Of a DNA stretch of 64,000 nt, positions 1 to 64,000 are shown one piece after another. How positions within the stretch are numbered: position 1 is the stretch's first letter; each line of letters starts with the position of its first letter. The notes under the pieces were generated by a model. It ran no database searches. It had not been told where the DNA came from and worked only from the letters and a program-made list of their open reading frames with translations. The DNA comes from Alphaproteobacteria bacterium (lineage in GTDB: Bacteria; Pseudomonadota; Alphaproteobacteria; MPNO01), in NCBI GenBank assembly GCA_965231875.1, contig CBDDOM010000002.1, positions 2,627,942 through 2,691,941 on the forward strand. The letters are read 5' to 3'. The position numbers were made by a program, and so were the translations under genes.

Positions 1-98
1 TATGATCAAGGAAGGTTCCGATCTCGGGGATGACGGCATTCCGGACGTCATCGCCGGCGAAAAGGAATGAGAACGCTCGTCGAGCGAGGAGAAGCGCA

Positions 99-174
<76 letters not shown>

Positions 175-180
175 AGATCC

Positions 181-219
181 GGGGCCCGGCCGAAAACGGC
201 CGGGCCCCGTTCGATTTTG
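181..219. terminator. Rho-independent terminator-like hairpin after tRNA-Ala
   Basis: GGGGCCCGGCCG-AAAA-CGGCCGGGCCCC is a perfect 12-bp GC stem, followed by GTTCGATTTTGG. It could also terminate the convergent minus-strand gene that ends at 271. Confidence 0.65.
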
Positions 220-270
220 GGGAAACCGGGATTGTAGACGGGCTGGGCCGATTGTCCGGCGCGCCCGCGC

Positions 271-858
271 TCAACTCAGCGCGTAGGGGACCTGGTTCGG
301 GCCCGAGACCTGCTCGCCGTCGACGCCGTTCTCGTAGCCCTTTTGCCTGAAGGTACCGGTGCGCTGGCTGCGGACGATGAAGGCTATGGTCTTGCGGTCG
401 CCGGCATATTCCGAATGGATCTCGTGCGGAGGCACGATGTCGACGTCCCCCGGGCCGCATTCGATCGACACCGTCTCCTTGAGGCGCCTGGTGCCGTCCC
501 CGTCGGTCGCCACGCCGAAGCGAACGATGCGCTCCTCCCCTTCGAGCAGGCCGTATACCGTCCAGCTCGGACCGTGGTCGTGGATCATCGCCCTGCCGCC
601 CGGATTCTTGATCAGGCCGTTGAGCGCGAAGCCGTAATCGGGGTCTTCGTAGAAGAGGAGGTTATCCACCTTCCTGCCGTCGTATCCGCCGACGGGCCAG
701 GCTTGCGCGTGCGCCTTGAGCTCGGGGTCTTCCAGAAGCCCGGAAAGCAGCTCGCCGCAGCGCCGCCAACGGGCTTCCCCCTCCAGTCCGGCGGCGCAGG
801 CCGCGCGCATTTCCGCCACGAATTTCTCGATTGCGGGCAGCATTTTCGTCCGTTCCAT
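271..858 (-). CDS. Cupin-fold protein, cysteine dioxygenase type I-like
   Basis: 195-aa ORF. A His-rich cupin core (MIHDHGPSWTVYGLLEGEERIVRFG, PPHEIHSEYAGD) resembles bacterial cysteine/3-mercaptopropionate dioxygenases. Family assignment is from memory of motifs, not a search. Confidence 0.5.
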   Translation of the reverse strand: MERTKMLPAIEKFVAEMRAACAAGLEGEARWRRCGELLSGLLEDPELKAHAQAWPVGGYDGRKVDNLLFYEDPDYGFALNGLIKNPGGRAMIHDHGPSWTVYGLLEGEERIVRFGVATDGDGTRRLKETVSIECGPGDVDIVPPHEIHSEYAGDRKTIAFIVRSQRTGTFRQKGYENGVDGEQVSGPNQVPYALS

Positions 859-1049
859 CGGGCCTCTCCCGGTTCCCGCGAACGATACCGCCTGCCGATT
901 TCCCGGTCAAAGCGGCGCGTTGCCAACCGGGCGGCCGGTGCGTAGTGTTCGTTAGCTAGCTAAGCATCGGCGTTCCGCGCCGGATCCGCCGCGCCAAGCA
1001 TGAATCGGGACGAGGAAGTGGACGAGGGTTGACCGTGTCTGAAGGCGAT

Positions 1050-1811
1050 ATGGAAACGATTACGTTGCAGGGCATCGAGGTGCCGTACGTTCGGCGGGGC
1101 AGCGGCCAGACGTTGCTCATGCTCCACGGCGGCGGCGGACCGGTGGCGCCCATGCCCTTCGCCGCGCAGCTGATGGACCGATTCGACGTCGTCGCGCCGA
1201 TCCATCCGGGATTCGCGGGCACCCGGATTCCCGATCACTTCGACAACATCCACGACCTGAAGTTTCTCTATCTCGACTTCATCGACGCGCTGGAAATCGA
1301 GGATGCCGTCGTGATGGGCTTCTCGATGGGCGGCTGGACGGCGGCCGAGCTCGCGGTAATGACGACGGCCCGCTTCTCGAAGTTGATCCTGGTCGATTCC
1401 GTGGGGATCAAGCCCGGCGACCGCGATACACGGGATGTCGCCGACGTGTTCGCGCTGCACCCGGCGGAACTCCTCAAGATTACCTGGCACGACACGTCGA
1501 AGGCGCCCAACCCCGCCGAGATGGACGAAGACGCGCTTGCCGCGATGGCCGGCAACCGGATCGCGCTGGCGCTCTATACCTTCGATCCGTACATGCACAA
1601 CCCGAAGCTTCCGCGGCTCTTGCACCGGATCGACATTCCGACCCTCCTGATCTGGGGCGAGAGCGACGGCCTCGTCACCCCCGAATACGGCGCCGCCTTC
1701 CGGGACATGATCCCCGGCGCCAGAATGGTTGTGATCCCCGAGGCCGGGCACGCGCCGCAGGCCGAGCAGCCCGAGGCCTTCGTCTCCGAAATTCTCGCCT
1801 TCGCGTCCTAA
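1050..1811 (+). CDS. Alpha/beta hydrolase fold protein
   Basis: HGGGG oxyanion motif and GFSMGG nucleophile elbow. An ATG at 1050 is preceded by GAAGG. The ORF track starts at a TTG at 1029, so the start is uncertain. Confidence 0.7.
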   Translation: METITLQGIEVPYVRRGSGQTLLMLHGGGGPVAPMPFAAQLMDRFDVVAPIHPGFAGTRIPDHFDNIHDLKFLYLDFIDALEIEDAVVMGFSMGGWTAAELAVMTTARFSKLILVDSVGIKPGDRDTRDVADVFALHPAELLKITWHDTSKAPNPAEMDEDALAAMAGNRIALALYTFDPYMHNPKLPRLLHRIDIPTLLIWGESDGLVTPEYGAAFRDMIPGARMVVIPEAGHAPQAEQPEAFVSEILAFAS

Positions 1812-1826
1812 CCGAGGAGCCCGACG

Positions 1827-3059
1827 TTGAAGACCTGGTTCTTTACCGAAGACGCCTATCCGTATCTGCCGGACGCGGACAGCTACGAGTCGATCCGCGT
1901 CAACCTGCCCAACAAGCACTACGACCCCGAGATCGGCGCCGACCTCTACCACCGCTATCTCGACATGTGGAGCGCGGCCGACGAAATCGGTCTCGAGATC
2001 ATGCTCAACGAGCACCACCAGACGGCAACCTGCGTGGTGCCCGCCGCGCCTTTGATGCTGTCGATCCTGGCGCGCGAGACCAAACGCGCGCGCCTCCTGA
2101 TCCTCGGCAACCCGATCGGCAACCGGAACACGCCGGTTCGCGTGGCGGAAGAGATGGCGATGGTCGACGTGTTGTCGCGCGGCCGGCTCGAATGCGGCTT
2201 CGTGCGCGGGGTGCCTTACGAATCCGCGCCCGCCAACGTGATCGCGTTCCGCGGCACGGAGCGCCTGTGGGAAGCGCATGATTTGATCATGAAGGCCTGG
2301 ACCCATCATGAGGGTCCGTTCAACTTCGAGGGTCGCTTCTATCATATGCGCCAGGTCAATATCTGGCCCCGCCCCTACCAGCAGCCCCACCCGCCGGTCT
2401 GGGTGACCATCGGCAGCGCCGGCAGCGGCGTGCAGGTGGCGAAGCACAAGCATGTCGGCGCGGTCTTCCTCGCCGGCTATAACGGCATCCGTACGATCTT
2501 CGACGGCTACCGCGGCGGCTACCGCGAGGCCCATGGCAAAGAGGCGCCGCTCGACCGGCTCGCCTATTGCGCGCTGATCCATGTCGGCGAGAACGAGAGC
2601 CGGGCCCGCGAGGGCGCGGAAAAGATCCTCTGGTACATGACCTCCAACAAGGTCGCGGCGCAGTGGAACAACCCGCCCGGCTACCACCCACCGCATGTCG
2701 CCGCGATGATCATGAAGGGCACGCGCGGCGGCGCCGGCGTCCCGCTCAACCCGCAGCTCGACGACCAGATGGCGCGCGGCAACGTGTTCGCCGGCACGCC
2801 CGACAAGGTCTTCGAGCAGATCAAGGCATTCTGGGAGTATTCCGGCGGGTTTGGCCACTTGCTGATGATGGGCCAGGCCGGGTTCCTCAGCTACGGCGAT
2901 ACGCTGACCTCGATGCAGCTCTTCAACGACGAGGTCTATCCGAGGCTGCGCGAACTCACCGAGTCCTACGATCCCGACCGCATGGCCTATCTGCGCAATT
3001 CGCTTCCCGATGTCGAGGCGACCTCGCTCGGCGATCTCGGCTTCGCGTTCGTCCGGTAG
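1827..3059 (+). CDS. LLM-class (luciferase-like) flavin-dependent oxidoreductase
   Basis: 410 aa. The N-terminus (MKTWFFTEDAYPYLP...IMLNEHHQ) and overall pattern are typical of the luciferase-like monooxygenase family. Apparent TTG start with GAGGAG 7 nt upstream. Confidence 0.65.
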   Translation: MKTWFFTEDAYPYLPDADSYESIRVNLPNKHYDPEIGADLYHRYLDMWSAADEIGLEIMLNEHHQTATCVVPAAPLMLSILARETKRARLLILGNPIGNRNTPVRVAEEMAMVDVLSRGRLECGFVRGVPYESAPANVIAFRGTERLWEAHDLIMKAWTHHEGPFNFEGRFYHMRQVNIWPRPYQQPHPPVWVTIGSAGSGVQVAKHKHVGAVFLAGYNGIRTIFDGYRGGYREAHGKEAPLDRLAYCALIHVGENESRAREGAEKILWYMTSNKVAAQWNNPPGYHPPHVAAMIMKGTRGGAGVPLNPQLDDQMARGNVFAGTPDKVFEQIKAFWEYSGGFGHLLMMGQAGFLSYGDTLTSMQLFNDEVYPRLRELTESYDPDRMAYLRNSLPDVEATSLGDLGFAFVR

Positions 3060-3064
3060 CTCCG

Positions 3065-3907
3065 ATGACCGGGATCGCGAGCAAGTATGTCGACGTCGAC
3101 GGCATCCGCACCCACTATCTGGAGGCGGGGGAGGGGCCGACCGTGGTGCTCCTGCATTCGGGCGAATACGGCGGCGCGGCCGAGATCAGCTGGCAGTTCA
3201 CCATCCCGGCGCTGGCCCCCGAATTCCACGTTGTCGCGCCGGACTGGCTCGGCTTCGGGCGCACCGACAAGGTGTTCGACTTCGGCGATGCGCGGAGCCG
3301 CGTCTACCGCCACATGCAGCGTTTTGTCGAGGCGATGGGGATCGAGGAGGCCGATTTCATCGGCAACTCGATGGGCGGCAGCAATCTCGTGCGGATTGCC
3401 GCGACCGAGCCCGACCTCCTGCCGCTGCGTTCGATCGTGCTGTGCAGCGGCGGCGGATTCACCCCCGAGTCCGAGGAGCGCAAGGTCCTGCTCGCCTATG
3501 ACGGCAGCGAGGATGCGATGCGGGCGCTGGTCAAGGCGATGCTGCACGACCCCAAATGGGGCGACGACGATGCGCATATCGCCCGGCGGCAGGAATTCGC
3601 GCTGATGAAGGGCGCCTGGGAGTGCCAGTCGGCGCCGCGCTTGCGGCCGCCGGCGGTGGGGACGGCGGGTTCCGGGTTCGGCACTCCCGACAATACGCCT
3701 TACGAGAACATCGCCGTGCCCGCTTTGATCGTTGCGGGCGCGAACGATCCGCTGCGTGAGCAGGGTTACGCGCCCAAGCTCGCCGAGCGCATCGACGGTG
3801 CCGAGCTGATCGTCTACGAGGATTGTGGGCATTGCCCCAATATCGAGTACGCCGACAAGTTCAACGCGGCGGTGCTCGATTTTCTCCGCCGGGTCAACGC
3901 CGGCTGA
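3065..3907 (+). CDS. Alpha/beta hydrolase (C-C bond / meta-cleavage-product hydrolase-like)
   Basis: An ATG follows the LLM stop by 5 nt. LLHSGEYGG and GNSMGG motifs; about 280 aa. Confidence 0.7.
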   Translation: MTGIASKYVDVDGIRTHYLEAGEGPTVVLLHSGEYGGAAEISWQFTIPALAPEFHVVAPDWLGFGRTDKVFDFGDARSRVYRHMQRFVEAMGIEEADFIGNSMGGSNLVRIAATEPDLLPLRSIVLCSGGGFTPESEERKVLLAYDGSEDAMRALVKAMLHDPKWGDDDAHIARRQEFALMKGAWECQSAPRLRPPAVGTAGSGFGTPDNTPYENIAVPALIVAGANDPLREQGYAPKLAERIDGAELIVYEDCGHCPNIEYADKFNAAVLDFLRRVNAG

Positions 3908-3922
3908 CAGGCGGGAAGCGGG

Positions 3923-5512
3923 TCAGTAAGCCGCCACGGTTCCGTTGCTGCGCGGGTCGGTCGCTCCCGACAGCCGGCCGTCCGGATGGCGGATAACGAC
4001 GCCCGCATGGCCCATCACGTCGCTGTGCGCGGAGACCGTCTCGACTTCGTGCCCGGCGGCGGCGAGCGCCTCCACCACGTCTCGGGCGAATCCCCGTTCG
4101 ATCCTGAGCGATGTCGTCTCTTCTCCCCAGGCGCGCCCCAGCAGCCAGCGCGGCGCGCTCACCGCCGTCTGTGGGTCCATGCCGCAGGTGACGATACGGC
4201 TGTAGAGCGCCGCCTGGGTCTGGGGCTGTCCTTCCCCGCCCATCGTGCCGAACGCCATGACGCGGCCGTCCGCCAGCCGTGCAAGCGGCGGGTTGAGGGT
4301 ATGGAACGGCTTTCGGTCGGGGGCGAGCCGGTTGGGTCCGCTGTCTCCGAGACTCATGCCCGAACCCCGGTTCTGCCAGACCAGCCCGGTATCCGGCAGC
4401 ACCAGGCCCGATCCGAACTCCCAGTACAGGCTCTGGATGAAGCTGACCGCCCGGCCGGCGCTGTCGATCGCGCCCATCCAGATGGTGTCGCCGTCGGGCC
4501 CGGCCTGCGGCCAGAGCGCGGCGGTTTGGCGGTCGATGCCGCGCGCCGTTTCGTCGAGCGTCCCGGGCGTCAGCCAGTCCGCGGCATCGACCTCCATCGT
4601 CGCCGGGTCGCCCAAATGGGCATTGCGCAGCAGGAAGGCACGCTTTGTCGCCTCGACGATGCCGTGGAGATGGGCGAATCCATCCGGTTCCTCGTCTTCC
4701 AGCCCCAGGCGGTCAATGAGTCCCAGGATCATCAGCGCGGTCGCGCCCTGGGTCGGCGGCGGCATGTTGAAGACCGTGCCGGCGGCGAGGTCGACCGATA
4801 GCGGAGCGCATCGCAGCGCCCGGTGGCGAGCGAAATCGTCCGGGCCGACAGGCGCGCCGAGACGGCCGAGATCGGCGGCGATCCGACGCGCCAGCCCGCC
4901 GCGGTAGAAGTCGTCGAGACCGTCGCGCGCGAGGCAGCGCAGCGTTTCGGCAAGCGCCGGATTACGGAACGTATTGCCGGGGGCGGGCGCCGTGCCGTCC
5001 ACCAGAAACGTATCCGCGAAACCCGGAATCGGGGCCAGCTCATCGGCCTTGAGCGCCGTGGTCGCCGCTTGGTTGTCGCTGGCCGGAAACCCGGTTCCCG
5101 CAAGCCAGGTCGCGTCTTCCAGCAGCCGTTCGAGCGGCATCCGCCCGCCCCATTCGGCGGCAATGGCCAGCGCCGCTTCCCACCCCGACACCGTGCCGGC
5201 GACCGTATTGGCGGCGAGCGGACCGCGTGCCGGGATCGCGGTCGCGCCGGCATACAGCGCGGGCGTCGCGGCCGCGCCGGTCGCGCCGCAGGCATCGATC
5301 CCGACCGGCGCGGCGCCGGGGGCCGCGATCAGCCAGAAGCCGTCTCCGCCGAGCCCGTTCATGTGTGGGTAGACCACCGCGACGGTGGCCGCCGCGGCGA
5401 CCATCGCCTCGATCGCGTTGCCGCCTTCCCGCAACACCGCGAGCCCGGCCGACGCGGCGAGCCCGTGCGGCGCGACGACCATCCCGCGGACGCCGTCCGT
5501 CGCCCTCAGCAT
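3923..5512 (-). CDS. ggt: Gamma-glutamyltransferase
   Basis: GGT family motifs: GMVVAPHGLAASAGLAVLREGGNAIEAMVAAAATVAVVYPHMNGLGGDGFWLI, and the PPTQGATAL region holding the catalytic Thr. The long Arg-rich N-terminal extension of the ORF was trimmed to Met148, 530 aa. Confidence 0.8.
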   Translation of the reverse strand: MLRATDGVRGMVVAPHGLAASAGLAVLREGGNAIEAMVAAAATVAVVYPHMNGLGGDGFWLIAAPGAAPVGIDACGATGAAATPALYAGATAIPARGPLAANTVAGTVSGWEAALAIAAEWGGRMPLERLLEDATWLAGTGFPASDNQAATTALKADELAPIPGFADTFLVDGTAPAPGNTFRNPALAETLRCLARDGLDDFYRGGLARRIAADLGRLGAPVGPDDFARHRALRCAPLSVDLAAGTVFNMPPPTQGATALMILGLIDRLGLEDEEPDGFAHLHGIVEATKRAFLLRNAHLGDPATMEVDAADWLTPGTLDETARGIDRQTAALWPQAGPDGDTIWMGAIDSAGRAVSFIQSLYWEFGSGLVLPDTGLVWQNRGSGMSLGDSGPNRLAPDRKPFHTLNPPLARLADGRVMAFGTMGGEGQPQTQAALYSRIVTCGMDPQTAVSAPRWLLGRAWGEETTSLRIERGFARDVVEALAAAGHEVETVSAHSDVMGHAGVVIRHPDGRLSGATDPRSNGTVAAY

Positions 5513-6378
5513 CCGGCGGCACCTGCGCGCGAAATATCGCCCTCGGCGACATGAACCTCGGCGGTCGGGTTGATTCCCTCGATCCAGCTCGGGTGGCGGT
5601 CGAACAGCAACGGGTCGTGGCCCGGGACGATGCGCTCGAAGGCGTCGCCCACCACGGCCCGGATTCGGCGATAGCAGTCGATCAGGTTCCAGGCGTCTCC
5701 CTGGATATAGGCAGGCGGCCACATGCGCTCGATGTTCGAATACCAGTAGACGCAATCGCCGGCGACGACATAGGGCCCGGAACGGGTCGAAACTTCCAGC
5801 CATTGCGAACCGAAGGTGTGCGAATCGCGGGCGAGGTGGGCCAACACGCCGGGCAGAATTTCGCCGTCGCCGTCGAGGAATTCGACGCGATCGTCTGCGA
5901 TCAGCCCCTCCAGCACTTCGAAGTCGTCCGGATTGATCGAGGAAAGCGGCCATTTGCGGGTATCGGACCCCAGCCCGTCGGGCAGCGCGAACACGCCTTG
6001 CCAGCCCATGTACTCCGCGCGCTGGACATGGAAACGGGCATTGGGAAACCGGTCGAGATTGCCGGCGTGGTCGAAATGAAGGTGGGTGAGGATGACGTCT
6101 TCCACGTCTTCCGGCGCGAAGCCGATCTTGGCGAGCGTGGTCTCCGGGTGCTCGACTCCCTCATAAGCTTTCCCGCTCGGCGACCAGCCGCCCTTCATCC
6201 CCGTGTCGATCAAGGCCAGGCGCCTTCTCCCGCCCTCCGGCCCGCCATGGAGGGCGGTGTAGATCATCGGATTGCGGACCATGCCCTGGTTGCTCTCGAG
6301 CAAGGTCCCGCCGAAGAAATCCCGCGGCATGTTCGAACGCGTATAGGCGAAAGCCCAGATCGAATAGTCGGTCCGCAT
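5506..6378 (-). CDS. MBL-fold metallo-hydrolase (lactonase-like HxHxDH)
   Basis: HLHFDHAGN metallo-beta-lactamase motif. The stop is 3 nt upstream of the ggt start, so the two are co-operonic. Confidence 0.7.
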   Translation of the reverse strand: MRTDYSIWAFAYTRSNMPRDFFGGTLLESNQGMVRNPMIYTALHGGPEGGRRRLALIDTGMKGGWSPSGKAYEGVEHPETTLAKIGFAPEDVEDVILTHLHFDHAGNLDRFPNARFHVQRAEYMGWQGVFALPDGLGSDTRKWPLSSINPDDFEVLEGLIADDRVEFLDGDGEILPGVLAHLARDSHTFGSQWLEVSTRSGPYVVAGDCVYWYSNIERMWPPAYIQGDAWNLIDCYRRIRAVVGDAFERIVPGHDPLLFDRHPSWIEGINPTAEVHVAEGDISRAGAAGC

Positions 6379-6422
6379 CCGCTTCGCCCGGTTGCGCGGT
6401 CAGGCGCCTTGCGCCGGCCGGT

Positions 6423-6731
6423 TCAATCGGCGCCCGCGCCCGGCACCATGCTGCGGGCGTAGGTCCGGGCGGCGGCGCTGTCGTTGTGATTGTAGGCGCC
6501 GCCATGGAAAAAGCGGCTCACCTGGGGCAGGAAATAGGGGTGCACGCCGAGTTCGGCGAGCTTGCGGATGTCCACATTCCGGAACGCTTCCTTCTCGGTC
6601 TCGCTCAGCCCGTATTCCTCGAACACGGTCTCTGTGTCCTGGCGGAAGCGCTGGAACAGCCGCATGTCGCGGCGAACCTCGAAGATCATGCGGTTCGACG
6701 GCAAAGTTCGGTCGACATCTGCGATGGGCAT
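6423..6731 (-). CDS. LigA-domain small protein (aromatic ring-opening dioxygenase LigAB alpha-subunit-like), stand-alone
   Basis: 102 aa. The segment QRFRQDTETVFEEYGLSETEKEAFRNVDIRKLAELGVHPYFLPQVSRFF aligns by eye with the LigA core (RERFKADESAYLDEWNLTPAAKAAVLARDYNAMIDEGGNVYFLSKLF). No LigB partner is adjacent. Confidence 0.45.
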   Translation of the reverse strand: MPIADVDRTLPSNRMIFEVRRDMRLFQRFRQDTETVFEEYGLSETEKEAFRNVDIRKLAELGVHPYFLPQVSRFFHGGAYNHNDSAAARTYARSMVPGAGAD

Positions 6732-6794
6732 ACCGGCCTCGCTTCAAGCGGCGGACGTCCAAGCAAACCACGCCCGGCGCGAAGCCGCAACGCC

Positions 6795-7769
6795 TCAACC
6801 GCGGCTGCAGGCACCTCCGCCAAGAACGCAGAACCGGGCGCAGTGAGGATGGTTGAGCTTCACCTCGCCGGACGCCTCGGCAAGGCTGTGGCCCAGATCG
6901 AACTGCGTCTCGTAAGGCAGTAGCGTGCAGGCGACCACGCTCGCCGGCTCTCCCTTGCGCTTGACCACCATGCGTTGGGTCGCGCACATCATCGCGGCCG
7001 GCGAAACGCCGAGAATGCCCCAGCAGGCCTCGGTTATTTCGGGAACATCGGCGGTCTCGTCCATCTCCGGCAGCAATGTCAGCTTGACCGGATCCCCGAC
7101 GTCGAAGTCGATACGGTGCTCCGCGAACAGACGGGCGTAGCCGGCCCTCAGCGACTCTTCGCTCTCGCTCCAGCAAGTGCGGCCGCAGATGTGGACGTTG
7201 AAGCCGTTCTCCACCAGCCAGCCCAAGCCGGCGACGGCGGGCTTCCAGGACCGCTCGCCCCGCTCCATTTCATGCAGCGCCTGCCCGTAATGGTCGAGCG
7301 AGACGCGGATGGCGAGCCGGTCCCCATGGGCTTCTTTGAGCCGGAGAAGCTCCCTGGCACGCGTCATCATCGGGCGCATCGCGTTGGTCAGCACCAGGAC
7401 ACGAAATCCGCGGTCGAGGCAGGTCTCGACGATCGGCGCGATTTCGGGGTTCATGAAGGGTTCGCCGCCGGTCAGCCCGATCTCCCGCGTCGGCAGGCCG
7501 GTTTCGGCAATCTCGTCGAGGAAGCGCACCACGTCGGCGAGCGGCAGGTATGCGAGGCGGTCGTTGGTCGGGCTCGACTCGATATAGCAGTTGCGACACG
7601 TGATGTTGCACAGCGTGCCGGTGTTGAACCACAGGGTCCGGAGCGCGTCGAGCGCGACCGAGGCACGCCGGGCGCCGTCCGCCGTGACATCCGGGTCGCG
7701 AAACTTGGCGCCGTCGAGCGCGGGGGCCTCGATCGAGGCAGGGTCTACCCTCATCTTGCCTGGGCTCAT
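6795..7769 (-). CDS. Radical SAM protein with Cys-rich C-terminus (ArsS/TIGR04167-like?)
   Basis: CNITCRNC is a CxxxCxxC radical SAM cluster motif, followed by GLTGGEPF. The C-terminus ends HCARFCVLGGGAC. The ORF-track start at 7892 is a TTG; the first ATG is at about 7769 or 7754, so the start is uncertain. Confidence 0.6.
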   Translation of the reverse strand: MSPGKMRVDPASIEAPALDGAKFRDPDVTADGARRASVALDALRTLWFNTGTLCNITCRNCYIESSPTNDRLAYLPLADVVRFLDEIAETGLPTREIGLTGGEPFMNPEIAPIVETCLDRGFRVLVLTNAMRPMMTRARELLRLKEAHGDRLAIRVSLDHYGQALHEMERGERSWKPAVAGLGWLVENGFNVHICGRTCWSESEESLRAGYARLFAEHRIDFDVGDPVKLTLLPEMDETADVPEITEACWGILGVSPAAMMCATQRMVVKRKGEPASVVACTLLPYETQFDLGHSLAEASGEVKLNHPHCARFCVLGGGACSRG

Positions 7770-7948
7770 CCTGGAAGGAACGGGATCGTATAGCGAACGC
7801 TTCCCGGCGGCGATAGCCAATATTTCGTGATCGTGCGCGGGGATATGGCCCCGGGCGTCCCCGCGTACTAAGTAGAGCACGAGCGTTTGCAATGCGGGAC
7901 GGGTGGCACGGGTGCCGCGCCACCCCGACTGGATCGAAGGAGGAATTC

Positions 7949-8608
7949 ATGACGCTGCGGATCAACGCGGAAGCCCCCAATTTCACCGCCGAAACGACCG
8001 AGGGGACTATCGATTTCCATGACTGGATCGGCGATGGCTGGGCGATCCTGTTCTCGCATCCCAAGGACTTCACGCCGGTCTGCACGACCGAGCTCGGCTA
8101 CATGGCCGGTCTGGCGTCCGCGTTCGCCGAGCGCAATACCAAGATCCTCGGCCTCAGCGTCGACCCGGTCGGCAACCACAGGAAGTGGTTCAAGGACATC
8201 GAGGAGACCCAGGGCCACGCCGTGACCTATCCGCTGGTCGGCGATCCCGGGCTTGAGGTGGCCAAGCTCTACGACATGCTGCCGGAGGGCGCGGGCGACA
8301 CATCCGAAGGCCGCACCGCGGCCGACAACGCGACCGTTCGTTCGGTCTTCGTCATCGGGCCGGACAAGAAGATCAAGGCGATGCTCACCTATCCGATGAG
8401 CACCGGCCGCAATTTCGACGAAGTGATGCGCCTGCTCGATTCGATCCAGCTCACGGCGAAGCACTCGGTGGCGACGCCGGTCAACTGGAAGGACGGCGAC
8501 GACTGCATCATTCTGCCGGCGGTCTCCGACGATGCCGCGAAGGAGATGTTCCCGGGCGGCTGGGACGCGCCGAGACCCTATCTCCGGATCGTGCCGCAGC
8601 CCGAGTAG
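7949..8608 (+). CDS. Peroxiredoxin (Prx6 / 1-Cys-like)
   Basis: PKDFTPVCTTELG peroxidatic Cys motif. GGAAGGA RBS 6 nt before the ATG. Divergent from the radical SAM operon. Confidence 0.8.
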   Translation: MTLRINAEAPNFTAETTEGTIDFHDWIGDGWAILFSHPKDFTPVCTTELGYMAGLASAFAERNTKILGLSVDPVGNHRKWFKDIEETQGHAVTYPLVGDPGLEVAKLYDMLPEGAGDTSEGRTAADNATVRSVFVIGPDKKIKAMLTYPMSTGRNFDEVMRLLDSIQLTAKHSVATPVNWKDGDDCIILPAVSDDAAKEMFPGGWDAPRPYLRIVPQPE

Positions 8609-8705
8609 AACGCCGCGCGGCGCCGATGCGGCCACCGCACCGCACCGGCGCCCGGCGAACCATCCGGGCCGACCCAGGCAGAGATCGTTGTCCGAAGAAA
8701 AGCAC

Positions 8706-9158
8706 ATGCGCCGGGCGATCGCGCTCTCCTTCGCCATGATGCGCGCCGACCGGGGCGGCCCGTTCGGTGCTGTGATCGTCCGGGACGGGGCGGTGATCGC
8801 CGAGGGCTTCAACAGGGTCACGTCGGATAACGACCCGACGGCACACGCGGAGGTCACCGCCATCCGCGCGGCCTGCGCCGCGCTCGGCACATTCTCGCTC
8901 GAAGGCTGCGAGATCTACACCTCTTGCGAGCCCTGCCCGATGTGCCTCGCGGCGATCTACTGGGCGCGGCTCGACCGGATCTTCTACGCCAACACCCGCC
9001 AGGACGCGGCGCGTATCGGGTTCGACGACGATCACATCTATCGCGAGATCCCGCTTCCTCCCGAGCGCCGGGCGATCCCGATGAGCCGGGTGCTGGCCGA
9101 CGAGGCGGCGGACGCGTTTCGCGAATGGGAAGAAAAACCGGACAAGGTTCCGTATTGA
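8706..9158 (+). CDS. Nucleoside deaminase (CMP/dCMP-deaminase zinc-binding family)
   Basis: HAEVTAI and CEPCPMC zinc-binding motifs. Confidence 0.75.
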   Translation: MRRAIALSFAMMRADRGGPFGAVIVRDGAVIAEGFNRVTSDNDPTAHAEVTAIRAACAALGTFSLEGCEIYTSCEPCPMCLAAIYWARLDRIFYANTRQDAARIGFDDDHIYREIPLPPERRAIPMSRVLADEAADAFREWEEKPDKVPY

Positions 9159-9171
9159 CCGGGGATCGCGC

Positions 9172-10884
9172 ATGACGCTGACGAGGGCGTCGCTCTCAGC
9201 CCGCATCGACCAGGCGCTCGGCCGCCGGCCAGCCGATCTGGTCATCAAGCGCGGCCGCATCCTCAACCTCGCGACCGGCGCGCTGGAGGAAGGCGATGTC
9301 GCCATCGCGGGCGAACTCGTCGTCGGCACGCATGAGACCTATGACGGCAAGGTGACCATCGACGGCCGAGGCGCCGTCGTCGTGCCCGGCTTCATCGACA
9401 CCCATGTCCATGTCGAGAGCAGCGTCGTCACCCCGGCGGAGTTCGACCGCTGCGTCCTCCCCAGGGGAACGACGACGGCGGTTTGCGATCCACACGAGAT
9501 CGTCAACGTACTTGGCGCCGAGGGGCTGGAATATTTCCTCGACTCCGCCGGCGACCTCGCGATGGATCTCAGGGTTCAGCTTTCGAGCTGCGTGCCCTCG
9601 ACTTCGCTGGAGACCGCCGGAGCCCGGCTGGAGGCCGGCGATCTCCTGCGCTACCGCGACCGCGAACCGGTGATCGGCCTCGCCGAGTTCATGAGCTTCG
9701 GCGACATCTTCGCCCATGACGGCCCCACCCTCGACAAGCTCATCGCCTTCGAGGGCGCCCATATCGACGGCCACGCGCCGCTTCTCTCCGGCTACCGGCT
9801 CAACGCCTACGCCGCCTGCGGCATCCACAACTGCCACGAAAGCACCAACGTCGCGGAAGCGGCGGAAAAGCTGAAAAAGGGGTTCCAGGTGCTGATCCGC
9901 GACGGCAGCGCCTGCAAGGACGTGGCTACCCTCGCGCCGCTCCTGACCGATGCGAGCGCACCCTTCATCGCGTTCTGCACGGACGACCGCAACCCGCTCG
10001 ACATCGCCGAGGAGGGTCATCTCGACCATGTGATCCGGACCGCGATCGCCGCCGGCGCGCCGGCGGCCGCAGCCTATCGCTCCGCGACCTGGTCGGCGGC
10101 GAGAGGGTTCGGGCTCAACGACCGCGGGCTGGTCGCGCCGGGCTACCGCGCCGATCTGGTCCTGCTGGACGACCTCGAGAGCTGCAAGGTCCGAAGCGTC
10201 ATCCGCTCCGGCGCGCCGGTCACCGAAAATTCTTTCCCCGACCGGGCCCGGGCGCGAACGCCGGTGGGCTACGACTCGGTCAAGCTCGACCCGGTGGACG
10301 AGGGCGCGTTCGCCATCCCGTCGAGCGGCCCCACCGGCCCGGTGATCGGCCTGGTGCCGGGGACCGTGCTGACCGAGCACCTCACACTAACGCTTCCCTA
10401 TGCCGGCGGGCTCAGGGAGCGCGATCTCGACGCCGATGTGCTGAAGGTCTGCGTGTTCTCGCGGCACGGCAAGAACCGCAATGTCGGGCGCGGCTTCGTC
10501 AAGGGATTCGGGCTCCGCCGCGGCGCGCTCGCCTCCAGCGTCGGCCATGACAGCCACAACGCGATCACCGTCGGCTGCAGCGACGCCGACATGGCGGCGG
10601 CGGTCAACCGCCTGATCGAGATCCAGGGCGGCTTCGTGGCGGTCGCCGACGGACAGGTGGTCGCCGAACTGCCGCTGCCGGTGGCGGGGCTGATGAGCGA
10701 CCGGCCCTTCGAAGAGGTCCGCGACGGCCTGCGCGTGCTGCGCCAGGGGGTCAAGGCGCTCGGCTGTCCGCTCGACGAGCCCTTGCTACAGCTCGCCTTC
10801 CTGCCGCTCCCGGTGATCCCGCATCTCAAGATCACCGATCACGGGCTGGTCGATGTCGACCGGTTCGAGCTGATCGCGGCGTAG
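9172..10884 (+). CDS. ade: Adenine deaminase
   Basis: 570 aa. The N-terminus (DLVIKRGRILN...VVPGFIDTHVHVESS) is typical of adenine deaminase in the amidohydrolase superfamily. Confidence 0.8.
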   Translation: MTLTRASLSARIDQALGRRPADLVIKRGRILNLATGALEEGDVAIAGELVVGTHETYDGKVTIDGRGAVVVPGFIDTHVHVESSVVTPAEFDRCVLPRGTTTAVCDPHEIVNVLGAEGLEYFLDSAGDLAMDLRVQLSSCVPSTSLETAGARLEAGDLLRYRDREPVIGLAEFMSFGDIFAHDGPTLDKLIAFEGAHIDGHAPLLSGYRLNAYAACGIHNCHESTNVAEAAEKLKKGFQVLIRDGSACKDVATLAPLLTDASAPFIAFCTDDRNPLDIAEEGHLDHVIRTAIAAGAPAAAAYRSATWSAARGFGLNDRGLVAPGYRADLVLLDDLESCKVRSVIRSGAPVTENSFPDRARARTPVGYDSVKLDPVDEGAFAIPSSGPTGPVIGLVPGTVLTEHLTLTLPYAGGLRERDLDADVLKVCVFSRHGKNRNVGRGFVKGFGLRRGALASSVGHDSHNAITVGCSDADMAAAVNRLIEIQGGFVAVADGQVVAELPLPVAGLMSDRPFEEVRDGLRVLRQGVKALGCPLDEPLLQLAFLPLPVIPHLKITDHGLVDVDRFELIAA

Positions 10885-11492
10885 CCCTCCGCCAATCCGG
10901 CGGCGAGCGCGCGGGTCTCGATTTCCAGCGCCGCCGCCGGCACCGCCCGCGCGACCAGCCCCATCGCCTGGGCCGCCGCCGCATCGTAGGTGCGGCCTTC
11001 GAGGACGAGTTCGAGGGTCCTGGCGCGGCCGATGACCCCGAGCATGGCGGCGACGAAGCCGGTATCGAGGAACAGCCCGATCGTCCTCGGCGACACCCGG
11101 AACAGGGCGTCCTCCGCGGCGATCCTGAGGTCGCAGCGGCAGGCGATGTCGACACCGCTCCCCATGCAATAGCCCTCGATCATCGCGACCGTGGGCATGG
11201 GAAGTTCGCCGAGCCGGCTCGCCGCCCGCTCGGTCGCTTCGCTGTAGGCGCGCGCCGAAGCGGGGTCGCGACGTTGCTCCGCGAAGCGCGACATGTCGAG
11301 CCCGGTCGAAAAGGCCCGCCCGCCCGCGCCCCGGACGACGACGCAGCCGATCCCACGCGCCGTCTCGATTTCGGCCACGCGCGCTTCGAGCGCCTCCCAG
11401 TCCTCCCGCGCCAGCGCGTTGAAGCGCGACGGCCGGTCGAGCGAGATGGTCGCCACGGCGCCGTCGAGCTCCAGTCCTACGTTCCCGGTCAC
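10839..11492 (-). CDS. Enoyl-CoA hydratase/isomerase (crotonase) family protein
   Basis: LDRPSRFNAL...GAGGRAFSTGLD crotonase signature. It overlaps the ade 3' end convergently by 46 nt. Confidence 0.7.
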   Translation of the reverse strand: MTGNVGLELDGAVATISLDRPSRFNALAREDWEALEARVAEIETARGIGCVVVRGAGGRAFSTGLDMSRFAEQRRDPASARAYSEATERAASRLGELPMPTVAMIEGYCMGSGVDIACRCDLRIAAEDALFRVSPRTIGLFLDTGFVAAMLGVIGRARTLELVLEGRTYDAAAAQAMGLVARAVPAAALEIETRALAAGLAEGYAAISSNRSTSTSP

Positions 11493-11614
11493 GGCCGGAG
11501 GCTAATCGATTTCGGCCTCCGGGCGAACCGATGCGCGACCCACCGGGTCATGATTCTGTCCCCCGCGCCGCAATCGAACTATCATCCCGCCGTGCCAACG
11601 GGAACCGGACCGAC

Positions 11615-12337
11615 ATGCCGTTCGCGCAATACCTCATCGACATCGCGGTCTGCCTCCGGCGGTTGACCTGGCTGCCGCTTCCGGCCGATCCGGCGGAGGA
11701 CGACCGGACGTTCGAGGAGGCCTGCTGGGCCTACCCGCTGGTCGGCGCCGGGATCGGCGGGATTGCGGCCGTCGCCTGGCTCGCGGCTCAGGCCTTCGGT
11801 CTGGCGCACGGGGTCGCGGCGGTTGTCGCGCTGGCTGCATCGATCGCCGTCACAGGGGCGGGGCCGGAGCGCGCGCTGGCACGGGCCGCCGGGTCGCTCG
11901 TCTCGCCGCGCGACGAAGACAACGCGCCCGGAGCGGAACGGACGGCGATCGCGCTGGCCCTGGCGATTCTGTTCCGGGCCACCGCCATCGCCGCGGCGGC
12001 GGGCACCGGGGCGGTGGGCGGCGTCCTGATCGGCGCGGCCGCTATCGCCTATGCCTGTCAGCTCGCCGCCCTCCACGGTGCGCCCGACGACGAGACGGCG
12101 ACGGCGCCCAGGCCGCCTGTCGGGCCCGTCGCCGCCGGGCTCGCCATCGCGGCGGCGGTTTCGCTGCTGGTTCTGCCTCAGGGCTGGCTCGCGGCCGTCA
12201 TCGTCGCGGGCGTTGCCACTGGCGGTATCGTCTTCGCCGCGCGGCGACCCGCCGCGGGCTCTGCCGGCCGGGCGTTGCCGGCGGTGCTTGCCCTCACCGA
12301 AATCCTGGCTCTCCTCGCCGTCATCGCGTCGTGGTGA
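11615..12337 (+). CDS. Hydrophobic membrane protein, divergent CobS-like (adenosylcobinamide-GDP ribazoletransferase family?)
   Basis: The N-terminus (LRRLTWLPLP, then YPLVGAGIGGIA) resembles CobS (SRLPVP...FPFIGLILGG). The conserved HxDGLAD-C/TDG motif is not recognisable, so this may be a degenerate paralog or another family. Confidence 0.3.
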   Translation: MPFAQYLIDIAVCLRRLTWLPLPADPAEDDRTFEEACWAYPLVGAGIGGIAAVAWLAAQAFGLAHGVAAVVALAASIAVTGAGPERALARAAGSLVSPRDEDNAPGAERTAIALALAILFRATAIAAAAGTGAVGGVLIGAAAIAYACQLAALHGAPDDETATAPRPPVGPVAAGLAIAAAVSLLVLPQGWLAAVIVAGVATGGIVFAARRPAAGSAGRALPAVLALTEILALLAVIASW

Positions 12338-14420
12338 CTGCCGCCCCGTCGCCCGCGACGGCGATGGCGAAGGCATAGACCATCGCGACCTCGACCAGCC
12401 GGTCGAACCGGCCCGATGCGCCGCCGTGGCCCGCGTCCATGTTGGTGTGAAGGAGGACCGGAGCGTCGCTCGTATTTAGCCGGCGCAGCCGCGCGACCCA
12501 TTTGGCCGGCTCCCAATAGGTGACCCGAGGGTCGGTGAGCCCGCCGGTCGCGAAGATCGCCGGATAGTCCCGGGCGGCGACGTTGTCGTAGGGCGAATAG
12601 GACGCGATCAGGCGGTAGGCCGCTTCGTCCTCGATCGGATTGCCCCATTCCGGCCATTCCGGCGGAGTCAGGGGCAGGTCCGCGTCGCACATCGTATTGA
12701 GCACGTCGACGAAGGGCACCTCGGCGAGGATGGCGGCGAAGAGGTCCGGCCTCAGATTCGCCACCGCGCCCATCAGCATCCCGCCCGCGCTCCCGCCATG
12801 GGCGGCGATCCGACCCTTCGCGGTATAGCCTTCGGAGGTCAGGCGTTCTCCTGCGGCGATGAAATCGGAAAAGGTATTGGGCTTCTTGTCGCGCTTGCCG
12901 TCGAGATACCAGCGATAGCCGCGATCCGCGCCGCCCCGGATATGCGCAATCGCATAGACGAAGCCGCGGTCGACCAGGCTGAGTCGGTTGGTCGAGAAGG
13001 ACGCGGGCACGGAATGGCCGTAGGCGCCGTAGCCGTAGAGCAGAACCGGCGCGGTGCCGTCCAGCGGGGTGGTGCGGTGGTGGAGGATCGAGATCGGCAC
13101 CCGGGCGCCGTCCTCGGCGGTCGCGGTCAGCCGGCGCGTGACGTAGTCGGCGGGGTCGTGCCCGCTCGGCACTTCCTGCGTCTTGCGCAGCGTCCGTTGC
13201 CGGCTCGCCATGTCGTAGTCGAAAGTCCGGTTCGGCGTCGTCATCGAGCTGTAGACGAAGCGGAGCGTCGGGGTCTCGAACTCGTAACCGGGCAGGAGCG
13301 ACAGGTCGTAGGCTTCCTCGTCGAAGGCGATCTCGTGCGCCTCGGCGCTCGCGAGGTCGGTGACGACGATGCGCGGCAGACCGTCGGCGCGCTCCAGCCG
13401 AACGTGGTGGCCCGCGAAGAGGCGTTGCGAGCGCACATACACCCCGTCTTCGTGGGCCAGCCAGTCGGTCCAGTTCGCGCGCCCGGGTTCGTCGAGCGGC
13501 GCGGTCGCGATCCTGAAGTCCACCGCTCCGTCGGCGTTGGTCCGGATGAACAGGCGGTCGCCGCGATGGGCGACGTCGTACTCGACTCCGGAGTCGCGAG
13601 GCGCGACGAGACGCGACCGGTCTTCGGGGGCATCCGCGTCGATCAGCCGGACCTCGGACGTGGTGTGATCGTGCGCGGAGACGACCACGAACCGCCCGCT
13701 CTCGGACCTGTCGATCCCGACGAAGAAGCCGGGATCGGATTCCTCGTACACGACCGCGTCGCCGCCGTCGCCTATGCGGCGGCGGCGGACCTGCCAGGGT
13801 CGATGGTTGTCGTCGATGACGGTGTAAAACACGGTCGCGCCGTCATTGGCCCAGACCACATCGCCCCTTGCGTCCTCCACCGGCCCGTCGACGATTCCGC
13901 CCGATGCGATGTCGCGCACGAAGATCCGGTATCTCTCGGACCCGTTTACGTCGGTTGCGTAGGCCAGGCGGCGGTGGTCCGGGCTGTGCCGACAGGCCGC
14001 GATCCGGAAATAGCTCTCGCCTTCCGCCTCCCTGTTGCCGTCGAGCAGCACCTCTTCGGCACCCGTGACGCCTTTCCGGGTCCGGCAAAAGACCGGATGC
14101 TCCCCGTTCCCCACGTAGCGGACGTAGTAGAGCCAGCCCCCGTCGGGCGCCGGGACGGTGCTGTCGTCCTCCTTGATGCGCCCGCGCATCTCATCGTAGA
14201 GCGCGGCCCGAAGATCGGCCCAGGGTGCGAGGAACGCATCCTTGTAGTCGTTCTCCGCCTCCAGATAGGCACGGATTCTCGGGTCCAGGACGGCCGGTTC
14301 GCGCATAACGCGCTGCCAGTCGGGGTCCTTGAGCCAAGCGTATTCGTCCTCCCGGGAGATGCCGTGAAGGGTGGTCGAGAGGGGTTTCTGGGCAGCAATG
14401 GGTGGCTGTCGGTCTGGCAT
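12321..14420 (-). CDS. ptrB: Oligopeptidase B (S9 prolyl oligopeptidase family)
   Basis: 700 aa. Beta-propeller N-domain, then GGSAGG nucleophile motif and a C-terminal HGG region. Start at MPDRQPP with GGAGG upstream. The 1214-aa ORF in the track is a read-through artifact. Confidence 0.8.
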   Translation of the reverse strand: MPDRQPPIAAQKPLSTTLHGISREDEYAWLKDPDWQRVMREPAVLDPRIRAYLEAENDYKDAFLAPWADLRAALYDEMRGRIKEDDSTVPAPDGGWLYYVRYVGNGEHPVFCRTRKGVTGAEEVLLDGNREAEGESYFRIAACRHSPDHRRLAYATDVNGSERYRIFVRDIASGGIVDGPVEDARGDVVWANDGATVFYTVIDDNHRPWQVRRRRIGDGGDAVVYEESDPGFFVGIDRSESGRFVVVSAHDHTTSEVRLIDADAPEDRSRLVAPRDSGVEYDVAHRGDRLFIRTNADGAVDFRIATAPLDEPGRANWTDWLAHEDGVYVRSQRLFAGHHVRLERADGLPRIVVTDLASAEAHEIAFDEEAYDLSLLPGYEFETPTLRFVYSSMTTPNRTFDYDMASRQRTLRKTQEVPSGHDPADYVTRRLTATAEDGARVPISILHHRTTPLDGTAPVLLYGYGAYGHSVPASFSTNRLSLVDRGFVYAIAHIRGGADRGYRWYLDGKRDKKPNTFSDFIAAGERLTSEGYTAKGRIAAHGGSAGGMLMGAVANLRPDLFAAILAEVPFVDVLNTMCDADLPLTPPEWPEWGNPIEDEAAYRLIASYSPYDNVAARDYPAIFATGGLTDPRVTYWEPAKWVARLRRLNTSDAPVLLHTNMDAGHGGASGRFDRLVEVAMVYAFAIAVAGDGAAVTTTR

Positions 14421-14486
14421 GAGCTGCGCCTCCTGTAATTGATGTCGGTCGTTGGCCGAAGCGGCGCGCTCGTCCCCCGTCTTTCG

Positions 14487-14589
14487 CCCGTCATGGTCGG
14501 CGCAGGCCGACCATCCAAGAGTTTTTTTCTGTATCAACGGGAACACAAAAAAGCAAAACGTGGATGGTCGGCCTGCGCCGACCGTGACG
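14487..14589. repeat. Family-A REP/BIME-like palindromic element, copy 1
   Basis: Left arm cccgtcATGGTCGGCgcagGCCGACCATccaag and right arm cgtggATGGTCGGCctgcGCCGACCgtgacg are inverted. Each arm is itself a 9-bp-stem hairpin. They flank a conserved spacer with A/T runs. It lies in the ptrB-ispG divergent intergenic region. Confidence 0.8.
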
Positions 14590-14702
14590 AAAAGAAAAAT
14601 CCCGCCCCGCGAAGCCGGGACCGGCCGGAATTTTCTGCGCTTGACCGGGGAAGGCGCGGCGACAACCTTAGGCATGCCGCTGAACAGCCGAGAGGCCAGC
14701 CG

Positions 14703-15935
14703 ATGTCCCGAGGTGACGCGCCGGCGACGCGCCGCAAATCGGTTCCCGTAATCGTGGGCGACGTGTCGATCGGCGGCGACCGTCCGATCGTCGTGCAGTC
14801 GATGACCAACACCGACACCGCCGACGTGGAGGGCACCACGGCCCAGGTGGCGGCGCTCGCCCGCGCCGGATCGGAAATCGTCCGTATCACGGTCGACCGC
14901 GCCGAAGCCGCCGCAGCGGTGCCCCGCATCCGCGAGGCGCTCGACCGGCAGGGCGTGGATGTCCCGCTGGTGGGCGACTTCCACTATATCGGCCACAAGC
15001 TGCTGACCGATTACCCGGCCTGCGCGGAGGCGCTCGCCAAGTACCGGATCAACCCGGGCAATGTCGGCTTCCGCGCCAAGCGGGACACCCAGTTCGCGAC
15101 CATGATCGAGGTCGCGCTGAAATACGACCGCCCGGTCCGCATCGGGGTCAACTGGGGCAGCCTCGACCAGGAGCTTCTGGCGAGCCTGATGGACGAGAAC
15201 GCGCGGCGGTCCGAACCCATGAGCGCGGCCGAAGTCACCCGCGAAGCCCTCGTCGTGTCCGCCGTGGGCAGCGCCGAACGGGCCCGGGAGCTCGGCCTCG
15301 GGGCCGACAAAATCGTGCTTTCCTGCAAGGTTTCGGCAGTGCAGGACCTGATCGCCGTCTATCGCGAACTCGCCCGGCGGTGCGACTACGCGCTGCATCT
15401 CGGCCTCACCGAGGCGGGGATGGGCAGCAAGGGGATCGTCGCTTCGACGGCGGCGCTCGCGGTGCTCCTGCAGGAGGGGATCGGCGACACCATCCGCATC
15501 TCGCTGACGCCCGAGCCCGGCGGCGACCGGACGCGGGAAGTCATCGTGGCGCAGGAGATCCTGCAAACGATGGGCTTGCGGGCCTTCGTGCCGCTGGTCG
15601 CGGCGTGCCCCGGCTGCGGGCGGACCACCAGCACCGTCTTCCAGGAACTCGCCGAGGAGATCCAGGGCTATGTGCGCGGGCGCATGCCGGAATGGAGCGA
15701 GGACTATGTCGGCGTCGAGACGATGAACGTCGCGGTGATGGGCTGCATCGTCAACGGGCCGGGCGAGAGCAAGCACGCCAATATCGGGATCAGCCTGCCC
15801 GGCACCGGCGAGGAGCCCGCCGCGCCGGTCTTCATCGACGGCAAGAAGGCGGTTACGCTGCGCGGCAAGGGCATCGCGCGGGATTTCCAGAAGCTGGTCG
15901 ACGAGTACGTGGAGTCCCACTACGCGCGGCGCTGA
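14703..15935 (+). CDS. ispG: 4-hydroxy-3-methylbut-2-enyl diphosphate synthase
   Basis: GcpE family: [22 protein letters not shown] and the C-terminal CPGCGRT 4Fe-4S ligand motif. Confidence 0.85.
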
Positions 15936-15948
15936 ACGGGAGGCGGCA

Positions 15949-17202
15949 ATGGCAGGCCGAACCAAGCGCTACGATCTGATCCTCCGTGGCGGCCGGGTGA
16001 TCGACCCGGCGTCGGGGCGCAACCGCAAGGCGGACGTAGGGATCGCCAACGGGCGCATCGCGGCGGTCAAGGCGGGGATCAAGGGGGCGAAGCGGGTCAT
16101 CGACGTGAGCGGCGGGCTCGTGCTGCCCGGTCTGATCGACACCCACGCCCATGTCTACCGCCACGTCACCGGGGAATTCGGGCTCGACGCCGATCTCTGC
16201 GGCGTGCGCTCCGGCGTGACCACCGTGGTGGATCAGGGCGGGCCGAGCCTGATGACGCTGCCCGGGTTCCGCAAGTTCATCGTCGAGCCGGCGAAGACGC
16301 GGGTGCTGTGCTTCCTCTCCACCTATACGGTCGGCGGGCTGGAGGGCCACCGCTACCCCTCGCTCTACGGCCCCGAGCAGGTCGACGTGAAGCGCACCGC
16401 CCGGGTCGCCATCGCCAACCGCGACATCGTCAAGGGCATCAAGGCGCATGCGGAGGTGGGCGGCGCCTCGCGCTGGGGCTGCCAGGTGCTCGAACGCGCG
16501 CGCGAGATCGCCCGCGAGGCGAAGATTCCGGTCTACGTCCATCTCGGCCAGCTCTGGCCCACCGAGGGAACGGACGTGGACCCAGACGCGGTGGTCCGCA
16601 AGATGGTGCCGCTGATGCGGAAGGGCGACATCCTCGCCCACCCGTTCACCCGCCATCCCGGCGGCTTCGTCTCGGAGAAGACCGGCAAGCTCCACCCGGT
16701 CGTTAAGAAGGCGATCGCGCGCGGTGTCCGGGTCGATGTCGGGCATGGCTCCCATTTCAGCTTCAAATTGGCCCGCGCCGCGCTCGGTCAGGGCATCCGG
16801 CCGTTCACCCTCGGCGCCGACCTGCACGGCTACAGCATCGCGGTGCCCGAGGCGCTGTCCGAAGAGATCGGGCTGCCCGCCAATGAGCGGGCTCCGTTCG
16901 GGCTGTGCCACGCGATGACCGAACTCCTGGCGCTCGGCATGGATCTGATGGATGTCGTGGCGACCGTCACCTCGAACGCCGCCGAGGCGATCGGCATGGC
17001 GGACGAGATCGGCTCGCTGGCCAGGGGCATGACGGCCGATATCACCGTGGTCGACCTGGTGCCCGGGAAGTGGGAACTGCGCGACAATTCGGGCGAGACG
17101 GTGCGGGCGGAACAGGCCTTCGTGCCCCGCTTCGCGCTCAAGGACGGTGTGCGCTACGACGCGGACTCCCCGCTGCTTCCCGAGCTCGCCGCCGCCGCAT
17201 GA
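15949..17202 (+). CDS. Amidohydrolase-family metallohydrolase (deacetylase/dihydroorotase-like)
   Basis: N-terminal DLILRGGRVIDPASG...VLPGLIDTHAHV metal-binding HxH motif. Confidence 0.65.
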   Translation: MAGRTKRYDLILRGGRVIDPASGRNRKADVGIANGRIAAVKAGIKGAKRVIDVSGGLVLPGLIDTHAHVYRHVTGEFGLDADLCGVRSGVTTVVDQGGPSLMTLPGFRKFIVEPAKTRVLCFLSTYTVGGLEGHRYPSLYGPEQVDVKRTARVAIANRDIVKGIKAHAEVGGASRWGCQVLERAREIAREAKIPVYVHLGQLWPTEGTDVDPDAVVRKMVPLMRKGDILAHPFTRHPGGFVSEKTGKLHPVVKKAIARGVRVDVGHGSHFSFKLARAALGQGIRPFTLGADLHGYSIAVPEALSEEIGLPANERAPFGLCHAMTELLALGMDLMDVVATVTSNAAEAIGMADEIGSLARGMTADITVVDLVPGKWELRDNSGETVRAEQAFVPRFALKDGVRYDADSPLLPELAAAA

Positions 17203-18041
17203 CACCGGAAACCGCGCAGGCCGGCCGCGTCGCCGGCAAGGCGGTGCTGGTGACCGGCGCGGGGTCGATCGGGCCGGGCTGGGGGAACGGCAAGGCGGCC
17301 GCTGTGCTCTACGCCCGCGAGGGGGCGAAGGTGCTCTGCGTCGACCGCCGGCTCGACGCGGCCGAGGAAACCCGCGACATCGTCGCCGGAGAGGACGGCA
17401 GCGCCGTCGCGCACCGGGCGGACGTGACCGACGAGAGCGACATCGCGGCCATGGTCGGCGCCTGCGTCGACGCCTTCGGGCGGATCGACGTCCTGCACAA
17501 CAATGTCGGCGGCTCGGGTCCGGGCGCGGCGCTGATGGACGTGGCGCTGGAGGACTGGAACGACACCCTTGCCCGCAACGTCACCGGCGCCTTCCTCGCC
17601 ATGAAGGCCGCGATTCCGCACATGGAGGAACAGGGCGGCGGGGCGATCGTCAACATCTCATCGATCGCCGGACTCACCCATATCGGCGTGCCCTCGACCA
17701 GCTATTCGGCGGCCAAGGGGGCGCTCAACGAACTGACCAAGAACATCGCGATCCAGTACGCGGCGAAGAACATCCGCGCCAACTGCGTCGCGCCGGGGCT
17801 GATGAAGACCCCCTTCATCCTGCGCGAGAAGGACGGCGTTCCCAACCACATCCGCAAGGGCTACGCGACGCCCGAGGAATACCACGACGCCCGCGGCGCG
17901 ACCGTCCCGATGCGCCGCATGGGCGACGCCTGGGACGTCGCCAAAGCCGCCCTCTTCCTCGCCAGCGACGACGCCGCCTACATCACCGGCCAGTGCCTCG
18001 TGGTGGACGGAGGCCTGACGGCGACCAGCCCGGGGGCGTGA
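17199..18041 (+). CDS. SDR-family oxidoreductase
   Basis: KAVLVTGAGSIGPGWG Rossmann motif and NNVGGS. The start overlaps the upstream stop in an ATGA. Confidence 0.75.
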   Translation: MTPETAQAGRVAGKAVLVTGAGSIGPGWGNGKAAAVLYAREGAKVLCVDRRLDAAEETRDIVAGEDGSAVAHRADVTDESDIAAMVGACVDAFGRIDVLHNNVGGSGPGAALMDVALEDWNDTLARNVTGAFLAMKAAIPHMEEQGGGAIVNISSIAGLTHIGVPSTSYSAAKGALNELTKNIAIQYAAKNIRANCVAPGLMKTPFILREKDGVPNHIRKGYATPEEYHDARGATVPMRRMGDAWDVAKAALFLASDDAAYITGQCLVVDGGLTATSPGA

Positions 18042-18114
18042 AGGGCAGCAGGGTGCGTGGGCGGCCGAACGAAGTGGCCGGACGCCCGGCCATCCGCCGA
18101 TACCGCCAGCGGTC

Positions 18115-18459
18115 CTAACGGCCGAGGACGACGTCGACGCTGGCGAGCAGCAAATCGAGCTTGGCCGACGCGATGCGGCCTGTGCGTTCTTCGAGAAGAG
18201 CCCGGTCGAGAGCGACGATCTGTGTCGCGTTCGCGACGGAGTCTTTCGGCAGACCGGTCATCGCGGCGGTCAACAGCACGTTTCCCGGCGCGTCCGTCCA
18301 CCGCAAATTGCTCGTCAGCGGGACACAGACCGCCGTGGCCAACCGGCTCCGGTTCAGCGCATCGCCCTGGACGACGACGACCGGCCGGCGAAAGCCCGGC
18401 CCCGAACCCGTTGGCTCCGGCAATTCGGCCCAGCACACATCGCCCTGGGAGATCACCAT
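18115..18459 (-). CDS. Type II toxin, MazF/PemK family endoribonuclease
   Basis: 114 aa. GDVCWAELPEPTGSGPGFRRPVVVVQGD is the PemK/MazF signature. It overlaps the upstream small RHH gene by 7 nt. Confidence 0.7.
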   Translation of the reverse strand: MVISQGDVCWAELPEPTGSGPGFRRPVVVVQGDALNRSRLATAVCVPLTSNLRWTDAPGNVLLTAAMTGLPKDSVANATQIVALDRALLEERTGRIASAKLDLLLASVDVVLGR

Positions 18460-18713
18460 TCGGTGTTGGCGAGCACCCGCCTGCCGGCGGCGGCGAGGAA
18501 GGCGTCATCGTTCCCGTCGACCTCGCCGCACACCCGGTTCATTGTTTCGGTAACCTCGTCTTGCGCATGGCGCGCGAGATATTCGCCGAGTGCCGCCGCG
18601 TAGACTTCGCTTCGGGACCGCCGTCCCTGCGAGGCCAGTCGTTCGGCGCGTTCGAAAATGTCGTCGGGGATGGATACGGCTGTCTTCATACCCGCAGTAT
18701 GACCCCGTCCCAT
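18453..18713 (-). CDS. Type II antitoxin (ribbon-helix-helix / MazE-like)
   Basis: The small protein MKTAVSIPDDIFERAERLASQ has an N-terminal beta-strand plus helices typical of CopG/RHH antitoxins. The real start may be the internal Met at about 18689. Confidence 0.55.
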   Translation of the reverse strand: MGRGHTAGMKTAVSIPDDIFERAERLASQGRRSRSEVYAAALGEYLARHAQDEVTETMNRVCGEVDGNDDAFLAAAGRRVLANTEW

Positions 18714-18739
18714 GACCGGCGGTCAAGGGTTTTCCGGAT

Positions 18740-18897
18740 GACGTGCGGTGCGACCGTCCCAATGCGCCGTATGGGCGACGCCTGGGGCGTCACCAGGGCC
18801 GCCCTCTTCCTCGCCAGCGACGATGCCGCCCACATCTCCGGACAGTGCCTCGTCGTCGACGGCGGGTTCACGGCGACCAGCCCCGGGGGCGTGAGGC
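18740..18897 (+). pseudogene. Orphan 3'-terminal fragment of an SDR gene, duplicate of the 17199..18041 C-terminus
   Basis: About 155 nt at 85-88% identity to 17895-18045. It encodes [47 protein letters not shown] against [47 protein letters not shown]. A 1-nt insertion removes the stop. No N-terminal part exists. Confidence 0.7.
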
Positions 18898-19004
18898 CGT
18901 TCCTCAATACGGTCCCTCCCGCAAGCGGGAGGGGGGAAAGTAGGGAGGAGTGGACAAGCCTCCCTTTCCCCCGTGGGGAGAGGGTCGGGGTGAGGGGCCG
19001 TCCC

Positions 19005-19778
19005 CTACGCCAGCACCGTCCCCCCGTCGACCGATATCGTCTGGCCCGTCACGAAGGCGCTGGCATCCGACAGCAACCACATTGCGGTGCCGATCACGTC
19101 GTCCGGGGTCATGCTGCGGCGGATGATCTGGCCGTTCTTGATCACGTCGAGCGCGTTGTCGAGCTTGGCGGCGAAGAATTCGCGCGTGCCCTCGGTGATC
19201 ACCGCGCTCGGCGCCATCGCGTTGACCCGGATGTTGTCGCGGCCGATCTCGCGGGCGAGGCCCCGGGTGAGCCCGACCACCGCCGCCTTCGACGTGGTGT
19301 AGTGGAGCGCGTAGGGCATGCCGAAGCGCGCGGCGAGCGAGGCGATGTTGATCACCGACCCGCCGTCGCTCTCGCGCATCACCGGCACCACGGCCTTGCA
19401 GCAGTTCCAAATCCCCTTGACGTTGACCTCCATCGCGTCGTCCCACTCGCCGGGATCGATCGCCTCGAACCGCCCGCCGGTGAGCGCGCCGTAGAGCGCG
19501 GCGTTGTTGATCAGCCCGTCGATCCCGCCGAACGCTTCCTTCGCGGCGGCGGCCATCGCCGCGGTCGAGGCCTCGTCGCGCACGTCGAGCGGGACGCCGA
19601 TGCATTCGCCGCCCGCTTCCTCCACCGCCGCTACGGTCTCGTCGGTCGGGATCACGTCGGCCGCCACGATGCGCGCCCCGAGTTCCGCCGCGGCGAGCGC
19701 ATAGGCCTGGCCGAGCCCCCGCCCGCCGCCGGTGATCACCACAGTCTTTCCGTCCAGGGCAAACGCCTCGCCCGCCAT
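19005..19778 (-). CDS. SDR-family oxidoreductase
   Basis: KTVVITGGGRGLG Rossmann motif and NAA / YxxxK pattern. Start at MAGEA, with AAGGAG upstream on the minus strand. Confidence 0.75.
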   Translation of the reverse strand: MAGEAFALDGKTVVITGGGRGLGQAYALAAAELGARIVAADVIPTDETVAAVEEAGGECIGVPLDVRDEASTAAMAAAAKEAFGGIDGLINNAALYGALTGGRFEAIDPGEWDDAMEVNVKGIWNCCKAVVPVMRESDGGSVINIASLAARFGMPYALHYTTSKAAVVGLTRGLAREIGRDNIRVNAMAPSAVITEGTREFFAAKLDNALDVIKNGQIIRRSMTPDDVIGTAMWLLSDASAFVTGQTISVDGGTVLA

Positions 19779-19806
19779 CGTCATACTCCTTCGCTTGAGG
19801 TTGTCG

Positions 19807-20859
19807 TCAGTTCTTGAGCGGCGCGACGCCGGTCTGTTCGGCGATCCCGTCCAACTTCGCGCGCAGCGCATCCGGGATCGGTATGCCGTTCTCCTCGCGA
19901 TCCGCCAGGCGCGCCGCGCGGCCGTCTCCGGGCACCCGGACCGCGTCGAACCCCGGCATGACCTCGGAGCCGCGCATCTGGCCGGCCACCCGGTCGACCG
20001 CTTTCCCGATCGCCGCCGCGTCGCCGAACGCCGCGGGGTCGAGGGCGCAGATGAACTGCCCGGTATTGGCGGCGCGGTCGACATCGGCCGCATAGTCGAT
20101 CAGGTCCTCGCCCATCGCCGCGCCGTTGAGCGTGCCCGCGAGCAGCCCGATGACGAGGCCGAGCCCGTAGCCCTTGTAGCCGCCCATCGGCAACAGCAGT
20201 CCTTCCGAGGCGCGCGCCGGATCGGTGAGCGGGGTGCCGTCGCGCGCGACCATCCAGCCCTCGGGCATGGCTTCGCCGCGCTGCGCGACGGTCCTGATCT
20301 TGCCCATCGATGCGACGGTGGTCGCGAAATCCATCACCACCGGGGCGCCGTCCCCGGCCGGGATCGCGACCGCCAGCGGATTGGTGCTGAGCAGCAGGTC
20401 GGTCCCGCCCCAGGGCGGCATCTGGTTGCCGCCGCCGACCGCGCCGTAGATGCCGATCAGGCCGTGCGCGAGCGGCATCGCGGCGTAGACCGAGGCCGCG
20501 CCGGCATGGTTGCCGTTTCGCGTGCCGGCCCAGCCGATGCCGGTCCCGGACGCCTTGCCGATCGCGGCCCGGACGGCGTATTCGACCGCGAGGTGACCCA
20601 TCCCGTTGTCGCCGTCGACGACCGCGACCGAAGCCGTTTCCCGCAAAATTGCGATGTTGGGGGTCTTGTTGATGCCGCCGCTCCGGATGCGCTTCAGGTA
20701 ATCCGCCAGGCGGAAGATCCCGTGCGCATCGAAGCCGGTGCGGTCGGCGGCGACCATCAGCCGCGCCACGTCGGCCGCGTCGCCCCCGGGCAGGCCCTCC
20801 GCCGTCATCACCCCGGCGATGAAGCGTTCGAGCTCGCCGGCCGGGAAGCGCTCGTTCAT
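19807..20859 (-). CDS. Ldh_2-family oxidoreductase (malate/L-lactate dehydrogenase family 2; imino-acid reductase type)
   Basis: 350 aa. The overall pattern (GHLAVEYAVRAAI...GTNPLAVAIP...LPMGGYKGYGL) matches this family. GGAGG RBS. Start overlaps the DMT gene stop as ATGA. Confidence 0.7.
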   Translation of the reverse strand: MNERFPAGELERFIAGVMTAEGLPGGDAADVARLMVAADRTGFDAHGIFRLADYLKRIRSGGINKTPNIAILRETASVAVVDGDNGMGHLAVEYAVRAAIGKASGTGIGWAGTRNGNHAGAASVYAAMPLAHGLIGIYGAVGGGNQMPPWGGTDLLLSTNPLAVAIPAGDGAPVVMDFATTVASMGKIRTVAQRGEAMPEGWMVARDGTPLTDPARASEGLLLPMGGYKGYGLGLVIGLLAGTLNGAAMGEDLIDYAADVDRAANTGQFICALDPAAFGDAAAIGKAVDRVAGQMRGSEVMPGFDAVRVPGDGRAARLADREENGIPIPDALRAKLDGIAEQTGVAPLKN

Positions 20860-21749
20860 CTCGTCCTCCGTGTCTCGCGGTGCCACACATAGAGCCCGCT
20901 GCCGGTGACGATCAAGGCGCCGAGGATGCTGAATTCGTCCGGGAAGTCGCCGAACACCAGGAATCCCAGCGTGGTCGCCCAGATCAGCTGGCTGTAGATG
21001 AAGGGCGAGAGCACCGAGGCGGGCGCGCGCTCCAGCCCCTTGATCAGGAGGTAGTGCCCGAGCCCGAACAGGCACCCGGTCGCCGCCATCATGGCCCAGC
21101 CCAGCGCGTCGGGCGTCGTCCAGTCGAACGGGACGATGACAGACATCACCACGGTGCCGACGGCGGCCGACCAGAACAGGCTGGTCCGCGCGTGGTCGGT
21201 GCGCCCGGCCATCCGGGTCAGCACCTGGTAGAGCGCGTAGCAGACCGCCGTCCCGAGCGGCAGGATCGCCGCCCAGTGCATCACCCCGAGCCCCGGCCGG
21301 ATGATTACCATCACGCCCGCGAAGCCGACCAGGATCGCGATCCAGCGGCGGATTCCCACCTGTTCCTTGAGCATCGGGATCGAGAACGCGGTCACCAGCA
21401 ACGGCGCGAAGAAGTTGATCGCCACCGCGTCGGCCAAAGCGAGGTAACGAAGCGCGCCGAAGAAAAGAAGCGTGCCGAGCAGCAGGATCGCCGAGCGGGA
21501 GAATTGCAGCCAGGGGCGCGTCGTCCGCATCTGCGCGACGATGCCCGAACGCGCGAAGATCGCGAGGAACACGATGGCGTGGAAGACGTACCGTCCCCAG
21601 ACGATCTGCACCGTGTCGTAGTGCCGCGTCAGCAGCTTGACCACGCTCTCGCCGCAGCCGAACAGCGCGGTCCCGCACAGCATCAGGACGATGCCGACCC
21701 GGATGTCCCGCGCCGTGACGCCGCGCGACGGGGCGGTCGGCTCACTCAC
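20856..21749 (-). CDS. DMT-superfamily (EamA-like) transporter
   Basis: 297 aa and polytopic, with duplicated EamA-like halves. Confidence 0.7.
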   Translation of the reverse strand: MSEPTAPSRGVTARDIRVGIVLMLCGTALFGCGESVVKLLTRHYDTVQIVWGRYVFHAIVFLAIFARSGIVAQMRTTRPWLQFSRSAILLLGTLLFFGALRYLALADAVAINFFAPLLVTAFSIPMLKEQVGIRRWIAILVGFAGVMVIIRPGLGVMHWAAILPLGTAVCYALYQVLTRMAGRTDHARTSLFWSAAVGTVVMSVIVPFDWTTPDALGWAMMAATGCLFGLGHYLLIKGLERAPASVLSPFIYSQLIWATTLGFLVFGDFPDEFSILGALIVTGSGLYVWHRETRRTR

Positions 21750-22587
21750 CCCGATCTTGTCCGGGCCATCGAGCCTCTTGTCCCAGCCCCGACCACGCGG
21801 CCGGCGCCGATGCCGCCTCGGCCGCTTCTTCCGGCGCCAATGAGGGATCCCAGCGGACGCCGAGGAAGCGCCGCCCGGTCACCCCGTCCGACCCCCGGTC
21901 GAGCAGCCACCGGATGGGCGCCGCCATCGCCGAGGGCTGGATCATCGCCGCGCGGTCAGGCGAGGAGTCCGGCGGCACCATCGCGGTGTTGGCGGGCCCG
22001 CCGGGGATCAGAACGTTCACCGTGACTCCGGTGCCCTCGAGATCGCCGGCCCAGATCGCCGTGCTCGCTTCCAGCGCCGCCTTGGACGGCCCGTAGGGGG
22101 TCCATCCCGGCCGGGTCATGGTGTCGAGGCTGGTGGTCACGTTGACGATCCGCCCCCAGCCGGCTTCCCTCAGTTGCGGCAGGACCGCCTTGGCGAGCAT
22201 GAAAGGCGCCATCGCGTTGGTCTCCACGATGGTCCGCCAGCGCTCGTCGGTGACCTCCCAGAATTTCACCCGGTCGACGTAGTAGTTGGCACGGATGCTC
22301 GACTGGCCGATGCCGGCGTTGTTGACCAGCGCATGCACCGCGCCGAACTCGGCGACGGCGCGCTCCACGATGCCGGAGCAGGATCCGGCATCGCGGATGT
22401 CGGCCGCATGCGATGCGCTCCGGCCCCTCGGCAGCCTTTCCACGAGGGCGGAGAGCGCATCCTCGTTGACATCGACGGCGAGCACGCGCCCCCCGCCTTC
22501 GACGAGCGCTTCGGTCATCGCGGCGCCGAGGCCGCCGGCCGCGCCGGTCACGATCGCCACGACCTGGGAGAGATTTTCCGGTTTCAT
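21742..22587 (-). CDS. SDR-family oxidoreductase
   Basis: VAIVTGAAGGLG and NNAGIG motifs. Start at MKPENLS. Confidence 0.7.
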   Translation of the reverse strand: MKPENLSQVVAIVTGAAGGLGAAMTEALVEGGGRVLAVDVNEDALSALVERLPRGRSASHAADIRDAGSCSGIVERAVAEFGAVHALVNNAGIGQSSIRANYYVDRVKFWEVTDERWRTIVETNAMAPFMLAKAVLPQLREAGWGRIVNVTTSLDTMTRPGWTPYGPSKAALEASTAIWAGDLEGTGVTVNVLIPGGPANTAMVPPDSSPDRAAMIQPSAMAAPIRWLLDRGSDGVTGRRFLGVRWDPSLAPEEAAEAASAPAAWSGLGQEARWPGQDRGE

Positions 22588-22737
22588 GGTCCTGCTTTCT
22601 GGCCGCCGGGACGGCGGATGGGGCCGCGGGAAACTAGCCGCGCGCACGCCCACGGTCGAGACCTACGGGCGGCCGCGTCTGGACAGGCGGCGCGCCGTAG
22701 ACGATCATCTTCCGGAGGCATGACGGGAGAGGGCGAA

Positions 22738-23454
22738 ATGGCGCTGACTGCGGAAAAGGTGCTGGAACAGATCGACCGGATCCACAAGGCGAAGCCGATC
22801 TACGGCCATCCCCTCTGGGCGGGGATGCTGGACGACAGCCACTCGCTCGAGCAGATCCGCTATTTCTGCAAGCAGCACGGCATCCTGCCGCTCAACAACC
22901 ACAACTATCACGGCCGGCTCTACGTCATCTGCCCGGACCCCGCGTGGCGCGAGGAGATCGCCGAGGTGACCTACGAGGAGGCGACCGGCCGACTCCATGC
23001 GGACGGCGTCTCGCACCACAAGCTCTATCTCAACTACGCCGCCGCGATCGGCCTCTCCAGGGAGGAGATGTACGCGACCAAGTACTGCGCCGGCACGACT
23101 GCCTTCTTCGCCTATTTCTCCTATATCTGCGGCAAGACCTTCCTGGAGGGGGTGGCGTCGCACATGCTGGGCGGCGAGGCGCCGATCCCCGGCACCTACG
23201 GGCGGATCGCCGAACGCCTCAAAGCGCGGTTCGGGCTCGACGACAAGGGTGTCGCCTACTGGCATGTCCACGACACCGCCGACGAGGAGCATTCCGGCGT
23301 CGGCAAGAAGCTGCTCGACCAGTTCGCGACTACCCAGGCGGATCTGGAGCTGGTGATCGACACCGTGCAGACGACGGTCGACGTGATGCATCTGATGTAC
23401 GACGACATCTGGGCGCATATGCAGCGGATCGAGTCGGCAGAGGCGGCGGAATAG
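22738..23454 (+). CDS. PqqC/TenA-like (heme-oxygenase-fold) protein, paralog 1
   Basis: HPLWAGMLDDSHSLEQIRYFCKQHGILPLNNHNYHGRLY resembles the PqqC 'HPF..G.L....W..NRYY' region. GGGAGAGGG RBS before the Met at 22738. Confidence 0.55.
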   Translation: MALTAEKVLEQIDRIHKAKPIYGHPLWAGMLDDSHSLEQIRYFCKQHGILPLNNHNYHGRLYVICPDPAWREEIAEVTYEEATGRLHADGVSHHKLYLNYAAAIGLSREEMYATKYCAGTTAFFAYFSYICGKTFLEGVASHMLGGEAPIPGTYGRIAERLKARFGLDDKGVAYWHVHDTADEEHSGVGKKLLDQFATTQADLELVIDTVQTTVDVMHLMYDDIWAHMQRIESAEAAE

Positions 23455-23465
23455 GAGCGGAAGCG

Positions 23466-23855
23466 ATGGAGCGCGAACACCACAAGGGAACCTGGCAGGA
23501 GAACCGCTCGTTCTCCCCGGTCGTGACCACAACGGGCGGGCGCATGGTCTGGGCCGCCGGCCACGGCGCGCCGGCGGATGCGGACGGCAACTCGCTCGCC
23601 GGCGATTTCGCCGCCCAGACCCGCGAATCCTTCCGCCTGCTCGCGGCGACGCTCGAACGCGCCGGTGCGCGACTGGACGACATGGTGACGATGACCGTGT
23701 TCGTGATCGACTCGCGCTACGGCACCGAATTCACCGAGATCCGCAAGGAATTCTTCACCGACGGCTACCCGGCGAGCGCGCTGATCACCTGCGCCGGTTT
23801 CGCCCAGCCCGAGATGATGGTGGAGATCCAGGGCATCGCCGTGGTGGACGACTGA
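23466..23855 (+). CDS. RidA/YjgF-family enamine/imine deaminase
   Basis: 129 aa. The C-terminal PASALITCAGFAQPEMMVEIQGIAV is typical of RidA. AGGAGCGG RBS. Confidence 0.75.
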   Translation: MEREHHKGTWQENRSFSPVVTTTGGRMVWAAGHGAPADADGNSLAGDFAAQTRESFRLLAATLERAGARLDDMVTMTVFVIDSRYGTEFTEIRKEFFTDGYPASALITCAGFAQPEMMVEIQGIAVVDD

Positions 23856-23867
23856 GGAGGTCGAGAG

Positions 23868-24560
23868 ATGGCAGACAAAACCCCGTTCCGCAAGGAGCTG
23901 GAGGCCGCCGTGCTGGAGCGCCACTGCGCCAACCACCCGATGACCGAGAAATGGGCGAAGGGCGAGCTCGGGCGCCGCGCCTGTATGGGCTGGGCGGTCG
24001 AGCACTGGCACTGGATCTCCAACATGGTCCAGGAGGTCTCGTTCAACATCTGCGCCAAGGCGCCGCCCGACGTGGTCGAGCTGGAGCTCGAGAACTTCCA
24101 CGAGGAGACCGACCCCGAGCATTCGCATCTCGACATCGTGCTCCGCTTTGCCGAGGCGAACGGGGCCGACCTCGCCGCGGTCAGGACGGGGCGCGGCCTG
24201 CCGACGACGCGGTCATGGGTCGCCTGGCTCAAATGGGTCGCCAAGGAGCAGCCCTGGCACTGCGCCGTCTCGGCGATCCGCATCGGCACCGAGTCGCAGT
24301 CGCCGATGCTCTATTCCAAGGTCCTGCCGGCCTTGCGCGAGAACTACAAATATCCCGAGCCGGCGATCGAGCATTTCTGGCTCCACGCCGAGGTCGATAT
24401 CGAGCACGGCGACCGCGGCTTCGCGGCGCTGGAGCGCCACTGCACGACGCGCGAGATGAAGGACGAGGCGATCCACTGGGCGCGCGAGAGCGCGGCGATG
24501 CGCTGGTTCTATTTCGACGGAATCTTCCTGCACTACGAGAACGACTACGCGCTGGCTTGA
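23868..24560 (+). CDS. PqqC/TenA-like (heme-oxygenase-fold) protein, paralog 2
   Basis: HPMTEKWAKGELGRRACMGWAVEHWHWI in a PqqC-like pattern. ENFHEETDPEHSH holds an ExxH-like motif that paralog 1 lacks (it has EVTYEE there). GAGGAGG RBS. Confidence 0.55.
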   Translation: MADKTPFRKELEAAVLERHCANHPMTEKWAKGELGRRACMGWAVEHWHWISNMVQEVSFNICAKAPPDVVELELENFHEETDPEHSHLDIVLRFAEANGADLAAVRTGRGLPTTRSWVAWLKWVAKEQPWHCAVSAIRIGTESQSPMLYSKVLPALRENYKYPEPAIEHFWLHAEVDIEHGDRGFAALERHCTTREMKDEAIHWARESAAMRWFYFDGIFLHYENDYALA

Positions 24561-24561
24561 G

Positions 24562-24652
24562 CCCTTCGATACGCGGCTTCGCCGCTACTCAGGATGAGGG
24601 TCTTCCGTTGTTTCCTCATCCCGAGTAGGCGCGACAGCGCCGTATCGAGGGA
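24562..24652. repeat. Family-B long imperfect palindrome, copy 1
   Basis: cccttcgatacgcggcttcgccgctactcaggatgaggg...cctcatcccgagtaggcgcgacagcgccgtatcgaggga. The arms are near-perfect reverse complements. It fills the gap between two convergent stop codons (24560 and 24663). Confidence 0.75.
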
Positions 24653-24662
24653 TGTGCGCGCC

Positions 24663-25976
24663 CTACAGCAGCGCCAGGCTGAGCACCGGGTAGGCGATGA
24701 TCAGGATCAGCACCAGCAGCATGATGAAGGCGAAGGGGAAGGCGCCGGTGAAGATGTGCGCGAGCGTGATCGACCGGTCCTGAATCGTGCTCTTGATGGT
24801 GAAGCAGGAGATGCCGAGCGGCGGGGTGAGCAGCCCGATCTCCGCGCCGATCACGGTGACGATGCCGAACCAGACGATGTTGCCGCCGAGCGCCTCGACC
24901 GAGCTCAGGAACAGCGGCACCACGATGAGGATGATGGAGGCGGTTTCGATGATGGTCCCGAGCAGCACCATCAGGATGACGTAAATCACCATCAGCCCGA
25001 CCATGTCGAAATTCATGCTGGCGAGCCAGTCGCTGAACTGGGTCGGCAGCGCGGCGACGCCGAGCATCCGGCTGTACATCGAGGCGGCGATGATCAGGAA
25101 CAGGATGGCGGCGGTGATCTGGCCGGTCTCGACCAGCACCCGCCAGAAGCCGCGCCAGGTCAGCCGCCGCTTCAAGACGCCGATGGCGAGCGCCCCGGCC
25201 GAGCCCGCCGCGCCCGCCTCCTCGGGCGAGAACCAGCCGGTGTAGATCCCGCCCAGCACGAGCACGACCAGGAACGCGACCGGGAGCAGCAGCCAGAACG
25301 TCTCCCAGAGGCCGATCGTCTCGCCCTCCTCGACGACCGCCGTGAGCTCCTTCTCGCTGATGAATTTCGGCATGACGCGGGCCATCAGGACGATGCCGAG
25401 GATGAAGGCGGTGGCGAGGATGATGCCCGGTATGAACCCGGCGATGAACATGTGGCCGACCGACACTTCGGCGACGATGGCGTAGATGATCAGCATCGAG
25501 GACGGCGGAATCAGCATGCCGAGCACGGACGAGCCCGCGACCACGCCGACCGAGAACTGCCGCGTGTAGCCGAAGCGGCGCATCTCCGGCACCGCGATGC
25601 GGGTGAACACCGAGGCCGAGGCGATCGACGAGCCGGTGATCGAGGCGAACAGCGCATTCGCCGCCACCGTCGCCATGCCGAGCCCGCCGCGCACCCGGCG
25701 GAACATCTGGTCGGCGACCTTGTAGACGTCGGCGCCGAGCCCGATCTCGCTGGCGACGATCCCCATCAGCGCGAAGAGCGGGATATTGGCGAACACGGCG
25801 TGCGCGATGGTGTCGTGGGTGGCCGCGGCCAGCAGGCTGATCGCGATGTCGATCGAGTCGCGGTAGATCCAGACCCCGATGAAGGAGACCAGGCCGAGCG
25901 CCACGGCGACGTGGATGCCGGCATAGATCAGGACGAGGATGGCGACGACCGACGCGATCCCGACTTCGACGCCCAC
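24663..25976 (-). CDS. dctM: TRAP transporter large permease subunit
   Basis: 437 aa and polytopic, in the DctM family pattern. Co-operonic with the Q and P subunits. Confidence 0.8.
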   Translation of the reverse strand: MGVEVGIASVVAILVLIYAGIHVAVALGLVSFIGVWIYRDSIDIAISLLAAATHDTIAHAVFANIPLFALMGIVASEIGLGADVYKVADQMFRRVRGGLGMATVAANALFASITGSSIASASVFTRIAVPEMRRFGYTRQFSVGVVAGSSVLGMLIPPSSMLIIYAIVAEVSVGHMFIAGFIPGIILATAFILGIVLMARVMPKFISEKELTAVVEEGETIGLWETFWLLLPVAFLVVLVLGGIYTGWFSPEEAGAAGSAGALAIGVLKRRLTWRGFWRVLVETGQITAAILFLIIAASMYSRMLGVAALPTQFSDWLASMNFDMVGLMVIYVILMVLLGTIIETASIILIVVPLFLSSVEALGGNIVWFGIVTVIGAEIGLLTPPLGISCFTIKSTIQDRSITLAHIFTGAFPFAFIMLLVLILIIAYPVLSLALL

Positions 25977-25982
25977 CGCGGC

Positions 25983-26537
25983 TCAGCCCTCCGCCGGGCC
26001 GGTCATGGAACGCCAGTGGTCGGCAAGCATGATCGCGAACTGCACCATGGTGACCACCACCGCGATGACGATGATCAGCGCGACCGGCCAGACCGGGGCG
26101 GTGAACATGCCCTCGACGCCGACATAGTAGTCGTTCTCCCAGGACTCGATGAAGAAAGGCACGCTGCCCCAGATGATCAGCCCCATGAAGACGGTGCCGA
26201 GGAGGAAGGTGGCCACGGCCATCCCGTGACCGGCCCTGGGGCTGCGCCGCATCACCTGGTTGAACAGCCCGTCCGAGCGGGTCAGCACGCCCTGGCGCAG
26301 CGAATCCGCGAGCTGCATGAAGACGATGCCGATGATCGAGATCTCGATCATCTCGATGACGCCGATGATCGGCGCGTTGAATGCCGAGCGGCTGATCGCC
26401 TCGGCGTTGATCAGCAACATCAGCACCACGATCCAGCACGAGCCGGCGGCGTTCATGCCGCCGACCAGCGAGGTGAAGGCGCGGACCGCCGCGTTCCGGG
26501 GACGGACGTCCCCGGTGCGCGGCGCGCTATCGGTCAA
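25983..26537 (-). CDS. dctQ: TRAP transporter small permease subunit
   Basis: 184-aa four-TM protein between dctP and dctM. Confidence 0.65.
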   Translation of the reverse strand: MTDSAPRTGDVRPRNAAVRAFTSLVGGMNAAGSCWIVVLMLLINAEAISRSAFNAPIIGVIEMIEISIIGIVFMQLADSLRQGVLTRSDGLFNQVMRRSPRAGHGMAVATFLLGTVFMGLIIWGSVPFFIESWENDYYVGVEGMFTAPVWPVALIIVIAVVVTMVQFAIMLADHWRSMTGPAEG

Positions 26538-26540
26538 ACG

Positions 26541-27620
26541 CTACTCCTTGTCCCAGTGCCGGATGATGGGCTGTTTGGCGGCCCGCATCTTGTCCATGTA
26601 GGCGGTCATCAGCTTGGTGCCGGGAAGCCCCTGTTTGTCGAGTTTGCCGGCCCAGTCCTTGGCGATATTGGGCATCGTCTTGGCCCAGTTCTCGCGCGCC
26701 GCCTGCGACATCTGGATGATCTCGCCGCCCTTCGCCTTGTAATTGGCGTAGGCCTTTTCGGCGTCGTCGATCGCCTGCTGCGCAGTATGGTCGCGGTAAT
26801 CGGCGGAGACCGCGTGGATCACGTCGCGCACCGCCGCGGGCAGCCGCTTGTAAGCCTTCACGTTCATCGTCAGCGCCTTGGAATTCGCCGTGCCGATATC
26901 GGCCTTGAGCATGAACTTCGCGCCCTCGACCAGCTTGAAGGCCACCGCCGCGTCGGTCCACAGCATCGAGCCGTCGATCGCCCCGGTCTTGAACTTGTTG
27001 TAGTAGTGGACCATCGAGCCGATCACCGGCGTCGCGCCGGTCCCCGTGAGGTAGCGCATGTTGATCCCGGCGCCGGCGATCTTGAGCCCCTTGAACTGCT
27101 CCAGCTTGGTGATCCGGTCGCGGAAGAACATCTGGTAGGTGTCGATCACCGAGAAGCTCGACAGCAGGACCTGGTTGTATTTCATCCAGGCCTCTTTCAT
27201 CGCCGGAAACTGCTCGGCGAGCTCGTCGACGGTGCGCGACAGCAGCACCGGATCGGCGGTCACGAACGGCGTCACATAGGCGACGGCCTGCATCGGCACC
27301 TTGTCCTGGTGGAACACGCTGGTGACGACGCCGATGTCGCCGAGCCCCTTCTGCATGCCGGTCATGACGTGGCGGACCTTGACGATCTGCCCGGCGAACG
27401 CCTTGTTCCAGTTGATCTTGTATTCGCCCGACTTGGCGAGCCGCTTGTCGACCTCCGGAATCAGGTAGGCGAGGAACGTCCTCACCTGGAGCGCGCGCGG
27501 CGGGTAGCCATCGACCGCGGTGAGCGAGATCGTCTTCTGGGCGTGGGCGGCGGGCGCCGCGAGCAGGATGGTCAGCGCCGCGCCCGCGAGCGCCGCCGTC
27601 CCGGTATTGCCGAAACGCAT
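26541..27620 (-). CDS. dctP: TRAP transporter substrate-binding protein
   Basis: MRFGNTGTAALAGAALTILLAAPAAHA signal peptide on a roughly 330-aa DctP-like domain. GGGAGA RBS. The long Arg-rich N-terminal extension of the ORF was trimmed. Confidence 0.75.
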   Translation of the reverse strand: MRFGNTGTAALAGAALTILLAAPAAHAQKTISLTAVDGYPPRALQVRTFLAYLIPEVDKRLAKSGEYKINWNKAFAGQIVKVRHVMTGMQKGLGDIGVVTSVFHQDKVPMQAVAYVTPFVTADPVLLSRTVDELAEQFPAMKEAWMKYNQVLLSSFSVIDTYQMFFRDRITKLEQFKGLKIAGAGINMRYLTGTGATPVIGSMVHYYNKFKTGAIDGSMLWTDAAVAFKLVEGAKFMLKADIGTANSKALTMNVKAYKRLPAAVRDVIHAVSADYRDHTAQQAIDDAEKAYANYKAKGGEIIQMSQAARENWAKTMPNIAKDWAGKLDKQGLPGTKLMTAYMDKMRAAKQPIIRHWDKE

Positions 27621-27724
27621 GATTCTTCTCCCTGTAGAACGCCGGCAATCCGAAACCCACCGGCCTGGTCGCGAAAGTTTAGCGGACCCCGAACCGCGCG
27701 AACAGGCGCGCGCCTGTTCGGGCG

Positions 27725-28099
27725 CTACTCCGCGGCGGAATCGAGCACGCTCTGCGGCGTGGAAGAGACGATCTCCGCGTAGGTCGGCACGAACGCGCCC
27801 TGCTCCAGGTCCTCGATCAGGGTGACGAATTCGAGGTTCATCGCGGCGAGCTGCTGGCGGATCTTCGCGTGCACCTCGATGTCCGACCATTCGCCGATCA
27901 GATAGAAATGGTCCGGATCCTCGGTGTCGCGGCACAGCACCCCGTCCTTCACCTGGGCCGGCGATTTGTGCATCGGGTTACCGTCGGAATAGTCGAACTC
28001 GTCGAACTTCTCGATGAATTCGTCCCCGGCGCCCGGCTTTACCCGGAAATCGTAGACGTGGAAGTAGTTCCCCTTGGCGGCAAGCGCGACCAGCGGCAT
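27725..28099 (-). CDS. ABM-domain (antibiotic-biosynthesis-monooxygenase-like) small protein
   Basis: 124 aa. YFHVYDFRVKPGAGDEF...HFYLIGEWSDIEVHAKI is a ferredoxin-like ABM pattern. Strong GGGGAGAAGG RBS. First gene of the TRAP operon. Confidence 0.5.
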   Translation of the reverse strand: MPLVALAAKGNYFHVYDFRVKPGAGDEFIEKFDEFDYSDGNPMHKSPAQVKDGVLCRDTEDPDHFYLIGEWSDIEVHAKIRQQLAAMNLEFVTLIEDLEQGAFVPTYAEIVSSTPQSVLDSAAE

Positions 28100-28409
28100 G
28101 GCCTTCTCCCCTATGGCGGCAGTTTCCGGTGCGAGACTAGCCCATTTTCGCGCCGGGTCGAACCGGGGCGGCGCAACCGTCATTTCGACCGGAGCGCAGC
28201 GAGCGGAGAAATCTTCCCGCCGCGACGCTGCATCGGGCGTGACAGATATCTCCGCTCCGCCTCCCTCCGGTCGGCTCCGGTCGATATGACGACGGGGAGA
28301 TCGGATCGGTGCGACAAGAGGAGGTTGGGGGTTTGACTAGGCCCGCTTGTTGACACTCCCGACAGGTCGCCCCTAGGGTTTCCGCGCGTATTGGCACGGG
28401 GGAAGCACG

Positions 28410-29462
28410 GTGCTGCTCAGGAACCAATGGTACGTCGCAGCCTGGTCTGAGGATGTCGGCCGGACGCCGCTCGGCCGGGTGCTGCTGAACGAGTACGTCG
28501 TGCTTTTCCGCGGGCTGGATGGGACGGTCGTCGCGCTGGAGAACCGCTGCGCGCACCGCAACCTGCCGCTGTCCGAGGGGCGGCTGATCGGCGACGAGGT
28601 CGAATGCGGCTATCACGGGCTGGTGTTCGGCCGCGACGGTGTCTGCACCCACGTTCCGGGACAGGAGGACGTGCCGGGCTGGGCAAGGGTCAAGTCCTAT
28701 CCCGTGGCCGAACGCGACCGCTGGGTGTTCGTCTGGATGGGCGACCCGGAAGACGCCGACCCCGCCCTGGTTCCGGACTACCACGCGAAGCTCGCCGATC
28801 CCGACTGGTACGCGGTCACCGGCCAGACGCTGGTCAAGGGCGGCTACCGGCTGGTGCTCGACAACCTGCTCGACCTCTCGCACCTCACCTACGTCCATTC
28901 GTCCACCACCGGGAACCGAGCCCTGGCGGAGGAGGCGACGCTGATCGTCGAGACCGGGGACGATTTCGTCCGCGTCACCCGCTGGATGGAGGGGATCCCG
29001 CCGGCGCCGGCCTTCATCCAGTACACCGGCGACGACGGGCCGATCGACCGCTGGCAGGTCTCGAAATACATCCCGCCGTCCTACATCGACATCTGCAACG
29101 GCTCGACCGCGGCGGGCGAGGGGCTGCCGCAGGAAGAACGGCCCGGGAGCCAGGGGCGCTGGGGCTTCGTCGTCTACCACGCGCTGACGCCCGAGACCGA
29201 GACCGCCACTCACCAGTTCTACGCGGTGGCGGGCCACCGCTCGATGGTGCCCTCCCACATGGAGGCGCTGTTCACCGAGCAGATGATGGGGGTGCTCGCC
29301 GAGGACCTCGTGGTCTACGAGGCCCAGCAGCGCGCGATCGACCTCGACCCGGAGATGAAGGGCGAGGACGTCAACCCGCGCGGCACCATCCCGGCCGACG
29401 ACCCCCTGCTCCGCATGCGGCGCATGATCCGCCGGCTGCACGGCGAGGAGCAGCGGGCATGA
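28410..29462 (+). CDS. Rieske [2Fe-2S] non-heme-iron oxygenase, VanA/GbcA-like alpha subunit (single-component type)
   Basis: CAHRNLPLSEG...CGYHG Rieske CxH...CxxH motif and a C-terminal mononuclear-iron domain. Apparent GTG start. Confidence 0.75.
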   Translation: MLLRNQWYVAAWSEDVGRTPLGRVLLNEYVVLFRGLDGTVVALENRCAHRNLPLSEGRLIGDEVECGYHGLVFGRDGVCTHVPGQEDVPGWARVKSYPVAERDRWVFVWMGDPEDADPALVPDYHAKLADPDWYAVTGQTLVKGGYRLVLDNLLDLSHLTYVHSSTTGNRALAEEATLIVETGDDFVRVTRWMEGIPPAPAFIQYTGDDGPIDRWQVSKYIPPSYIDICNGSTAAGEGLPQEERPGSQGRWGFVVYHALTPETETATHQFYAVAGHRSMVPSHMEALFTEQMMGVLAEDLVVYEAQQRAIDLDPEMKGEDVNPRGTIPADDPLLRMRRMIRRLHGEEQRA

Positions 29463-29481
29463 CGAGACGCGCCGGCCGGCC

Positions 29482-29967
29482 GTGACGCAGGACCTTCCCG
29501 AACTCGACCACGAGCGCTTCCTGCGCCTGACCTTCGCGCTCGCCGAGAGGTCGCGGCGCGAGGGCAACCATCCCTTCGCCGCGATCCTGGTCGGACCCGA
29601 CGGCGATATCCTGATGGAGGCGATGAACGCCTTCGGGGTCGAGGGCGACTCCACCGGCCACGCCGAGCGCACGCTGATGACGCGGGCCTCTATCGCCTAC
29701 GGAGCCGATTTCCTCTCCCGCTGCACCATGTACGCGAATGCCGAGCCCTGCGCGATGTGCGCCGGCGCGGCCTACTGGGCCGGAATAGGACGGGTGGTCC
29801 ACGGGATGAGCGAGAAGGCGCTCAAGGCGCTGATCGGCCCGCACCCCGAAAACCTCACCCTCGATCTCCCATGCCGCGAGGTATTCGCCGCCGGACAGCG
29901 GAAGGTCGAAGTCGTCGGGCCGTTGCTGGCGGAGGAGTCCGCCAAGGCTCACGAGGGGTTCTGGTAG
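29482..29967 (+). CDS. Nucleoside deaminase (CMP/dCMP-deaminase zinc-binding family), paralog 2
   Basis: HAERTLM and EPCAMC zinc-binding motifs. GTG start 20 nt after the Rieske gene stop. Confidence 0.7.
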   Translation: MTQDLPELDHERFLRLTFALAERSRREGNHPFAAILVGPDGDILMEAMNAFGVEGDSTGHAERTLMTRASIAYGADFLSRCTMYANAEPCAMCAGAAYWAGIGRVVHGMSEKALKALIGPHPENLTLDLPCREVFAAGQRKVEVVGPLLAEESAKAHEGFW

Positions 29968-30017
29968 GGGTGCGAATCCCGCCCGGCGTGTTGAATGTCA
30001 CGGACGTCTGACTTAGG

Positions 30018-30221
30018 TTGAACGGCATGGTGGAGAAGAGGAAAGCGGCGGTTCCGCCTCCGGACAAGCCTCGCCGGCCGGATGACTGGCGCGAGCAGAT
30101 CAAGGCCGACTTGGCGGCACAGCTTGAGGCCGGCGCGACTCTCTACGGCGTTCGCTCGGACGGCGCCTATATCGCGCGAACCAAGCACGGCGACCGGGTT
30201 GTCTCGCTGCCCGTCGATTAG
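30018..30221 (+). CDS. Small hypothetical protein (possible partner/antitoxin of the downstream zeta-like kinase)
   Basis: 67-aa ORF immediately upstream of the P-loop kinase pseudogene. No recognisable motif. Confidence 0.3.
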   Translation: MNGMVEKRKAAVPPPDKPRRPDDWREQIKADLAAQLEAGATLYGVRSDGAYIARTKHGDRVVSLPVD

Positions 30222-30254
30222 ACCGCCCGATTTTTCTAACAGGCGTTTCCCGCC

Positions 30255-30856
30255 ATGCCGACGCTTGTCGTTGTCGCCGGTCCCAACGGTTGCGGCAAAT
30301 CCACCCTGACGCGTACGAGGTGGTTCCATGGGGTGGAGGTGATCGACCCCGACGCGATAGGTGCGCGGCACTCTCGCGGAGGCGGGACGGGAAGCGGTGC
30401 GGCGGCGTCGGAGTGCGCTTGCGGCCCGCAGGACGCTCTTGGTGGAAACCACCCTTGCAGGCAACGGCGTACTCCGCCTGATGGAGGACGCGCGTACAAC
30501 CGGCTATTGGATCGAACTGCACTACGTGTGCCTGGGTTCGCCGGCGCAGGCGCTCAACCGCGTTCGCACCCGCGTCACGATGGGCGGGCACGATGTTCCG
30601 GAAGCGGACCTACGGCGTCGCTTTGTACGGTCGCTGGCCAACCTGCCGGCGGGCGATCGGGCGGTCCGACGAGGTGCGCCTGTACGACAACAGCGATCCT
30701 GACTTGCCTCACCGCGAGGTCGCGATCCTCACGGCCGATACATGGTGGAACGCCGAAATTCTTCCGGACTGGGCCGCGACGGCGATCGGACACGTCGCGC
30801 CGCCGCGCGGGCGACCGGGCCTCGCGATGTCTTCTCCACAACAAACGGAACGATAG
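30255..30856 (+). pseudogene. Zeta-toxin-like P-loop NTPase (about 190-aa family), disrupted by two +1 frameshifts
   Basis: Frame 0 carries the Walker A motif MPTLVVVAGPNGCGKST (30255-~30360). Frame +1 carries LVETTLAG...YWIELHYVCLGSPAQALNRVRTRVTMGGHDVPEADLRRRF (~30361-30645). Frame +2 carries RLYDNSDPDLPHREVAIL (~30645-30856). Together these reconstitute the usual single-ORF architecture of the family. Confidence 0.6.
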
Positions 30857-30864
30857 GAACCAGG

Positions 30865-31632
30865 ATGACTTTGCTCGAAGGACACCGCGCGGCGGTCACC
30901 GGCGGAGGATCGGGGATCGGGCGCGCGATCGCGCTGGGCTATGCGGAGCAGGGCGCTGAAATCGTCGTACTCGACATCGACGGCGAAGCGGCCAAGGCGG
31001 TGCGCGACGAGATCGCGGGTGCCGGACATGCCGCGCACGCGGTTACGTTGGATGTACGCGACCGCGCGGCCTGCGTCGCGGCCGCCGGCGACATCGAAAG
31101 CTCCATCGGCGCGATCTCGATCCTCGTCAACAACGCCGGGATCAACCGCCGCAATCCGGTCACCGGCGACGCGGAGACCGTGGCGGGCGACTGGGACGAC
31201 ATCATGAGCGTCAACCTCGACGGCGTGTTCAACGTCACCCGGGCTTTCCTCGATCAGCTCCGCGCCAGCCGGGGGCGGGTGGTCAATATCGGCTCGATCC
31301 AGTCCTTCCTGCATGTCAGGACGCCCAACAGCATCGCCTATACGACCTCCAAGCACGGCGTGCTCGGCTTCACCCGCGCGCTCGCCGCCGAGCTCGGCAA
31401 GGACGGGGTGCGGGTCAACGCGGTCGGCCCCGGACTGATCGAGACCCCGCTCAACGCCGCCGCGAGAGCCCGCAACCCGGAGCTCGTGCAACTCTTCCTC
31501 GACCACACGCCGCTCGGGCGGACCGGCAAGCCCGAAGACATCGTGGGGCCGGCCATCTTCCTCGCCTCCGACCTCGCCGGCTACGTGACCGGGGGCATCG
31601 TCATGGCCGACGGGGGGTATCGGGCGATCTAG
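30865..31632 (+). CDS. SDR-family oxidoreductase
   Basis: AAVTGGGSGIGRA, NNAGI and the YTTSK catalytic motif. Confidence 0.75.
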   Translation: MTLLEGHRAAVTGGGSGIGRAIALGYAEQGAEIVVLDIDGEAAKAVRDEIAGAGHAAHAVTLDVRDRAACVAAAGDIESSIGAISILVNNAGINRRNPVTGDAETVAGDWDDIMSVNLDGVFNVTRAFLDQLRASRGRVVNIGSIQSFLHVRTPNSIAYTTSKHGVLGFTRALAAELGKDGVRVNAVGPGLIETPLNAAARARNPELVQLFLDHTPLGRTGKPEDIVGPAIFLASDLAGYVTGGIVMADGGYRAI

Positions 31633-31683
31633 GACCTGTCCGGTCCAGGTTTCGCCCCTTCGTCATTTCGACGGGAGCCGGCC

Positions 31684-32340
31684 CTAGAGGATGGGAGACC
31701 GTCGGCGGCCGAGTCCGGCGGGGGTACGGAACGGTTCGGAGAGCCGGTCCGATACCCTCGCCGCGCCTGCGCGCAGTTTCCGGATCCTCAGCACGTCGGA
31801 GAGCCGGCGCCGGAGGAAGTCATGCACGACCTCGCCGCCCGCGGAGCGGTCTTCGAGCCAAACCAGTGTCGTGGTGCCGAGCACGCCGGCAAGCAGCGCA
31901 CGCTTGGTATAGAAGCTGAAATCGTGCGAGCGGTCCCCGGCGGCGCGCCACATGCGGTCGACGGTGCAGCCGTAGCAGGCGAGGCCGAGCGCCGCGTTCT
32001 GCGGCAACCCCGCGAAGGCGACGCCGCGCCGAACGGAATCGCGATAGGGCTCAAGCGCCTCGAACCGCGCCAGCACCGCCCTCTCCACCCGTTCGCCAAG
32101 ACGCAGGCTGTGGGCGCCGCCGGTATCCAGCGCTCCGGCCATGCGGGCATCCGCCCAGTCGTTGAAGGCCCGGAACAGCTCGCGAGGTCCGCCCCGCAGA
32201 ATCCTCCTCGCCTCGACCTCGTCGATGCCAACATCCGCCGCGCCGGCCCGGATCGCCGCCGGGACCCATCCGTCGGACGCAGCATGCCGAACGGCGGCGA
32301 GAACCAGCCGGTCACGGAGGTCGTCGCTAACTTCCGCCAT
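31684..32340 (-). CDS. COQ9-family protein (rpsU-divergently-transcribed-protein-like)
   Basis: About 218 aa. LRDRLVLAAVRHAASDGW and a C-terminal YTKRALLAGVLGTTTLVWLED match the COQ9 pattern. 8 nt upstream of def, so the two are co-operonic. Confidence 0.6.
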   Translation of the reverse strand: MAEVSDDLRDRLVLAAVRHAASDGWVPAAIRAGAADVGIDEVEARRILRGGPRELFRAFNDWADARMAGALDTGGAHSLRLGERVERAVLARFEALEPYRDSVRRGVAFAGLPQNAALGLACYGCTVDRMWRAAGDRSHDFSFYTKRALLAGVLGTTTLVWLEDRSAGGEVVHDFLRRRLSDVLRIRKLRAGAARVSDRLSEPFRTPAGLGRRRSPIL

Positions 32341-32348
32341 GGAAACGT

Positions 32349-32897
32349 TCAGGCATCGCCTCGGGCCGCCTCGGCGAAATGGCGCATCTCGTCCGAGAAG
32401 GTCAACATGCGGAGGTCGTCCATCCGCATCGTGTAGAGAATACCGTCGAGATGGTCGATCTCGTGCTGAACGACGCGGGCGTGGAAACCGCGCGCCTCGC
32501 GCTCTACCGCCCGCCCGTCGGGCGCGGTACCGCGATAGCGGATGCATGCGTGGCGCGGCACCGCGCCGGTAAGACCGGGGATCGAAAGGCACCCCTCCCA
32601 GCCCAGCTCGATATCGTCTCCGACCGGCTCGAAGACCGGATTAACCAGGGCGGTAAGCGGCGTCTCGGCGTCCTCGGATCCGTCCTGGCCCGCTCGCTCG
32701 GCGGGCGCCTTGAAGACGATCACCCGGCGGCCGACATGCACCTGCGGCGCGGCCAGACCGACGCCGTTGGCATCTTCCATGGTCTCGACCATGTCGTCGA
32801 CCAGGCGGCGGATCTCGCGCGAAGTCGGATCGACGACCGGCTCGGCCTGCCCGAGCAGCACGGGATGGCCCATGCGGGCGATCTTCAACAGCGTCAT
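32349..32897 (-). CDS. def: Peptide deformylase
   Basis: GVGLAAPQV, EGCLSIPG and QHEIDHLDG metal-binding motifs. 182 aa. Confidence 0.85.
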   Translation of the reverse strand: MTLLKIARMGHPVLLGQAEPVVDPTSREIRRLVDDMVETMEDANGVGLAAPQVHVGRRVIVFKAPAERAGQDGSEDAETPLTALVNPVFEPVGDDIELGWEGCLSIPGLTGAVPRHACIRYRGTAPDGRAVEREARGFHARVVQHEIDHLDGILYTMRMDDLRMLTFSDEMRHFAEAARGDA

Positions 32898-32975
32898 GTG
32901 CCTAGTATCGTTCCGCCGGGCGTCAAGGTAAACCGCCGCCGGTCGCAGGGAGCCCGGTGGGGCCGGCCGGCTCGG

Positions 32976-33004
32976 TTGACGCGGCGACGCGGGCAGGCTA
33001 CAAG
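32976..33004 (+). promoter_or_regulatory. Putative sigma70-type promoter of rpsT
   Basis: TTGACG, 17 bp, TACAAG, about 36 nt upstream of the rpsT ATG. Sequence pattern only. Confidence 0.4.
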
Positions 33005-33039
33005 CCGTTCCCCGTCCGAACAGGCAACGGATTCGACCG

Positions 33040-33303
33040 ATGGCAAACATAAAATCGGCCAAGAAGCGGACGCGCCGCAACGCCCGCCGCGCCGATATCA
33101 ACGGCGCCCGCCGCGGCCGTGTCCGTACCTATGTGAAGAAGGTCGAAGCCGCGCTCGACGAGGGCAACAAGACCGCGGCGGAAGAGGCTCTCAAAGCCGC
33201 CCAGCCCGAGCTGATGCGCGGCGTATCCAAGGGCATCCTTCACCGCAACATGGCCGCCCGGAAGGTCGCGCGGCTGAACGCGAGGCTCAAGGCTCTCGGC
33301 TAG
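33040..33303 (+). CDS. rpsT: 30S ribosomal protein S20
   Basis: [17 protein letters not shown]... is the S20 signature. 87 aa. Confidence 0.9.
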
Positions 33304-33913
33304 AGCCTGTCCGACTCCGGAGAAACCGTTCCCGCCGCCATCCCGAATCCAACACGGCCGGCGGCGGCGGGGAACTGGAGGCGCTGCAAACTATCCCCGA
33401 TTTCCACAGCGGGACTAATGGCCGACGGAAGCCGCGCTGTCCTTCGCTTTGCGCGCTTCTCGCGCCGACCGAGCCGCCCGGCGGGCGACTTTTTTTCGCA
33501 ATAATTCGTCCGACCGGCCACGCCGGCGTTGCAAGTCTCTCCCGGGGCAGCTACTGTTTTGCAGTTGGGCAGCGTGGGGATGTCCTCGAAACAATAAAAA
33601 AACAGGCAAGACATTCTCTCTACTTGCGAAATCCGCGCAATACTATCGCAACACGGGACGAATACCTGACGATCGGTGTCGTTTTATTTCCTCAAAATGA
33701 GGACGGGCTAGCTTTGGGGCCAAGGTGAGCGGGTTGGAATCGCTGATACGAAACGGGCCTTGGGCCGGTCCGACGTGCATCGGATCGATGTTGGGCCGGC
33801 GGTCGCCGGCCGGTAACAAAGGCGCGGCGGCTATCGATGTGAATCGTTCGGCGAACGGTCGCGCGCTCGTCCTGTTTCCCACGAACGAATCCTGATTCCG
33901 GCGGGCGCGAAGC
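33304..33913. promoter_or_regulatory. dnaA upstream region: candidate oriC / dnaA autoregulatory region
   Basis: A 610-bp non-coding gap in an otherwise densely packed region. It has a locally AT-rich stretch (about 33585-33700: ...gaaacaataaaaaaacagg...tcgttttatttcctcaaaatgagg...). Only weak DnaA-box-like 7/9 matches, for example atttccaca at about 33405. Confidence 0.3.
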
Positions 33914-35326
33914 ATGGACTCGCGGATATCTGCGCAATGGGCACGGGTCAGGGGCTTGCTTCGCGCCGAAGTCGGCGACTCGTCCTATCGCAGTTGGCTC
34001 AAGCCGCTGACGCTGCTCGGCGTCGACGGGCATGTGGTGCGCGTCGGAACGCCGACCCGTTTCATGCGGGACTACGTGAACGAGAATTTCGCCAAGCGCA
34101 TCCTTGAGCTCTGGATCGACGAGAACGACGCGATCGAGAAGCTGGACGTCGAGATCCAGGTCGAGCCGGCCAAGCGTGAGCGCAAGCGTTTGGCGGCGAC
34201 GCCGGCCCAACCGCCGGCACAGAGCCCCAATCCGACCGATAGCGCAGCTGTTGCCGCCGCGGCCAGACCCAACGGCAACGCGGACGACGGCAACGGGGGA
34301 GAAATCGGCGGTCCGCTCGATCCGCGTTTCGTCTTCGGGAACTTCGTGGTCGGCAAGCCCAACGAACTCGCCTATGCGGCGGCGCGCCGGGTCGCCGAGT
34401 CGCCGACCGCGACCTACAACCCGCTCTTCCTCTATGGCGGGGTGGGGCTCGGCAAGACGCATCTCATGCACGCCATCGGCTGGCACATCCGCAAATGGCA
34501 TTCCAACCGCCGGGTGGTCTACCTGTCGGCCGAGAAGTTCATGAACGAGTTCATCCGGGCGTTGCGTTTTCGGGACACGATGGCGTTCAAGGAGCGGTTC
34601 CGGTCGGTCGATGTGCTGATGATCGACGACGTCCAGTTCATCAACGGCAAGGAAAGCACCCAGGAAGAATTCTTCCATACTTTCAACGACTTGGTCGGAA
34701 ACAACCGGCAGGTGGTGGTGTCGGCCGACAAGTCGCCTTCCGATCTGGAAGGCATGGAGGAGCGGCTTCGCTCGCGGCTCGGCTGGGGGCTGGTGGCCGA
34801 TATCCATGCGACGACCTGCGAATTGAGGGTCGGCATCCTGCAGTCCAAGGCGGAGCATCTCGGTGTCGAGGTATCGCCCAAGGTGCTCGAATTCCTCGCC
34901 CACAAGATCACCACCTCGGTGCGCGAGCTGGAAGGTGCGCTCAACCGGATCGTCGCCCACTCGACGCTGGTCGGGCGCGACATCACGCTCGAAACCTGTC
35001 AAGAGGTGCTGCAGGACCTCCTGCGCGCGCATGAGCGCCGCGTGACGATCGAGGAAATCCAGAAACGGGTGGCGGAATATTTCAACATCCGTTTCACCGA
35101 CATGCATTCGGCGCGCAGGTCGCGCGCCGTCGCCCGGCCCCGCCAGGTGGCGATGTATCTCTCCAAGATGCTCACCCCGCGGTCCCTCCCCGAGATCGGC
35201 CGCAAGTTCGGCGGGCGCGATCACACGACCGTCATGTACGCCGTCCGCAAGGTCGAGGACCTTCGGCAATCCGACCCGAGCTTCGACGAGGACGTGGAAC
35301 TGATCCGCCGAATGCTCGAAGCGTAG
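33914..35326 (+). CDS. dnaA: Chromosomal replication initiator protein DnaA
   Basis: AAA+ Walker A (GGVGLGKTHL). The C-terminal DNA-binding domain reads MYLSKMLTPRSLPEIGRKFGGRDHTTVMYAVRKV. 470 aa. Confidence 0.95.
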   Translation: MDSRISAQWARVRGLLRAEVGDSSYRSWLKPLTLLGVDGHVVRVGTPTRFMRDYVNENFAKRILELWIDENDAIEKLDVEIQVEPAKRERKRLAATPAQPPAQSPNPTDSAAVAAAARPNGNADDGNGGEIGGPLDPRFVFGNFVVGKPNELAYAAARRVAESPTATYNPLFLYGGVGLGKTHLMHAIGWHIRKWHSNRRVVYLSAEKFMNEFIRALRFRDTMAFKERFRSVDVLMIDDVQFINGKESTQEEFFHTFNDLVGNNRQVVVSADKSPSDLEGMEERLRSRLGWGLVADIHATTCELRVGILQSKAEHLGVEVSPKVLEFLAHKITTSVRELEGALNRIVAHSTLVGRDITLETCQEVLQDLLRAHERRVTIEEIQKRVAEYFNIRFTDMHSARRSRAVARPRQVAMYLSKMLTPRSLPEIGRKFGGRDHTTVMYAVRKVEDLRQSDPSFDEDVELIRRMLEA

Positions 35327-35527
35327 TACGGCGGTCGTTTCCGGCATCCGGGCATGCCGCGCGGAACGCGTGATACTTCCCATTGCAGCAACAGGTTCTG
35401 CTATAGTGGCTCCGGTGCGCGCGGCGCTTCGTTCGGGGCGCAATCGAGGTGCCGGACGCCACCCGCCGGTTCGGCGGAACACGCCTGATCCGGACGGAGA
35501 TTTTCCTCAAACGGGGATCCCGGGACG

Positions 35528-36646
35528 ATGAAGCTCACGATCGAACGCGGGGCATTGTTGCGGTCGCTGCAGCACGCTCAGGGCGTCATTGAGCGACGCA
35601 CGACGATACCGATCCTGTCGAACGTATTGCTCAATGCCGACGGGGCGACGCTCTCGCTGACCGCCACGGACATGGATATCGCCATCGTCGAGCGGGTGCC
35701 CTGCACGGTGGCCCAGCCGGGTGCGACGACGGTGCCCGCGCAAACCCTCTTCGACGTGGTGCGCAAGCTGCCGGAGGGCGCCGAGCTGGAGATCGCGAGC
35801 GGCGGCGAACAGAACCAGCTCGTCGTGCGCTGCGGGCGCTCGCGGATATCGCTCGCCACCCTGCCGAGCGAGGACTTCCCGGTGATGAGCGAGGGCGACC
35901 TGCCCCACGCGTTCACCGTCGACGCGAAGGCGCTGCGCGAGATCATCGACCGGACCCGCTTCGCAATGTCGTCCGAAGAGACCCGCTACTACCTCAACGG
36001 CGTCTATGTCCATCCCGCCGAGGGCGAGGAGGAGCCGAAGCTCCGGATCGTAGCCACCGACGGCCACCGACTCGCGCGGGTGGAGCTGGCGCTCCCCGAA
36101 GGAGCGGCGGGGATGCCAGGCGTAATCGTTCCGCGCAAGACGGTCGGCGAGGTCCGGAAACTTATCGACGACGGCGAGGAAGAGGTCGCGATAACCCTGT
36201 CGGACACCAAGATTCGCATCGCCGTCGAGTCGACGGTTCTGACCTCCAAGCTGATCGACGGCACGTTCCCGGACTACGACCGCGTCATCCCGTTCGCCAA
36301 CGACAAGGCGTTGCAGGTCGATCCAAGGAATTTCGCAAAGGCGGTCGACCTGGTCTCGACCATCGCGACGGAGAAAACCCGGGCGATCAAGCTCAGCCTC
36401 GACAACGGATCGCTGGTGCTGTCGGCCTCGAGTCCGGAGGCGGGCAGCGCGGAAGAGCAGCTCGAGGTCGAATACGCGGACGGACCGCTGGAGATCGGCT
36501 TCAACTCGCGCTACCTGCTCGACATCGCCCAACTCATCGGCGATGACGGTGCCAGGTTCATGCTCTCGGACGGGACCTCGCCGACGCTGGTCCGCGACAA
36601 TGCGGATCCCGGCGCGCTTTACGTCCTGATGCCGATGCGCGTTTGA
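35528..36646 (+). CDS. dnaN: DNA polymerase III beta subunit (sliding clamp)
   Basis: 372 aa. N-terminal MKLTIERGALLRSLQHAQGVIERRTTIPILSNVLL. Lies between dnaA and recF. Confidence 0.9.
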   Translation: MKLTIERGALLRSLQHAQGVIERRTTIPILSNVLLNADGATLSLTATDMDIAIVERVPCTVAQPGATTVPAQTLFDVVRKLPEGAELEIASGGEQNQLVVRCGRSRISLATLPSEDFPVMSEGDLPHAFTVDAKALREIIDRTRFAMSSEETRYYLNGVYVHPAEGEEEPKLRIVATDGHRLARVELALPEGAAGMPGVIVPRKTVGEVRKLIDDGEEEVAITLSDTKIRIAVESTVLTSKLIDGTFPDYDRVIPFANDKALQVDPRNFAKAVDLVSTIATEKTRAIKLSLDNGSLVLSASSPEAGSAEEQLEVEYADGPLEIGFNSRYLLDIAQLIGDDGARFMLSDGTSPTLVRDNADPGALYVLMPMRV

Positions 36647-36696
36647 CCCTCCGAGCGCAGGAAACCCGGGAGAACGCATACGCGGGGGCGACGGCC

Positions 36697-40833
<4,137 letters not shown>

Positions 40834-40850
<17 letters not shown>

Positions 40851-42705
40851 GTTCGAGCGCCTCGGCGGCAGCGAACCAGTCGCCTTCGGCGGCCGATTCC
40901 GCCCGTTTCGCCTCCGCCAGTTCCCTGCTCAACGCAGCGATCCGGGTGGCGTTATCTTCTCTCGCGGCCAGGGCAAGCGCCGCGTGCAGACTCCGTTGGG
41001 CTTCCTGGGCGCGCGCGATCCGGTTCTCCGCCGCGGCCACGGCGTCCCTGAAAGGCTTCTCCCTGTCGCGACCGGCCGCCGCCGCCCGTCGGGCGGCCCT
41101 GCGGCCGGAGTACGACCGGGCGCGACCATCCGTCTGCCGCGAGCCGGGGCGATCGAGTATTTCGGCCCGGTAATCGGCAAGATCGCCGTCATAGGGCCGC
41201 ACCGTCCCGCCCTGCACGAGCCACAACCGATCGGCCACGAGCTGGACCAGATGCATGTCGTGCGTGATCAGGACGACCGCGCCGCCATAGCCCTGGAGCG
41301 CCTCGACGAGCGCGCGACGGCTCTCGATATCGAGATGGTTGGTCGGCTCGTCGAGCACCAGCAATTGCGGGGCCCGGCCGGTGACCAGCGCGAGGTTGAG
41401 CCGCGCCTTCTCCCCGCCGGAAAGCGCGGCGACCGGCACATCCGCCTTCTCTCCGCTGAAGCCGAAGGCGCCGAGCCGGGCCCGTACGCGTTCGGGCAAG
41501 GCGTCGGGCATCAGGGGCGCAAGATGGCCGAAGGCCGTGCCGTCCGGTCGCAGCGTATCGATCTGATGCTGCGCGAAATAGCCGACCGCGAGGTTGCGCG
41601 CCCGCGTCACCCTGCCCCGCTCGGACGGCAGCAGATCCGCCAGGAGCCTCGCGAAAGTGGTCTTGCCGTTGCCGTTGGCGCCGAGAAGCGCGACCCGTTC
41701 ATCCGGGTCGATCCGCAGGTTCAGGTTCCGCAGCACGGGACGTCCGGGCTCGTAACCGACGGCGACGTTGTCGAAGGTTATGAGCGGCGGGGCGAGTCCG
41801 GCGGGCTCGGGAAACGTCAACCCGGTCGTGTGCTCGTCCGCCGCGACGGGCAGATCGGCGAGCTTCGCGAGGGCCTTCACGCGGCTCTGCGCCTGACGCG
41901 CCTTGCTCGCGTTGTAGCGGAACCGGTCGACGAAACCCCGGAGCTGGCGCCTTCTTTCGTCGATACGGGCCTGCTGTGCCCTTGTGGCCGCGAGACGCTC
42001 GGCATGAGCCTTCTCGAAGCGCGTGTAGTTGCCGGGATAGAGGGTCAGGCCGCGACCCGCCATATGGAGGATGCCGTCCGGCACGGCATCGAGCAGGTCC
42101 CGGTCATGGCTCACCACCACGAGCGCCCGGGGATAGCGCTTCAAATGGGACTCCAGCCACACCGCGGCCTCGAGATCGAGATGGTTCGTCGGCTCGTCGA
42201 GCAGAAGCAGGTCGGGCTCGGCGAAGAGCGCGGCGGCGAGCGCGACCCGCATGCGCCAGCCGCCGGAGAGATTCGCAAGCGGCATCCGCTGCATCGCCTC
42301 GTCGATGCCGAGACCGGCGAGCAGCCGCGCGGCGCGCGCCGGAGCCGCGTGCGCGCCGATTTCCGCGAGCCGGGCCTCGATCTCCGCGCGCCGCGCGCCC
42401 TCGGCGTTCTCCGCCTCGGCGACCAGGCCGGCGCGTTGTTCGTCCGCGGCAAGCACCGCGGCGCGCGGCGTTTCCGGGCCTCCCGGCACCTCCTGATCGG
42501 CCAGCCTGACCGAAAGGCCGCGGGCGCGGACGATCCTGCCTTCGTCGGACTCGGTCCGGCCCGCGATGAGGCGGAGCAGGGTCGTCTTGCCGCATCCGTT
42601 GCGTCCGACCAGCCCAAGCTTGCGGCGTGCGCCGATCTGCGCGTTCACGCCCCCGAAGAGGGGGCGCCCGTCGATGCGATAGGCGATGTTCTCAAGGGTC
42701 AGCAT
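40834..42705 (-). CDS. ABC-F family ATPase (Uup/EttA-like, two ABC domains)
   Basis: Two Walker A motifs (GRNGCGKTT, GANGNGKTT) and two LSGG signatures. The C-terminus is Arg/Ala-rich and coiled-coil. 623 aa. Confidence 0.8.
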
Positions 42706-42930
42706 GGCCGGACCGATAACGGACGACGAACGGCATGGAGAAGTCCGGATTTGTCATAGTGGCTGCGAAGCGGGCGAACAAGATGTCGGCCGTAGGGAGG
42801 ATTCGACATAGACCGGCACGCCGGCCCGTCTATGTCCTATGGTTCCGGCGGATCCAATTCCTGCGCCGGATGTCCCCGCGGTCTTGCGCCGCTTCCCGGG
42901 TCTTCGGTCCGCGGGCGGAACACGGTCGGA

Positions 42931-44775
42931 ATGGCACGGCGCCAAACCAGGAAGCGGAGCGGAAAGAGCGTCGCGAACCGTAAAGCCGGCAAGGCCGCGA
43001 AGCCCGGCGGTCGCGGGCGTGCTCGACGCGGGTGGGTGGCGAGGCTCGCCCGCTGGACCCTGGTAGCCGGTATCTGGGTCGGCGTCGCGGTCGCGGGCGC
43101 GGTCGCCTGGTACGCCTGGGACCTGCCCGACCTGTCGAGGCTGGAGACGCCGACCCGCCGCCCGGCGGTGCTGCTCAGGACCGACGACGGCGCGATGCTC
43201 GCGCGCTACGGCCAGCTCTATGGCGGCGCGGTCGGCTTCGACGACCTTCCGGGCTATCTCGTCCAGGCCGTAAGCTCGATCGAGGACCGGCGCTTCTTCG
43301 AGCATCCGGGGATCGATGTCTGGGGCATCCTGCGCGCGGCGGTCGCCAATATCCGGGCCGGGAAGATCCGCCAGGGCGGCAGCACGCTGACCCAGCAGCT
43401 CGCCAAGAACCTGTTCCTCACGCCGGAGAGGACGGTCAGGCGAAAGATCCAGGAGGCCATCGTCGCCCTCTGGCTCGAAGCCCGGTTCTCCAAGCGTCAG
43501 ATCTTCGAGATCTACATCAACCGGGTCTATTTCGGTTCCGGCGCCTACGGCGTCGCCGCAGCCGCGCGGCGCTATTTCGGCGGATCGGTGCGGGATCTTT
43601 CGCTTTTCGAGGCGGCGGTGCTGGCGGGGCTTCTGAAGGCGCCGTCGCGCTATTCGCCGGTGCGGGACGCGGGAGCGGCGAAAGAGCGCGGGCTCCGCGT
43701 GCTGCGGGCGATGGTGGATGCCGGGAAACTGACCGAAGCCGAAGCAAGGGCGGCGCAGCGGACGCCGCTCCGCCTCCGCGCGGAGACCGGAACCGGCGCG
43801 CGCTATTTTGCCGACTGGGCGTTGGAGCGGGCGGTCGGATATATCGGACGGACTTCGCAGGATGTCGAGATCCGCACCACGATGGACGCGCGGCTGCAGC
43901 GCATCGCGGAGCGGCACGTCCACGCCCTGCTGGCAAAGGAGGAGAAGACCCGGCGCGTTTCGCAGGCCGCGCTGGTGGCGATGTCGCCCGACGGCGCGGT
44001 CCGGGCGATGGTGGGCGGGCGCGTCTATTCGGCGAGCCAGTTCAATCGCGCCACCCAGGCGCGCCGCCAGCCGGGTTCGGCGTTCAAACTGTTCGTCTAT
44101 CTCGCGGGACTCGAAGCCGGGCTCACGCCGGACAGCATTTTCGTCGACAAGCCGGTCAGCGTCGCGGGCTGGCGGCCGCGCAACTACGACGGCCGGTTCC
44201 ACGGCGCGATGCCGCTCATCCGCGCCTTCGCCAGGTCGATCAACACCGTCGCGGTGCAGGTGAGCGAGCGCGTCGGGCGCCGCCGGGTGATCGATGCCGC
44301 GCGCCGCCTCGGCATCACCACGCCGATCGCCCCCCATCCCTCGCTCGCGCTCGGCGCCAGCGAGGTCACGCTGATTGAGCTCACCGCGGCCTATGCCGCC
44401 GTCGCCAATGGCGGGGTCGCGGTGTGGCCCTACGGCATCGCGTCGGTGGAAGCGGCGGGCGGAAAACGGCTCTACCGGCGGACCGGCGGACCGCAGACCC
44501 GGGTGATCGGGGAGGACAAGGCGCGCGCGCTCAGACGCATGCTGAGGGAGGTCGTCCGCGGCGGCACCGGCCGCGCGGCGCGGCTGGGCGGGTCCGAAGC
44601 CGGCAAGACGGGCACCAGCCAGAGCTTCCGGGACGCCTGGTTCGTCGGGTTCGCGGGAAACCTGGTCGCGGGGGTCTGGGTCGGCAACGACGACGACAAG
44701 CCCATGGCGAAGGTGACGGGCGGCGGTCTCCCGGCGCGCATCTGGCGCGCGTTCATGCGGGACGCCGCTTCCTGA
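42931..44775 (+). CDS. PBP1A-family bifunctional peptidoglycan glycosyltransferase/transpeptidase
   Basis: GT51 motifs (EDRRFFEHPGID, RQGGSTLTQQLAKN), a TM anchor, and a transpeptidase domain with the SxxK-type region (QPGSAFK). Start assumed at MARRQTRK. Confidence 0.75.
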   Translation: MARRQTRKRSGKSVANRKAGKAAKPGGRGRARRGWVARLARWTLVAGIWVGVAVAGAVAWYAWDLPDLSRLETPTRRPAVLLRTDDGAMLARYGQLYGGAVGFDDLPGYLVQAVSSIEDRRFFEHPGIDVWGILRAAVANIRAGKIRQGGSTLTQQLAKNLFLTPERTVRRKIQEAIVALWLEARFSKRQIFEIYINRVYFGSGAYGVAAAARRYFGGSVRDLSLFEAAVLAGLLKAPSRYSPVRDAGAAKERGLRVLRAMVDAGKLTEAEARAAQRTPLRLRAETGTGARYFADWALERAVGYIGRTSQDVEIRTTMDARLQRIAERHVHALLAKEEKTRRVSQAALVAMSPDGAVRAMVGGRVYSASQFNRATQARRQPGSAFKLFVYLAGLEAGLTPDSIFVDKPVSVAGWRPRNYDGRFHGAMPLIRAFARSINTVAVQVSERVGRRRVIDAARRLGITTPIAPHPSLALGASEVTLIELTAAYAAVANGGVAVWPYGIASVEAAGGKRLYRRTGGPQTRVIGEDKARALRRMLREVVRGGTGRAARLGGSEAGKTGTSQSFRDAWFVGFAGNLVAGVWVGNDDDKPMAKVTGGGLPARIWRAFMRDAAS

Positions 44776-44886
44776 GCACCGGGTTTATCGGGATCGGGCC
44801 GGCGGAGCTTCCCATAGCCGCGCGGAATCCCCATCTTATCGGCAAGATAACAGGGCCGGGCGGAAGCGCCGCCCGGGAAGAGCTTC

Positions 44887-47800
44887 ATGGAACTGGCGCA
44901 AGTCACGCTCGACGACAAGTACACCCTTGAGTCCGGCCGGGTTTACCTGACCGGCACCCAGGCGCTGGTCCGCCTTCCGCTGATGCAGAGGAAGCGCGAC
45001 GCGGCGGCAGGGCTCAACACGGCCGGCTTCATCTCGGGCTATCGGGGCTCGCCGCTCGCCGGCTACGACACCGCGCTCTGGCGTGCCAAGGGGTTCCTCG
45101 AGGAACACCGCATCCATTTCGAGCCGGGGCTCAACGAGGACCTCGCGGCGACCTCCGTCTGGGGCTCGCAGCAGGTCAACCTGTTCCAGGGCGGGCGCTA
45201 TGACGGCGTGTTCGCGATCTGGTACGGCAAGGGGCCGGGGCTCGACCGGTCGATGGACGCGATGCGCCACGCGAGCGCCGCCGGCACGTCGCTCCATGGC
45301 GGAGTCCTCGCGCTGGTGGGCGACGACCACGGCGCCGTTTCCTCGACCCTGCCGACCCAGTCGGAGCACAACTTCTCGGCCCTGATGATGCCGGTTCTCC
45401 ATCCGGCCTCGGTGCAGGAATATCTCGATTTCGGCCTGCTCGGCTGGGCGATGTCGCGCTATTGCGGCACCTGGATCGGCTTCAAGTGCCTGACCGAGAC
45501 GGTCGAGAGCTCGGCCAGCGTGACCGTCGACCCCGACCGCCTCGACATCATCGTCCCCGAAGACGAGGAGCCGACCGATGCCGCGATCCGGCTGGGCGAG
45601 GACCGCCTCCAGATCGAGGCGCGGCTGCAGGAAGACAAGGTCTATGCGGCGCTCCGCTTCGCGCGGGAGAACCGGATCGACCGCACGGTCTGGGACAGCC
45701 CAGGCGCGCGCCTCGGCATCCTGACGGCGGGCAAGTCCTATCTCGACGTGCGCCAGGCCCTCGACGATCTGGGGATCGACGAGGCGGGCGCGGCGGAGCT
45801 CGGCATCAGGATCTACAAGGCGGGGATGGTCTGGCCGCTGGAGCGCAGAGGCGCGCGTGCCTTCGCCGACGGGCTGGAGGAGATTCTCGTCGTCGAGGAA
45901 AAGCGCGCGGTGATGGAGAACCAGCTCCGCGCCGAGCTGTACAACTGGAAGGAAAGCGCGAGGCCCAGGATCGTCGGCAAGTTCGACGAGGAGCGGAACT
46001 GGCTGCTGCCGGCGGCCGGCGAACTCACCCCCGCCACGATCGCCCGGGCGATCGCCGGACGCATCGGGCGCTACCGTTCGAGCCCCAGGATCGCCGACCG
46101 GCTGGACGAGATCGAGGCCAAGGAACGCGCGCTTTCGGGCTATACGCCCGAGCTCCAGCGCACCCCTTATTTTTGTTCCGGCTGCCCGCACAATACCTCG
46201 ACGAAAGTCCCGGAGGGCAGCCGCGCCGAGGCGGGTATCGGCTGCCACTGGATGGCGCTGCTGATGAACCGCTCGGCCGCGACCTACTCCCATATGGGTG
46301 GCGAGGGCGCAAACTGGATCGGCCAGGCGCCGTTCACCGACCAGAACCACGTCTTCGTCAATCTGGGCGACGGCACCTATCACCATTCCGGCATCCTGGC
46401 GATCCGCGCCGCCGTGCTCGCCGGCGTCAATGTCACCTACAAGGTGCTCTACAACGACGCCGTGGCGATGACCGGGGGCCAGCCCCAGCCCGTCACCCCG
46501 CAACAGATCGCGGCCCAGGTTCTCGCCGAGGGCGTCTCCAGGGTCGTCGTGGTCGCCGACCACCCCGGCAAGTACACCGGCCGGGCCCGCTTCCCCGGCA
46601 GGCTCAAGATCCATCGCCGCGACGAGCTCGACGGCCTCCAGCGTTCGCTGCGCGAGACCGAGGGCGTCAGCGTGCTGATCTACGACCAGACCTGCGCGGC
46701 GGAGCTCCGCCGGCGCCGCAAGCGCGGCACCGCGCCCGACCCGGACGTGCGGGTCTTCATCAACGAGGCGGTGTGCGAGGGGTGCGGCGACTGCTCGGTC
46801 AAGTCGAACTGCGTCTCGATCGAGGCGCTGGAGACCAGATACGGCCGCAAGCGGCGGATCAACCAGTCCTCGTGCAACAAGGACCTGTCCTGCGTCAACG
46901 GCTTCTGCCCGAGCTTCGTGACGCTCACCGGCGCCCGGATCCGCCGCGCGCGCGCCGGCGGCGACGCCCTGCCCGGACTGCTCGCGGACCTGCCCGAGCC
47001 GGACCGGCCCGACCTCGACGAGCCCTGGGACATCCTGGTCACCGGGATCGGCGGCACCGGCGTGGTGACCATCGGCGCGATTCTCGGCATGGCGGCCCAT
47101 CTGGAGAACAAGGGCGTGACGGTGCTCGACCAGTCGGGACTCGCCCAGAAGAACGGCGCGGTGGTCAGCCATATACGCATCGCCGACGCGCCGGAAGACC
47201 TGCACGCGGTCCGCATCGCGGCGGGCAAGGCGCGGCTGCTGCTGGGCTGCGACGCGGTGACGGCGGGCGGCGCGGACGCGCTGGGGAAGCTGGGCCGGGG
47301 GCGGACGCGGGCGGTGGTCAACCGGGACGTGGCGCCGACCGCGGCCTTCACTCTCGACGGCGACATGGTTTTCGACCACCCCGCGCTGTTCGACGCGATC
47401 CGCGAGGCGGCGGGCCACAACCTGACCGAACTCGTCGGAGCCACCCGGACGGCGACGGCGCTCATGGGCGATGCCATCGCGACCAACATGTTCATGGTGG
47501 GCTACGCGGCCCAGCGCGGGCTGATCCCGGTATCGCTCGCGGCGCTCGAACGCGCGATCGAGCTCAACGGCGTCGCAATTGAGGCCAACAAGGAGGCGCT
47601 CGGCTGGGGCCGCGTCCAGGCCGCCCGGCCGGAGGAGGTCCAGGCCGTCCTCGACCGCGCGGGCGCGGCGCCGGAGCCCGAGCCCGTCGCCGAGACCTTC
47701 GAAGAGATCGTCGAAGACCGGACCGCACTGCTCACCGCGTACCAGGATGCCGCCTACGCCGAGCGCTACCGCGCCCTCGTCGCGCGGGCGGAGGCGGCCG

Positions 47801-48381
47801 ACCGGGCACCGGGCGATCCGTCGCCCGGTTTCGCCGGCGCGGTCGCGCGCCATGCCGCGAAGCTGATGGCCTACAAGGACGAGTACGAGGTCGCGAGGCT
47901 CTACACCGATCCCGCGTTCATGGAAGGTTTGAAGGCGCAGTTCGAGGGCGACTTCAGGCTTTCCTTCCACCTCGCCCTTCCTCTCCTGCGCCGCCCCGAC
48001 CCGACCACGGGCGAGCCCGGAAAGCGCGGCTTCGGACCGTGGACGATGGCGGCCTTCCGCGTGCTCGCGCGTATGAAACGCCTGCGCGGCGGGCCGTTCG
48101 ATGTCTTCGCGCGGAGCCCGGACCGGCGTCTCGAACGGGGCCTGATCGACTGGTATTTCGCCCTCGTGGAAGAGCTCGCAGACGGGTTGACCGAAGCGAA
48201 CTACGAGACGGCGGTCGCGCTCGCGGGCCTGCCGGAGAAGATCCGGGGCTACGGGCCGGTCAAGGCGCGGAGCGTGGACGAGGCCCGCCGCGAGGAGGAC
48301 AGGCTGCGCCGGTCGTGGCCGGTCCCGCCGGCGCGCGAGCAAGCCCGGGAACCGGCGGAAGAGCTCATTCCGGCCAGGTGA
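44887..48381 (+). CDS. Indolepyruvate ferredoxin oxidoreductase family protein (fused IorA/IorB, about 1160 aa)
   Basis: The N-terminus ([19 protein letters not shown]), TPP-binding region, 4Fe-4S CxxCxxC motifs (CEGCGDC) and the C-terminal IorB-like domain match the single-polypeptide Ior family. Confidence 0.8.
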
Positions 48382-48802
48382 CGATGCGGTCCTCGGGGTC
48401 GTCGCCTCGGCGTTCCGGCACGACGCGGCCGCGCACCGAGATGCCGGCCTTGTGCACGGTCTCCGGATCGCCGGAGACCAGCGGGTGCCACCAGGCGAGG
48501 TCCCGGCCTTCGGCGACCAGACGGTAGGCGCAGGTCGACGGCAGCCAGTCGAGCCCGCGCACCTGCTCCGGCGTCAGGTCGACGCATTCCGGCACCAGCC
48601 GCAGCCGCTGGCGGTAGCGCGTGCAGCGGCAGGTGCCGAGGTCGAGCAGGCGGCAGGCGATGTCGGTATAGGCGATCTCGCCGGTATCGGCGTCCTCGAG
48701 CTTCAGGAGGCAGCACCGCGCGCAGCCGTCGCAGAGCGCCTCCCATTCCTCGCGCGTCATCTCCTCGAGCGTCTTGGTCCGCCAGTACGGCGCGTCCGCC
48801 AT
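48365..48802 (-). CDS. YcgN-like (UPF0260) Cys-cluster protein
   Basis: 145 aa. [11 protein letters not shown]...[11 protein letters not shown] Cys pattern. Trimmed from a 271-aa ORF to Met127. Confidence 0.6.
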
Positions 48803-48810
48803 CGCGCGGC

Positions 48811-49401
48811 TCAGGACACCAGATCGCGCAGGCGCTTCGCCATCGTGTCCGGCGCGGTGCCGTGGCTGAAATGGGTGAGATAGCGCCCGTCCGGGTCCAT
48901 CAGGTAGATCACCGACGAATGGTCCATCAGGTAGTTCTCGCCCGCCTCGGGGTCGTCGACCTTGGCGTAGTAGACCCGGTAGGCACGCGCCGCGTTGCTG
49001 ACCTGGGCGGCGCTGCCGGAAAGCCCGATCAGCCGGGGGTGGAAGTTGGGGACGTAGTCCTTCAGCACCGCCGGCGTGTCGCGGTCGGGGTCGATGGTGA
49101 TGAAGACCGGCTGCACCCGGGCGGCGTCGGGGCCGAGCTCGTCGAGCGCGATCAGCATGTCGGCGAGCGCCGTCGGGCACACGTCGGGGCAGAAGCTGTA
49201 GCCGAAATAGATCAGCGCGTGCCGCCCCTTGAGGTCGGCCTCGGTGCGCTCCGCCCCGGTGTGATCGACCAGGACGAACGGCCCGCCGATCCTGGCGATC
49301 CCGCCGCCGTCGTCGCGCCAGACATAGACCGCCACGATCGCCGCCACCGCGACCGTCATGAACAGCGTGGCGAGGATGATCGTGACCTTGCGATCGGACA
49401 T
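48811..49401 (-). CDS. SCO1/SenC-family copper chaperone (thioredoxin fold)
   Basis: N-terminal TM segment and the [11 protein letters not shown] CxxxC motif. 196 aa. Confidence 0.75.
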
Positions 49402-49488
49402 GGGGGCGCTCGCGGTGGGTGGGGCTCTCAGAGACTGAATTTAGGGCGGACGGGGCGGATTGGCCACCAGAGGTAGCGCCGGTTCCTT

Positions 49489-49586
49489 CCCGTCATGGTG
49501 GGCGGAGGCCCACCATCCACGAGTTTTTCTGTGCGGACGGCACAACAAAATAAGACGTGGATGGTCCGCCTGCGCCGACCATGACG
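49489..49586. repeat. Family-A REP/BIME-like palindromic element, copy 2
   Basis: Same architecture and spacer as copy 1. The left hairpin reads ATGGTGGGCggagGCCCACCAT. That is a compensatory double change (C->G in one stem strand, G->C in the other) relative to ATGGTCGGC...GCCGACCAT. Confidence 0.8.
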
Positions 49587-49606
49587 TTTCGTGAGTCCGG
49601 CCCCGA

Positions 49607-50545
49607 TCAAAACGCCCGGTGGATCAGCTCCTCCCCGGCGAGGAAGCGTTTCAGGTTTTCCAGCCAGATCTCGCCCACGCGCACGGTGTAGAGCGGCGTC
49701 ATGCAGGCGGCGTGGGGGGAAATGAACAGGTTGGGGATGTCCCAGAGGTCGCTGTCGGCGGGCAGGGGCTCGGTGGGCAGCACGTCGACGAAGGCCTGGG
49801 CGATGCCGCCGGTGGCGAGCGCGCCCTGGAGCGCCTCGATATCGACCAGCGCGCCGCGCCCGACATTGACCAGCGTCGCGGTGGGCTTCATCCGGGCGAG
49901 CGCCTCGGCCCCGATCATGCCGGCGGTCTCGCCGGTGTTGGGGACGGCGAGGACCACGAAATCCGCCTCCGGCAGGAACGCGGCAAGGTCGTCGAGCGTC
50001 CCCTGCCGGTCGAGCCCGGGCACCGGATCGGGCGACCGGCGGATGCCGTGCACCGTCATCCCGAACGCGCCCGCATAGGCCGCGACGCGGCTGCCGATGG
50101 CGCCGAGCCCGACGACGAGGACGGTGGACGCGCTCAGCCCGGCCTGCTTGAGCTGGTGCCACTCATGCGCGCGTTGCAGGTCGCGGAACTCAGCCAGCCG
50201 CTTCGCCCCCCACATCACGCCGGCGAAGGCGAACTCCGCGACCTCGGGCGCGTTGGCGCCGGGGCTGTGGGTGACCGCCACCCCCTTGGCCCGCATGTCG
50301 TCATAGAACCGCCCGTCGATCCCCGCATCCTCGGTATGCGCCCATCTGGGCGGGGAGATGGAGATCGCGGTGTCGACGAAGGCGTCGGTGTAGGCGTCGC
50401 CGGCGTAGATCACGACATCGGAGCCCTCGGGCGAGACGGTCCAGTTGCTCCCGCGGTCTGTCAATGCCCATTCGATGCCGGGGCAGAACGCCTCGGCTTG
50501 CGCCGCCACCTCGTCGTGGAAATCGTGCGCCGCCGCGATTTTCAT
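49607..50545 (-). CDS. D-isomer-specific 2-hydroxyacid dehydrogenase family protein
   Basis: NAD-binding VGLGAIGSRVA motif. Catalytic-domain layout. Start at MKIAAAHDF. Confidence 0.75.
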   Translation of the reverse strand: MKIAAAHDFHDEVAAQAEAFCPGIEWALTDRGSNWTVSPEGSDVVIYAGDAYTDAFVDTAISISPPRWAHTEDAGIDGRFYDDMRAKGVAVTHSPGANAPEVAEFAFAGVMWGAKRLAEFRDLQRAHEWHQLKQAGLSASTVLVVGLGAIGSRVAAYAGAFGMTVHGIRRSPDPVPGLDRQGTLDDLAAFLPEADFVVLAVPNTGETAGMIGAEALARMKPTATLVNVGRGALVDIEALQGALATGGIAQAFVDVLPTEPLPADSDLWDIPNLFISPHAACMTPLYTVRVGEIWLENLKRFLAGEELIHRAF

Positions 50546-50684
50546 GGTGATGACTCCGTCTTCCCCGACCGCAAACCGCGCGGACCGTTTGTTGGGCCCG
50601 TATTGTACCGACGACGGACGCCGGTTGCGCGGCCGGGGCACGGCCCTATACTGTGACTACATTGGTTACAAACGGGGATCGCCG

Positions 50685-50927
50685 ATGCGACAGGTCCAGC
50701 TGCGCGAGGCCAAGGCGAGGCTGTCCGCCCTGGTCGACGGGGCGGCGGAGGGGGAGGCGACGATCGTCACGCGCCACGGCAAGCCGCGGGCCGTGATCGT
50801 CGGGATCGACGAATGGAACCGCCTCAGCAACGTCCCGTCCTTCGGCCGCCTGCTGCTCGCTTCGGAACTGGAGGACGGGGACCTGCCCCCGCGCGACACC
50901 GCCCCGCCGCGCGAGGCCGGGCTATAG
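50685..50927 (+). CDS. Type II antitoxin, Phd/YefM family
   Basis: 80 aa. MRQVQLREAKARLSALVDGAAEGEATIVTRHGKPRAVIVGIDEW is the canonical Phd/YefM N-domain. Confidence 0.7.
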   Translation: MRQVQLREAKARLSALVDGAAEGEATIVTRHGKPRAVIVGIDEWNRLSNVPSFGRLLLASELEDGDLPPRDTAPPREAGL

Positions 50928-50967
50928 AACGCATCCGTTTCAGGCGGAACCGCGTCCGCTGTTTCTG

Positions 50968-51079
50968 CCCGTCATGGTCGGCGTAGGCCGACCATCCACG
51001 TTTTCTCTTTTGTTGTTCTCCATCTGCATACCGGGCGAGAAAAAAACTCGTGGATGGTCGGCCTACGCCGACCATGACG
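50968..51079. repeat. Family-A REP/BIME-like palindromic element, copy 3 (inverted orientation, longer spacer)
   Basis: Hairpins read ATGGTCGGCgtagGCCGACCAT. The spacer is the reverse complement of the copy-1/2 spacer, with an 18-bp insertion. It sits between the Phd antitoxin gene and the VapC toxin gene. Confidence 0.8.
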
Positions 51080-51138
51080 GTGGGGGTGCGCCAGCCCGAC
51101 CGGTTCCGACCGAACCGGACACGCTCTAGGACCGCGTC

Positions 51139-51576
51139 GTGTACCTGGCCGACACCGATGTTCTGTCGACCGATGCGCCCGGCCGGCGGGAACGCTCCGC
51201 GGCCCTGGTCGACTGGATGGACGCGCGGTCGGACGCCTTGTTCCTGTCCACGATCACCGTCGCCGAAATCCGGCACGGCATCGCCAAGCTGGAACGGACC
51301 GGCGCCGCAGACAGGGCGGCGCGCCTCGGCGACTGGCTCGAACTCGTGCTCCATCTCTATGGCGACCGGGTAATCCCGTTCGACATAGAAGCCGCCAACG
51401 CCGCGGGGCCGCTGATGGACAAGGCGCGCGCGACGGGCCAGTCGCCCGGCTTCGCCGACCTCGCCATCGCCGCGACGGCAGACAGCCGGAACCTGACGGT
51501 GCTAACGCGCAACCTGCGTCACTTTGAGCCGCTGGATATCCAAGCGGTAAATCCGTTCGAAGCGTCGCCGGACTAA
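51139..51576 (+). CDS. Type II toxin, VapC (PIN-domain ribonuclease)
   Basis: YLADTDVLS...STITVAEIRHGIA...DLAIAATADSRNLTVLTRNLRHF is a PIN/VapC signature with intact acidic residues. Apparent GTG start with no obvious RBS. A stop codon lies 3 codons upstream in frame. Confidence 0.7.
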   Translation: MYLADTDVLSTDAPGRRERSAALVDWMDARSDALFLSTITVAEIRHGIAKLERTGAADRAARLGDWLELVLHLYGDRVIPFDIEAANAAGPLMDKARATGQSPGFADLAIAATADSRNLTVLTRNLRHFEPLDIQAVNPFEASPD

Positions 51577-51686
51577 GCGTGGTCCCGAGAAAGGGCCTCC
51601 TCCTCACATCCTCTCCGCGTTTAATGACCCCGTTGCTGAACCAAGGCCGCCAAAGCCGTATCTGGGCATTACATTCCACTTTATCC

Positions 51687-51716
51687 TTGACATTAGTCGT
51701 TCTCTGCAGCATAAGT
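51687..51716 (+). promoter_or_regulatory. Putative sigma70-like promoter of the AT-rich island gene
   Basis: TTGACA, 18 bp, ATAAGT, about 78 nt upstream of the ATG. A strong AAAGGAGAG RBS sits before the start. Confidence 0.4.
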
Positions 51717-51793
51717 TGTCGTCTGCCTCGTGGATTCGAGGACAGATGGTCGGCAATCAAGCTGCTGGATGGCGGCATTGAAAGGAGAGATAG

Positions 51794-52990
51794 ATGCTTC
51801 GTAAGTTCAGTTTCGCGCCGGAATTTGCTCGGCGCATACCCGATCCCAACTTCAAGTCCCAGTCTAACGCCGAACGACACCTATTTGTGATGGGTGTCAA
51901 ATCGATTCCTGCTGGCATCGGCCTAGATCCGAACGCGCGTCGGCCCAACATCTCGAAGCGCGTTTATCGAAAAGTTGAGGCCAGTTTGCTACAGCAGGAC
52001 GAGAGTCCCAGAGGGACTTTTCATCTGAAGAACAAAGGCATCACGATAATCGCTTCGTCGGTCAAGCAGTCGGGAGACCGAAAATACGAAATTGCTTTGG
52101 AGTCTGGTGTCCATGGTATCGTTGACGGTGGACACACTTATGAACTCATCATAAACAATCAAGAAAATCCAGAGCTGGCGGACGACCAATATGTGAACGT
52201 TGAAGTCCGCGTTGGAATTCCAGATCAGTGGATTCCTGAAATTGCGGGCGGCCTCAATACTTCAGTGCAGGTTCACGACATGAGTTTGGACCATCTCGCT
52301 GGACGCTTTGAGTGGCTGAAGGATTTGCTCAAGAAAGAAGAGTATTACGACACGATCGCTTGGTCGGAGAACGACAAAGGTGAATATGACGCCCGCGATA
52401 TCATAAGCATGATGCTGTGTTTCAACGTTGCTCTTTTCCCCAATGTTAAAGAGGATCACCCGATCGCCGCCTACGAAAAGAAGTCGACAGCCTTGAAGTT
52501 GTTTGAAGATAACGATGGTAGCTTCAAGCGCATGAGGCCGATACTCAAGGACATTTTGCGTTTCCATGATATCGTCGGAAAACAGGGCCGTGAGCTGTAT
52601 AATAAGTTGCCGAATACAAAAGGTGGAACTCTGGCGTTTGTCGATCAGCGCAAGCGGGGAAAGTATCGATTTCAATTCATCGGTGACGAAGACGATTATC
52701 GCCTTGCTCCCGGTGCGCTGTACCCGATGATGGCTGCATTCCGCTGGTACATTGAAGAAGACCCAATGTCGGGAAACATGAAATGGCGTGGCGGGTTCGC
52801 GAGCGTGCTAACGGCTTGGAATGAACTCGGAGGCGAACTAATGCGCGCCACGATGCAAACCAGTAACGAGTTGGGCCGAAATCCTCAATCTATCGGTAAG
52901 AGCCGCAATCACTGGTCGAACCTGCATTCTCGAGTCATTAAACATGACCTGATGAGCCAGAAGCGCCCAAACGCCGGCGCTGCTGAGTAA
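51794..52990 (+). CDS. Hypothetical protein in low-GC island; AIPR-like (abortive-infection phage-resistance) candidate
   Basis: 398-aa ORF in a segment with clearly lower GC and different codon usage than its surroundings. It has its own promoter and strong RBS. N-terminal KNKGITIIA and HGIVDGGHTYELII resemble the 'NNGITI ... IVNGxQT' core I associate with the AIPR family. That is an unverified recollection. Confidence 0.45.
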   Translation: MLRKFSFAPEFARRIPDPNFKSQSNAERHLFVMGVKSIPAGIGLDPNARRPNISKRVYRKVEASLLQQDESPRGTFHLKNKGITIIASSVKQSGDRKYEIALESGVHGIVDGGHTYELIINNQENPELADDQYVNVEVRVGIPDQWIPEIAGGLNTSVQVHDMSLDHLAGRFEWLKDLLKKEEYYDTIAWSENDKGEYDARDIISMMLCFNVALFPNVKEDHPIAAYEKKSTALKLFEDNDGSFKRMRPILKDILRFHDIVGKQGRELYNKLPNTKGGTLAFVDQRKRGKYRFQFIGDEDDYRLAPGALYPMMAAFRWYIEEDPMSGNMKWRGGFASVLTAWNELGGELMRATMQTSNELGRNPQSIGKSRNHWSNLHSRVIKHDLMSQKRPNAGAAE

Positions 52991-53042
52991 GAGGAAACCA
53001 CCGACTCGGGGGGCGACCGCCGACAAAGCGCGCTCCCGCCCC

Positions 53043-53930
53043 CTACCTCTGCACCCCCGCCAGCCCTTCCAGCACCGCACACACACTCGCCGTGTCCTCC
53101 GCCACTCGCCCCTGCGCCAGGGCGGCGTTGTAGATCTGTCCCGAGGCCGCGAAGCAGGGGGCGGCGCAGCCGACCTCCGCGAGGAAGTCGCCGATGACCT
53201 TCATGTCCTTGAGCTGCATGTCGATCGACGCCGAGGCGTTGGAATAATCCCCCGCGACCATCTGCGGGCCGCGCACCTCGAAGATGCGGGAGGTGGCGGC
53301 GCTGTTGGAGATCACCTCGTAAATCGTCTCCGGGTCGAGCCCCGCCTTGATGCCGAGCGCGAAGGCCTCGCCGGTGGCGACGTTGTGGATCGCGACCAGG
53401 AGATTGGCGACGAACTTCATCCGGCTGCCGTTGCCGAATTCGCCGAGGTCGTAATGGGCGCGGGAGAACCCCTCGAACACCTCGGTCAGGGACGCGATGG
53501 CCTGGCTGTCGCCGCTCGCATAGACCACGAGATCGCCGGCCGCGGCCTGGGTGCTGGTGCCGCTGAGCGGCACGTCGAGCAGGATCTTGCCGGTCTCGGC
53601 CAGCGTCGCGCGGCCGGCTTCCTTGATCGCGATGGGGAGCGTCGAGGTGTCGAAGGCGACGAGGCCGGGCTTTTCGGCGGCGCCGATCCCGTCCGCGCCC
53701 CCGATCACGTCCTCGAACGCCGCGATGGTGGGGAGCGAGGTCATCACGCAATCCGCGGCTTCCGCCACCGCGCGCGGGCTGTCGGCCACGCTGCCGCCCA
53801 TTGCCGCAAGGGCCTCGGCGCGCGCCGGGTCGGGATCCCGCCCCACCACCTGGAATCCGGCGGCGATCAGGTTCTTCGCCATCGCCCCGCCCATCCGGCC
53901 CAGCCCCACGATTCCGACCGTCTTCGCCAT
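53043..53930 (-). CDS. NAD(P)-dependent oxidoreductase, 3-hydroxyisobutyrate/6-phosphogluconate dehydrogenase-like
   Basis: N-terminal GIVGLGRMGGAMAKNL Rossmann motif and a C-terminal 6PGDH-like helical domain. GGGAGAGGGA RBS. Confidence 0.75.
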   Translation of the reverse strand: MAKTVGIVGLGRMGGAMAKNLIAAGFQVVGRDPDPARAEALAAMGGSVADSPRAVAEAADCVMTSLPTIAAFEDVIGGADGIGAAEKPGLVAFDTSTLPIAIKEAGRATLAETGKILLDVPLSGTSTQAAAGDLVVYASGDSQAIASLTEVFEGFSRAHYDLGEFGNGSRMKFVANLLVAIHNVATGEAFALGIKAGLDPETIYEVISNSAATSRIFEVRGPQMVAGDYSNASASIDMQLKDMKVIGDFLAEVGCAAPCFAASGQIYNAALAQGRVAEDTASVCAVLEGLAGVQR

Positions 53931-54007
53931 CGTCCCTCTCCCGCGCCGCGAGGCGCCCTGTGCTATAAGAACCGCCGCGCAACATAGCGGCTCGGGGAAG
54001 GCGGGGC

Positions 54008-56347
54008 ATGGCAAATCAGGGGGTGGGCGCGTCGATCGCGCGCAAGGAGGACGACCGCCTGATGCGCGGCCGCGGCCGTTTCGTGGGCGATTTCGGCCTC
54101 GCCGGCCAGCTCGAGGCGGCCTTCGTCCGGAGCCCCGTCGCGCATGCCCTGATCGGGGGGATCGACATCCCGGACGACATCCGTTCGCGCGTCTTCACCC
54201 ATGCCGACATGAAAGGCGTCAGGCCGATCCGCGCGGTCTCCGCCCTGCCGGGGTTCAAGCCCTCGTCCCAGCCGGCGCTGGCGTCGGAAAAGGTGCGCCA
54301 GGTGGGCGAGACGATCGCGATCTGCGTCGCCGACACCCGCGCCGAGGCCGAGGACATGGCCGACCGCGTCGCGGTCGATTTCGAGATCCTGCCGGCGATC
54401 TCCGACATGCTGACCGCCCGCGATCCGGACGCGCCGCTGATCCATGAGTCATGGGGCGACAACGTCTTCCTGGAGACCGATGTCGACGACGACATCGAGG
54501 CGGTCGCCGCCCGCGCCGCGGTCAAGGTGACGCGCGAGGTCCGCACCGCGCGGCAGTGCATGGCGCCGATCGAGGGCAAGGGGGTGCTCGCCGAGTGGGA
54601 TCCGAGGCTCCGCCAGCTCACCGTGACCTCGGCGGCCCAGCTCCCCCATATCGTCCGCAACGGGCTCGCCGAATGTCTCGGCATGGACCTCGCCAGCGTC
54701 CGGGTGATCGCGCCCGATGTCGGCGGCGGTTTCGGCTACAAGGGGATCCTCGCGCCGGAGGAGGTCTGCATCGCCTGGCTCGCCAGACGCCTGGAACGCC
54801 CGGTGCGCTGGCTGGAGGACCGGCGCGAGCACCTGACCGCCAACGCCAATTGCCGCGAGCACCACTACGTCGTCACCGGCTATGCCGACGCGGAGGGAAG
54901 GCTGCTCGGGCTGGAGGCGGAGGCGACGGTCGATGCCGGCGCCTATTCGGCCTACCCGTTCTCGGCCTGTCTCGAAGCCGCCCAGGTCGCCTCGATCCTG
55001 CCCGGGCCCTACCTCATGGACGCGTTCCGCTGCCGCACCTGGTCGATCGCCTCCAACAAGCCGCCGATCCTGCCCTTCCGCGGGGTGGCGCGGCCCGGCG
55101 TCTGCTTCGCGCTGGAACTCGTGATCGACGCCATCGCCCGCGAGGTCGGGCGCGAGCCGCACGAGGTCCGGCTGGACAACCTGGTGAAGCCCGAGCAGAT
55201 GCCGTTCGACAACATCACCGCCAAGCATTACGACAGCGGCGACTATCCGGAGAGCATCCGCCGCGCGGCCGAGGCGATCGACGTCGCCGGGGTCCGAGCG
55301 CGGCAGGCGCGCGGCGAGCCGGACGGGCGGCGCGTCGGGGTCGGGTTCTCGATCTTCTGCGAACAGGCCGGGCACGGGACGGCGGTCTATTCCGGCTGGG
55401 GGATCCCGATGATCCCGGGCTTCGAGCAGGCCGGCGCGCGGCTTACGCCGGACGGCGCGCTGGAACTCCGCGTCGGGGTCCACAGCCACGGCCAGGGGCT
55501 GGAGACCAGCCTCGCCCAGGTGGCGCACGAGGTGCTCGGCATCGACACCGACGACGTGCGGGTGGTGCTGGGCGATACCGCCTACACCCCCTACTCGACC
55601 GGGACGTGGGGATCGCGCTGCATGATCATGGCGGGTGGCGCGACGGCGGAGGCCTGCAGGCTGCTTGCCGAACGGATCCGCCAGATCGGCGCCGGGCTGC
55701 TGCAGGTCGATCCCGCCTCGGTGCGGCTGGAGGACGGAAGGGTGGCCGGCCCGTCCGGCAGCGTGACACTGCAGGAGGTCGGGCGCACCTGGTACCTGCG
55801 CCCGCAGGACCTGACCGCCGACGTCGACCGGCAGGGGCTGGAGGTCATCGGCGGCTACAAGCCCGAGCGCGATTCCGGCACCTTCAGCTATGCCTGCCAC
55901 GCCGCATTCGTCGCCGTCGACACCGCGACCGGCGAGGTCGAGATCCTGGATTACGTCGTGGTCGAGGACGGCGGGGTGCTGGTCAACCCGATGATCGTCG
56001 ACGGCCAGGTCTATGGCGGCACCGGGCAGGGCATCGGCACCGCGCTCTACGAGGAGATGCCCTACGCGGAGGACGGCCAGCCGCTCGCGCCCACGCTGGC
56101 CGACTACCTCTTGCCGGGGCCGACCGAGATCCCCTCGATCCGGGTCGACCACATGGAGACCCCCTCGCCCTACACCACCTTCGGGCAGAAGGGGATCGGC
56201 GAGGGCGGGGCTATCGGCCCGCCGGCGGCGATCGGCAACGCGATCAACGACGCGCTTGCGCCGCTCGGGGTCGAGGTCTCCGAGTGCCCGATCACGCCGC
56301 GCCGGCTGCTCGCCGCCATCGCCGCGGCGGGAGACGCCGGCAGGTGA
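54008..56347 (+). CDS. Xanthine dehydrogenase-family molybdopterin-binding subunit (CoxL/aldehyde-oxidase-like, stand-alone large subunit)
   Basis: 779 aa. N-terminal IARKEDDRLMRGRGRFVGD, with the Mo-cofactor binding domains following the family pattern. Confidence 0.8.
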   Translation: MANQGVGASIARKEDDRLMRGRGRFVGDFGLAGQLEAAFVRSPVAHALIGGIDIPDDIRSRVFTHADMKGVRPIRAVSALPGFKPSSQPALASEKVRQVGETIAICVADTRAEAEDMADRVAVDFEILPAISDMLTARDPDAPLIHESWGDNVFLETDVDDDIEAVAARAAVKVTREVRTARQCMAPIEGKGVLAEWDPRLRQLTVTSAAQLPHIVRNGLAECLGMDLASVRVIAPDVGGGFGYKGILAPEEVCIAWLARRLERPVRWLEDRREHLTANANCREHHYVVTGYADAEGRLLGLEAEATVDAGAYSAYPFSACLEAAQVASILPGPYLMDAFRCRTWSIASNKPPILPFRGVARPGVCFALELVIDAIAREVGREPHEVRLDNLVKPEQMPFDNITAKHYDSGDYPESIRRAAEAIDVAGVRARQARGEPDGRRVGVGFSIFCEQAGHGTAVYSGWGIPMIPGFEQAGARLTPDGALELRVGVHSHGQGLETSLAQVAHEVLGIDTDDVRVVLGDTAYTPYSTGTWGSRCMIMAGGATAEACRLLAERIRQIGAGLLQVDPASVRLEDGRVAGPSGSVTLQEVGRTWYLRPQDLTADVDRQGLEVIGGYKPERDSGTFSYACHAAFVAVDTATGEVEILDYVVVEDGGVLVNPMIVDGQVYGGTGQGIGTALYEEMPYAEDGQPLAPTLADYLLPGPTEIPSIRVDHMETPSPYTTFGQKGIGEGGAIGPPAAIGNAINDALAPLGVEVSECPITPRRLLAAIAAAGDAGR

Positions 56348-57303
56348 CCGCTCCGCCCTGTTCCGGCGTGGAGACCGGGCGGGAGCCCGCCGGGTTCGTC
56401 CTGCCCGAGCCCTCCGCGATCCTCGACCTCGTCATGGACGACGGCGCGCCGATCCGCGTCCTGCGCCACGGCAACCGGTCCGGCCCGCGCGTCGTGCTGA
56501 GCCACGGCAACGGCTTCGCGAGCGACACCTATTTCCCGTTCTGGCGGTCGATGCTGGAGCGCTTCGACCTCGCCCTGTTCGATTTCCGCAATTGCGGGCG
56601 CAACCCGTTCCACGCGGCGAAGCCGTTCGACTATCCGCGTTTCGCGCGGGACGGCGCGGCGGTGCACGGCGCCATCGCGGACGCGTGGGGCGCGAAGACC
56701 ACGATCGGCGTCTTCCATTCGATGTCGGCGACGACGGCGCTGTGCGAGGTCGTCGAGGGCATCTGGCACTGGGACGCGCTGGTACTGTTCGACCCGCCGG
56801 TGATGCCGCCGGAAGGCAACCCGCTGCGCGCCCGATTGATGGCCGAGGGCGAGGCGCTGCGCGACGCCGCCCTGATCCGCAAGAACCGGTTCCCCGACTC
56901 CGACGAGCTGGCCGACGTGTTCCGGTACCTGCACCGGTTCCGGCGTCTGCGCAAGGGGGTGGCGGAACTGATCGCGGGCTCGACGCTGCGCTTCGATGCC
57001 GCCTCTGGCGAGTGGCTGCTCTGCTGCCCGGGCCCGGTGGAGGCCGGACTCTATATCGAGGTCGGCAAGCTGCCCCTCTGGCGAAAGGCCGGCCCGCCGG
57101 CGCGCCCGCTGCTGATCGTGGGCGCCGACCCGGAGCCCGACGACGCGCCCCGGACCGCGCGCTGTTGCGAGGCGTTCTGCGGAACCTTCGGCATCGACTA
57201 TGCCTTCGTGCCCGATACCAGCCACCTCCTGCAGCTCGAAGAGCCGGAGCAATGTTTCGCCCTGCTGGAGGGTTTCCTCGCCGAAAACGGGATCGCCGCA
57301 TGA
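56344..57303 (+). CDS. Alpha/beta hydrolase, paralog 1 (non-canonical HS-x-SA nucleophile elbow)
   Basis: HGNGFASDTYFPFW ... GVFHSMSATTA. Apparent GTG start overlapping the upstream stop as GTGA. About 45% identical to the next gene. Confidence 0.6.
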   Translation: MTAPPCSGVETGREPAGFVLPEPSAILDLVMDDGAPIRVLRHGNRSGPRVVLSHGNGFASDTYFPFWRSMLERFDLALFDFRNCGRNPFHAAKPFDYPRFARDGAAVHGAIADAWGAKTTIGVFHSMSATTALCEVVEGIWHWDALVLFDPPVMPPEGNPLRARLMAEGEALRDAALIRKNRFPDSDELADVFRYLHRFRRLRKGVAELIAGSTLRFDAASGEWLLCCPGPVEAGLYIEVGKLPLWRKAGPPARPLLIVGADPEPDDAPRTARCCEAFCGTFGIDYAFVPDTSHLLQLEEPEQCFALLEGFLAENGIAA

Positions 57304-58226
57304 ACGCACCGCCGGATATCTTCCGTGTCCCCCAGCCGATCGAGAGCTTCGACGCCGAGATGGAGGACGGCGCCGTCATCCGCGTCCGCCGCCACGGCAA
57401 CCCGGACGGGCCCAGGCTGACGATGGCGCACGGCAACGGCTTCGCCATCGACGCCTATTACCCGTTCTGGCGGCTGCTGACCGACCGCTACGACCTCGCG
57501 ATCTACGACCAGCGCAACCACGGCCAGAACCCGCGCCACGACGCGGAGCGCCACGACGTTCCCGCCTTCGTCGCCGACATGGACCGGCTGATCGACCTCA
57601 TCTCCGAGCGTTTCGGCCCCAAGCCGACGGTCGGCGTGTTCCATTCGATCTCGGCGGTCACCGCGATCCGGCATGCGCTGGAGCATGGCTGGCGCTGGGA
57701 CGCGCTGGCGCTGTTCGACCCGCCGCTGATCCCCTCGCCCGGCCACCAGGCGCACGAGGTCGCGCGGACGTTCGAGCTGGGCCTCGCGGACTGGGCGGCG
57801 GCGCGGCCGGACCGTTTCTCGACCGCGATGGATCTCGCCGCCCGCTTCGCCCGGTCGAAGAGCCTCGCGCGCTGGGTGGAAGGCGGGCATGCCCTGATGG
57901 CGCGCTCGATCGTCCGCGAGGACCCGGAGACCGGGGAGTTCGTGCTGTGCTGCCCGCGCGAGGGGGAATCACGGGTCTACCGCACCAATGCCGGGATGGA
58001 CCTCTGCCCGCGCCTCGGCGAGCTCAAGGGACCGCTGGTCTTCATCTCGTCCGACCCCGACGCGCCGGGCGCGCTGGCTCCCGGCAAGGTCGGCCGCGCG
58101 ATGCAGGAAGACCACGGCATCGCGTGGACCCCGATCGAAAACACCAGCCACCTGCTCCAGATCGAACGCCCCGACGCCTGTCACACGGCGCTGGAAGCGT
58201 TCCTGGCGCGGCAGTCCCTGGGCTAG
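57300..58226 (+). CDS. Alpha/beta hydrolase, paralog 2 (non-canonical HS-x-SA nucleophile elbow)
   Basis: HGNGFAIDAYYPFW ... GVFHSISAVTA. The start overlaps the paralog-1 stop as ATGA. Confidence 0.65.
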   Translation: MNAPPDIFRVPQPIESFDAEMEDGAVIRVRRHGNPDGPRLTMAHGNGFAIDAYYPFWRLLTDRYDLAIYDQRNHGQNPRHDAERHDVPAFVADMDRLIDLISERFGPKPTVGVFHSISAVTAIRHALEHGWRWDALALFDPPLIPSPGHQAHEVARTFELGLADWAAARPDRFSTAMDLAARFARSKSLARWVEGGHALMARSIVREDPETGEFVLCCPREGESRVYRTNAGMDLCPRLGELKGPLVFISSDPDAPGALAPGKVGRAMQEDHGIAWTPIENTSHLLQIERPDACHTALEAFLARQSLG

Positions 58227-58267
58227 AGACTGTCCGATTCACTTGGAGCCGCCGCGCGAGCGGGGCG

Positions 58268-58370
58268 CCCTTCGATACGCGGCTTCGCCGCTACTCAGGG
58301 TGAGGGATGGGCTGTCGACGGCCAAAAAGTCTCCTCATCCCGAGTAGGCGCGAAGCGCCGTATCGAGGGA
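58268..58370. repeat. Family-B long imperfect palindrome, copy 2
   Basis: cccttcgatacgcggcttcgccgctactcagggtgaggg...cctcatcccgagtaggcgcgaagcgccgtatcgaggga. The arms are nearly identical to copy 1 and the spacer is different. It lies about 40 nt after the hydrolase stop. Confidence 0.75.
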
Positions 58371-58453
58371 CGCCACGTCGGCACGGTTCCATCCAACACG
58401 GATAGACCCCTGAGCGCCCCCGGAGATCCGAAAATAGTCCCGTTTCGGGACAA

Positions 58454-58469
58454 TGTTTCACGTGAAACA
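58454..58469. other. parS site 1 (perfect match to canonical ParB-binding centromere sequence)
   Basis: TGTTTCACGTGAAACA is a perfect 16-bp palindrome, identical to the canonical parS consensus TGTTNCACGTGAAACA. Confidence 0.75.
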
Positions 58470-58490
58470 ATGGTCAACAATGCTGACCTA

Positions 58491-58506
58491 TGTTTCACGT
58501 GAAACA
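58491..58506. other. parS site 2 (perfect match), 21 bp from site 1
   Basis: A second exact TGTTTCACGTGAAACA. The 21-bp gap between the sites holds the small palindrome GGTCA-acaatgc-TGACC. Confidence 0.75.
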
Positions 58507-58528
58507 TTAGGCGCGGTTCCCGGCGGCG

Positions 58529-59620
58529 TCAGCGGCCCTCGACCCGCATGTCCTCGGGCACGATGCGGCCGCTGTCGACGATGGTCTCGTTGTCGAGGGT
58601 GAGCGAACAGCCCTTGAGCGGGATGTCGATATGGCACAGCGTGTCGTTGTCGCCGCCGACCTCGGTATTGGGGCCGGTCGAGAACAGGACGTTGCCGTAG
58701 AAGGCGCGTCCGTCCTGGCCGGTGGAGTCCGCCGCCGCCGGGTCGGTGCCCATGAAGTCCCAGCGCGCCCTCGGATCGAGCCCCCAGCCGATATGCGAGA
58801 CCGCGTAGGCGCGCGGATCGTCGTAGCTCGCCATGAAGCTCCGCAACAGCTCGGCATCAAGTCCGGGGCCGGCGATGTCGGTGATCATGCCGCTTTCGAC
58901 GGTGAGCGTGATCGGGTCGGTGACGTAGCGCATCGACGGCAGCAGCAGCTGGTCGCCGGTGTCGATAACCACCTTTCCGTCGACGCCGTCCTCCACCGCC
59001 GCGGTGTACAGGAACACGCCCGGCCAGTGGTCCCAGCGGCCCGGCTCATCGGTGTAGCCGTACTGCTCGCCGATCCGGTAGCCGCCGAAACGGTAGGTGA
59101 CGTCGGTGCCGCCGGGCGAGGTGATGCGCATCTCCTTCGCCTTCGCCAGCCTGGCCGATGCGGCCTCGATGCGGCGCCGGTCGCCGGGGTTCGACACCAT
59201 CCGCTTGAGCACGTCGATCGGCTCGATGATCAGCAGCATGCGCGGCCCGGCATCGGTGATCTCGGTCTGCTCCTTCGACCAGAGCAGCCCGACCAGGTCG
59301 ACCACCATGTCGACGCTCTTGAGCGCCGCCTTCGCGGGCTCGTTGCCCTGCAGCGAATTGCCCGGCCCGAAGAAGCTGCCCGGCTTCTTCCTGATATTGA
59401 CCTGGAACGCATCCGCTTCGAGCTCGGCCGCGGCGGCGAGACACGCCGTCGCGTGCTCGGTCCGCACGTCGTCTTCCGAGAGCACGGCGACGCTGGTCCC
59501 CTGGCCCACGTCGCAAAGATCGAGCTGCTTCCTGAACAACGCGACTGTTTCGGCATCCGCAACCATCGTTCCCTCCGCCTTTTGCCGCCCGTCCCGGGCG
59601 CGTTGTGAAAACGCTATCAC
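58529..59620 (-). CDS. M29-peptidase-fold protein, 2,5-dihydroxypyridine dioxygenase (NicX)-like / aminopeptidase-T-like
   Basis: 363 aa. HIGWGLDP and a C-terminal CHIDIPL...TLDNETIVDSGRI match the His/His-x-Asp metal-site pattern of the M29/NicX family. Recalled, not searched. Confidence 0.5.
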   Translation of the reverse strand: MIAFSQRARDGRQKAEGTMVADAETVALFRKQLDLCDVGQGTSVAVLSEDDVRTEHATACLAAAAELEADAFQVNIRKKPGSFFGPGNSLQGNEPAKAALKSVDMVVDLVGLLWSKEQTEITDAGPRMLLIIEPIDVLKRMVSNPGDRRRIEAASARLAKAKEMRITSPGGTDVTYRFGGYRIGEQYGYTDEPGRWDHWPGVFLYTAAVEDGVDGKVVIDTGDQLLLPSMRYVTDPITLTVESGMITDIAGPGLDAELLRSFMASYDDPRAYAVSHIGWGLDPRARWDFMGTDPAAADSTGQDGRAFYGNVLFSTGPNTEVGGDNDTLCHIDIPLKGCSLTLDNETIVDSGRIVPEDMRVEGR

Positions 59621-59651
59621 CCGCCGTTCGAGGCGGCAAGAAAAGCGGGCG

Positions 59652-60122
59652 TCAGACCGGCTTTGCGAGCAGGGTCGGGATCGAGAAGGTGTCGAGCACG
59701 ACGACCCGCTCGACCAATTTGAGCGCGCCGCCGAAGCGCCCCATCGTGTCGCGGTAGCAGCCGACCGCGAACAGGCGCGACACGCCGTCTACGTCGGTCT
59801 GGTAGAGCGCGTAGTTCGTCTCGACCTCGATCCGGTCGTCCCGGTCGGCGACGATGCGGGGCGGACCGGCGATATGCCGCGTGGTGTGCGGGTTGAAGGT
59901 GTTGGCCCTGAGCAGCGAGACGATCCGGTCGCTCAGCGCCTTCTTGGTCTCGCACAGCATGACGCTGCCGGGCAGGCCCTGCTGGACGTTCTCCAGCGGC
60001 ACGATTCGGTAGGCGCACTCGTCGTGGAAGAGGTCGAGCCAGGCCTGCCAGTCCTCGTTGTCGAGCGCTGCGGAGGACTCGGCGATCAGGGCTTCGACAC
60101 GCGCCCGGAGCCCGGTGTCCAC
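59652..60122 (-). CDS. Aromatic ring-hydroxylating dioxygenase beta (small) subunit
   Basis: 156 aa, NTF2-like. WQAWLDLFHDECAYRIV...NYALYQTD is the typical beta-subunit pattern. It follows the alpha subunit after 3 nt. Confidence 0.7.
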   Translation of the reverse strand: MDTGLRARVEALIAESSAALDNEDWQAWLDLFHDECAYRIVPLENVQQGLPGSVMLCETKKALSDRIVSLLRANTFNPHTTRHIAGPPRIVADRDDRIEVETNYALYQTDVDGVSRLFAVGCYRDTMGRFGGALKLVERVVVLDTFSIPTLLAKPV

Positions 60123-60125
60123 GCG

Positions 60126-61382
60126 TCAGCCCCCGCCCGGGTCGAGGCCCATGATGTCGCAGTAATAGGACCAGAAACCGCGGATCATCACGTCGTCGAG
60201 CTTTTCGTCGCCGTCCCGGATGGGCCCGCGCCCGCCCATCTCGACCACCGACGCATCGCTCCCGCCCGCGCGGTGGCCGGACTGGCAGGATTCGAGGGCC
60301 TCGGCGTCCTCCAGCGAGACATAGCCGGCGGGGCCGGCCATGTTGGCCTGCCGGAGCCGGTGCGCGGTCATCTCCTCGCTGTCGTCCTGGTAGCCGAAGA
60401 TCGTGAAGACGAGGTCGAACGCGCCCGGGCCCCTGGGCCGGATCTGGCGCGCCGCGAGCGCGTTCCGGATCTGCTGGAAGGTGCTGTTGGGAAAGATCGA
60501 GCACATCGTGGTCGACCGGTCGTCCTCGAACTCGCGCTCGAAGCGGAGCAAGGCCGGGTCCTGGAGCGCCAGCCTCGCCCCGTCGGCCGCCTCGGCGAGG
60601 GGGCGCAGACGCGCGGCGCTATCGATGCCCGGCGCGGGAGCGTTCTCGTATTCCTCGCGCGGCTGGCGGACGAAGAGGAGGCTGTGCCGGCCTTCCGGAT
60701 CCATCCGCGAGCCGCAGTCGTGGGTCGAGCGGTTGATCCCGAAGGTGCTCTGGAATCCGTGCAGGAGCGCGCCGTGATAGTGGTCGCGGACGTTCTCCAG
60801 ATAGGCCTTCCAGTTGCTGCGCACCGCCTGGCGCTGGTAGCCGAGAACCCGGACCGGCGCCCGGAACAGGCGTTCCAGATGGGCGACATGCGTCGGGCCG
60901 AGATAGTCGCGCAGCGGCTCGACGGTCTCGGAGAAGGTCGCGAACAGGGCGCCGTTCACGCGGTCCACGCGGAGCTTCCTGAGCCCGTGGCAGGCCATGT
61001 CGAAGTCGTCCGGCATGCCCGGGCTGCCGCCGACGCCATGGCGGTGGGGAACCGCGACCAGATCGCCCGCGAGGTCGTAGGTCCAGCTGTGATAGAGGCA
61101 GACATGGGCGGAGACGTTGCCGAAATTCTCGCGCTGGATCAGCGCGCCCCGATGCGAGCAGCGGTTGACGAAAGCGTGGACCCGCCCGTCCCCGGCACGG
61201 TTGTAGACGACCGGCGCCTCGCCGACGAAAGTCCGGCGGAAATCGCCCGGCTCCGGGACTTCGGCTTCGAGCCCGAGGAACGACCAGGTCTCCCCCTCGA
61301 AGATGCGCTCGATCTCCAGCCGGTAGAGCGCCTCGTCGTGATACCAAGCGTAGGGGATGCGATCGAAACCGGAACGATCCAT
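60126..61382 (-). CDS. Aromatic ring-hydroxylating dioxygenase alpha subunit (Rieske 2Fe-2S)
   Basis: CSHRGALIQ...CLYHSWTY Rieske CxH-x17-CxxH motif. About 418 aa with a C-terminal catalytic domain. Confidence 0.8.
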   Translation of the reverse strand: MDRSGFDRIPYAWYHDEALYRLEIERIFEGETWSFLGLEAEVPEPGDFRRTFVGEAPVVYNRAGDGRVHAFVNRCSHRGALIQRENFGNVSAHVCLYHSWTYDLAGDLVAVPHRHGVGGSPGMPDDFDMACHGLRKLRVDRVNGALFATFSETVEPLRDYLGPTHVAHLERLFRAPVRVLGYQRQAVRSNWKAYLENVRDHYHGALLHGFQSTFGINRSTHDCGSRMDPEGRHSLLFVRQPREEYENAPAPGIDSAARLRPLAEAADGARLALQDPALLRFEREFEDDRSTTMCSIFPNSTFQQIRNALAARQIRPRGPGAFDLVFTIFGYQDDSEEMTAHRLRQANMAGPAGYVSLEDAEALESCQSGHRAGGSDASVVEMGGRGPIRDGDEKLDDVMIRGFWSYYCDIMGLDPGGG

Positions 61383-61457
61383 CGTCGGCCCCCTTCTTGC
61401 TCCCTGAGTTTCGACTCTATCGGTTCCAGGGGGAACGCGCCAAGCGCGGGGTGCCGC

Positions 61458-62255
61458 TCAGAGGCACTCCGCGATTGCGTCCTCGGTGAGCACCTCGATC
61501 AGATGCGCGCGGTAGGCGGCGGTGCCATGGAGGTCGTCGGTCAGACCGTCTGGCGGCACCGACAGTCCCGCGAGCGAATCGGGGTGGAACGAGCGTTCGA
61601 GCGCGCGCTCGAACGCCTCCACCCGGAACACGCAGGAACCCGCCCCGGTGACCGCGACCCTGACACCGCCGTCGGCGAAGCGGGCGAGGAAGACCCCGAC
61701 GATGGAGAACCGCGACGCCGGGTTGGGAAATTTCCGGTAGCTCGCGGCGGTGGGGACCGGGAAGCGCACCTCGACGATCAGCTCGCCGGGTGCCAGCGCG
61801 GTCTCGAACATCCCGAGGAAAAAGTCCCCGGCCGGGATTGGGCGCTTTGTCGTGACGATCTCCGCGCCGAGCGCGAGCACCGCCGAGGGGTAGCAGGCGG
61901 CGGGGTCGTTGTTGGCGAGCGAGCCGCCGACGGTCCCCCGGTTGCGCACCAGCGGATCGCCGATCCCGCCGGCCAGCGCGGCGATGGCGGGGATGGCCCT
62001 CTTCACCGTCCCGGACGCCGCCACCGCCGCGTGCGGCGTCATCGCCCGGATTACGAGCACGCCGGGTTCGGCGGAGACGCCCACAAGTTCGCCGAGCCCC
62101 GCGAGGTCCACGAGGTCGGACGGCGACGCCAGACGATGCTTCATCACCGGGATCAGGCTCATCCCGCCGGCCAGCGGGCGTCCGTCTTCCCCGGAGACAA
62201 GCAGCTGTTCGGCGTCGGCGATCGTGCCCGGCCGGTGGTAGCGGTAGGGGTACAT
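61458..62255 (-). CDS. Xanthine-dehydrogenase-family FAD-binding subunit (CoxM/XdhB-like)
   Basis: 265 aa. MYPYRYHRPGTIADAEQLL...AGGMSLIPVMK...GTVGGSLANNDPAACYP FAD-binding-5 motifs. Confidence 0.75.
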   Translation of the reverse strand: MYPYRYHRPGTIADAEQLLVSGEDGRPLAGGMSLIPVMKHRLASPSDLVDLAGLGELVGVSAEPGVLVIRAMTPHAAVAASGTVKRAIPAIAALAGGIGDPLVRNRGTVGGSLANNDPAACYPSAVLALGAEIVTTKRPIPAGDFFLGMFETALAPGELIVEVRFPVPTAASYRKFPNPASRFSIVGVFLARFADGGVRVAVTGAGSCVFRVEAFERALERSFHPDSLAGLSVPPDGLTDDLHGTAAYRAHLIEVLTEDAIAECL

Positions 62256-62725
62256 CAGACCTCCGCCATCGCCGCCGCGCCGGCAAGAATCGCCGCGACG
62301 ATATTCTGGTAGCCCGTGCAGCGGCAGAGATTGCCTTCCAGACCCGCCCGGACCGAGTCCGCGTCCGTCGCGCCGCCGCGCCGGATCATGTCGAGCGCGC
62401 TCATGATCATGCCGGGCGTGCAGAACCCGCATTGCAGCGCGTGGTGCTCCTTGAAAGCGGCTTGCAGCGGGTTGAGCCCGTCCGCCGGCGAGACCCCTTC
62501 GATGGTGGTCACCGCTTGCCCCTCGGCCTGGGCGGCGAAGACGGTGCAGGACTTCACCGCGATCCCGTCGAGATGGACGGTGCAGGCGCCGCACTGGCTG
62601 GTATCGCACCCGACATGGGTGCCGGTGAGCCCAGCCTGGCGGCGGATGAACTCGACCAGCAGCATTCTCGGGTCGATTTCCGCCCGGCGCTCGCGGCCGT
62701 TGATGTCGAGCGCGACGGGGATCAT
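62255..62725 (-). CDS. Xanthine-dehydrogenase-family (2Fe-2S)-binding subunit (CoxS-like)
   Basis: CGACTVHLDG, then CGFCTPG and CRCTGY, are two [2Fe-2S] Cys clusters. Start at MIPVALDINGRE, overlapping the upstream stop as ATGA. Confidence 0.8.
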   Translation of the reverse strand: MIPVALDINGRERRAEIDPRMLLVEFIRRQAGLTGTHVGCDTSQCGACTVHLDGIAVKSCTVFAAQAEGQAVTTIEGVSPADGLNPLQAAFKEHHALQCGFCTPGMIMSALDMIRRGGATDADSVRAGLEGNLCRCTGYQNIVAAILAGAAAMAEV

Positions 62726-64000
62726 CCGGCCCGGGCCTCCTCGATCGCCCGCCACACGGCGTCGGGCGTGTAGGGCTGACGCACATGGCGGACGCCGAGA
62801 TCCCAGAGCGCATCGACGATCGCGTTGCCGATCGCCGCCGGAGCCCCGATGGTGCCGGTCTCGCTGCCGCCCTTGACGCCGAGCGGGTTGGACGGCGCCG
62901 GCGTCTCCTGGAAGGTCATGCCGACATCCGGCATGTCGGAGGCGCGCGGCAGCGCGTAGTCCATCAGGGTGCCGGAGAAGAGCTGCCCCGCGCCGCCGCC
63001 GTCATAGACCACGCGTTCCATCAGCGCCTGGCCGAGCCCCTGGGCGAGCCCGCCGACGACCTGTCCCTCGACGATCAGCGGGTTGATTATCTTGCCGCAA
63101 TCGTCGGCCGTGAAGTAGTCGCGCACCGTCGCCTTGCCGGAGCGGGGTTCCACGAGGACCACCGCGAGATGCATCGCCTGCGGGTCGTTGGTGTCGGGCG
63201 GCTCATAGAAGACGGTTTCCTCCAGCCCCGGCTCCATCGACCCGTCGGCCGGCAGCACCGCGCCGTGATAGGCGGCGTCGGCCACGTCCTCGAAGCTGAG
63301 TTCGCGGTCGGTGCCGCGCACCGAAAAGACCGAATTCCCGTAGACCAGGTCTTCCTCGGCGCATTCGAGCATGTGGGAGGCCAGGCGCCTAGCCTTGTCG
63401 ATCACCCTGTCGGCCGCCTTCATGATCGCGATACCGCCGACCGAGAGCGAGCGCGACCCCCAGGTGCCGTTGCCGAACGGCACGCTCCCGGTATCGCCCT
63501 CGACCAGCGCGATGTCCTCGATGGGCAAGCCGAGACGGTCGGCGGCGATCTGGCAAAACGTGGTGTCGTGGCCTTGGCCGTGGCTGTGCGAGCCGACGAA
63601 GACGGTCGCCTTGCCGTCCGAATGGACGCGCACGATGGCGCTCTCGTAGCCGCCGTGAAGGCCGCCGCGGCTGGCCAGGTTACGGCTCGATCCGGTGCCC
63701 GACTTGTCGAGGAAGCAGGCGATGCCGATTCCCATCCGCACACCGTCTTCACGGAGCCGCTTCTGCTCCGCGCGCAGGGCGTCGTAATCGGCAATCTTCA
63801 GCAGCTTGTCGAACAGCGCCGGCGGATCGCCGCAATCGTAGGGGCGCCCGACCGGGGTCGTGTAGGGGAAGGCCTCCGCCGGGATCAGGTTGCGGCGGCG
63901 GATCTCGGTCACGTCGATGCCGAGCTCGCGCGCGCCGTTCTCCAGCAGCCGCTCGTTGACGAAGGTCGCCTCGGGCCGGCCGGAGCCGCGATAGGCGTCG
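62722..64000 (-). CDS. Xanthine-dehydrogenase-family molybdopterin-binding subunit (CoxL-like). 3' part only; the 5' end lies beyond the window edge.
   Basis: The C-terminal half of a Mo-binding large subunit (GIGIACFL...GSHSHGQGHDTTFCQIAA...). The reading frame stays open to position 64000. Confidence 0.75.
   Translation of the reverse strand, partial: DAYRGSGRPEATFVNERLLENGARELGIDVTEIRRRNLIPAEAFPYTTPVGRPYDCGDPPALFDKLLKIADYDALRAEQKRLREDGVRMGIGIACFLDKSGTGSSRNLASRGGLHGGYESAIVRVHSDGKATVFVGSHSHGQGHDTTFCQIAADRLGLPIEDIALVEGDTGSVPFGNGTWGSRSLSVGGIAIMKAADRVIDKARRLASHMLECAEEDLVYGNSVFSVRGTDRELSFEDVADAAYHGAVLPADGSMEPGLEETVFYEPPDTNDPQAMHLAVVLVEPRSGKATVRDYFTADDCGKIINPLIVEGQVVGGLAQGLGQALMERVVYDGGGAGQLFSGTLMDYALPRASDMPDVGMTFQETPAPSNPLGVKGGSETGTIGAPAAIGNAIVDALWDLGVRHVRQPYTPDAVWRAIEEARAG

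Follow-up and report, generated by a model that had tools for sequence, protein, structure and literature searches.

Several kinds of small, non-coding bacterial repeat come close to the one described here. IS630-family MITEs that duplicate a TA dinucleotide include RUP of Streptococcus pneumoniae and the Correia/NEMIS elements of Neisseria; they are short, intergenic and polymorphic, their terminal repeats match those of an autonomous IS, and their TA duplication lies in a CTAG-like target. RAYT genes are normally flanked by REPs and are usually present as a single copy. The REPINs, or REP/BIME elements, of Escherichia coli and Pseudomonas are abundant extragenic doublets of inverted 30-nt imperfect-palindrome hairpins, which persist at orthologous sites, have conserved feet and co-varying stems, and form mosaics with other repeat modules (Bertels & Rainey; PMC5581495). 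In published surveys RAYTs are rare in Alphaproteobacteria (PMC5581495). Br-REP1 and Br-REP2 of Bradyrhizobium and Rhodopseudomonas are multi-palindrome intergenic repeats that reach hundreds of copies, occur in 3' UTRs and turn over rapidly (PMC5082802).

The present repeat shares with each of these kinds of repeat the features just listed, the RAYT gene apart, and departs from each in other respects. One of its copies (copy 3) resembles the IS630-family MITEs, but it holds a separately conserved 120-nt hairpin doublet at its exact centre, and this doublet also occurs free and inside an unrelated 287-nt MITE. Unlike the REPINs, the family has no conserved GTAG head and no detected RAYT (in about 1 Mb), its arm is common to alphaproteobacterial orders, and target duplications are present where its ends can be defined. 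Its sequence is unrelated to those of Br-REP1 (CCGGAATCTCGAGATTCCGG) and Br-REP2, for which no bulged-hairpin doublet, MITE shell or target duplication has been described (PMC5082802). Searches of the literature with the literal sequence and for descriptions of alphaproteobacterial REPs and MITEs found no matching family. At the gathering threshold, Rfam recognized only a tRNA in the window, and a permissive search with the element returned only generic microRNA-hairpin models far below threshold and no family match. Absent from Rfam and not found in the literature, the family is new, whereas IS630 MITEs and REP/REPIN-like doublets are well-known kinds of element.

The window, i.e., the whole 64-kb stretch of DNA that was analysed, contains three copies. 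We consider it probable that these loci are copies of a non-autonomous mobile repeat, the core of which is a facing pair of 31-nt bulged hairpins. The features of the three copies are as follows.

14473-14476, no strand: TCCC direct repeat to the left of copy 1; a single TCCC stands in the empty sites of relatives
14477-14599, plus strand: copy 1, a core-only unit of 123 nt (family match by nhmmer at 14469-14597)
Outside the left arm of copy 1: pyrimidine-rich left extension, 13 nt
14489-14519: left hairpin arm of copy 1
14520-14558: spacer of copy 1, with T-run and A-run
14559-14589: right hairpin arm of copy 1
Outside the right arm of copy 1: purine-rich right extension, 11 nt
14600-14603, no strand: TCCC direct repeat to the right of copy 1, in the window sequence
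49491-49586, plus strand: copy 2, core doublet (family profile match 49474-49587)
49491-49521: left arm of copy 2, with the stem variant GTGGGC/GCCCAC
49556-49586: right arm of copy 2, with a single C-C mismatch
50925-50926, no strand: left TA target-site duplication of copy 3; joined to the G that opens the MITE, it makes up the phd stop TAG (50925-50927)
50927-51126, minus strand: copy 3, a complete IS630-family MITE of 200 nt, with the hairpin doublet at its centre
50927-50950, plus strand: outer terminal inverted repeat at the left end of copy 3, GAACGCATCCGTTTCAGGCGGAAC, matching the ends of the IS on contig L126
50970-51000 and 51049-51079: arms of copy 3
51103-51126, minus strand: outer terminal inverted repeat at the right end of copy 3, reverse complement GAGCGTGTCCGGTTCGGTCGGAAC
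51127-51128, no strand: right TA target-site duplication of copy 3, followed by G; 10 nt further on, vapC begins with GTG at 51139

An earlier note on this DNA had reported three intergenic copies with two inverted arms each, the third inverted relative to the others. All of this was borne out, as were the coordinates it gave: the arms were measured as 31-nt bulged hairpins, and the asymmetric spacer confirms the orientation of copy 3. The genes on either side of copy 1 are ptrB and ispG, which diverge; copy 2 separates the 3' end of a 2-hydroxyacid dehydrogenase gene from the 5' end of sco, the two genes being on the minus strand; and copy 3 stands between phd and vapC, i.e., within an operon. 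The units, of 123-200 nt, are non-coding and contain no ORF. The hairpin pattern ATGGTCGGC-N3-GGCCGACCAT, with up to three mismatches, occurs at these six sites of the window only (12 matches over both strands), compared with a chance expectation of 0.02 from shuffles. A general repeat search of the window recovered two three-copy families (D3 and D4) as well as the arms as pairs I2-I8, and the core arms themselves form inverted repeats of at least 40 nt.

Read inward, each arm has the form CGT-C-ATGGTCGGC-GNAG-GCCGACCAT-CC-ACG, with a 3-bp foot (CGT/ACG), a 1x2 internal loop, a 9-bp stem with a variable middle and a GNAG tetraloop. The spacer between the arms is asymmetric, with ACGAGTTTTT on one side versus AAAACAAAACGT on the other (the latter also given as AAAAACAAAACGT). 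About nine pyrimidines precede each arm on its outer side, and in the subfamily of the window a T-run follows each arm on its inner side, as is the case for all six window arms. Folded as RNA, the whole element forms one long hairpin of -57 to -80 kcal/mol (z = -7 to -13). The isolated arm folds at -19 kcal/mol, as had been drawn beforehand, into exactly the foot, the 1x2 internal loop, the 9-bp stem and the tetraloop, followed by a U-tract.

The family extends far beyond the window. A 27-nt arm pattern, run against reference genomes, matched at least 112 eight-kb blocks with unrelated flanks. The matches listed come mostly from alphaproteobacterial MAGs and isolates, including Dongiaceae, Rhodopila, Acidisphaera, Defluviicoccus, Kiloniellales and Beijerinckiaceae, with a few contigs binned elsewhere, and the same 27-mer is conserved across several alphaproteobacterial orders. 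Among cultured carriers, Rhodopila globiformis DSM 161 and Acidisphaera sp. S103 possess arms. Among the at least 112 blocks listed and the window, the arms are arranged as convergent doublets in 77 cases and otherwise in one; in the same blocks, 13 arms still appeared single after relaxed matching, most of them with a diverged partner. Start-to-start spacing within doublets has its mode at 65 nt and ranges from 54 to 245, and 76 of the 77 doublets are intergenic. One complete 4.79-Mb chromosome, OZ220750.1, accounts for at least 15 doublets in the blocks recovered. The DNA of the window is 85-92% identical to this chromosome and to the MAG CBDBCV, and its IspG shares 91-96% identity with proteins labelled Defluviicoccus, which makes the source a Defluviicoccus-like alphaproteobacterium. 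A BLAST search of plasmid records with the element gave no match and viral contigs gave two only, so that phages are not the main carrier. As had been supposed, these are members of a dispersed, mobile and structured repeat family and not a local duplication, given the number of blocks and the insertion polymorphism of copies 1 and 3 (see below).

The structure of the arms is conserved beyond their sequence. Two stem positions that the scan had left free (S...S) are occupied by C..G in 148 arms, G..C in 14, C..C in one and G..G in none. In 60 distinct arms, picked by their outer anchors only, 96.4% of stem cells are paired versus 87.6% in shuffles, and 50 cells carry double changes versus 12.4 in shuffles, with six pairs changed on both sides. 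None of 500 shuffles reached the observed values, and slid controls fall to 19-48% paired. Hardly any variation is seen in the foot (CGT/ACG), in the first three pairs of the stem or in its GGC/GCC top; it is concentrated in the middle three to five pairs. The compensatory stem change noted earlier in copy 2 is real (GTGGGC/GCCCAC replaces GTCGGC/GCCGAC), and the proposal that secondary structure is maintained holds on this larger sample.

Doublets with unlike arms indicate which structure is kept. In 30 such doublets, pairing within the arm averages 17.2 of 18 positions versus 15.4 of 18 for pairing from arm to arm; local pairing is the better in 19 of them and the poorer in none. Local pairing is kept at the expense of arm-to-arm pairing, and the maintained unit is thus the individual hairpin, two of which are preserved separately, and not the long hairpin of minimum energy. 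The hairpins would accordingly be recognized, or would function, as single-stranded DNA or RNA, and the co-variation of the hairpins across orders suggests that something reads their structure. They may serve as a protein-recognized structure in mobilization, as inward, terminator-like insulators, or as both. Intrastrand template switching in DNA palindromes can, however, yield paired changes without selection, and covariation alone is therefore no proof of function. The mismatches give no significant strand preference (21 G.T versus 11 A.C, p = 0.11).

In a subset of doublets, which includes copy 3, the element reaches about 45-50 nt beyond the doublet on either side, up to a terminal CTAG-AGCSTRTCCGTTTYAG. 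The junctions of copy 3 read ...GGGC-TA-GAACGCATCCG...CGGACACGCTC-TA-GGACC..., with terminal inverted repeats of 14-24 nt (outer repeats GAACGCATCCGTTTCAGG and GAGCGTGTCCGGTTCGG). The corresponding empty site is found in the two nearest genomes (L119 and L120), where vapC starts 9 nt after the phd stop and no element intervenes; checked against these sites, the target-site duplication is TA. The stop codon TAG of phd has been rebuilt from the duplicated TA and the first base of the element. The earlier note had seen no clean target-site duplication, a statement that fails for copy 3, where TA lies 43-47 nt outside the arms; it was missed because the arm borders had been inspected instead of the true element ends. 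The reverse situation occurs at positions 30013-30016, where the window has an empty TTAG and OZ220750.1 carries two shelled copies flanked by CTAG. Copy 3 matches a 188-position profile built from nine shelled copies over its full length, which is partly so by construction, as it is one of the nine.

The origin of this shell can be traced to a transposase family. A scan of metagenomes with the outer repeats retrieved 39 contigs, one of which (L126, which does not belong to the window's genome) bears a complete TA-flanked IS of 1.05 kb with the ends GAGCGTGTCCGTTTTAGATGGAA and GAGCGTGTCCGCTTTAGGCGGAA and two overlapping ORFs matching HTH_Tnp_IS630 (E = 1.5e-5) and DDE_3 (E = 1.2e-34). The same end stands beside related transposase remnants in several other metagenome contigs. 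Nine metagenome contigs contain 48-nt 'empty shells', which consist of the two terminal repeats alone, with no cargo. A search of the loci for such shells with a shell-only profile was too insensitive for the purpose. Since its outer repeats match those of a complete IS630-family IS and cargo-free shells exist, copy 3 is, judged by its ends, an IS630-family MITE that carries the hairpin doublet as cargo.

Under the preferred explanation, the core rides at the centre of the 200-nt MITE between IS630-family outer inverted repeats, and an IS630-type DDE transposase acting in trans would cut and paste the MITE into TA within YTAG, duplicating the TA. We infer this action in trans for the window's genome from the lack of a transposase in the window, which has no homologues of RayT or of the IS630, IS21, IS3, IS256, IS4-like or IS66-like transposases seen in related loci; as the earlier note had stated, no RAYT or transposase is present there. 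CTAG is presumably rare in this GC-rich genome, and many insertions would accordingly hit a TAG stop codon and restore it. In four such terminal repeats of the window (at 31632, 33303, 50927 and 58226), the CTAG falls on the stop codon TAG of the gene upstream. At phd, the insertion has rebuilt the stop codon and separated phd from vapC.

Copy 1 is of a different make. It consists of the doublet and extensions of 11-13 nt, with no IS630 shell and no TA, and is flanked by the 4-nt direct repeat TCCC. The ptrB-ispG spacer measures about 280 nt in the window versus 138-156 nt in six relatives (IspG 91-95% identical), in whose spacers neither arms nor shell could be detected even at E = 10. Removal of 14477-14599 and of one TCCC restores CGTCCCGCCC, which is identical to the relatives at all six empty sites compared; copy 1 thus represents 123 nt inserted in the window's lineage only. 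Copy 1 thereby shows, as an event, that the core of about 123 nt can also insert alone, and the repeat would move in at least two ways. The TCCC repeats are tentatively taken as the target-site duplication of the core as a general rule, but could instead reflect microhomology. Among 36 core-only copies, flanking repeats of 3-5 nt were not in excess over mismatched controls, a test of low power at such lengths, and no duplication of 5 bp or more was detectable. The composition of 95 non-redundant unshelled flanks places the ends of the core about 9-13 nt beyond the arms: C occupies position -1 in 97% of the flanks, pyrimidines make up 80-90% at positions -2 and -4 to -9, and from -10 outward the composition is that of the background.

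Mobility of the core on its own rests on one clean empty-site comparison. A further candidate empty site (L030 versus L063) was uninformative, as a different palindromic repeat occupies the site.

Copy 2 has an ortholog in CBDBCV (L032 178-271, equivalent to L120 1361-1454) that carries the same GTGGGC/GCCCAC variant, and the stem change must therefore predate the split. The copy is absent from OZ220750.1, where a pemK/phd cassette occupies the site (L119). By these comparisons copy 2 is an older insertion than the others.

The same core is also found in a second shell. An element of 287 nt in CBDBCV, CBDBCA and OZ220750.1 has the core in its middle and different ends (GGRGCTTATAYCGATTACTTGAC); 8-bp AT-rich duplications flank four of six copies, and in one genome seven copies share 99-100% identity. 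Two relatives of this MITE hold a different hairpin subfamily (GTCATGCCCGGACTTGTTCCGGGCATCCACG) at the same central position. The ends of the 287-nt MITE match none of the IS ends seen in related loci (IS21, IS3, IS256, IS4-like and IS66-like), and a parent IS was found for neither the core nor the 287-nt shell, the IS630 parent applying to the shell of copy 3 only. The doublet thus recurs as a conserved part of two or more unrelated MITE chassis and also exists as a free unit. Its exact central position could conceivably reflect nested insertion into palindrome centres or outward growth of the palindrome.

These observations allow a bolder reading, to which we give a low probability: the doublet would be an autonomous module, older and more widespread than its carriers, which is read as a single-stranded hairpin by a protein other than a RAYT or acts as a two-way insulator, and which has repeatedly come to lie at the centre of unrelated DDE-type MITEs (the IS630 shell with TA, the 287-nt shell with 8 bp). 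A possible route to the central position would be outward palindrome growth through snap-back copying of a neighbouring IS end. If true, this route would generally allow new MITEs to form around a hairpin core.

Decidedly unlikely, in our judgement, is that the doublets are REPINs that owe their copying to a domesticated single-copy RAYT (Y1/HUH) whose gene lies elsewhere in the genome, with the MITE shells as secondary hitch-hiking. The architecture is what such an origin would produce, with two inverted imperfect-palindrome hairpins, a short spacer and a nearly constant doublet arrangement; the conserved foot and bulge with a variable stem middle are as expected for a hairpin-recognizing protein, core-only copies have no detectable duplication of 5 bp or more, and orthologous copies persist across species. 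However, tblastn with E. coli RayT, a single distant query, found nothing better than E = 1.6 in the window and the at least 112 arm-centred loci (about 1 Mb). As RAYT genes normally have REPs at their flanks, arm-centred blocks are a reasonable place to find one. With this one distant query, the suggested search for a RAYT gene was thus negative for the window and for about 0.9 Mb of related loci. Nor did clustering of 699 predicted proteins from the loci reveal a gene family that recurs beside the arms, and RAYTs are reported to be rare in this class (PMC5581495). Further points against a RAYT are that the 27-mer is common to several orders, whereas the REPs of RAYT systems are lineage-specific, and that the recent bursts of 99-100% identical copies concern the shell with its terminal inverted repeats and target-site duplication, not the bare doublet. 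Insertion without a target-site duplication was not what was found where ends are definable, with TA at copy 3 and the 4-nt TCCC repeat at copy 1. A REPIN origin is thus possible but unsupported. The initial suggestion had been a RAYT-mobilized BIME or else a MITE; with no RayT homologue in about 1 Mb nothing speaks positively for the former part, and the latter is the better half, as the shell and TA duplication of copy 3 indicate.

It is very unlikely that the element exists mainly for a host function, as a portable bidirectional terminator or insulator or as a 3'-UTR stabilizer. An arm of about -19 kcal/mol followed directly by UUUUGUUUUU or AGUUUUU does look like a terminator, T-runs point inward from all six window arms, and the local hairpins are conserved, as co-transcriptional folding would use them. 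A mild excess between convergent gene pairs (21 of 67 doublets versus 50 of 296 control gaps, p about 0.02) fits as well. On the other hand, a strict terminator scan did not call the arms, although, with the 3-bp foot and internal loop admitted, 0-2 nt separate the stem from the U-tract, and the T-runs are absent from short-spacer and long-spacer subfamilies with the same hairpins. A terminator would be of no use, or would do damage, at copy 1 between its divergent promoters and at copy 3 within an operon; there is no bias towards gene 3' ends, and the G.T versus A.C asymmetry is not significant. Orientation relative to the neighbouring genes is random (22 A-side versus 21 B-side), which together with the intergenic context fits a selfish insertion tolerated mainly outside promoters. 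As part of the mobile repeat that we prefer, the doublet could still insulate the element by a pair of terminators that face each other. A local duplication, a chance palindrome or a double-stranded operator for a dimeric regulator, for which the 1.4 kb between copies 2 and 3 and the near-perfect, operator-like 22-bp palindrome of each arm might speak, is refuted by the family scan (at least 112 blocks in many genomes with unrelated flanks; chance expectation 0.02), by symmetric compensatory changes unexpected for such an operator, and by the empty sites of copies 3 and 1, which make these copies insertion polymorphisms with target duplications.

The known kinds of mobile element are left unchanged by these data. 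What they provide is a sequence-defined repeat family for the poorly studied Defluviicoccus-like and other Alphaproteobacteria, with defined ends, defined targets and one mobilizing transposase family, which presumably also acted in the window's genome. The unusual aspect is a structure-conserved core common to free units and to two unrelated MITE shells. The family is useful for strain typing and for annotation, as its arms give rise to spurious ORFs and break assemblies. An IS630 shell that lands on TAG stops and rebuilds them would be a harmless insertion at gene ends; here, it has split the phd-vapC toxin-antitoxin pair.

The spacer between sco and the 2-hydroxyacid dehydrogenase gene (window 49401-49607) is a hot spot of change, as seen against two related loci, L119 841-1701 from chromosome OZ220750.1 and L120 1273-1703 from the metagenome-assembled genome CBDBCV. 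In the window it contains the hairpin doublet only; in CBDBCV the element is accompanied by approximately 250 nt with a 55-codon ORF, and in OZ220750.1 the spacer holds a pemK/phd toxin-antitoxin cassette, without the element. Within the phd and vapC toxin-antitoxin pair of the window (50685-51576), the genes are separated by 211 nt, in contrast to 9 nt in relatives, because a MITE, the doublet in its IS630-type shell, has inserted between them. Its two hairpin/U-tract arms both face inward.

A TTAG at window 30013-30016, located between two genes, carries no insertion. The orthologous site in OZ220750.1 (L083 3624-4219) is occupied by two shelled element copies, which are CTAG-flanked and lie 362 nt apart, and whose inner ends make up a variant inverted repeat, GTGAGAAATCCGGG.

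In addition to the doublet, a second palindromic repeat family of the pattern GCCCTTCGATACGCGGCTTCGCCGCTACTCAGGRTGAGG...CCTCATCCCGAGTAGGCGCGA.GCGCCGTATCGAGGG is present in the window at 24561-24659 and 58266-58376, the two copies being 98% identical over their first 40 nt, and it also occurs in the related loci L083, L070, L051 and L097. One copy is enclosed, at 58225-58415, by an IS630-type shell with the ends CTAGAGACTGTCCGATTCACTTGGAGCCGC ... GGTTCCATCCAACACGGATAGACC, which is of the same kind as that of the hairpin doublet, and the shell therefore has at least two different cargos. Further IS630-type terminal repeats are found in the window as follows.

31629-31690, IS630-type terminal repeat, CTAGGACCTGTCCGG
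33300-33319, IS630-type terminal repeat, CTAGAGCCTGTCCGAC
58223-58242, IS630-type terminal repeat, CTAGAGACTGTCCGAT

Each of these ends has a CTAG that shares bases with the TAG stop codon terminating the gene upstream (gene ends 31632, 33303 and 58226). The repeats at 31629-31690 and 33300-33319 have the appearance of solo ends or of degenerate mini-elements.

In related genomes, insertion sequences lie against or within element copies (L026 2794-4375, L078 1-863, L056 2612-3668), recalling REPs, which serve as insertion-sequence targets. An IS21-family element adjoins the 287-nt MITE, which bears the same core in an unrelated shell; one element copy is truncated by an IS256-family element, and a CTAG at a distance of 17 nt from a core doublet has received a different IS630-family member, whose ends are GAGCGGGATGA. 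An intergenic site of OZ220750.1 (L030 2850-2925) carries a different palindromic repeat, CCCCTCCCGCTTGCCCC...GGGGCTTGCGGGAGGGG, and the corresponding site of the related Defluviicoccus MAG (L063) a hairpin doublet, which shows that repeat families turn over rapidly at one spot.

The closest IspG (96% identical) is encoded on a metagenome contig, L162, that extends only 20 nt beyond the start of ispG on its upstream side (L162 1-20). The assembly could have broken here at a copy of the repeat, in which case the closest relative would have copy 1, the element upstream of ispG, as well.

A third short repeat family, approximately 90 nt in length, is represented at window 18910-18998; related sequences with 73-82% identity occur once each in L083 and L097 and twice in L017. 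Finally, a repeat of approximately 100 nt at 58417-58515 contains the perfect palindrome ATGTTTCACGTGAAACA twice, is 85% identical to L051 1968-2069 and could represent a pair of regulator binding sites or another repeat family.

Follow-up and report, generated by a model that had tools for sequence, protein, structure and literature searches.

Two CADD-like HDO proteins and a serine-type Rid protein in a candidate uptake-and-degradation cluster of an alphaproteobacterium

A tight three-gene operon between divergent and convergent gene clusters

The window analyzed here, a 64,000-nucleotide stretch of alphaproteobacterial DNA, contains a plus-strand operon of three genes, HDO1, a Rid-family gene and HDO2, separated by gaps of 12 nt each and each preceded by a GGAG-type ribosome-binding site (Table 1). 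These are real genes and not chance ORFs, with relatives at 55-97% identity in hundreds of contigs. A nested palindrome, likely a bidirectional terminator or REP-like element, separates the convergent stop codons of HDO2 and dctM, and a second copy is present at 58267-58370. On one side of the trio lies a divergent SDR/EamA/Ldh_2/SDR operon with overlaps of 4-8 nt, and on the other a convergent operon in the order ABM-DctP-DctQ-DctM, beyond which are a VanA-type Rieske oxygenase gene and a CDA-fold deaminase gene. This arrangement, supported by Pfam matches, agrees with a preliminary description of the region made from its letters.

Table 1. Positions of the trio, its associated signals and the neighboring genes in the window
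Feature	Coordinates	Strand	Description
SDR, last gene of divergent operon	19005..19784	-	adh_short_C2 at 1e-60
Ldh_2-family dehydrogenase	19807..20859	-	PF02615 at 1e-103
EamA/DMT transporter	20856..21749	-	PF00892 at 2.5e-26
SDR, first gene of divergent operon	21742..22587	-	adh_short at 1e-41
Weak sigma-70-like promoter match, 5' of HDO1	22680..22708	+	9/12 positions, consensus match only
HDO1	22738..23454	+	238 aa, PF14518 Haem_oxygenas_2 at 6e-19
Rid-family protein	23467..23855	+	129 aa, PF01042 at 1e-19; Ser where essential Arg105 expected
HDO2	23868..24560	+	230 aa, PF14518 at 4e-19
90-nt nested palindrome, between convergent HDO2 and dctM stops	24563..24651	.	-56.9 kcal/mol, z -5.4
TRAP large membrane subunit DctM	24663..25976	-	PF06808 at 8e-79
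TRAP small membrane subunit DctQ	25983..26537	-	PF04290 at 4e-9
TRAP solute-binding protein DctP	26541..27620	-	NF037995 66.5 bits vs cut-off 50
ABM-domain protein	27725..28099	-	PF03992
VanA/DdmC-type Rieske oxygenase	28410..29462	+	Rieske plus VanA_C domains
CDA-fold (TadA/guanine-deaminase-like) deaminase	29482..29967	+	PF00383 at 2e-19

All three subunits of a DctPQM TRAP transporter are present and adjacent. When solved structures were searched for a clue to the DctP ligand, only weak PDB matches were obtained (the best at 1.6e-12, to 4n6d), and we found no clear ligand preference for the DctP family. The structure nearest to the Rieske protein is that of the dicamba O-demethylase DdmC (1.8e-51). 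The Ldh_2 protein, taken in the preliminary description for an imino-acid reductase, attained no NCBIfam cut-off; it scored 192 bits with both sulfolactate and malate dehydrogenase, 155 with ureidoglycolate dehydrogenase and 106 with DpkA. It is thus nearer to the sulfolactate/malate dehydrogenases, and we rejected a DpkA-type Pyr2C/Pip2C imino-acid reductase as its identity.

HDO1 and HDO2 are predicted members of the HDO class

To characterize the two flanking proteins we compared AF2 models (pLDDT 89 for HDO1 and 94 for HDO2) with solved structures at the level of the overall fold. The top PDB match of both was CtCADD, with TM scores of 0.80/0.88 for HDO1 and 0.85/0.90 for HDO2, and Foldseek gave a probability of 1.00 against CtCADD, PqqC, UndA, BesC, HrmI and FlcD. 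In the models both proteins have the seven-helix heme-oxygenase-like fold, consistent with their Pfam matches and with the PqqC/TenA-type fold originally proposed for them. Profile searches matched 4-aminobenzoate synthase at 4e-23 and 3.5e-14 with the two proteins, and the two families are homologous to each other (hhalign probability 98%).

The primary ligand motif of the HDO class consists of three histidines and three carboxylates (PMC13108848). By alignment, HDO1 has a complete set (E81, H93, E147, H178, D182 and H185), invariant in 85/85 relatives, as does HDO2 (E80, H87, E142, H173, D177 and H180), again invariant in 85/85 save for E142 (84/85). These residues align to E81, H88, E142, H174, D178 and H181 of CADD. 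The claim that only the second paralog carries an ExxH-like motif is therefore not borne out. The predicted site would hold Fe/Fe or Fe/Mn and react with O2. HDO1 and HDO2 are CADD-like HDO enzymes, and we consider them a good lead, as new clades of a known superfamily in what would be a new, catabolic setting. No NCBIfam equivalog was found for HDO1, Rid or HDO2, our literature search found no paper on the HDO1 and HDO2 clades, and all close relatives are from MAGs, in keeping with the initial impression that no described pathway matches this set of genes.

The closest relatives by both structure and sequence are CtCADD and NePabS, self-sacrificial 4-aminobenzoate (pABA) synthases that share the seven-helix fold and have their ligands at nearly identical residue numbers. 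However, identity is only about 20%, the TIGR04305 scores (62.0 and 63.7 bits) stay below the cut-off of 200, and the genomic context of HDO1 and HDO2 appears catabolic, not folate-related. Self-sacrifice in CADD involves Tyr27 and Lys152. The equivalent of Tyr27 in the HDO2 family (position 26) is Thr in 66, Trp in 14 and another residue in 5 of 85 sequences, and position 152 is Val, Leu, Met or Ile, not Lys. In HDO1 the corresponding residues are an invariant W27 and an Ile. We therefore rejected pABA synthesis for both.

PqqC, the cofactorless PQQ synthase, has the heme-oxygenase-like fold as well (TM ~0.8), and many relatives of HDO1 and HDO2 are annotated as PqqC by JGI. PqqC lacks the metal site, the TIGR02111 scores of 29.6 and 33.7 bits do not reach the cut-off of 240, pqqABDE are not found near the trio, and pqq genes are absent from the window cluster and from every locus examined. 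We rejected this identity too. Other HDO enzymes, namely BesC (which fragments 4-Cl-lysine), HrmI, SznF and RohS, use a dimetal center and O2 on amine-bearing substrates. Their relation to HDO1 and HDO2 is detected at the level of fold only (TM ~0.75, 13-17% identity); all are biosynthetic, and a Rid partner is not known for any of them.

It seems highly improbable that the two proteins are TenA-like salvage enzymes, metal-independent hydrolases in aminopyrimidine recovery or thiamin breakdown that work with NMT1/ThiY-type binding proteins. The fold is common to TenA (TM 0.6-0.8), a likeness that does not extend beyond fold level, and in 13 loci, L089 among them, HDO1 paralogues do have NMT1/THI5-like binding proteins and an ABC transporter as neighbors. 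PF03070 also matches HDO2, over residues 17-141 in the N-terminal half only, but HDO1 scores 21.4 against a gathering threshold of 22. PDB profile searches returned no true TenA chain at E<=1. In addition, TenA chemistry has no use for the six invariant metal-site residues, and no thi genes adjoin the trio in the window. We give equally little credence to a non-enzymatic role as regulators or as buffers of iron or oxidative stress. Some relatives are named "TenA family transcriptional regulator" in databases, yet a DNA-binding domain is absent, a ligand set of the active-site type is conserved, and the genes are consistently placed between those for enzymes and transporters.

The Rid protein has serine in place of Arg105

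The middle protein of the trio has the YjgF/Rid fold that is common to RidA and RutC (PF01042, 1.1e-19, 71 bits). Its score with TIGR00004 is 45 bits against a cut-off of 106, and it falls below the cut-offs for both RidA and RutC. Canonical imine hydrolysis by RidA depends on Arg105, the residue that holds the carboxylate of the substrate (PMC4433059). The PAR motif of YabJ, TTHA0137 and PH0854 aligns with PAS in the trio protein, placing Ser at the Arg105 position, and all Rid proteins encoded next to HDO1 elsewhere share this Ser. The initial reading of the protein as a RidA imine/enamine deaminase is therefore not supported. Clusters of a Rid gene with a potential imine-generating oxidase have been described before (Niehaus et al. 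2015) and resemble the trio in this respect. In those clusters the partner is a flavin amine oxidase or a PLP enzyme, whereas here it is a predicted dimetal HDO.

HDO1 and HDO2 recur in separate modules outside the trio clade

We compared the trio with about 170 related loci of HDO1 and HDO2. The complete trio is present in 13 of 80 HDO2 genome loci, all from one Defluviicoccus-like MAG clade, and in OZ244893.1 HDO1 and HDO2 lie 3.1 Mb apart. All 80 genome matches are MAGs, and cultured organisms have essentially no members of either family. In a plasmid collection we found no HDO1 relative, and of HDO2 only paralogues of 31% identity from isolates of Skermanella, Cupriavidus and Caballeronia (the Cupriavidus record being unannotated).

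The pairs within the trio are more widely conserved than the trio itself. Outside the trio clade, 16 loci have a Rid gene no more than 2 kb from HDO1, in three different arrangements. A GFA gene is divergent to HDO1 in 19 of 76 loci, and Ldh_2 genes lie directly 3' of HDO1 in L148, L160 and L162. HDO2 keeps other company. An orthologue of the ABM protein (56-64% identity) is encoded directly upstream of HDO2 in L032 and L033, from other phyla, a 356-aa luciferase-like monooxygenase (LLM) occupies that position in 8 loci, and orthologues of the window Rieske protein (62-67% identity) are found in HDO2 clusters of marine Alphaproteobacteria. The order HDO1-Rid-LLM-HDO2 is found in L170, and L027 has Rid (78% identical)-Rieske-LLM-HDO2 without HDO1. 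Of the genes downstream of HDO2, FAH follows directly in 15 loci and a bicupin like 5-aminosalicylate/gentisate dioxygenase is present in 15; NicX homologues occur in 10 HDO2 loci. The HDO neighborhoods also contain TRAP, TTT and ABC transporters, Mo hydroxylases, amidases, extradiol dioxygenases, alpha/beta-hydrolases and MarR or GntR regulators, and distant HDO paralogues adjoin ferredoxins and a reductase, or a Rieske ferredoxin and an extradiol dioxygenase. The refuting condition named in the preliminary description, an unlinked trio in other genomes, is thus partly triggered, yet the pairing of HDO1 with Rid and of HDO2 with ABM or LLM is conserved across lineages. The link to uptake and oxidation is backed by the ABM and Rieske orthologues that travel with HDO2, by the recurrence of Ldh_2 and by the frequency of transporters. 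The co-occurrence statistics are weak, as the loci vary in context and come from only some five or six independent lineages.

Hydantoinase, creatininase, DPD-like, TauD and Xan_ur_permease genes were also observed among the HDO neighbors. Purine, creatinine, pyrimidine and sulfonate pathways were considered as the setting of the HDO genes and rejected, as each suits one subset of loci only.

These patterns bear on whether the trio is an obligate unit, in which one metal-dependent and one metal-free PqqC-like protein would form alpha-imino acids that a canonical RidA hydrolyzes and an Ldh_2 imine reductase reduces. The tight operon and the recurrence of Rid genes beside HDO1 and of Ldh_2 directly downstream of it are what such a unit predicts. 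But both HDO proteins have full, conserved metal sites, the Rid protein lacks the residue that binds an alpha-carboxylate, Ldh_2 scores higher with sulfolactate/malate dehydrogenases than with DpkA, and outside a single clade HDO1 and HDO2 are unlinked. We consider an obligate trio quite unlikely.

A candidate route for the breakdown of aromatic or N-heteroaromatic acids

Both modules are found amid carboxylate transporters, Mo hydroxylases, ring-cleavage dioxygenases, FAH and hydrolases, suggesting breakdown of aromatic or N-heteroaromatic acids. Consistent with this, the HDO2 neighborhoods taken together contain downstream enzymes of the mab (3-aminobenzoate) and pic/nic (pyridine-carboxylate) pathways: the 5-aminosalicylate/gentisate-type bicupin dioxygenase, deaminase, FAH hydrolase and NicX-type dioxygenase, along with Amidohydro_2 decarboxylases, amidases and Mo hydroxylases. 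The known pathways rely for hydroxylation on a flavoprotein (MabA, NicC) or on a Rieske system (PicB), whereas here an HDO occupies the slot of the hydroxylase in the gene order; no single HDO2 locus has a complete known pathway.

As the best overall explanation, to which we assign a probability of roughly 40%, we propose that the two HDOs and the serine-type Rid protein represent fused modules for the breakdown of such acids. The trio would be a lineage-specific fusion, within the Defluviicoccus-like clade, of two modules that are separate elsewhere: HDO1 with the serine-type Rid, and HDO2 with ABM, the 356-aa LLM and/or a VanA-type Rieske oxygenase. Each would form part of gene clusters that take up and degrade aromatic or N-heteroaromatic carboxylic acids. 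The acid may be imported by the TRAP system, and the dimetal center of HDO1 would then use O2 to oxidize the amine-bearing carbon, by C-N dehydrogenation or by BesC-like C-C fragmentation, giving an imine or enamine without an alpha-carboxylate. The serine-type Rid would hydrolyze this product to a carbonyl and ammonium. BesC releases ammonia and formaldehyde via an imine, and chemistry of this kind would explain both the Rid partner and the GFA neighbor of HDO1. HDO2 together with ABM may carry out ring oxygenation, which in other genomes would feed ring cleavage of the gentisate/5-aminosalicylate or 2,5-dihydroxypyridine type and hydrolysis by FAH, and the SDR and Ldh_2 proteins could process the resulting carbonyl or hydroxy-acid products. 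Gene structure, fold, conservation of the ligands, the missing Rid arginine and the patterns of gene co-occurrence are established by the analysis; metal loading, O2 chemistry, the substrate and the order of these steps are part of the proposal, as is the catabolic role itself.

Several observations count against this model. The window cluster contains no ring-cleavage dioxygenase, FAH, GFA, ferredoxin or reductase. To our knowledge no HDO is an aromatic-ring hydroxylase or an amine oxidase. Arginine-less Rid proteins are not known to hydrolyze imines (PMC4433059). Furthermore, in nine marine genomes HDO2 lies amid the housekeeping genes fpg-ubiE-ubiB-coaBC-dut-moeB with no catabolic neighbors, and the EamA exporter of the divergent operon would equally suit a biosynthetic product. 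The dozen or so HDOs with validated function act on amino- or fatty-acid substrates, all in natural-product or cofactor biosynthesis (PMC13108848), and pABA synthases are the closest solved relatives. These last points would be expected of a biosynthetic operon in which the HDOs modify a small molecule derived from an amino acid, through N-oxygenation or desaturation for instance, and EamA exports the product or cofactor precursor. We nevertheless think such an operon unlikely, given that NRPS, PKS, RiPP or other scaffold genes were found in 0 of the ~170 loci examined, that the neighbors are importers, hydrolases, Mo hydroxylases, ring-cleavage dioxygenases and FAH, and that both HDOs lack the residues of CADD self-sacrifice, Tyr27 and Lys152.

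Overall, the preliminary interpretation of the trio is partly supported. The full extent of the novelty implied by the breakdown model is possible but doubtful, namely that HDO1 and the serine-type Rid perform a new dimetal O2-dependent deamination, that HDO2 is the first HDO ring oxygenase in aromatic or N-heteroaromatic acid degradation, and that these are the first catabolic HDOs.

Implications

The placement of two HDO clades, both strongly conserved, among genes for uptake and degradation would bring the superfamily into catabolism and would add O2-dependent reactions, at C-N bonds or rings, that are new; the nutrient-breakdown clusters of uncultured bacteria are a setting in which enzymes of this class have not previously been studied. 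If the model is true, an amino group would be removed by a dimetal center instead of flavin, copper, quinone or PLP, and the serine-type Rid would be a dedicated hydrolase for imines that lack an alpha-carboxylate, giving arginine-less Rid proteins a function. The steady pairing of HDO1 with an arginine-less Rid provides a concrete, testable context for that class. The HDO1 and HDO2 systems would also be widespread among uncultured bacteria of the sea, of sponges and of soil, and since cultured organisms essentially lack both families, they may mark metabolism that culture-based biochemistry has missed.

Organization of the trio cluster

The window is a segment of an alphaproteobacterial chromosome with a G+C content of 68%, and its proteins are 95-97% identical to those of Defluviicoccus-like MAGs. 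A preliminary description had proposed a PqqC-like/RidA/PqqC-like gene trio here, and we find three plus-strand genes (HDO1, Rid and HDO2) at precisely the coordinates it gave, along with the divergent, convergent and Rieske/deaminase gene sets it had named as neighbours. The trio genes are separated by gaps of 12 nt each and all three are preceded by a GGAG-type ribosome-binding site. The closest solved structure to the Rieske protein is dicamba O-demethylase DdmC (1.8e-51), whereas comparison of DctP with solved structures pointed to no particular ligand. The cluster encodes neither a ring-cleavage enzyme nor a redox partner. With rpsT-dnaA-dnaN-recF-gyrB following the cluster, no more than about 10 kb separates this putative catabolic island from the replication-origin genes of the chromosome. 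A nested palindrome of about 90 nt, present in two copies, is likely to be a bidirectional terminator or else REP-like.

Features of the window (coordinates are window positions)
Feature	Position	Strand	Remarks
HDO1	22738-23454	+	238 aa; PF14518 (Haem_oxygenas_2, "iron-containing redox enzyme") 6e-19
Rid-family gene	23467-23855	+	129 aa; PF01042 1e-19
HDO2	23868-24560	+	230 aa; PF14518 (Haem_oxygenas_2) 4e-19
SDR-EamA-Ldh_2-SDR operon	19005-22587	-	divergent from trio; genes overlapping
ABM-DctP-DctQ-DctM operon	24663-28099	-	convergent with trio
VanA-type Rieske oxygenase	28410-29462
CDA-fold deaminase	29482-29967
Palindrome, copy 1	24563-24651		between convergent HDO2 and dctM stops; free energy -56.9 kcal/mol, z -5.4
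Palindrome, copy 2	58267-58370		80% identical to copy 1
rpsT, dnaA, dnaN, recF, gyrB	33040-40294		beyond trio cluster; dnaA (33914-35326) about 10 kb downstream
Hydrolase-LLM-hydrolase module	1029-3886		alpha/beta-hydrolase, luciferase-like monooxygenase (LLM), alpha/beta-hydrolase; 20 kb from HDO1
Second CDA-fold deaminase, adenine deaminase	8709-10884		deaminase directly upstream of adenine deaminase (9172-10884)
PemK/MazF toxin	18115-18459	-
Putative antitoxin	18453-18713	-
Duplicated SDR 3' end	17893-18041 / 18745-18894		150 nt; 88% identical
VapC-type PIN toxin	51139-51576		small ORF upstream
Mo hydroxylase large subunit	54008-56347		additional to that in 58529-63999
Candidate pic/nic-type cluster	58529-63999	-	pyridine-carboxylate degradation

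Elsewhere in the window, the candidate pyridine-carboxylate cluster encodes a NicX homologue matching 2,5-dihydroxypyridine dioxygenase (7cn3, E 8e-82), a Rieske beta subunit, an AndAc-like Rieske alpha subunit, a 2Fe-2S subunit and a Mo hydroxylase large subunit. Together with the additional Mo hydroxylase it resembles PicD, PicB and PicA of Alcaligenes faecalis. The PemK/MazF toxin/antitoxin pair is bracketed by a duplicated 3' end of the upstream SDR gene, which suggests that the region 17893-18894 is a cassette insertion; judging from the spacing in the related locus L005, that locus lacks the cassette.

HDO1 and HDO2 each have a complete predicted metal site

The structures of HDO2 and HDO1 were predicted with confidence (pLDDT 94 and 89), and the best Foldseek match of both is CADD, the self-sacrificial 4-aminobenzoate synthase of Chlamydia (TM 0.85/0.90 for HDO2 and 0.80/0.88 for HDO1, at about 20% identity), followed by PqqC, UndA, BesC, FlcD, HrmI and TenA. 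Profile searches of solved structures ranked 4-aminobenzoate synthase (9pj4; 4e-23 for HDO2, 3.5e-14 for HDO1) and CT610 (2e-14 and 7.5e-11) highest, and a comparison of the HDO1 and HDO2 families shows them to be homologous (hhalign probability 98%). A 3His/3carboxylate ligand set is the defining feature of the HDO superfamily (PMC13108848). The CADD ligands E81, H88, E142, H174, D178 and H181 align with E80, H87, E142, H173, D177 and H180 of HDO2 and with E81, H93, E147, H178, D182 and H185 of HDO1, and in each family these positions are invariant in 85 of 85 relatives, with a single exception at E142. Both paralogues thus carry a metal motif, and the earlier claim that only the second has one is wrong.

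HDO1 and HDO2 do not qualify as members of any of the characterised families tried (CADD, PqqC and TenA). Scores against the CADD model TIGR04305 were 62-64 bits versus a cut-off of 200, and the sacrificial residues of CADD, Tyr27 and Lys152, are replaced by Thr or Trp and Val in HDO2, and by an invariant Trp and Ile in HDO1. The PqqC model TIGR02111 gave 30-34 bits versus a cut-off of 240, and the profile searches of solved structures found no genuine TenA by sequence for either protein.

The Rid and Ldh_2 proteins

The middle protein has the Rid fold and scores under the RidA and RutC cut-offs. Its motif is PAS rather than PAR, with serine at the position of the conserved arginine of YabJ, TTHA0137 and PH0854. 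In RidA this arginine binds the substrate carboxylate and its change to alanine nearly abolishes imine hydrolysis; serine is found at this position in about 10% of RidA-like proteins (Niehaus et al., PMC4433059). Given the substitution and the low scores, the label of RidA imine deaminase is unjustified. Similarly, the Ldh_2 protein had been read as an imino-acid reductase, but its nearest relatives are sulfolactate and malate dehydrogenases (192 bits), as opposed to 106 bits for the imine reductase DpkA.

HDO1 recurs with a serine-type Rid

A metagenome scan for HDO1 yielded 79 loci. In 16 loci that do not belong to the trio clade, HDO1 has a Rid gene no more than 2 kb away, in one of three arrangements: directly downstream on the same strand, convergent and adjacent, or convergent past a beta-propeller gene. 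All 16 Rid proteins have serine at the Arg105 position (motifs GPAS, FPCS or YPAS). Also recurrent beside HDO1 are alpha/beta-hydrolases (26 loci), a divergent gene of the formaldehyde-activating (GFA) family (19 loci), NitT/TauT-type ABC transporters with NMT1-like binding proteins (12-15 loci), LLMs and Mo hydroxylase large subunits (9 loci each), two-domain VOC extradiol-type dioxygenases and aldo-keto reductases (8 loci each), and Ldh_2 directly downstream (L148, L160 and L162). In one locus (L088) the gene order is HDO1, Rieske ferredoxin, extradiol dioxygenase. Another (L089, 1339-10699) holds five HDO1 paralogues of 232 aa each in a single transporter cluster, interleaved with NMT1-like binding proteins, ABC transporter subunits, alpha/beta-hydrolases and an FAD oxidoreductase; L106, L111 and L151 have two to four copies each. 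The LLM of the window module at 1029-3886 is 46% identical to a 427-aa LLM beside HDO1 in marine Rhodospirillaceae loci (L083 type).

HDO2 is compact and occurs in several settings

Scanning one genome per GTDB species, we identified 93 relatives of HDO2; the best 80 of these all come from MAGs of Alphaproteobacteria, Binatia, Chloroflexota and Thermodesulfobacteriota. At 90% identity the family comprises 393 clusters, but of 1.84 billion representatives only about two at 50% identity are full-length members, and no more than 22 representatives reach E<=1e-30. Identity between phyla is 57-74%. Such compactness points to strong constraint, to recent horizontal spread, or to a combination of the two.

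Linkage of the trio across genomes held in part: the whole HDO1-Rid-HDO2 trio is confined to 13 loci (L001-L012 and L068, with HDO2 at least 82% identical to that of the window), while the HDO1-Rid pairing and that of HDO2 with ABM or LLM recur. Mo hydroxylase genes adjoin the trio in the next-closest relatives after the window clade, one of which adds a nucleobase permease, an FAD ring hydroxylase and a creatininase-family gene. Outside the 13 loci, HDO2 occurs in several settings without HDO1. Marine Alphaproteobacteria have the cluster Rieske, hydantoinase A and B, DPD-like, MarR, LLM, HDO2, FAH, LLM, MBL, GlcDE, in which the first gene is an orthologue of the window Rieske gene (62-67% identity). 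In Binatia and Thermodesulfobacteriota, an amidase, two Amidohydro_2 proteins, a ferritin-like protein, a CoA-transferase and an FlK thioesterase precede HDO2, and a bicupin most like 5-aminosalicylate/gentisate 1,2-dioxygenase (333 and 277 bits), TctCAB, an SDR, a NicX homologue and TauD follow it. ABM orthologues (56-64% identity) lie directly upstream of HDO2 on a Chloroflexota contig and one more contig (L032 and L033), and further loci have TctC binding proteins, isochorismatase-type amidases, Mo hydroxylases, a ChrR-type cupin or a second HDO2 paralogue. In L027, which lacks HDO1, the genes run Rid (78% identical to the window Rid), Rieske, LLM, membrane protein, HDO2. L170 has HDO1-Rid-LLM-HDO2, its LLM being 59% identical to that upstream of HDO2 in the marine group. 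In OZ244893.1 HDO1 and HDO2 are both present, 3.1 Mb apart. A Skermanella plasmid carries a 31% identical paralogue with genes for three ferredoxins and a reductase after it.

In L055-L079 (Binatia/Thermodesulfobacteriota), a 215-aa ferritin-like or HDO-like protein is encoded about 2.5-3.3 kb upstream of HDO2. It has two E..H motifs and faint Pfam matches only (PF14518 6e-4, MiaE_2, DUF455), and its recurrence in 12 group C loci points to a second helical-bundle metalloprotein in the group C cluster.

A two-module model

The best reading is that the trio arose when two modules were joined in one lineage: HDO1 and a serine-type Rid form the first, HDO2 and its ABM, LLM or Rieske partners the second. 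Both would belong to clusters that import and break down aromatic or N-heteroaromatic carboxylic acids. Few independent lineages underlie the co-occurrence patterns. In the first module, HDO1 would oxidise a carbon that bears an amine, and the serine-type Rid would then hydrolyse the resulting imine, which would have no alpha-carboxylate. BesC, a characterised HDO, fragments its amine substrate to ammonia and formaldehyde, and among divergent neighbours of HDO1 the GFA-family gene is the most frequent. The proposal would explain together the BesC chemistry, the loss of the carboxylate-binding residue from Rid and the GFA neighbour, and the HDO1-Rid pairing would parallel the Rid-amine oxidase clusters of Niehaus et al. 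The Mo enzymes adjoining HDO1 could as easily be aldehyde oxidoreductases as ring hydroxylases.

For the second module, pooled HDO2 neighbourhoods supply the post-hydroxylase enzymes of the 3-aminobenzoate (mab) pathway (PMC9584955) and of the pic/nic pyridine-carboxylate pathways (bioRxiv 10.1101/530550): a bicupin ring-cleavage dioxygenase, a deaminase, an FAH hydrolase, a NicX-type dioxygenase, Amidohydro_2 decarboxylases and amidases. In the gene order, HDO2 occupies the place expected for the hydroxylase. No single HDO1 or HDO2 locus examined contains a complete known pathway. Nine marine genomes do not fit the catabolic model; there HDO2 follows the housekeeping genes fpg-ubiE-ubiB-coaBC-dut-moeB and has no catabolic neighbours.

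The superfamily, with its fold and ligand set, is already known. NCBIfam gave no curated family model for the trio proteins, a literature search found no papers on the HDO1 or HDO2 clades, and a 2026 review lists only biosynthetic functions for HDOs (PMC13108848). On these grounds HDO1 and HDO2 appear to be undescribed as clades, and so do their catabolic setting, the fixed pairing of HDO1 with an arginine-less Rid and the restriction to uncultured bacteria. While the pathway is not solved, the trio is a good experimental lead.

Follow-up and report, generated by a model that had tools for sequence, protein, structure and literature searches.

A REP-like palindromic insertion in a once-compact phd-vapC operon and its predicted effect on toxin expression

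Several described systems place a stable RNA structure between the genes of an operon. REPINs are REP doublets that form hairpins (Bertels & Rainey 2011, PMC3116915; Ton-Hoang et al. 2012, PMC3333891), and REPs between cistrons are well-known tuners of how strongly the genes of an operon are expressed relative to one another (Higgins 1982 and Stern 1988, cited in PMC3184786). Bacterial MITEs can also lie within operons, such as Chunjie in Geobacter (Chen et al. 2008, cited in PMC3184786) and Correia and ERIC elements. In the toxin-antitoxin (TA) operon hicAB, an internal intrinsic terminator fixes the toxin/antitoxin ratio (PMC11878559), and translational coupling and antitoxin excess in TA operons have been reviewed (PMC7167474). 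Type II TA modules rely on an excess of antitoxin over toxin, a balance to which close spacing of the two genes is thought to contribute. Here, we describe a phd-vapC pair that is set apart by a palindromic insert. The genes and their surroundings, within the 64-kb stretch of DNA that was analysed as a whole (the window), are as follows.

50652-50670, no strand assigned: quasi-palindrome TGTGACTACATTGGTTACA upstream of phd, conserved upstream of the close orthologs L001-L004 and L006
50685-50927, plus strand: phd/yefM-family antitoxin gene, ATG at 50685, TAG at 50925-50927, 80 amino acids
51139-51576, plus strand: vapC, PIN toxin gene, GTG start, 145 amino acids, PF01850 PIN domain
51794-52990, plus strand: AIPR (abortive-infection) gene, PF10592 with E = 2e-22

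The phd product matches PF02604 (E = 4e-16; 58.8 bits; cutoff, 29.8) and scores 44.8 bits against TIGR01552 (cutoff, 20.8), as expected of the Phd/YefM DNA-binding fold. It shares 100% amino acid identity with its counterpart in L001, and its C terminus is collinear with those of the orthologs as far as the stop codon. VapC matches the PF01850 PIN family (E = 3e-12; 47.8 bits; cutoff, 23.6), its nearest solved structure is FitB (2H1C; E = 6e-14), and its homologs are mostly 145 amino acids long. The initial annotation called the PIN gene intact with all acidic residues present. The first part stands, with no frameshift, internal stop, or loss of a catalytic residue in the window, but only three of the four acidic active-site residues are retained in the FitB alignment (D5, E43, and D107); the fourth position (D122 in FitB) is Asn125 in the window and in every ortholog examined. 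Of the four acidic residues of PIN domains, the fourth varies the most, and by its profile match and conserved acidic residues, VapC qualifies as a PIN toxin. In 45 of 47 genome loci, spread over several phyla, phd lies immediately upstream of vapC, and this conserved adjacency supports the earlier assumption that the two form a cognate pair. VapC toxicity, its neutralisation by Phd, and autoregulation are predicted for the pair; the TGTGACTACATTGGTTACA quasi-palindrome in the phd promoter is likely an autoregulatory operator, a role at which its conservation hints. Directly 3' of vapC, the AIPR gene sits in a low-GC island (about 51605 to 53038; GC, 0.50) that is missing from L002, L004, L006, and L088 and is separate from the spacer insertion.

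The two genes are co-oriented and, as first annotated, phd ends at 50927 and vapC starts at 51139, with a family-A palindrome in the 211-nt gap between them (50928-51138). The proposal that a repeat was inserted into a once-compact operon is supported by a comparison with 48 related phd-vapC loci. Many of these are syntenic, sharing the dehydrogenase gene on the 5' side and the genes on the 3' side. The spacer is 0 to 11 nt long in 44 of the 48, most commonly 9 nt, and no repeat-free spacer of roughly 200 nt is shared among them. Loci with spacers of at most 11 nt span Alphaproteobacteria, Acidobacteriota, Binatia, and Gammaproteobacteria. In the five closest relatives (L048 and L087-L090; VapC at least 90% identical), the spacers are 9 or 10 nt long and the junction reads TAG/TAA-GACCGCTTC-GTG. 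This form (L048 and L087), as well as TAG-GGACGCGTC in L003, is matched by TAG-GACCGCGTC-GTG immediately before vapC in the window. The comparison shows an ancestral operon spacer of about 9 nt, consisting of a stop codon, GACCGCKTC, and then GTG or TTG, and it shows that the long spacer is derived, since 44 of the 48 related loci are so tightly spaced. The parts of the spacer in the window are listed below.

50928-51129, plus strand: inserted block of 202 nt, with a TAG direct repeat on both sides (50925-50927 and 51127-51129)
51127-51138, plus strand: ancestral junction, TAG (the former phd stop, which now belongs to the SD-like UAGGA) and the 9-nt spacer GACCGCGTC
50928-50973, plus strand: left 46-nt unit, with a small hairpin, CCGTTTC...GGAACCG, and the pyrimidine-rich left flank of family-A
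51093-51138, plus strand: right 46-nt unit, with the hairpin CCGGTTC-CGACC-GAACCGG, the duplicated TAG, and the ancestral 9-nt spacer
50970-51079, no strand assigned: family-A core, copy 3, two inverted 31-nt units around a 48-nt loop
50970-51014, plus strand: sense terminator-like module, a 12-bp interrupted hairpin at 50970-51000 (-17.9 kcal/mol) and then UUUUCUCUUUUGUU
51049-51079, minus strand: mirror-image terminator-like module on the antisense strand

The insert junctions, set by alignment to L003, L048, and L087, show that the 202-nt block, which is missing from 44 of the 48 related loci, was inserted exactly at the phd stop codon, with the TAG now duplicated. Because of this duplication, both reading frames, the vapC start, and its weak Shine-Dalgarno (SD) sequence are intact. 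An in-frame stop three codons before vapC had been pointed out, and it is this duplicated phd stop (51127-51129). A GTG start with no visible ribosome binding site had also been described; the GTG is indeed at 51139, but it is preceded, at a distance of 7 nt, by a weak SD-like UAGGA. The anti-SD duplex energy of this site, -3.9 kcal/mol, equals that in uninterrupted relatives, the start codon is GTG or TTG in most related loci, and the alignment shows that the ancestral weak SD of vapC is formed partly by the phd stop codon. By this comparison, the family had its GTG start and weak UAGGA site before the insertion took place. These two traits and the nearby stop, once read as signs of the insertion, are either ancestral or a by-product of the TAG duplication.

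Family-A does not fill almost the whole gap, as had been stated, but about half of it (~110 nt), and all of the remainder except the last 9 nt is inserted as well, so that the insert consists of the family-A core and 92 non-family-A bases. The 31-nt unit reads CGTCATGGTCGGC-GTAG-GCCGACCAT-CCACG, and the 48-nt loop is T-rich and then A-rich. In copy 3, 41-nt arms (50969-51009 and 51040-51080) are 90% complementary. The folding energy is -79 kcal/mol for the element (z = -14) and -137 kcal/mol for the whole spacer (z = -9.4). The block together with the left TAG (50925-51129) is predicted to fold independently into nested hairpins at -123 kcal/mol, with a helix that pairs bases 50925-50928 with 51125-51128, at the insert boundaries, and that leaves GGACC at 51129-51133 unpaired (p ~0.9). 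The left 46-nt unit is in register with the right one at a 165-nt period, and by hand count, 27 of their 46 positions are identical. In all 10 family-A arms examined, a hairpin of -13.6 to -18.5 kcal/mol is followed by 6 to 8 T in the next 10 nt, with loop sequences that differ among the arms. Such an arm, a GC hairpin plus a T-run, looks like a terminator; in the module at 50970-51014, an internal loop interrupts the hairpin and C and G residues break up the U-tract, and a strict consensus terminator scan of 50300-51900 called no site.

Other identities for the insert were considered. A search of 50400-51800 with the Rfam 15 covariance models gave no match with an E value of 1 or less, and PLSDB gave no match that would point to a plasmid-borne element. 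A new vapC promoter within the insert was discarded, with no sigma-70-like site in 50300-51900. A small open reading frame at 50974-51129 (51 amino acids, ending at the duplicated TAG) was considered as a MIRU-like coupling relay and put down to chance; its ATG is buried in the hairpin stem and lacks an SD, and the other copies do not conserve an equivalent. No evidence was found that the outer arms form a separate dispersed element: they have one copy in the window and none in 60 related loci, and a metagenome scan with CGCNTCCGTTTCANGCGGAA returned 34 matches, all in unrelated contexts and at about the chance expectation. No second copy of the 92 non-family-A bases that could mark a donor appeared in the window, the related loci, or the metagenome scan. 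An integron attC site was rejected as well: the core sites of attC are RYYYAAC/GTTRRRY, and the CGTCAT...ATGACG ends mismatch them. The same ends, CGTCAT...ATGACG, recur on a further palindrome at 28178-28291.

Family-A is a dispersed repeat with three copies in 64 kb, all intergenic, and its 28-nt arm motif occurs six times in the window versus not once in 100 shuffles. The other two copies are the following.

14489-14589, no strand assigned: family-A copy 1, intergenic, upstream of gcpE/ispG
49491-49586, no strand assigned: family-A copy 2, between the stop of a 2-hydroxyacid dehydrogenase gene and the start of SCO1/SenC, both on the minus strand

Folding energies of the doublets range from -62 to -79 kcal/mol. 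Copy 3 has two identical arms, and in the left arm of copy 2, a compensatory change within the arm preserves the small hairpin. Orthologs of copy 2 are present in L004 and L052, and in L087 and L088 the site has collapsed to a single 30-nt palindrome. Copy 3 is associated with direct repeats of TAG (3 bp) and GAACCG (6 bp); copies 1 and 2 have no consistent target-site duplication. No parent insertion sequence with matching ends was seen in the 64-kb window. A tblastn search of the window, which is ~1% of the ~5.3-Mb genome, gave no RAYT match better than E = 2.4, a weak test made with an approximate E. coli query.

The relatives also carry two different 46-nt spacers, each of which equals the window spacer minus exactly 165 nt. 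Four natural alleles can thereby be distinguished, A with 9 nt (L087), B with 46 nt (L049/L050), C with 211 nt (the window), and D with 46 nt (L001), and all four keep phd and vapC intact. State B joins the left 25 nt and the right 21 nt of the window spacer. In state D (L001 and L091-L093), the left 46 nt of the window spacer make up the entire spacer (42 of 46 positions identical); this state has neither the SD nor the ancestral 9 nt, and vapC is kept. The crossover repeats, GAACCG and CGTC, both recur at the 165-nt period. State D must descend from a family-A-bearing state because the remnant ends in family-A's own left flank, and from these alleles we conclude that the palindrome is prone to deletion and that the 46-nt forms are its remnants. 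The left 46 nt of L001 are 91% identical to the window, similar to the L001 flanks. For L001, the idea of a recombination breakpoint separating phd from vapC was not supported; nucleotide identity is 95% for phd versus 85% for vapC, and this gap matches the general pattern of the pairs, in all of which vapC has roughly double the dS of phd. The nearest relatives of the window by flank identity (L087, L088, and L051) are without the insert, and lineages more distant than these carry its remnants, so the history of the alleles includes recombination or repeated loss.

Our preferred reading, to which we assign a probability of roughly 0.55, is that this was a selfish palindromic insertion whose side effect is an attenuated and uncoupled vapC. 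The insert would be a selfish or accidental passenger and not a designed regulator. Transcripts from the phd promoter would first reach the GC hairpin and U-tract at 50970-51014, at which a fraction of transcription would be expected to terminate or be attenuated, and the phd mRNA would gain a stable 3' hairpin. Ribosomes finishing phd would now be 211 structured nucleotides from the vapC start, which would loosen translational coupling. Termination and looser coupling would both lower VapC relative to Phd, and as less toxin relative to antitoxin is the harmless direction, this would explain why the insertion was tolerated. Termination, mRNA stabilisation, and loss of coupling in the 211-nt allele are predictions that we infer from structure and spacing, and the alleles of 9, 46, 46, and 211 nt form a clean natural series for the effects of an intercistronic palindrome on all three.

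The dN/dS of vapC is 0.14 to 0.23 in every pair that includes the window (0.18 against L001 and 0.16 against L049) and 0.13 to 0.37 in uninterrupted pairs, and relaxed selection on vapC was rejected on the grounds that the pairwise values are the same as at uninterrupted loci. In the remnant-bearing lineages, vapC is intact with a dN/dS of ~0.17 to 0.18, a sign of conservation after the insertion only if the insertion is shared by descent. Continued purifying selection argues against strong silencing, and presumably some read-through expression of vapC persists.

The same values are what would be seen if the palindrome were a neutral passenger that is simply read through, with vapC translated from its own weak SD and the TA balance essentially unchanged. 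The insertion left the UAGGA in place, 7 nt from the start and predicted to be unpaired, and the negative result of the strict terminator scan points the same way. REP and BIME elements are often poor terminators. However, a hairpin and U-tract recur in 10 of 10 family-A arms, a spacer structure of -137 kcal/mol is unlikely to be neutral for expression, and dozens of orthologs combine a non-ATG start with an 8- to 11-nt spacer, a pattern that suggests a normal dependence of vapC on coupling; we regard strict neutrality as unlikely.

Outright silencing of the toxin would leave Phd as an orphan antitoxin or regulator, with vapC intact merely through the recency of the insertion and on its way to decay. 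The nearest relatives are without the insert, the identity of the two copy 3 arms would fit a young copy, and decayed alleles of the TA pair exist elsewhere, among them a phd::vapC fusion (P0081). This scenario is improbable, however, when remnants of the insert are common to diverged lineages that have kept vapC intact under the constraint given above and when vapC in the window itself carries no disabling lesion.

A different possibility is that the insert folds out so that the phd stop is brought beside the SD and start of vapC, with ribosomes melting the base of the hairpin and reinitiating. The base of the predicted helix falls exactly at the insert boundaries, with GGACC (51129-51133) single stranded, the TAG duplication regenerates the ancestral stop/SD motif, and vapC is still under purifying selection. 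Nevertheless, this idea draws purely on thermodynamic prediction, ribosome transfer over a 200-nt hairpin has no established bacterial mechanism, and state D keeps vapC without an SD, indicating that the exact geometry is unneeded; we consider it very improbable. Only slightly less improbable is the broader conjecture, drawn from modelled structure, that such palindromes colonise the tightest intercistronic junctions through coupling neutrality, by way of a closed 204-nt stem-loop and with vapC dependent on phd translation; if it were true, the 9-, 46-, 46-, and 211-nt alleles would be a ready test set for toxin/antitoxin ratios. That the long spacer is ancestral and was lost by the relatives, or that the genes are unpaired, is vanishingly improbable given spacers of at most 11 nt in 44 of 48 loci and an insert core that recurs, as a dispersed repeat, at unrelated sites.

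Among known systems, the genes themselves come closest to FitAB/VapBC. The PIN toxin is most similar to FitB, and the antitoxin gene comes first, with a conserved palindrome in the promoter region and a very short ancestral spacing. In contrast to FitAB, the antitoxin belongs to the Phd/YefM type instead of the ribbon-helix-helix type of FitA, the toxin has Asn in place of the fourth acidic residue, and the pair in the window is 211 nt apart. With hicAB, the locus shares a GC-rich hairpin and U-tract between type II TA genes, with the ratio here predicted to shift toward the upstream gene. The hicAB terminator, however, is native, has been shown experimentally, and favours the toxin, whose gene comes first (PMC11878559), whereas the phd-vapC hairpin came on a mobile repeat and would favour the antitoxin.

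The insert resembles a MITE in being small and noncoding, with inverted-repeat symmetry and a long RNA stem-loop, in lying between cotranscribed genes with the reading frames unbroken, and in being flanked by a short TAG direct repeat; L049 and the window form a candidate empty/filled-site pair at GAACCG. It differs in that family-A copies 1 and 2 are without a consistent target-site duplication, that a parent insertion sequence with matching ends was not identified in the window, and that the direct repeats at copy 3 can be explained equally well as deletion crossover points.

Compared with REPs and REPINs, family-A is unrelated in sequence to those described, every arm has a T-run that gives it the look of an intrinsic terminator, and a RAYT was not found in the 64-kb window, which is a weak test. 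Copy 3 also sits in 92 extra inserted bases with short direct repeats flanking, and such flanking repeats are not reported for REPINs. The likenesses are nonetheless close: two inverted copies of a self-palindromic short unit form a hairpin of ~100 to 110 nt, the element is strictly intergenic and present in several copies (3 in 64 kb), a doublet and a decayed singlet occur at the same orthologous site (singlet in L087 and L088), and a compensatory change preserves the small hairpin. No prior view is overturned. Operons that have taken up REPs or MITEs are already known, and so are TA operons with an internal terminator; at this locus, the insertion of a REP-like element and its partial deletion are documented at single-base resolution.

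The pair at this locus consists of two genes read in the same direction:

50685 (ATG) to 50927 (TAG at 50925-50927), + strand, phd, an 80-aa Phd/YefM antitoxin (PF02604, E 4e-16; TIGR01552)
51139 (GTG) to 51576, + strand, vapC, a 145-aa PIN protein (PF01850, E 3e-12)

These coordinates and profile matches agree with the initial annotation, which had described a phd stop at 50927, an intact vapC from 51139 and a palindrome in the 211-nt gap between them. Among solved structures, FitB of Neisseria (2H1C, E 6e-14) is nearest to this VapC. In the FitB alignment, D5, E43 and D107 match the catalytic residues, whereas the position of FitB D122 is Asn125 here and in all orthologs examined, so that the claim of a full set of acidic residues holds for three positions and fails for the fourth. 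The quasi-palindrome TGTGACTACATTGGTTACA (50652-50670), which precedes the phd start by 15 nt and is kept in close orthologs, is probably the Phd/VapC operator. A metagenome homolog of 155 aa (P0081) has residues 1-14 of Phd joined to VapC from about residue 23 and is missing the catalytic D5; it represents a degenerate allele of this TA pair in a different community.

With each species represented by one genome, a scan gave 47 loci encoding relatives of the window VapC; a Phd homolog lies directly upstream in 45 of them, and most of the vapC starts in this survey are GTG or TTG. When metagenome contigs retrieved via close VapC homologs were added, 48 spacers were measured, of which 44 are 0-11 nt long, with 9 nt the most frequent length. 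The loci nearest to the window are truly orthologous, since the upstream 2-hydroxyacid dehydrogenase gene and the downstream genes match. In the five relatives with VapC at least ~90% identical to that of the window (L048, L087, L088, L089 and L090), TAG or TAA is followed by GACCGCTTC, GGACCGGGTT or GGACCGAGTT and then by GTG. Comparison with orthologous loci lacking the repeat, where the spacer is short, thus marks the 211-nt spacer as the derived state and bears out the earlier proposal of insertion into a once-compact operon.

The window junction reads CTATAG, 202 nt and then GACCGCGTC GTG. Because the 202 nt itself ends in TAG and follows CTATAG, the insert can be placed at 50928-51129, bounded by a TAG direct repeat. 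The 9 nt directly before the vapC GTG are the ancestral spacer, and the in-frame TAG at 51127-51129, previously noted as a stop three codons before vapC, is the duplicated phd stop. The vapC SD is weak family-wide (anti-SD duplex energies mostly -1.4 to -5.6 kcal/mol) and is built partly from the phd stop codon (UAGGGA or UAGGA). Since the UAGGA of the window gives -3.9 kcal/mol, the same value as in the uninterrupted L048, the GTG start and the seeming absence of an RBS are family traits and not insertion damage; the initial annotation was right about the GTG but had overlooked this weak SD. The insertion and its boundaries are thus visible in the alignment, with both reading frames, the vapC start codon and the weak SD preserved.

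The spacer palindrome has 41-nt arms (50969-51009 and 51040-51080) that are 90% complementary. The family-A core (50970-51079) makes up only about half of the insert, and the view that it nearly fills the gap has to be given up, the rest of the insert being flanks. These comprise 92 non-family-A bases, namely a left flank (50928-50969), whose truly unique part is somewhat shorter than 42 nt as its last bases (~50960-50969) are the family-A pyrimidine-rich flank, and a right flank of 50 nt (51080-51129). The flanks are at once inverted and direct repeats of one another. They pair mutually (50925-50952 with 51101-51128, 79% complementary), and the insert is predicted to fold as a single closed stem-loop of -123 kcal/mol. 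The first and last 46 nt of the spacer (50928-50973 and 51093-51138) are imperfect direct repeats, identical at 27/46 positions by hand count, and both carry a small CCGKTTC-loop-GAACCGG-type hairpin. The top ungapped flank-flank matches all fall at a 165-nt period, the best score being reached in 9 of 2000 shuffles.

Two other alleles, each with a different 46-nt spacer, equal the window spacer minus exactly 165 nt in identical register. One (state D: L001, a Defluviicoccus MAG, and L091, L092 and L093) corresponds to the left 46 nt of the window spacer, with 42/46 identities in L001, and terminates in TGTTTCTGCCCGTC directly before GTG. Because this end is the pyrimidine-rich left flank common to other family-A copies, state D must, judged from its sequence, descend from a family-A-bearing state, via deletion of 50974-51138 at CGTC repeats (50970-50973 and 51135-51138). 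The other (state B: L049 and L050) joins the left 25 nt of that spacer to its right 21 nt at GAACCG (50947-50952 and 51112-51117). We read both as palindrome-stimulated deletions between flanking imperfect repeats, for state B with a modest preference; the reverse order, a 37-nt palindrome first and then insertion of a ~159-nt family-A unit with GAACCG duplication, is somewhat less probable. The window flanks are nearest to the insert-free L087, L088 and L051 (91-97% identity) and lower against the D and B lineages (87-92%), so the allele history includes recombination or repeated loss.

A 28-nt motif of the family-A arm occurs six times in the window, with 0 expected in shuffled sequence, as three doublets (~14489-14589, 49491-49586 and 50970-51079). 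Each arm, CGTCATGGTCGGC-GNAG-GCCGACCAT-CCACG, folds alone into a hairpin (-13.6 to -18.5 kcal/mol). Since 6-8 of the 10 nt that follow the hairpin are T in 10/10 arms examined (window, L004 and L052), with varying loop sequences, the doublet consists of two convergent terminator-like modules. All three copies are strictly intergenic between co-oriented genes, copy 2 lying 20 nt and copy 3 43 nt beyond a stop codon. The left arm of copy 2 has a within-arm compensatory change (GGTGGGC...GCCCACC) that keeps the small hairpin and leaves the other arm mismatched. Copy 2 is common to L004 (1360-1455) and L052 (99-195), while in L087 and L088 (~1045-1080) a 67-nt internal deletion has reduced the site to a single 30-nt palindrome, illustrating doublet-to-singlet decay. 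The spacer region had no match in Rfam, PLSDB gave no match, and no RAYT was found in the window, which is ~1% of the genome. A second palindrome of ~114 nt (28178-28291) has CGTCAT...ATGACG termini as in family-A and a different interior, and may be a sister family with the same ends. At 58452-58508 the perfect palindrome TGTTTCACGTGAAACA occurs twice, adjacent, as a 28-nt inverted repeat and looks like an operator.

Among the compared loci, the slot directly 3' of vapC is a hotspot whose defence genes vary:

AIPR: window (island 51605-53038, gene 51794-52990), L001, L051
NmeDI_C: L049/50, L093
OLD-like TOPRIM/AAA_15: L091/92
AAA_35 ATPase: L089
gene pair including a DUF5677 protein: L052
empty: L002, L004, L006, L088

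The window island has a GC of 0.50 against ~0.70 in its surroundings, and its edges carry imperfect direct repeats. The AIPR proteins of the window and L051 are 98% identical and the flanks only 92-93%, which suggests recent cassette exchange. The copy 2 intergenic site holds RelB and YafQ/ParE genes in L051 (1-507) and, in L052 (258-581) and L091/L092 (153-479), a lone Phd-like gene of 107-108 aa. With small TA genes there and the defence slot 3' of vapC, the dehydrogenase gene gathers TA/defence cargo on both sides.

We consider it slightly favoured (probability about 0.55) that the insert attenuates and uncouples vapC, favouring the antitoxin. RNA polymerase from the phd promoter would meet the hairpin at 50970-51000 and then UUUUCUCUUUUGUU, which would attenuate transcription into vapC and give the phd mRNA a protective 3' hairpin. 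Both effects are classic for REPs between cistrons (Higgins 1982 and Stern 1988, as cited in PMC3184786). Tight coupling in the family is implied by the non-ATG starts and 8-11 nt spacers, and 211 structured nt would loosen it. The resulting shift towards antitoxin would be in the tolerated direction, antitoxin excess being a general rule for TA pairs (PMC7167474). That the insert is a neutral passenger is unlikely but the foremost alternative; a strict terminator scan was negative at the phd-vapC locus. Silencing of the toxin is distinctly improbable: vapC is intact, and its dN/dS is 0.14-0.23 in pairs with the window versus 0.13-0.37 among uninterrupted pairs. Least probable is a hairpin that preserves coupling; the larger-context fold predicts a helix base at the exact insert boundaries (50925-50928 with 51125-51128) and a single-stranded GGACC (51129-51133).

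Insertion of REP-/MITE-like palindromes within operons is already known, as is ratio control via a terminator within a TA operon. New at this locus are a family of repeats, not described before, that look like double terminators, an insertion resolved to the single base at an antitoxin gene stop codon, and four spacer alleles that form a natural series. Attenuation by family-A would be analogous to hicAB, where an internal terminator sets the ratio (PMC11878559). In its doublet architecture, strictly intergenic sites, doublet-to-singlet decay and within-arm compensatory change, family-A matches REP/BIME/REPIN elements as PMC3116915 and PMC3333891 define them.

Follow-up and report, generated by a model that had tools for sequence, protein, structure and literature searches.

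A single-gene cassette, consisting of a promoter, a structured leader and one open reading frame, has been acquired horizontally by a Defluviicoccus-like alphaproteobacterium, where it occupies a low-GC segment between vapC and a dehydrogenase gene within the 64-kb stretch of DNA analysed here (the window). The leader is a conserved RNA of two hairpins that covaries across a whole family of genes and is found only upstream of members of that family. The product of the gene, as judged by its sequence and that of its relatives, is most likely a tightly regulated, mobile, DndB-like protein that binds nucleic acid. Taken as a whole, the locus is best explained as a mobile short-AIPR cassette encoding a DndB-like protein under the control of its leader, a reading to which I would give a probability of about 0.45.

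AIPR is widely used as a marker of known defence, and I know of no mechanism by which it acts. The family in question, a large AIPR subfamily without the presumed toxin domain, comprises more than 1,300 clusters; its members move as single genes with their own promoter and leader, and sometimes occupy the position of DndB in phosphorothioation clusters. The two-hairpin RNA provides a concrete experimental handle on the control of such proteins and on their targets. The features of the locus are collected in Table 1.

Table 1. Features of the cassette and its surroundings (positions within the window)
Feature	Position	Strand	Basis or remark
phd/yefM antitoxin, neighbour outside the cassette	50682..50927	+	PF02604, E 4.6e-16, 58.8 bits
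REP/MITE-like palindromic element between phd and vapC	50969..51080	.	41-nt inverted arms, 90% complementary
vapC PIN toxin, neighbour	51139..51576	+	PF01850, E 2.6e-12, 47.8 bits
Low-GC inserted island	51577..53042	.	Between vapC stop and dehydrogenase stop; GC and empty sites in relatives
-35 box TTGACA	51687..51692	+	Perfect hexamer; conserved in L001 and L002
-10 box CATAAG (weak, 17-nt spacer)	51710..51715	+	4/6 against TATAAT, final T missing
Leader hairpin P1: GUCUG-CCUCG-[UGGAUU]-CGAGG-A(bulge)-CAGAU	51721..51747	+	Covariation, covariance model, MFE fold
Leader hairpin P2: CAA-GCUGCU-[GGAU]-GGCGGC-A(bulge)-UUG	51758..51780	+	Covariation in 51 leaders
Shine-Dalgarno AAAGGAG	51781..51787	+	Read from the sequence; 6 nt 5' of ATG; unpaired in centroid fold
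CDS, 398 aa, HEPN-less short AIPR protein	51794..52990	+	PF10592
Invariant DGGHT motif, residues 111-115	52124..52138	+	Invariant in 56 sequences; counterpart of DGQHR/DGQQR in DndB and DUF262
Dehydrogenase, 3-hydroxyisobutyrate type, core genome, flanks the hotspot	53043..53930	-	PF03446 and PF14833

The leader RNA and its promoter

There is no feature of the locus more distinctive than the 5' leader RNA (51721-51780), which was absent from the initial annotation. Its two hairpins resemble each other and recur with a period of about 35 nt, each with a GGAY loop and a bulge on the 3' side that is usually A (in 46 of 51 P2 copies and 32 of 51 P1 copies). GGA is invariant in both loops, and a third GGA lies about 15 nt downstream, within the Shine-Dalgarno sequence, which the end of P2 directly adjoins. 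P1 begins 5 to 7 nt past the -10 box, which places it roughly at the start of the transcript.

The pairing is conserved even as the sequence is not: P1 and P2 have unlike arms, which also vary from one homologue to another, and it is the loops that stay the same. In the alignment of leaders, 88.3% of the cells are paired, as against 60.3% after shuffling (none of 500 shuffles was as high) and 32-42% in slid controls, and all 19 leader pairs show compensatory double changes. For P2, 95% of the cells are paired across 51 leaders, with compensatory changes in each of its nine pairs. RNAalifold recovers both hairpins. Moreover, G.U pairs on the sense strand outnumber A.C, their antisense equivalent, by 77 to 18 (4.3-fold).

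The covariance model for the motif finds it in the window at 51721-51782 (60.9 bits, E 1.7e-12). Over about 1.2 Mb it yields 71 matches at E<=1, every one of them immediately upstream of a gene of the family and on the gene's strand; the canonical dndB locus gives no match. A search of Rfam 15 with the region 50900-53100 of the window returned no match to the leader at E<=1, and a search with 20 other loci of the family returned only tRNAs and two chance matches elsewhere. The leader, with its unusually clean covariation, is a candidate for a new class of cis-regulatory RNA. Distant relatives on plasmids have a divergent HTH regulator in place of the leader RNA, which suggests that expression of these genes must be controlled.

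The promoter was re-evaluated by comparison, because a consensus scan of 50400-53400 found no promoter and no terminator. A near-consensus TTGACA-18-ATAAGT had been described earlier. The -35 hexamer is indeed perfect, but ATAAGT agrees with TATAAT at only two of six positions, and CATAAG, with a shorter spacer, is the better choice. It ends 5 nt short of the RNA motif, and its aligned counterparts are TATAAA in L002 and TAGTAT in L001, relatives in which TTGACA and an AT-rich -10 box lie at the same place, despite the unrelated flanks of L001. Across the family, a -35 box with no more than one mismatch occupies the equivalent position in 22 of 56 leaders, and in 16 of the 56 a -35/-10 pair with no more than three mismatches abuts the RNA motif, compared with 0.4% of control positions. 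These comparative data support a real sigma70-like promoter. The strong ribosome-binding site that had also been described is present.

A short AIPR protein and its relatives

The island's only ORF, which begins with ATG and contains HLKNKGITIIA and HGIVDGGHTYELII, is of the length originally reported, and the family suggested by its motifs proved to be the right one. PF10592 matches with 80.5 bits, well over its cutoff of 25 (E 2.4e-22), residues 44-330 corresponding to profile positions 1-274 of 308. The abortive-infection function that had been attached to the name is unsupported: the protein has neither an N-terminal HEPN domain nor a recognizable effector, and the family's sole recurrent partners are dnd genes.

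In canonical AbiU1/AIPR proteins, a HEPN domain, predicted to be an RNase toxin, is fused N-terminally to AIPR (PMC3506569), and the genes lie inside restriction-modification operons (PMC2292703, PMC3506569). The window protein shares with them the AIPR domain and the character of a defence-associated, horizontally mobile gene, but it is some 140-250 aa shorter, its gene lies outside any restriction-modification operon, amongst Phd/VapC and the dehydrogenase, and it has a structured RNA leader of its own. A HEPN domain is judged absent, given that residue 44 is where the AIPR domain begins and that the PADLOC AbiU model, 537 positions long, matches only over 257-426 (E 8e-4). Residues 1-43 are modelled as confident beta strands of the N-terminal domain (AF2, pLDDT 90).

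Further searches added little to AIPR. At E<=10, Pfam finds AIPR and nothing else in all 56 family members considered, with no DndB, ParBc, DUF262 or HEPN. Pfam, PADLOC, NCBIfam and PHROGs revealed no effector domain in the window protein, whether nuclease, TIR, SIR2, transmembrane or other, and the last two gave no useful matches at all (NCBIfam, 0 families at E<=1; for the dnd-linked member L102, 0 at E<=0.001). An exact look-up returned no record of the 398-aa protein. By sequence, the PDB offered only a chance ETS match to the single protein and nothing to the profile; by structure, Foldseek found nothing in the PDB at E<0.1 and no nuclease, with either the full model or that of the N-terminal domain. 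Its best match was PadC (TM 0.34-0.40, probability 0.30), too weak to confirm a ParB-like fold. A PD-(D/E)xK reading of D199/D202...E228-K230 was rejected, since these residues fall in predicted helices. I know of no biochemical function for any HEPN-less AIPR protein.

The company kept by the family is more instructive. A search returned 1377 homologues, the best 120 of which are all about 390-410 aa in length with AIPR as their only Pfam domain. Most members of the short-AIPR family, that of the window included, are solo genes amid housekeeping genes. The only recurrent genomic partners of these proteins of about 395 aa are the genes for DNA phosphorothioation (PT): at 14 loci the gene lies beside dndC/D/E(/A), with no canonical dndB within the flanks examined, and two of the 14 also carry a PT-dependent restriction endonuclease. 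In the dnd-linked loci, the one subset that adjoins a modification system, the AIPR gene is convergent with dndCDEA and is not the first gene of the operon. The dnd-linked members fall into at least two clades. The window's clade is entirely solo. Neither the 64-kb window nor the 8-10 kb of sequence flanking the solo loci contains dnd genes. Since the only recurrent partners are dnd clusters without a nearby dndB, a DndB-like role is indicated, rather than abortive infection.

DndB is a regulator whose own promoter contains two palindromes to which it binds (PMC4507180), and its N-terminal domain has been placed in the AbiU1/AIPR family (PMC3506569). The two proteins are of similar size (370 aa for DndB), DGGHT is colinear with DGQHR, an upstream A-R pair corresponds to a Q-R pair, and the AIPR gene, like that of DndB, is preceded by two inverted repeats. 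The DGQHR of DndB does not itself occur in the family; DGGHT aligns with it in hhalign, where the family profile can be laid against a profile of 36 DndB sequences over 123 colinear columns of the N-terminal domain; the significance is only marginal (E 0.035, probability 1.5%) and does not establish homology to DndB. Individual comparisons with one DndB sequence and with one DGQHR protein were not significant. There are differences as well. Neither the window protein nor any of the 56 family members matches the DndB model (PF14072; TIGR03233 is its counterpart), and most members have no dnd neighbours. The known operators of DndB are double-stranded DNA palindromes with conserved arms, whereas the repeats of the AIPR leader behave as RNA hairpins, with variable arms and conserved loops.

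Possible functions of the protein and its leader

I propose, at a little short of even odds, that the protein is a DndB-like nucleic-acid-binding protein of the ParB/DGQHR type and not a HEPN toxin. In the dnd-linked relatives it would take the place of DndB as regulator. A solo copy would serve as a stand-alone sensor or regulator, responding to the state of the DNA or to foreign DNA and associated with defence.

An alternative view is that the protein is a classical abortive-infection toxin, akin to AbiU, a single protein that detects phage and brings about death or arrest of the cell. Membership in the AIPR family, the weak match to AbiU in PADLOC, low GC, mobility, and a site that elsewhere holds DarTG and TA modules would all be in keeping with such a protein, and tight regulation by a leader would suit a toxic product. 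It is nonetheless unlikely, because HEPN, considered to be the toxic part of AbiU1/AIPR (PMC3506569), is missing, no effector domain or structural match to a nuclease takes its place, and the family is rare on phages. Another view is that the solo gene is an orphan regulator of the DndB type, controlling a phosphorothioation system (dnd or ssp), or PT-dependent restriction, whose genes lie in another part of the genome. DndB's established role (PMC4507180), the 14 dnd-adjacent loci, two of them with the PT-DNA restriction enzyme, and the spread of such loci over clades all fit. I consider it quite improbable all the same, given that the gene travels as a single cassette independent of dnd, that its clade is all solo and that dnd genes are absent from the surroundings of the solo loci.

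The two hairpins may be a translational operator recognized by a dimeric factor, for which the AIPR protein is the likeliest candidate. This tentative suggestion of autoregulation is made by analogy with DndB of Salmonella, which uses two palindromes to repress its own gene. With P2 occupied, the Shine-Dalgarno sequence would be masked, and expression would stay low as long as the protein is not titrated off. A bolder idea, and a doubtful one, makes the twin GGAY hairpins and the AIPR-only protein the two partners, RNA and protein, of a self-contained module, reminiscent of type III TA/Abi systems but with an unrelated protein fold. The two hairpin repeats of about 35 nt on its own mRNA would restrain a protein of the ParB/DGQHR fold, or it would sense through them. 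Infection, or a shift in the modification state of the DNA, would set the module free by altering the RNA or by titrating the protein. As in ToxIN and AbiQ-antiQ, an Abi-family gene is preceded directly, under the same promoter, by structured RNA in tandem units that repeat about every 35 nt. Type III systems are recognized by RNA repeats, a terminator and an endoribonuclease of the ToxN/AbiQ type; here there are only two units, no terminator-like site before the ORF, and an AIPR protein unrelated to those endoribonucleases. Were the module real, it would be a new RNA-regulated, single-gene cassette for defence or for PT regulation, present in several bacterial phyla.

The factor that binds the leader could also come from the host. 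A CsrA/Rsm-type regulator might, as a dimer, contact both a GGA hairpin and the Shine-Dalgarno GGA and so repress translation. The leader shares with the GGA hairpins of CsrB and RsmZ its GGA(U) loops, its several sites and the site within the Shine-Dalgarno AAAGGAG; its loops, (Y)GGAU(G/U), come near the CsrB repeat CAGGA(U/A/C)G and the SELEX consensus RUACARGGAUGU (PMC7652899), and a csrA-like ORF lies 7-8 kb away in L047/L048. However, ACA, invariant in the SELEX ligands, is not conserved in the leader, whose stems run to 9-10 bp while those of CsrA ligands are mostly 4 bp or less (PMC7652899). A conserved bulge and fixed two-tier stems are not CsrA features either. The motif is tied strictly to one mobile gene family and follows it across diverse hosts, many of them likely to be without csrA, which is found in only about 30% of genomes, few of these belonging to Pseudomonadota outside the gammas (PMC13443453). 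No csrA was found in the 64-kb window. I hold it unlikely that a host regulator of this kind accounts for the leader.

There is finally the view that the hairpins need no dedicated protein, or no RNA-binding one. Stem-loops at the 5' terminus protect mRNAs from decay that depends on the 5' end, and P1 is suitably placed to act as such a stabilizer. This fails to explain two invariant GGA loops or the preponderance of bulged A in P2. Alternatively, the two palindromes might be a double-stranded DNA operator for a transcription factor, as are those of DndB (PMC4507180). In that case the arms should be conserved and not the centre. The variability of the arms and the excess of G.U over A.C led me to reject an operator as the main reading, and I regard either version as very unlikely.

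An exchangeable cassette at a hotspot

The initial annotation had described a sharp fall in GC content and codon usage over 51590-53040, and this is borne out. The island is about 50% GC in a genome of 68-70%; in windowed profiles it lies at 0.47-0.53 and its flanks at 0.68-0.74. The AIPR gene has a GC content of 0.503 and a GC3 of 0.571, whereas GC3 reaches 0.84 in vapC and 0.91 in the dehydrogenase. The boundaries are also as claimed, the end of vapC at 51576 and the stop codon of the dehydrogenase at 53043. Low GC is a property of the family at large: of 45 loci, 38 fall short of the GC of their own flanks by more than 3 points, and not one exceeds it by that much.

Comparison with relatives, 12 of which are syntenic for the dehydrogenase flank, confirms that the island is variably present. 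The same core flanks enclose an AIPR gene in the window, L002 and L005, whereas only 33-48 bp occupy the position of the island in L007, L010 and L011. Elsewhere the site holds DarTG (DarG/DarT, in L009), a GNAT-PIN gene with PDC-M11-like genes (L006) or unknown low-GC genes (L013, an unknown gene). The site is thus a true defence/TA hotspot, with fixed core flanks and cargo that is exchanged or absent, and it documents such a hotspot in Defluviicoccus-like wastewater bacteria. Like those of P2 and P4 (PMC9122126), it offers a fixed location to interchangeable low-GC defence or TA cargo (AIPR, DarTG, PDC-M11-like genes, Phd/VapC or none), but it is chromosomal, in alphaproteobacteria, and has no integrase, phage or satellite backbone.

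The horizontal origin claimed for the gene likewise held up, since synonymous divergence shows that it was not inherited together with its flanks. Between the window and L002, dS is saturated for the AIPR gene and only 0.35-0.45 for the flanks, and the window protein is closer to that of the non-syntenic L001 (86% aa identity) than to that of the syntenic L002 (82%). These values point to independent acquisition of the AIPR gene. Its dN/dS of 0.06 implies strong purifying selection and retention of function. An origin in phage or prophage is unlikely, as there are only three weak phage matches and six relatives in IMG/VR.

Pfam confirmed the identities of Phd and VapC, an antitoxin followed by a PIN toxin as in type II TA systems. 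Of the small defence islet said to comprise this pair and the AIPR gene, the AIPR island is foreign, variable and situated in a hotspot, but the three genes are not a functional unit. A combined Phd/VapC/AIPR system was rejected, as the components occur independently: some relatives have Phd/VapC without AIPR and others have AIPR elsewhere without Phd/VapC, so the adjacency is an effect of the hotspot. The third copy of a repeat noted earlier is real. It is the palindromic element of 112 bp that splits phd from vapC, its repeat copy spanning 50974-51075 and the other two copies in the window lying at 14493-14585 and 49495-49582. In L002 the element between phd and vapC is missing. Half-sites of the element occur six times in the window, where 0.01 would be expected.

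A mobile cassette in a defence hotspot

The AIPR gene belongs to a mobile cassette of promoter, leader and ORF that lies within a defence hotspot and encodes a conserved AIPR protein lacking HEPN, together with an RNA of two hairpins, P1 and P2. Between the stop codons of vapC (51576) and the dehydrogenase gene (53043), GC falls from about 0.70 to 0.47-0.53, and the AIPR gene itself (GC 0.503) has a GC3 of 0.571, against 0.84 and 0.91 for the flanking genes. These values and the coordinates of the ORF confirm the low-GC region with a single 398-aa ORF described in the initial annotation. The claims of an island and a hotspot hold as well, given the empty sites and differing low-GC cargo of relatives. 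The source of the window is a Defluviicoccus-like alphaproteobacterium, and the flanking genes are common to 12 relatives. In the homologous loci L007, L010 and L011 the site is empty, with only 33-48 bp between dehydrogenase and vapC; L002 and L005 have an 82% identical AIPR at the equivalent site; other relatives have different cargo there, at 46-47% GC (Table).

An 86% identical copy in locus L001 lies between hydantoinase and rhomboid genes, and its DNA homology to the window is limited to the stretch from the promoter region through the stop codon. Since dS between the window and syntenic L002 is saturated for AIPR (0.35-0.45 for the flanks), with an AIPR dN/dS of 0.06, the gene is, as judged by substitution rates, functional and was gained or replaced separately in the two lineages. 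Across the family, 38 of 45 loci have an AIPR gene whose GC is lower than that of its flanks by more than 3 points, and no locus has one that is higher by more than 3 points. Solo copies of the short AIPR family (AIPR-only proteins of about 395 aa) are flanked by housekeeping genes, at times next to IS elements. Phage carriage is rare, and distant relatives (about 30% identity) are found on small Firmicute plasmids, paired with a divergent HTH regulator. There are tRNA genes about 1.2 kb or less from the short AIPR gene in L029 (2846-2916) and L044 (2123-2208), which may be marks of integration hotspots.

The window holds three copies of a REP/MITE-like element, two of them at 14493-14585 and 49495-49582; six half-sites were found where 0.01 were expected. 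The phd-vapC operon is interrupted by one copy, which syntenic L002 lacks. Positions 49467-49597 of the window, flanked by SCO1 and a 2-hydroxyacid dehydrogenase gene, contain copy 2; L002 has an additional Phd-antitoxin gene and a 144-aa gene at this point (7145-7943), which makes it a second variable slot at a distance of 2 kb from the AIPR site.

Features of the window and of related loci
Feature	Sequence	Position	Strand	Description
REP/MITE-like element	window	50969-51080		~112 bp; two 41-nt inverted arms, palindrome ATGGTCGGCSTASGCCGACCAT in each
-35 box	window	51687-51692		TTGACA, perfect
P1	window	51721-47		GUCUG-CCUCG-[UGGAUU]-CGAGG-A-CAGAU
P2	window	51758-80		CAA-GCUGCU-[GGAU]-GGCGGC-A-UUG; AAAGGAG directly 3'
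AIPR ORF	window	51794-52990	+	398 aa; contains the peptides quoted in the initial annotation
Site cargo	L009	11214-13131		DarG-DarT, macro-domain gene first
Site cargo	L006	11172-13752		GNAT-PIN fusion and PDC-M11A/B-like (ASCH) genes
Site cargo	L013	10985-12256		unannotatable 423-aa low-GC gene
PT-DNA-binding restriction endonuclease	L102	8964-9851		NF045808, above cutoff; directly upstream of short AIPR
PT-DNA-binding restriction endonuclease	L095	8994-9866		NF045808, above cutoff; directly upstream of short AIPR

The AIPR protein and its proposed likeness to DndB

That the protein is an AIPR had been suggested correctly: Pfam AIPR (PF10592) matches residues 44-330 with 80.5 bits (cutoff 25). 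Its reading as an abortive-infection gene is not upheld, and the initial interpretation as a whole is supported in part. Canonical AbiU1/AIPR proteins are described as joining an N-terminal HEPN toxin to the AIPR domain (PMC3506569), whereas this protein leaves no room for HEPN, because residues 1-43 are predicted with confidence to be beta strands of the N-terminal domain. The PADLOC AbiU model (537 positions) matches it weakly (E 8e-4) and only from position 257 on; NCBIfam and PHROGs searches with it gave nothing useful. The family is large (1377 clusters) and homogeneous in length: each of the best 120 has about 390-410 aa and AIPR as sole Pfam domain. Invariant motifs include DPNAR, FHLKxxG, DGGHT and GLNTxxQ. 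AF2 models of the full-length protein and of the N-terminal domain both reach pLDDT 90. Foldseek found no significant relative of them in the PDB, the only sensible weak matches being ParB-like PadC and the DUF262 protein SspE. By analogy, the activity would probably be NTP-dependent binding or sensing of nucleic acid through the DGGHT domain.

When all ORFs adjoining the short AIPR gene in 80 loci were clustered, dnd was the sole recurrent neighbourhood. Phosphorothioation genes adjoin it in 14 loci, usually convergent with dndC-dndD-dndE-dndA. At L102, NCBIfam matches DndC (E 4e-170), DndD (8e-151), DndE (4e-19) and DndA (3e-119), and canonical dndB is absent; the order there and in L095 is endonuclease, AIPR, then the convergent dndA-E-D-C block. 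On a Rhizobium plasmid, a canonical cluster carries dndB before dndC-D-E-desulfurase, the same order as in the AIPR-linked sets. The dnd-linked members fall in at least two clades; the window's clade is solo throughout, and the window contains no dnd genes.

Set against a profile of 36 DndB sequences, the family profile gives a marginal match (E 0.035, probability 1.5%), in an alignment colinear across the N-terminal 140 residues that places DGGHT on DGQHR and AR on QR. [quoted passage not shown] It falls outside the DndB family proper.

The leader and its two hairpins

The promoter had been read as TTGACA and ATAAGT separated by 18 nt. The -35 box stands, but that -10 is poor; CATAAG, with a spacer of 17 nt, fits better. 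A consensus scan reported no promoter for the gene. Comparative data nonetheless rescue it: two homologous cassettes, one of which has unrelated flanks, preserve TTGACA together with an AT-rich -10, and 16 of the 56 leaders in the family have a -35/-10 pair (<=3 mismatches) that abuts the hairpin motif, as against 0.4% of control positions. The ribosome-binding site postulated earlier is also present, as a Shine-Dalgarno sequence (SD), AAAGGAG, 6 nt 5' of the ATG.

Alignment of upstream regions places two hairpins between promoter and SD in nearly all family members. RNAalifold, run on a MAFFT alignment of 51 leaders that was made blind to structure, recovered both, with compensatory changes in 13 of 13 predicted pairs. 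The full two-tier structure has 88.3% of cells paired, compared with 60.3% after shuffling (0/500 as high) and 32-42% in a slid-partner control, double-sided changes in 19/19 pairs, and a covariation score of 0.743 versus 0.246. GGA is invariant in both loops, with either U or C at position four. For P2, 46/51 leaders have A as the 3' bulge, and for P1, 32/51. G.U pairs outnumber A.C by 77 to 18, so the structure is on the sense strand, a comparison that indicates an RNA and not a duplex operator. In most leaders with a good promoter match, 5-7 nt separate the end of the -10 box from P1, so the motif should form the mRNA's 5' end. The predicted fold leaves the SD unsequestered.

A covariance model seeded with 32 leaders gave 67 matches (E<=1) in 1.05 Mb and 4 in a further 0.16 Mb, every one directly upstream of a family gene and on its strand, covering about 25 loci outside the seed. 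No match lay in the empty-site relatives, the Firmicute plasmids or the canonical dndB locus, nor at any other place in the window. Rfam 15 had no match to the leaders of the window and 20 other loci, and no counterpart of the twin hairpins was found in Rfam or in the literature consulted. The HEPN-less, DndB-like AIPR thus comes with a structured leader RNA that opens the family to experiment.

What might bind the leader

I propose that the near-identical P1 and P2, about 35 nt apart and with P2 touching the SD, would serve as a translational operator to which a dimer binds. The AIPR protein itself would be the preferred binder, because DndB regulates its own expression through two palindromes (PMC4507180) and because a self-contained circuit would explain why gene and RNA move together between hosts. 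The plasmid relatives have the HTH regulator in place of the leader RNA. The main rival is that CsrA/Rsm binds the hairpins, whose loops are similar to its consensus (PMC7652899), but the stems are long, unlike CsrA/Rsm sites, the conserved bulge counts against it, ACA is missing from the leader, and the distribution of csrA is patchy (PMC13443453). Neither the window nor any locus other than L047 and L048 yielded a csrA. In these two, a csrA-like ORF (16729-16803 and 10829-10903, respectively), with 73% identity to E. coli CsrA across 26 aa, is 7-8 kb away from the AIPR gene.

Inner arms and loops of P1 and P2 are identical (gcugcAGGAUgcagc twice) in the clade of L035, L044/L045 and L106, which suggests an origin by duplication or homogenisation. 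Within the coding sequence, GAUCC at 51842-51846 (+49, in the codons of invariant Asp17-Pro18) is complementary to the GGAU(C) loops, and this may be a coincidence or a long-range contact.
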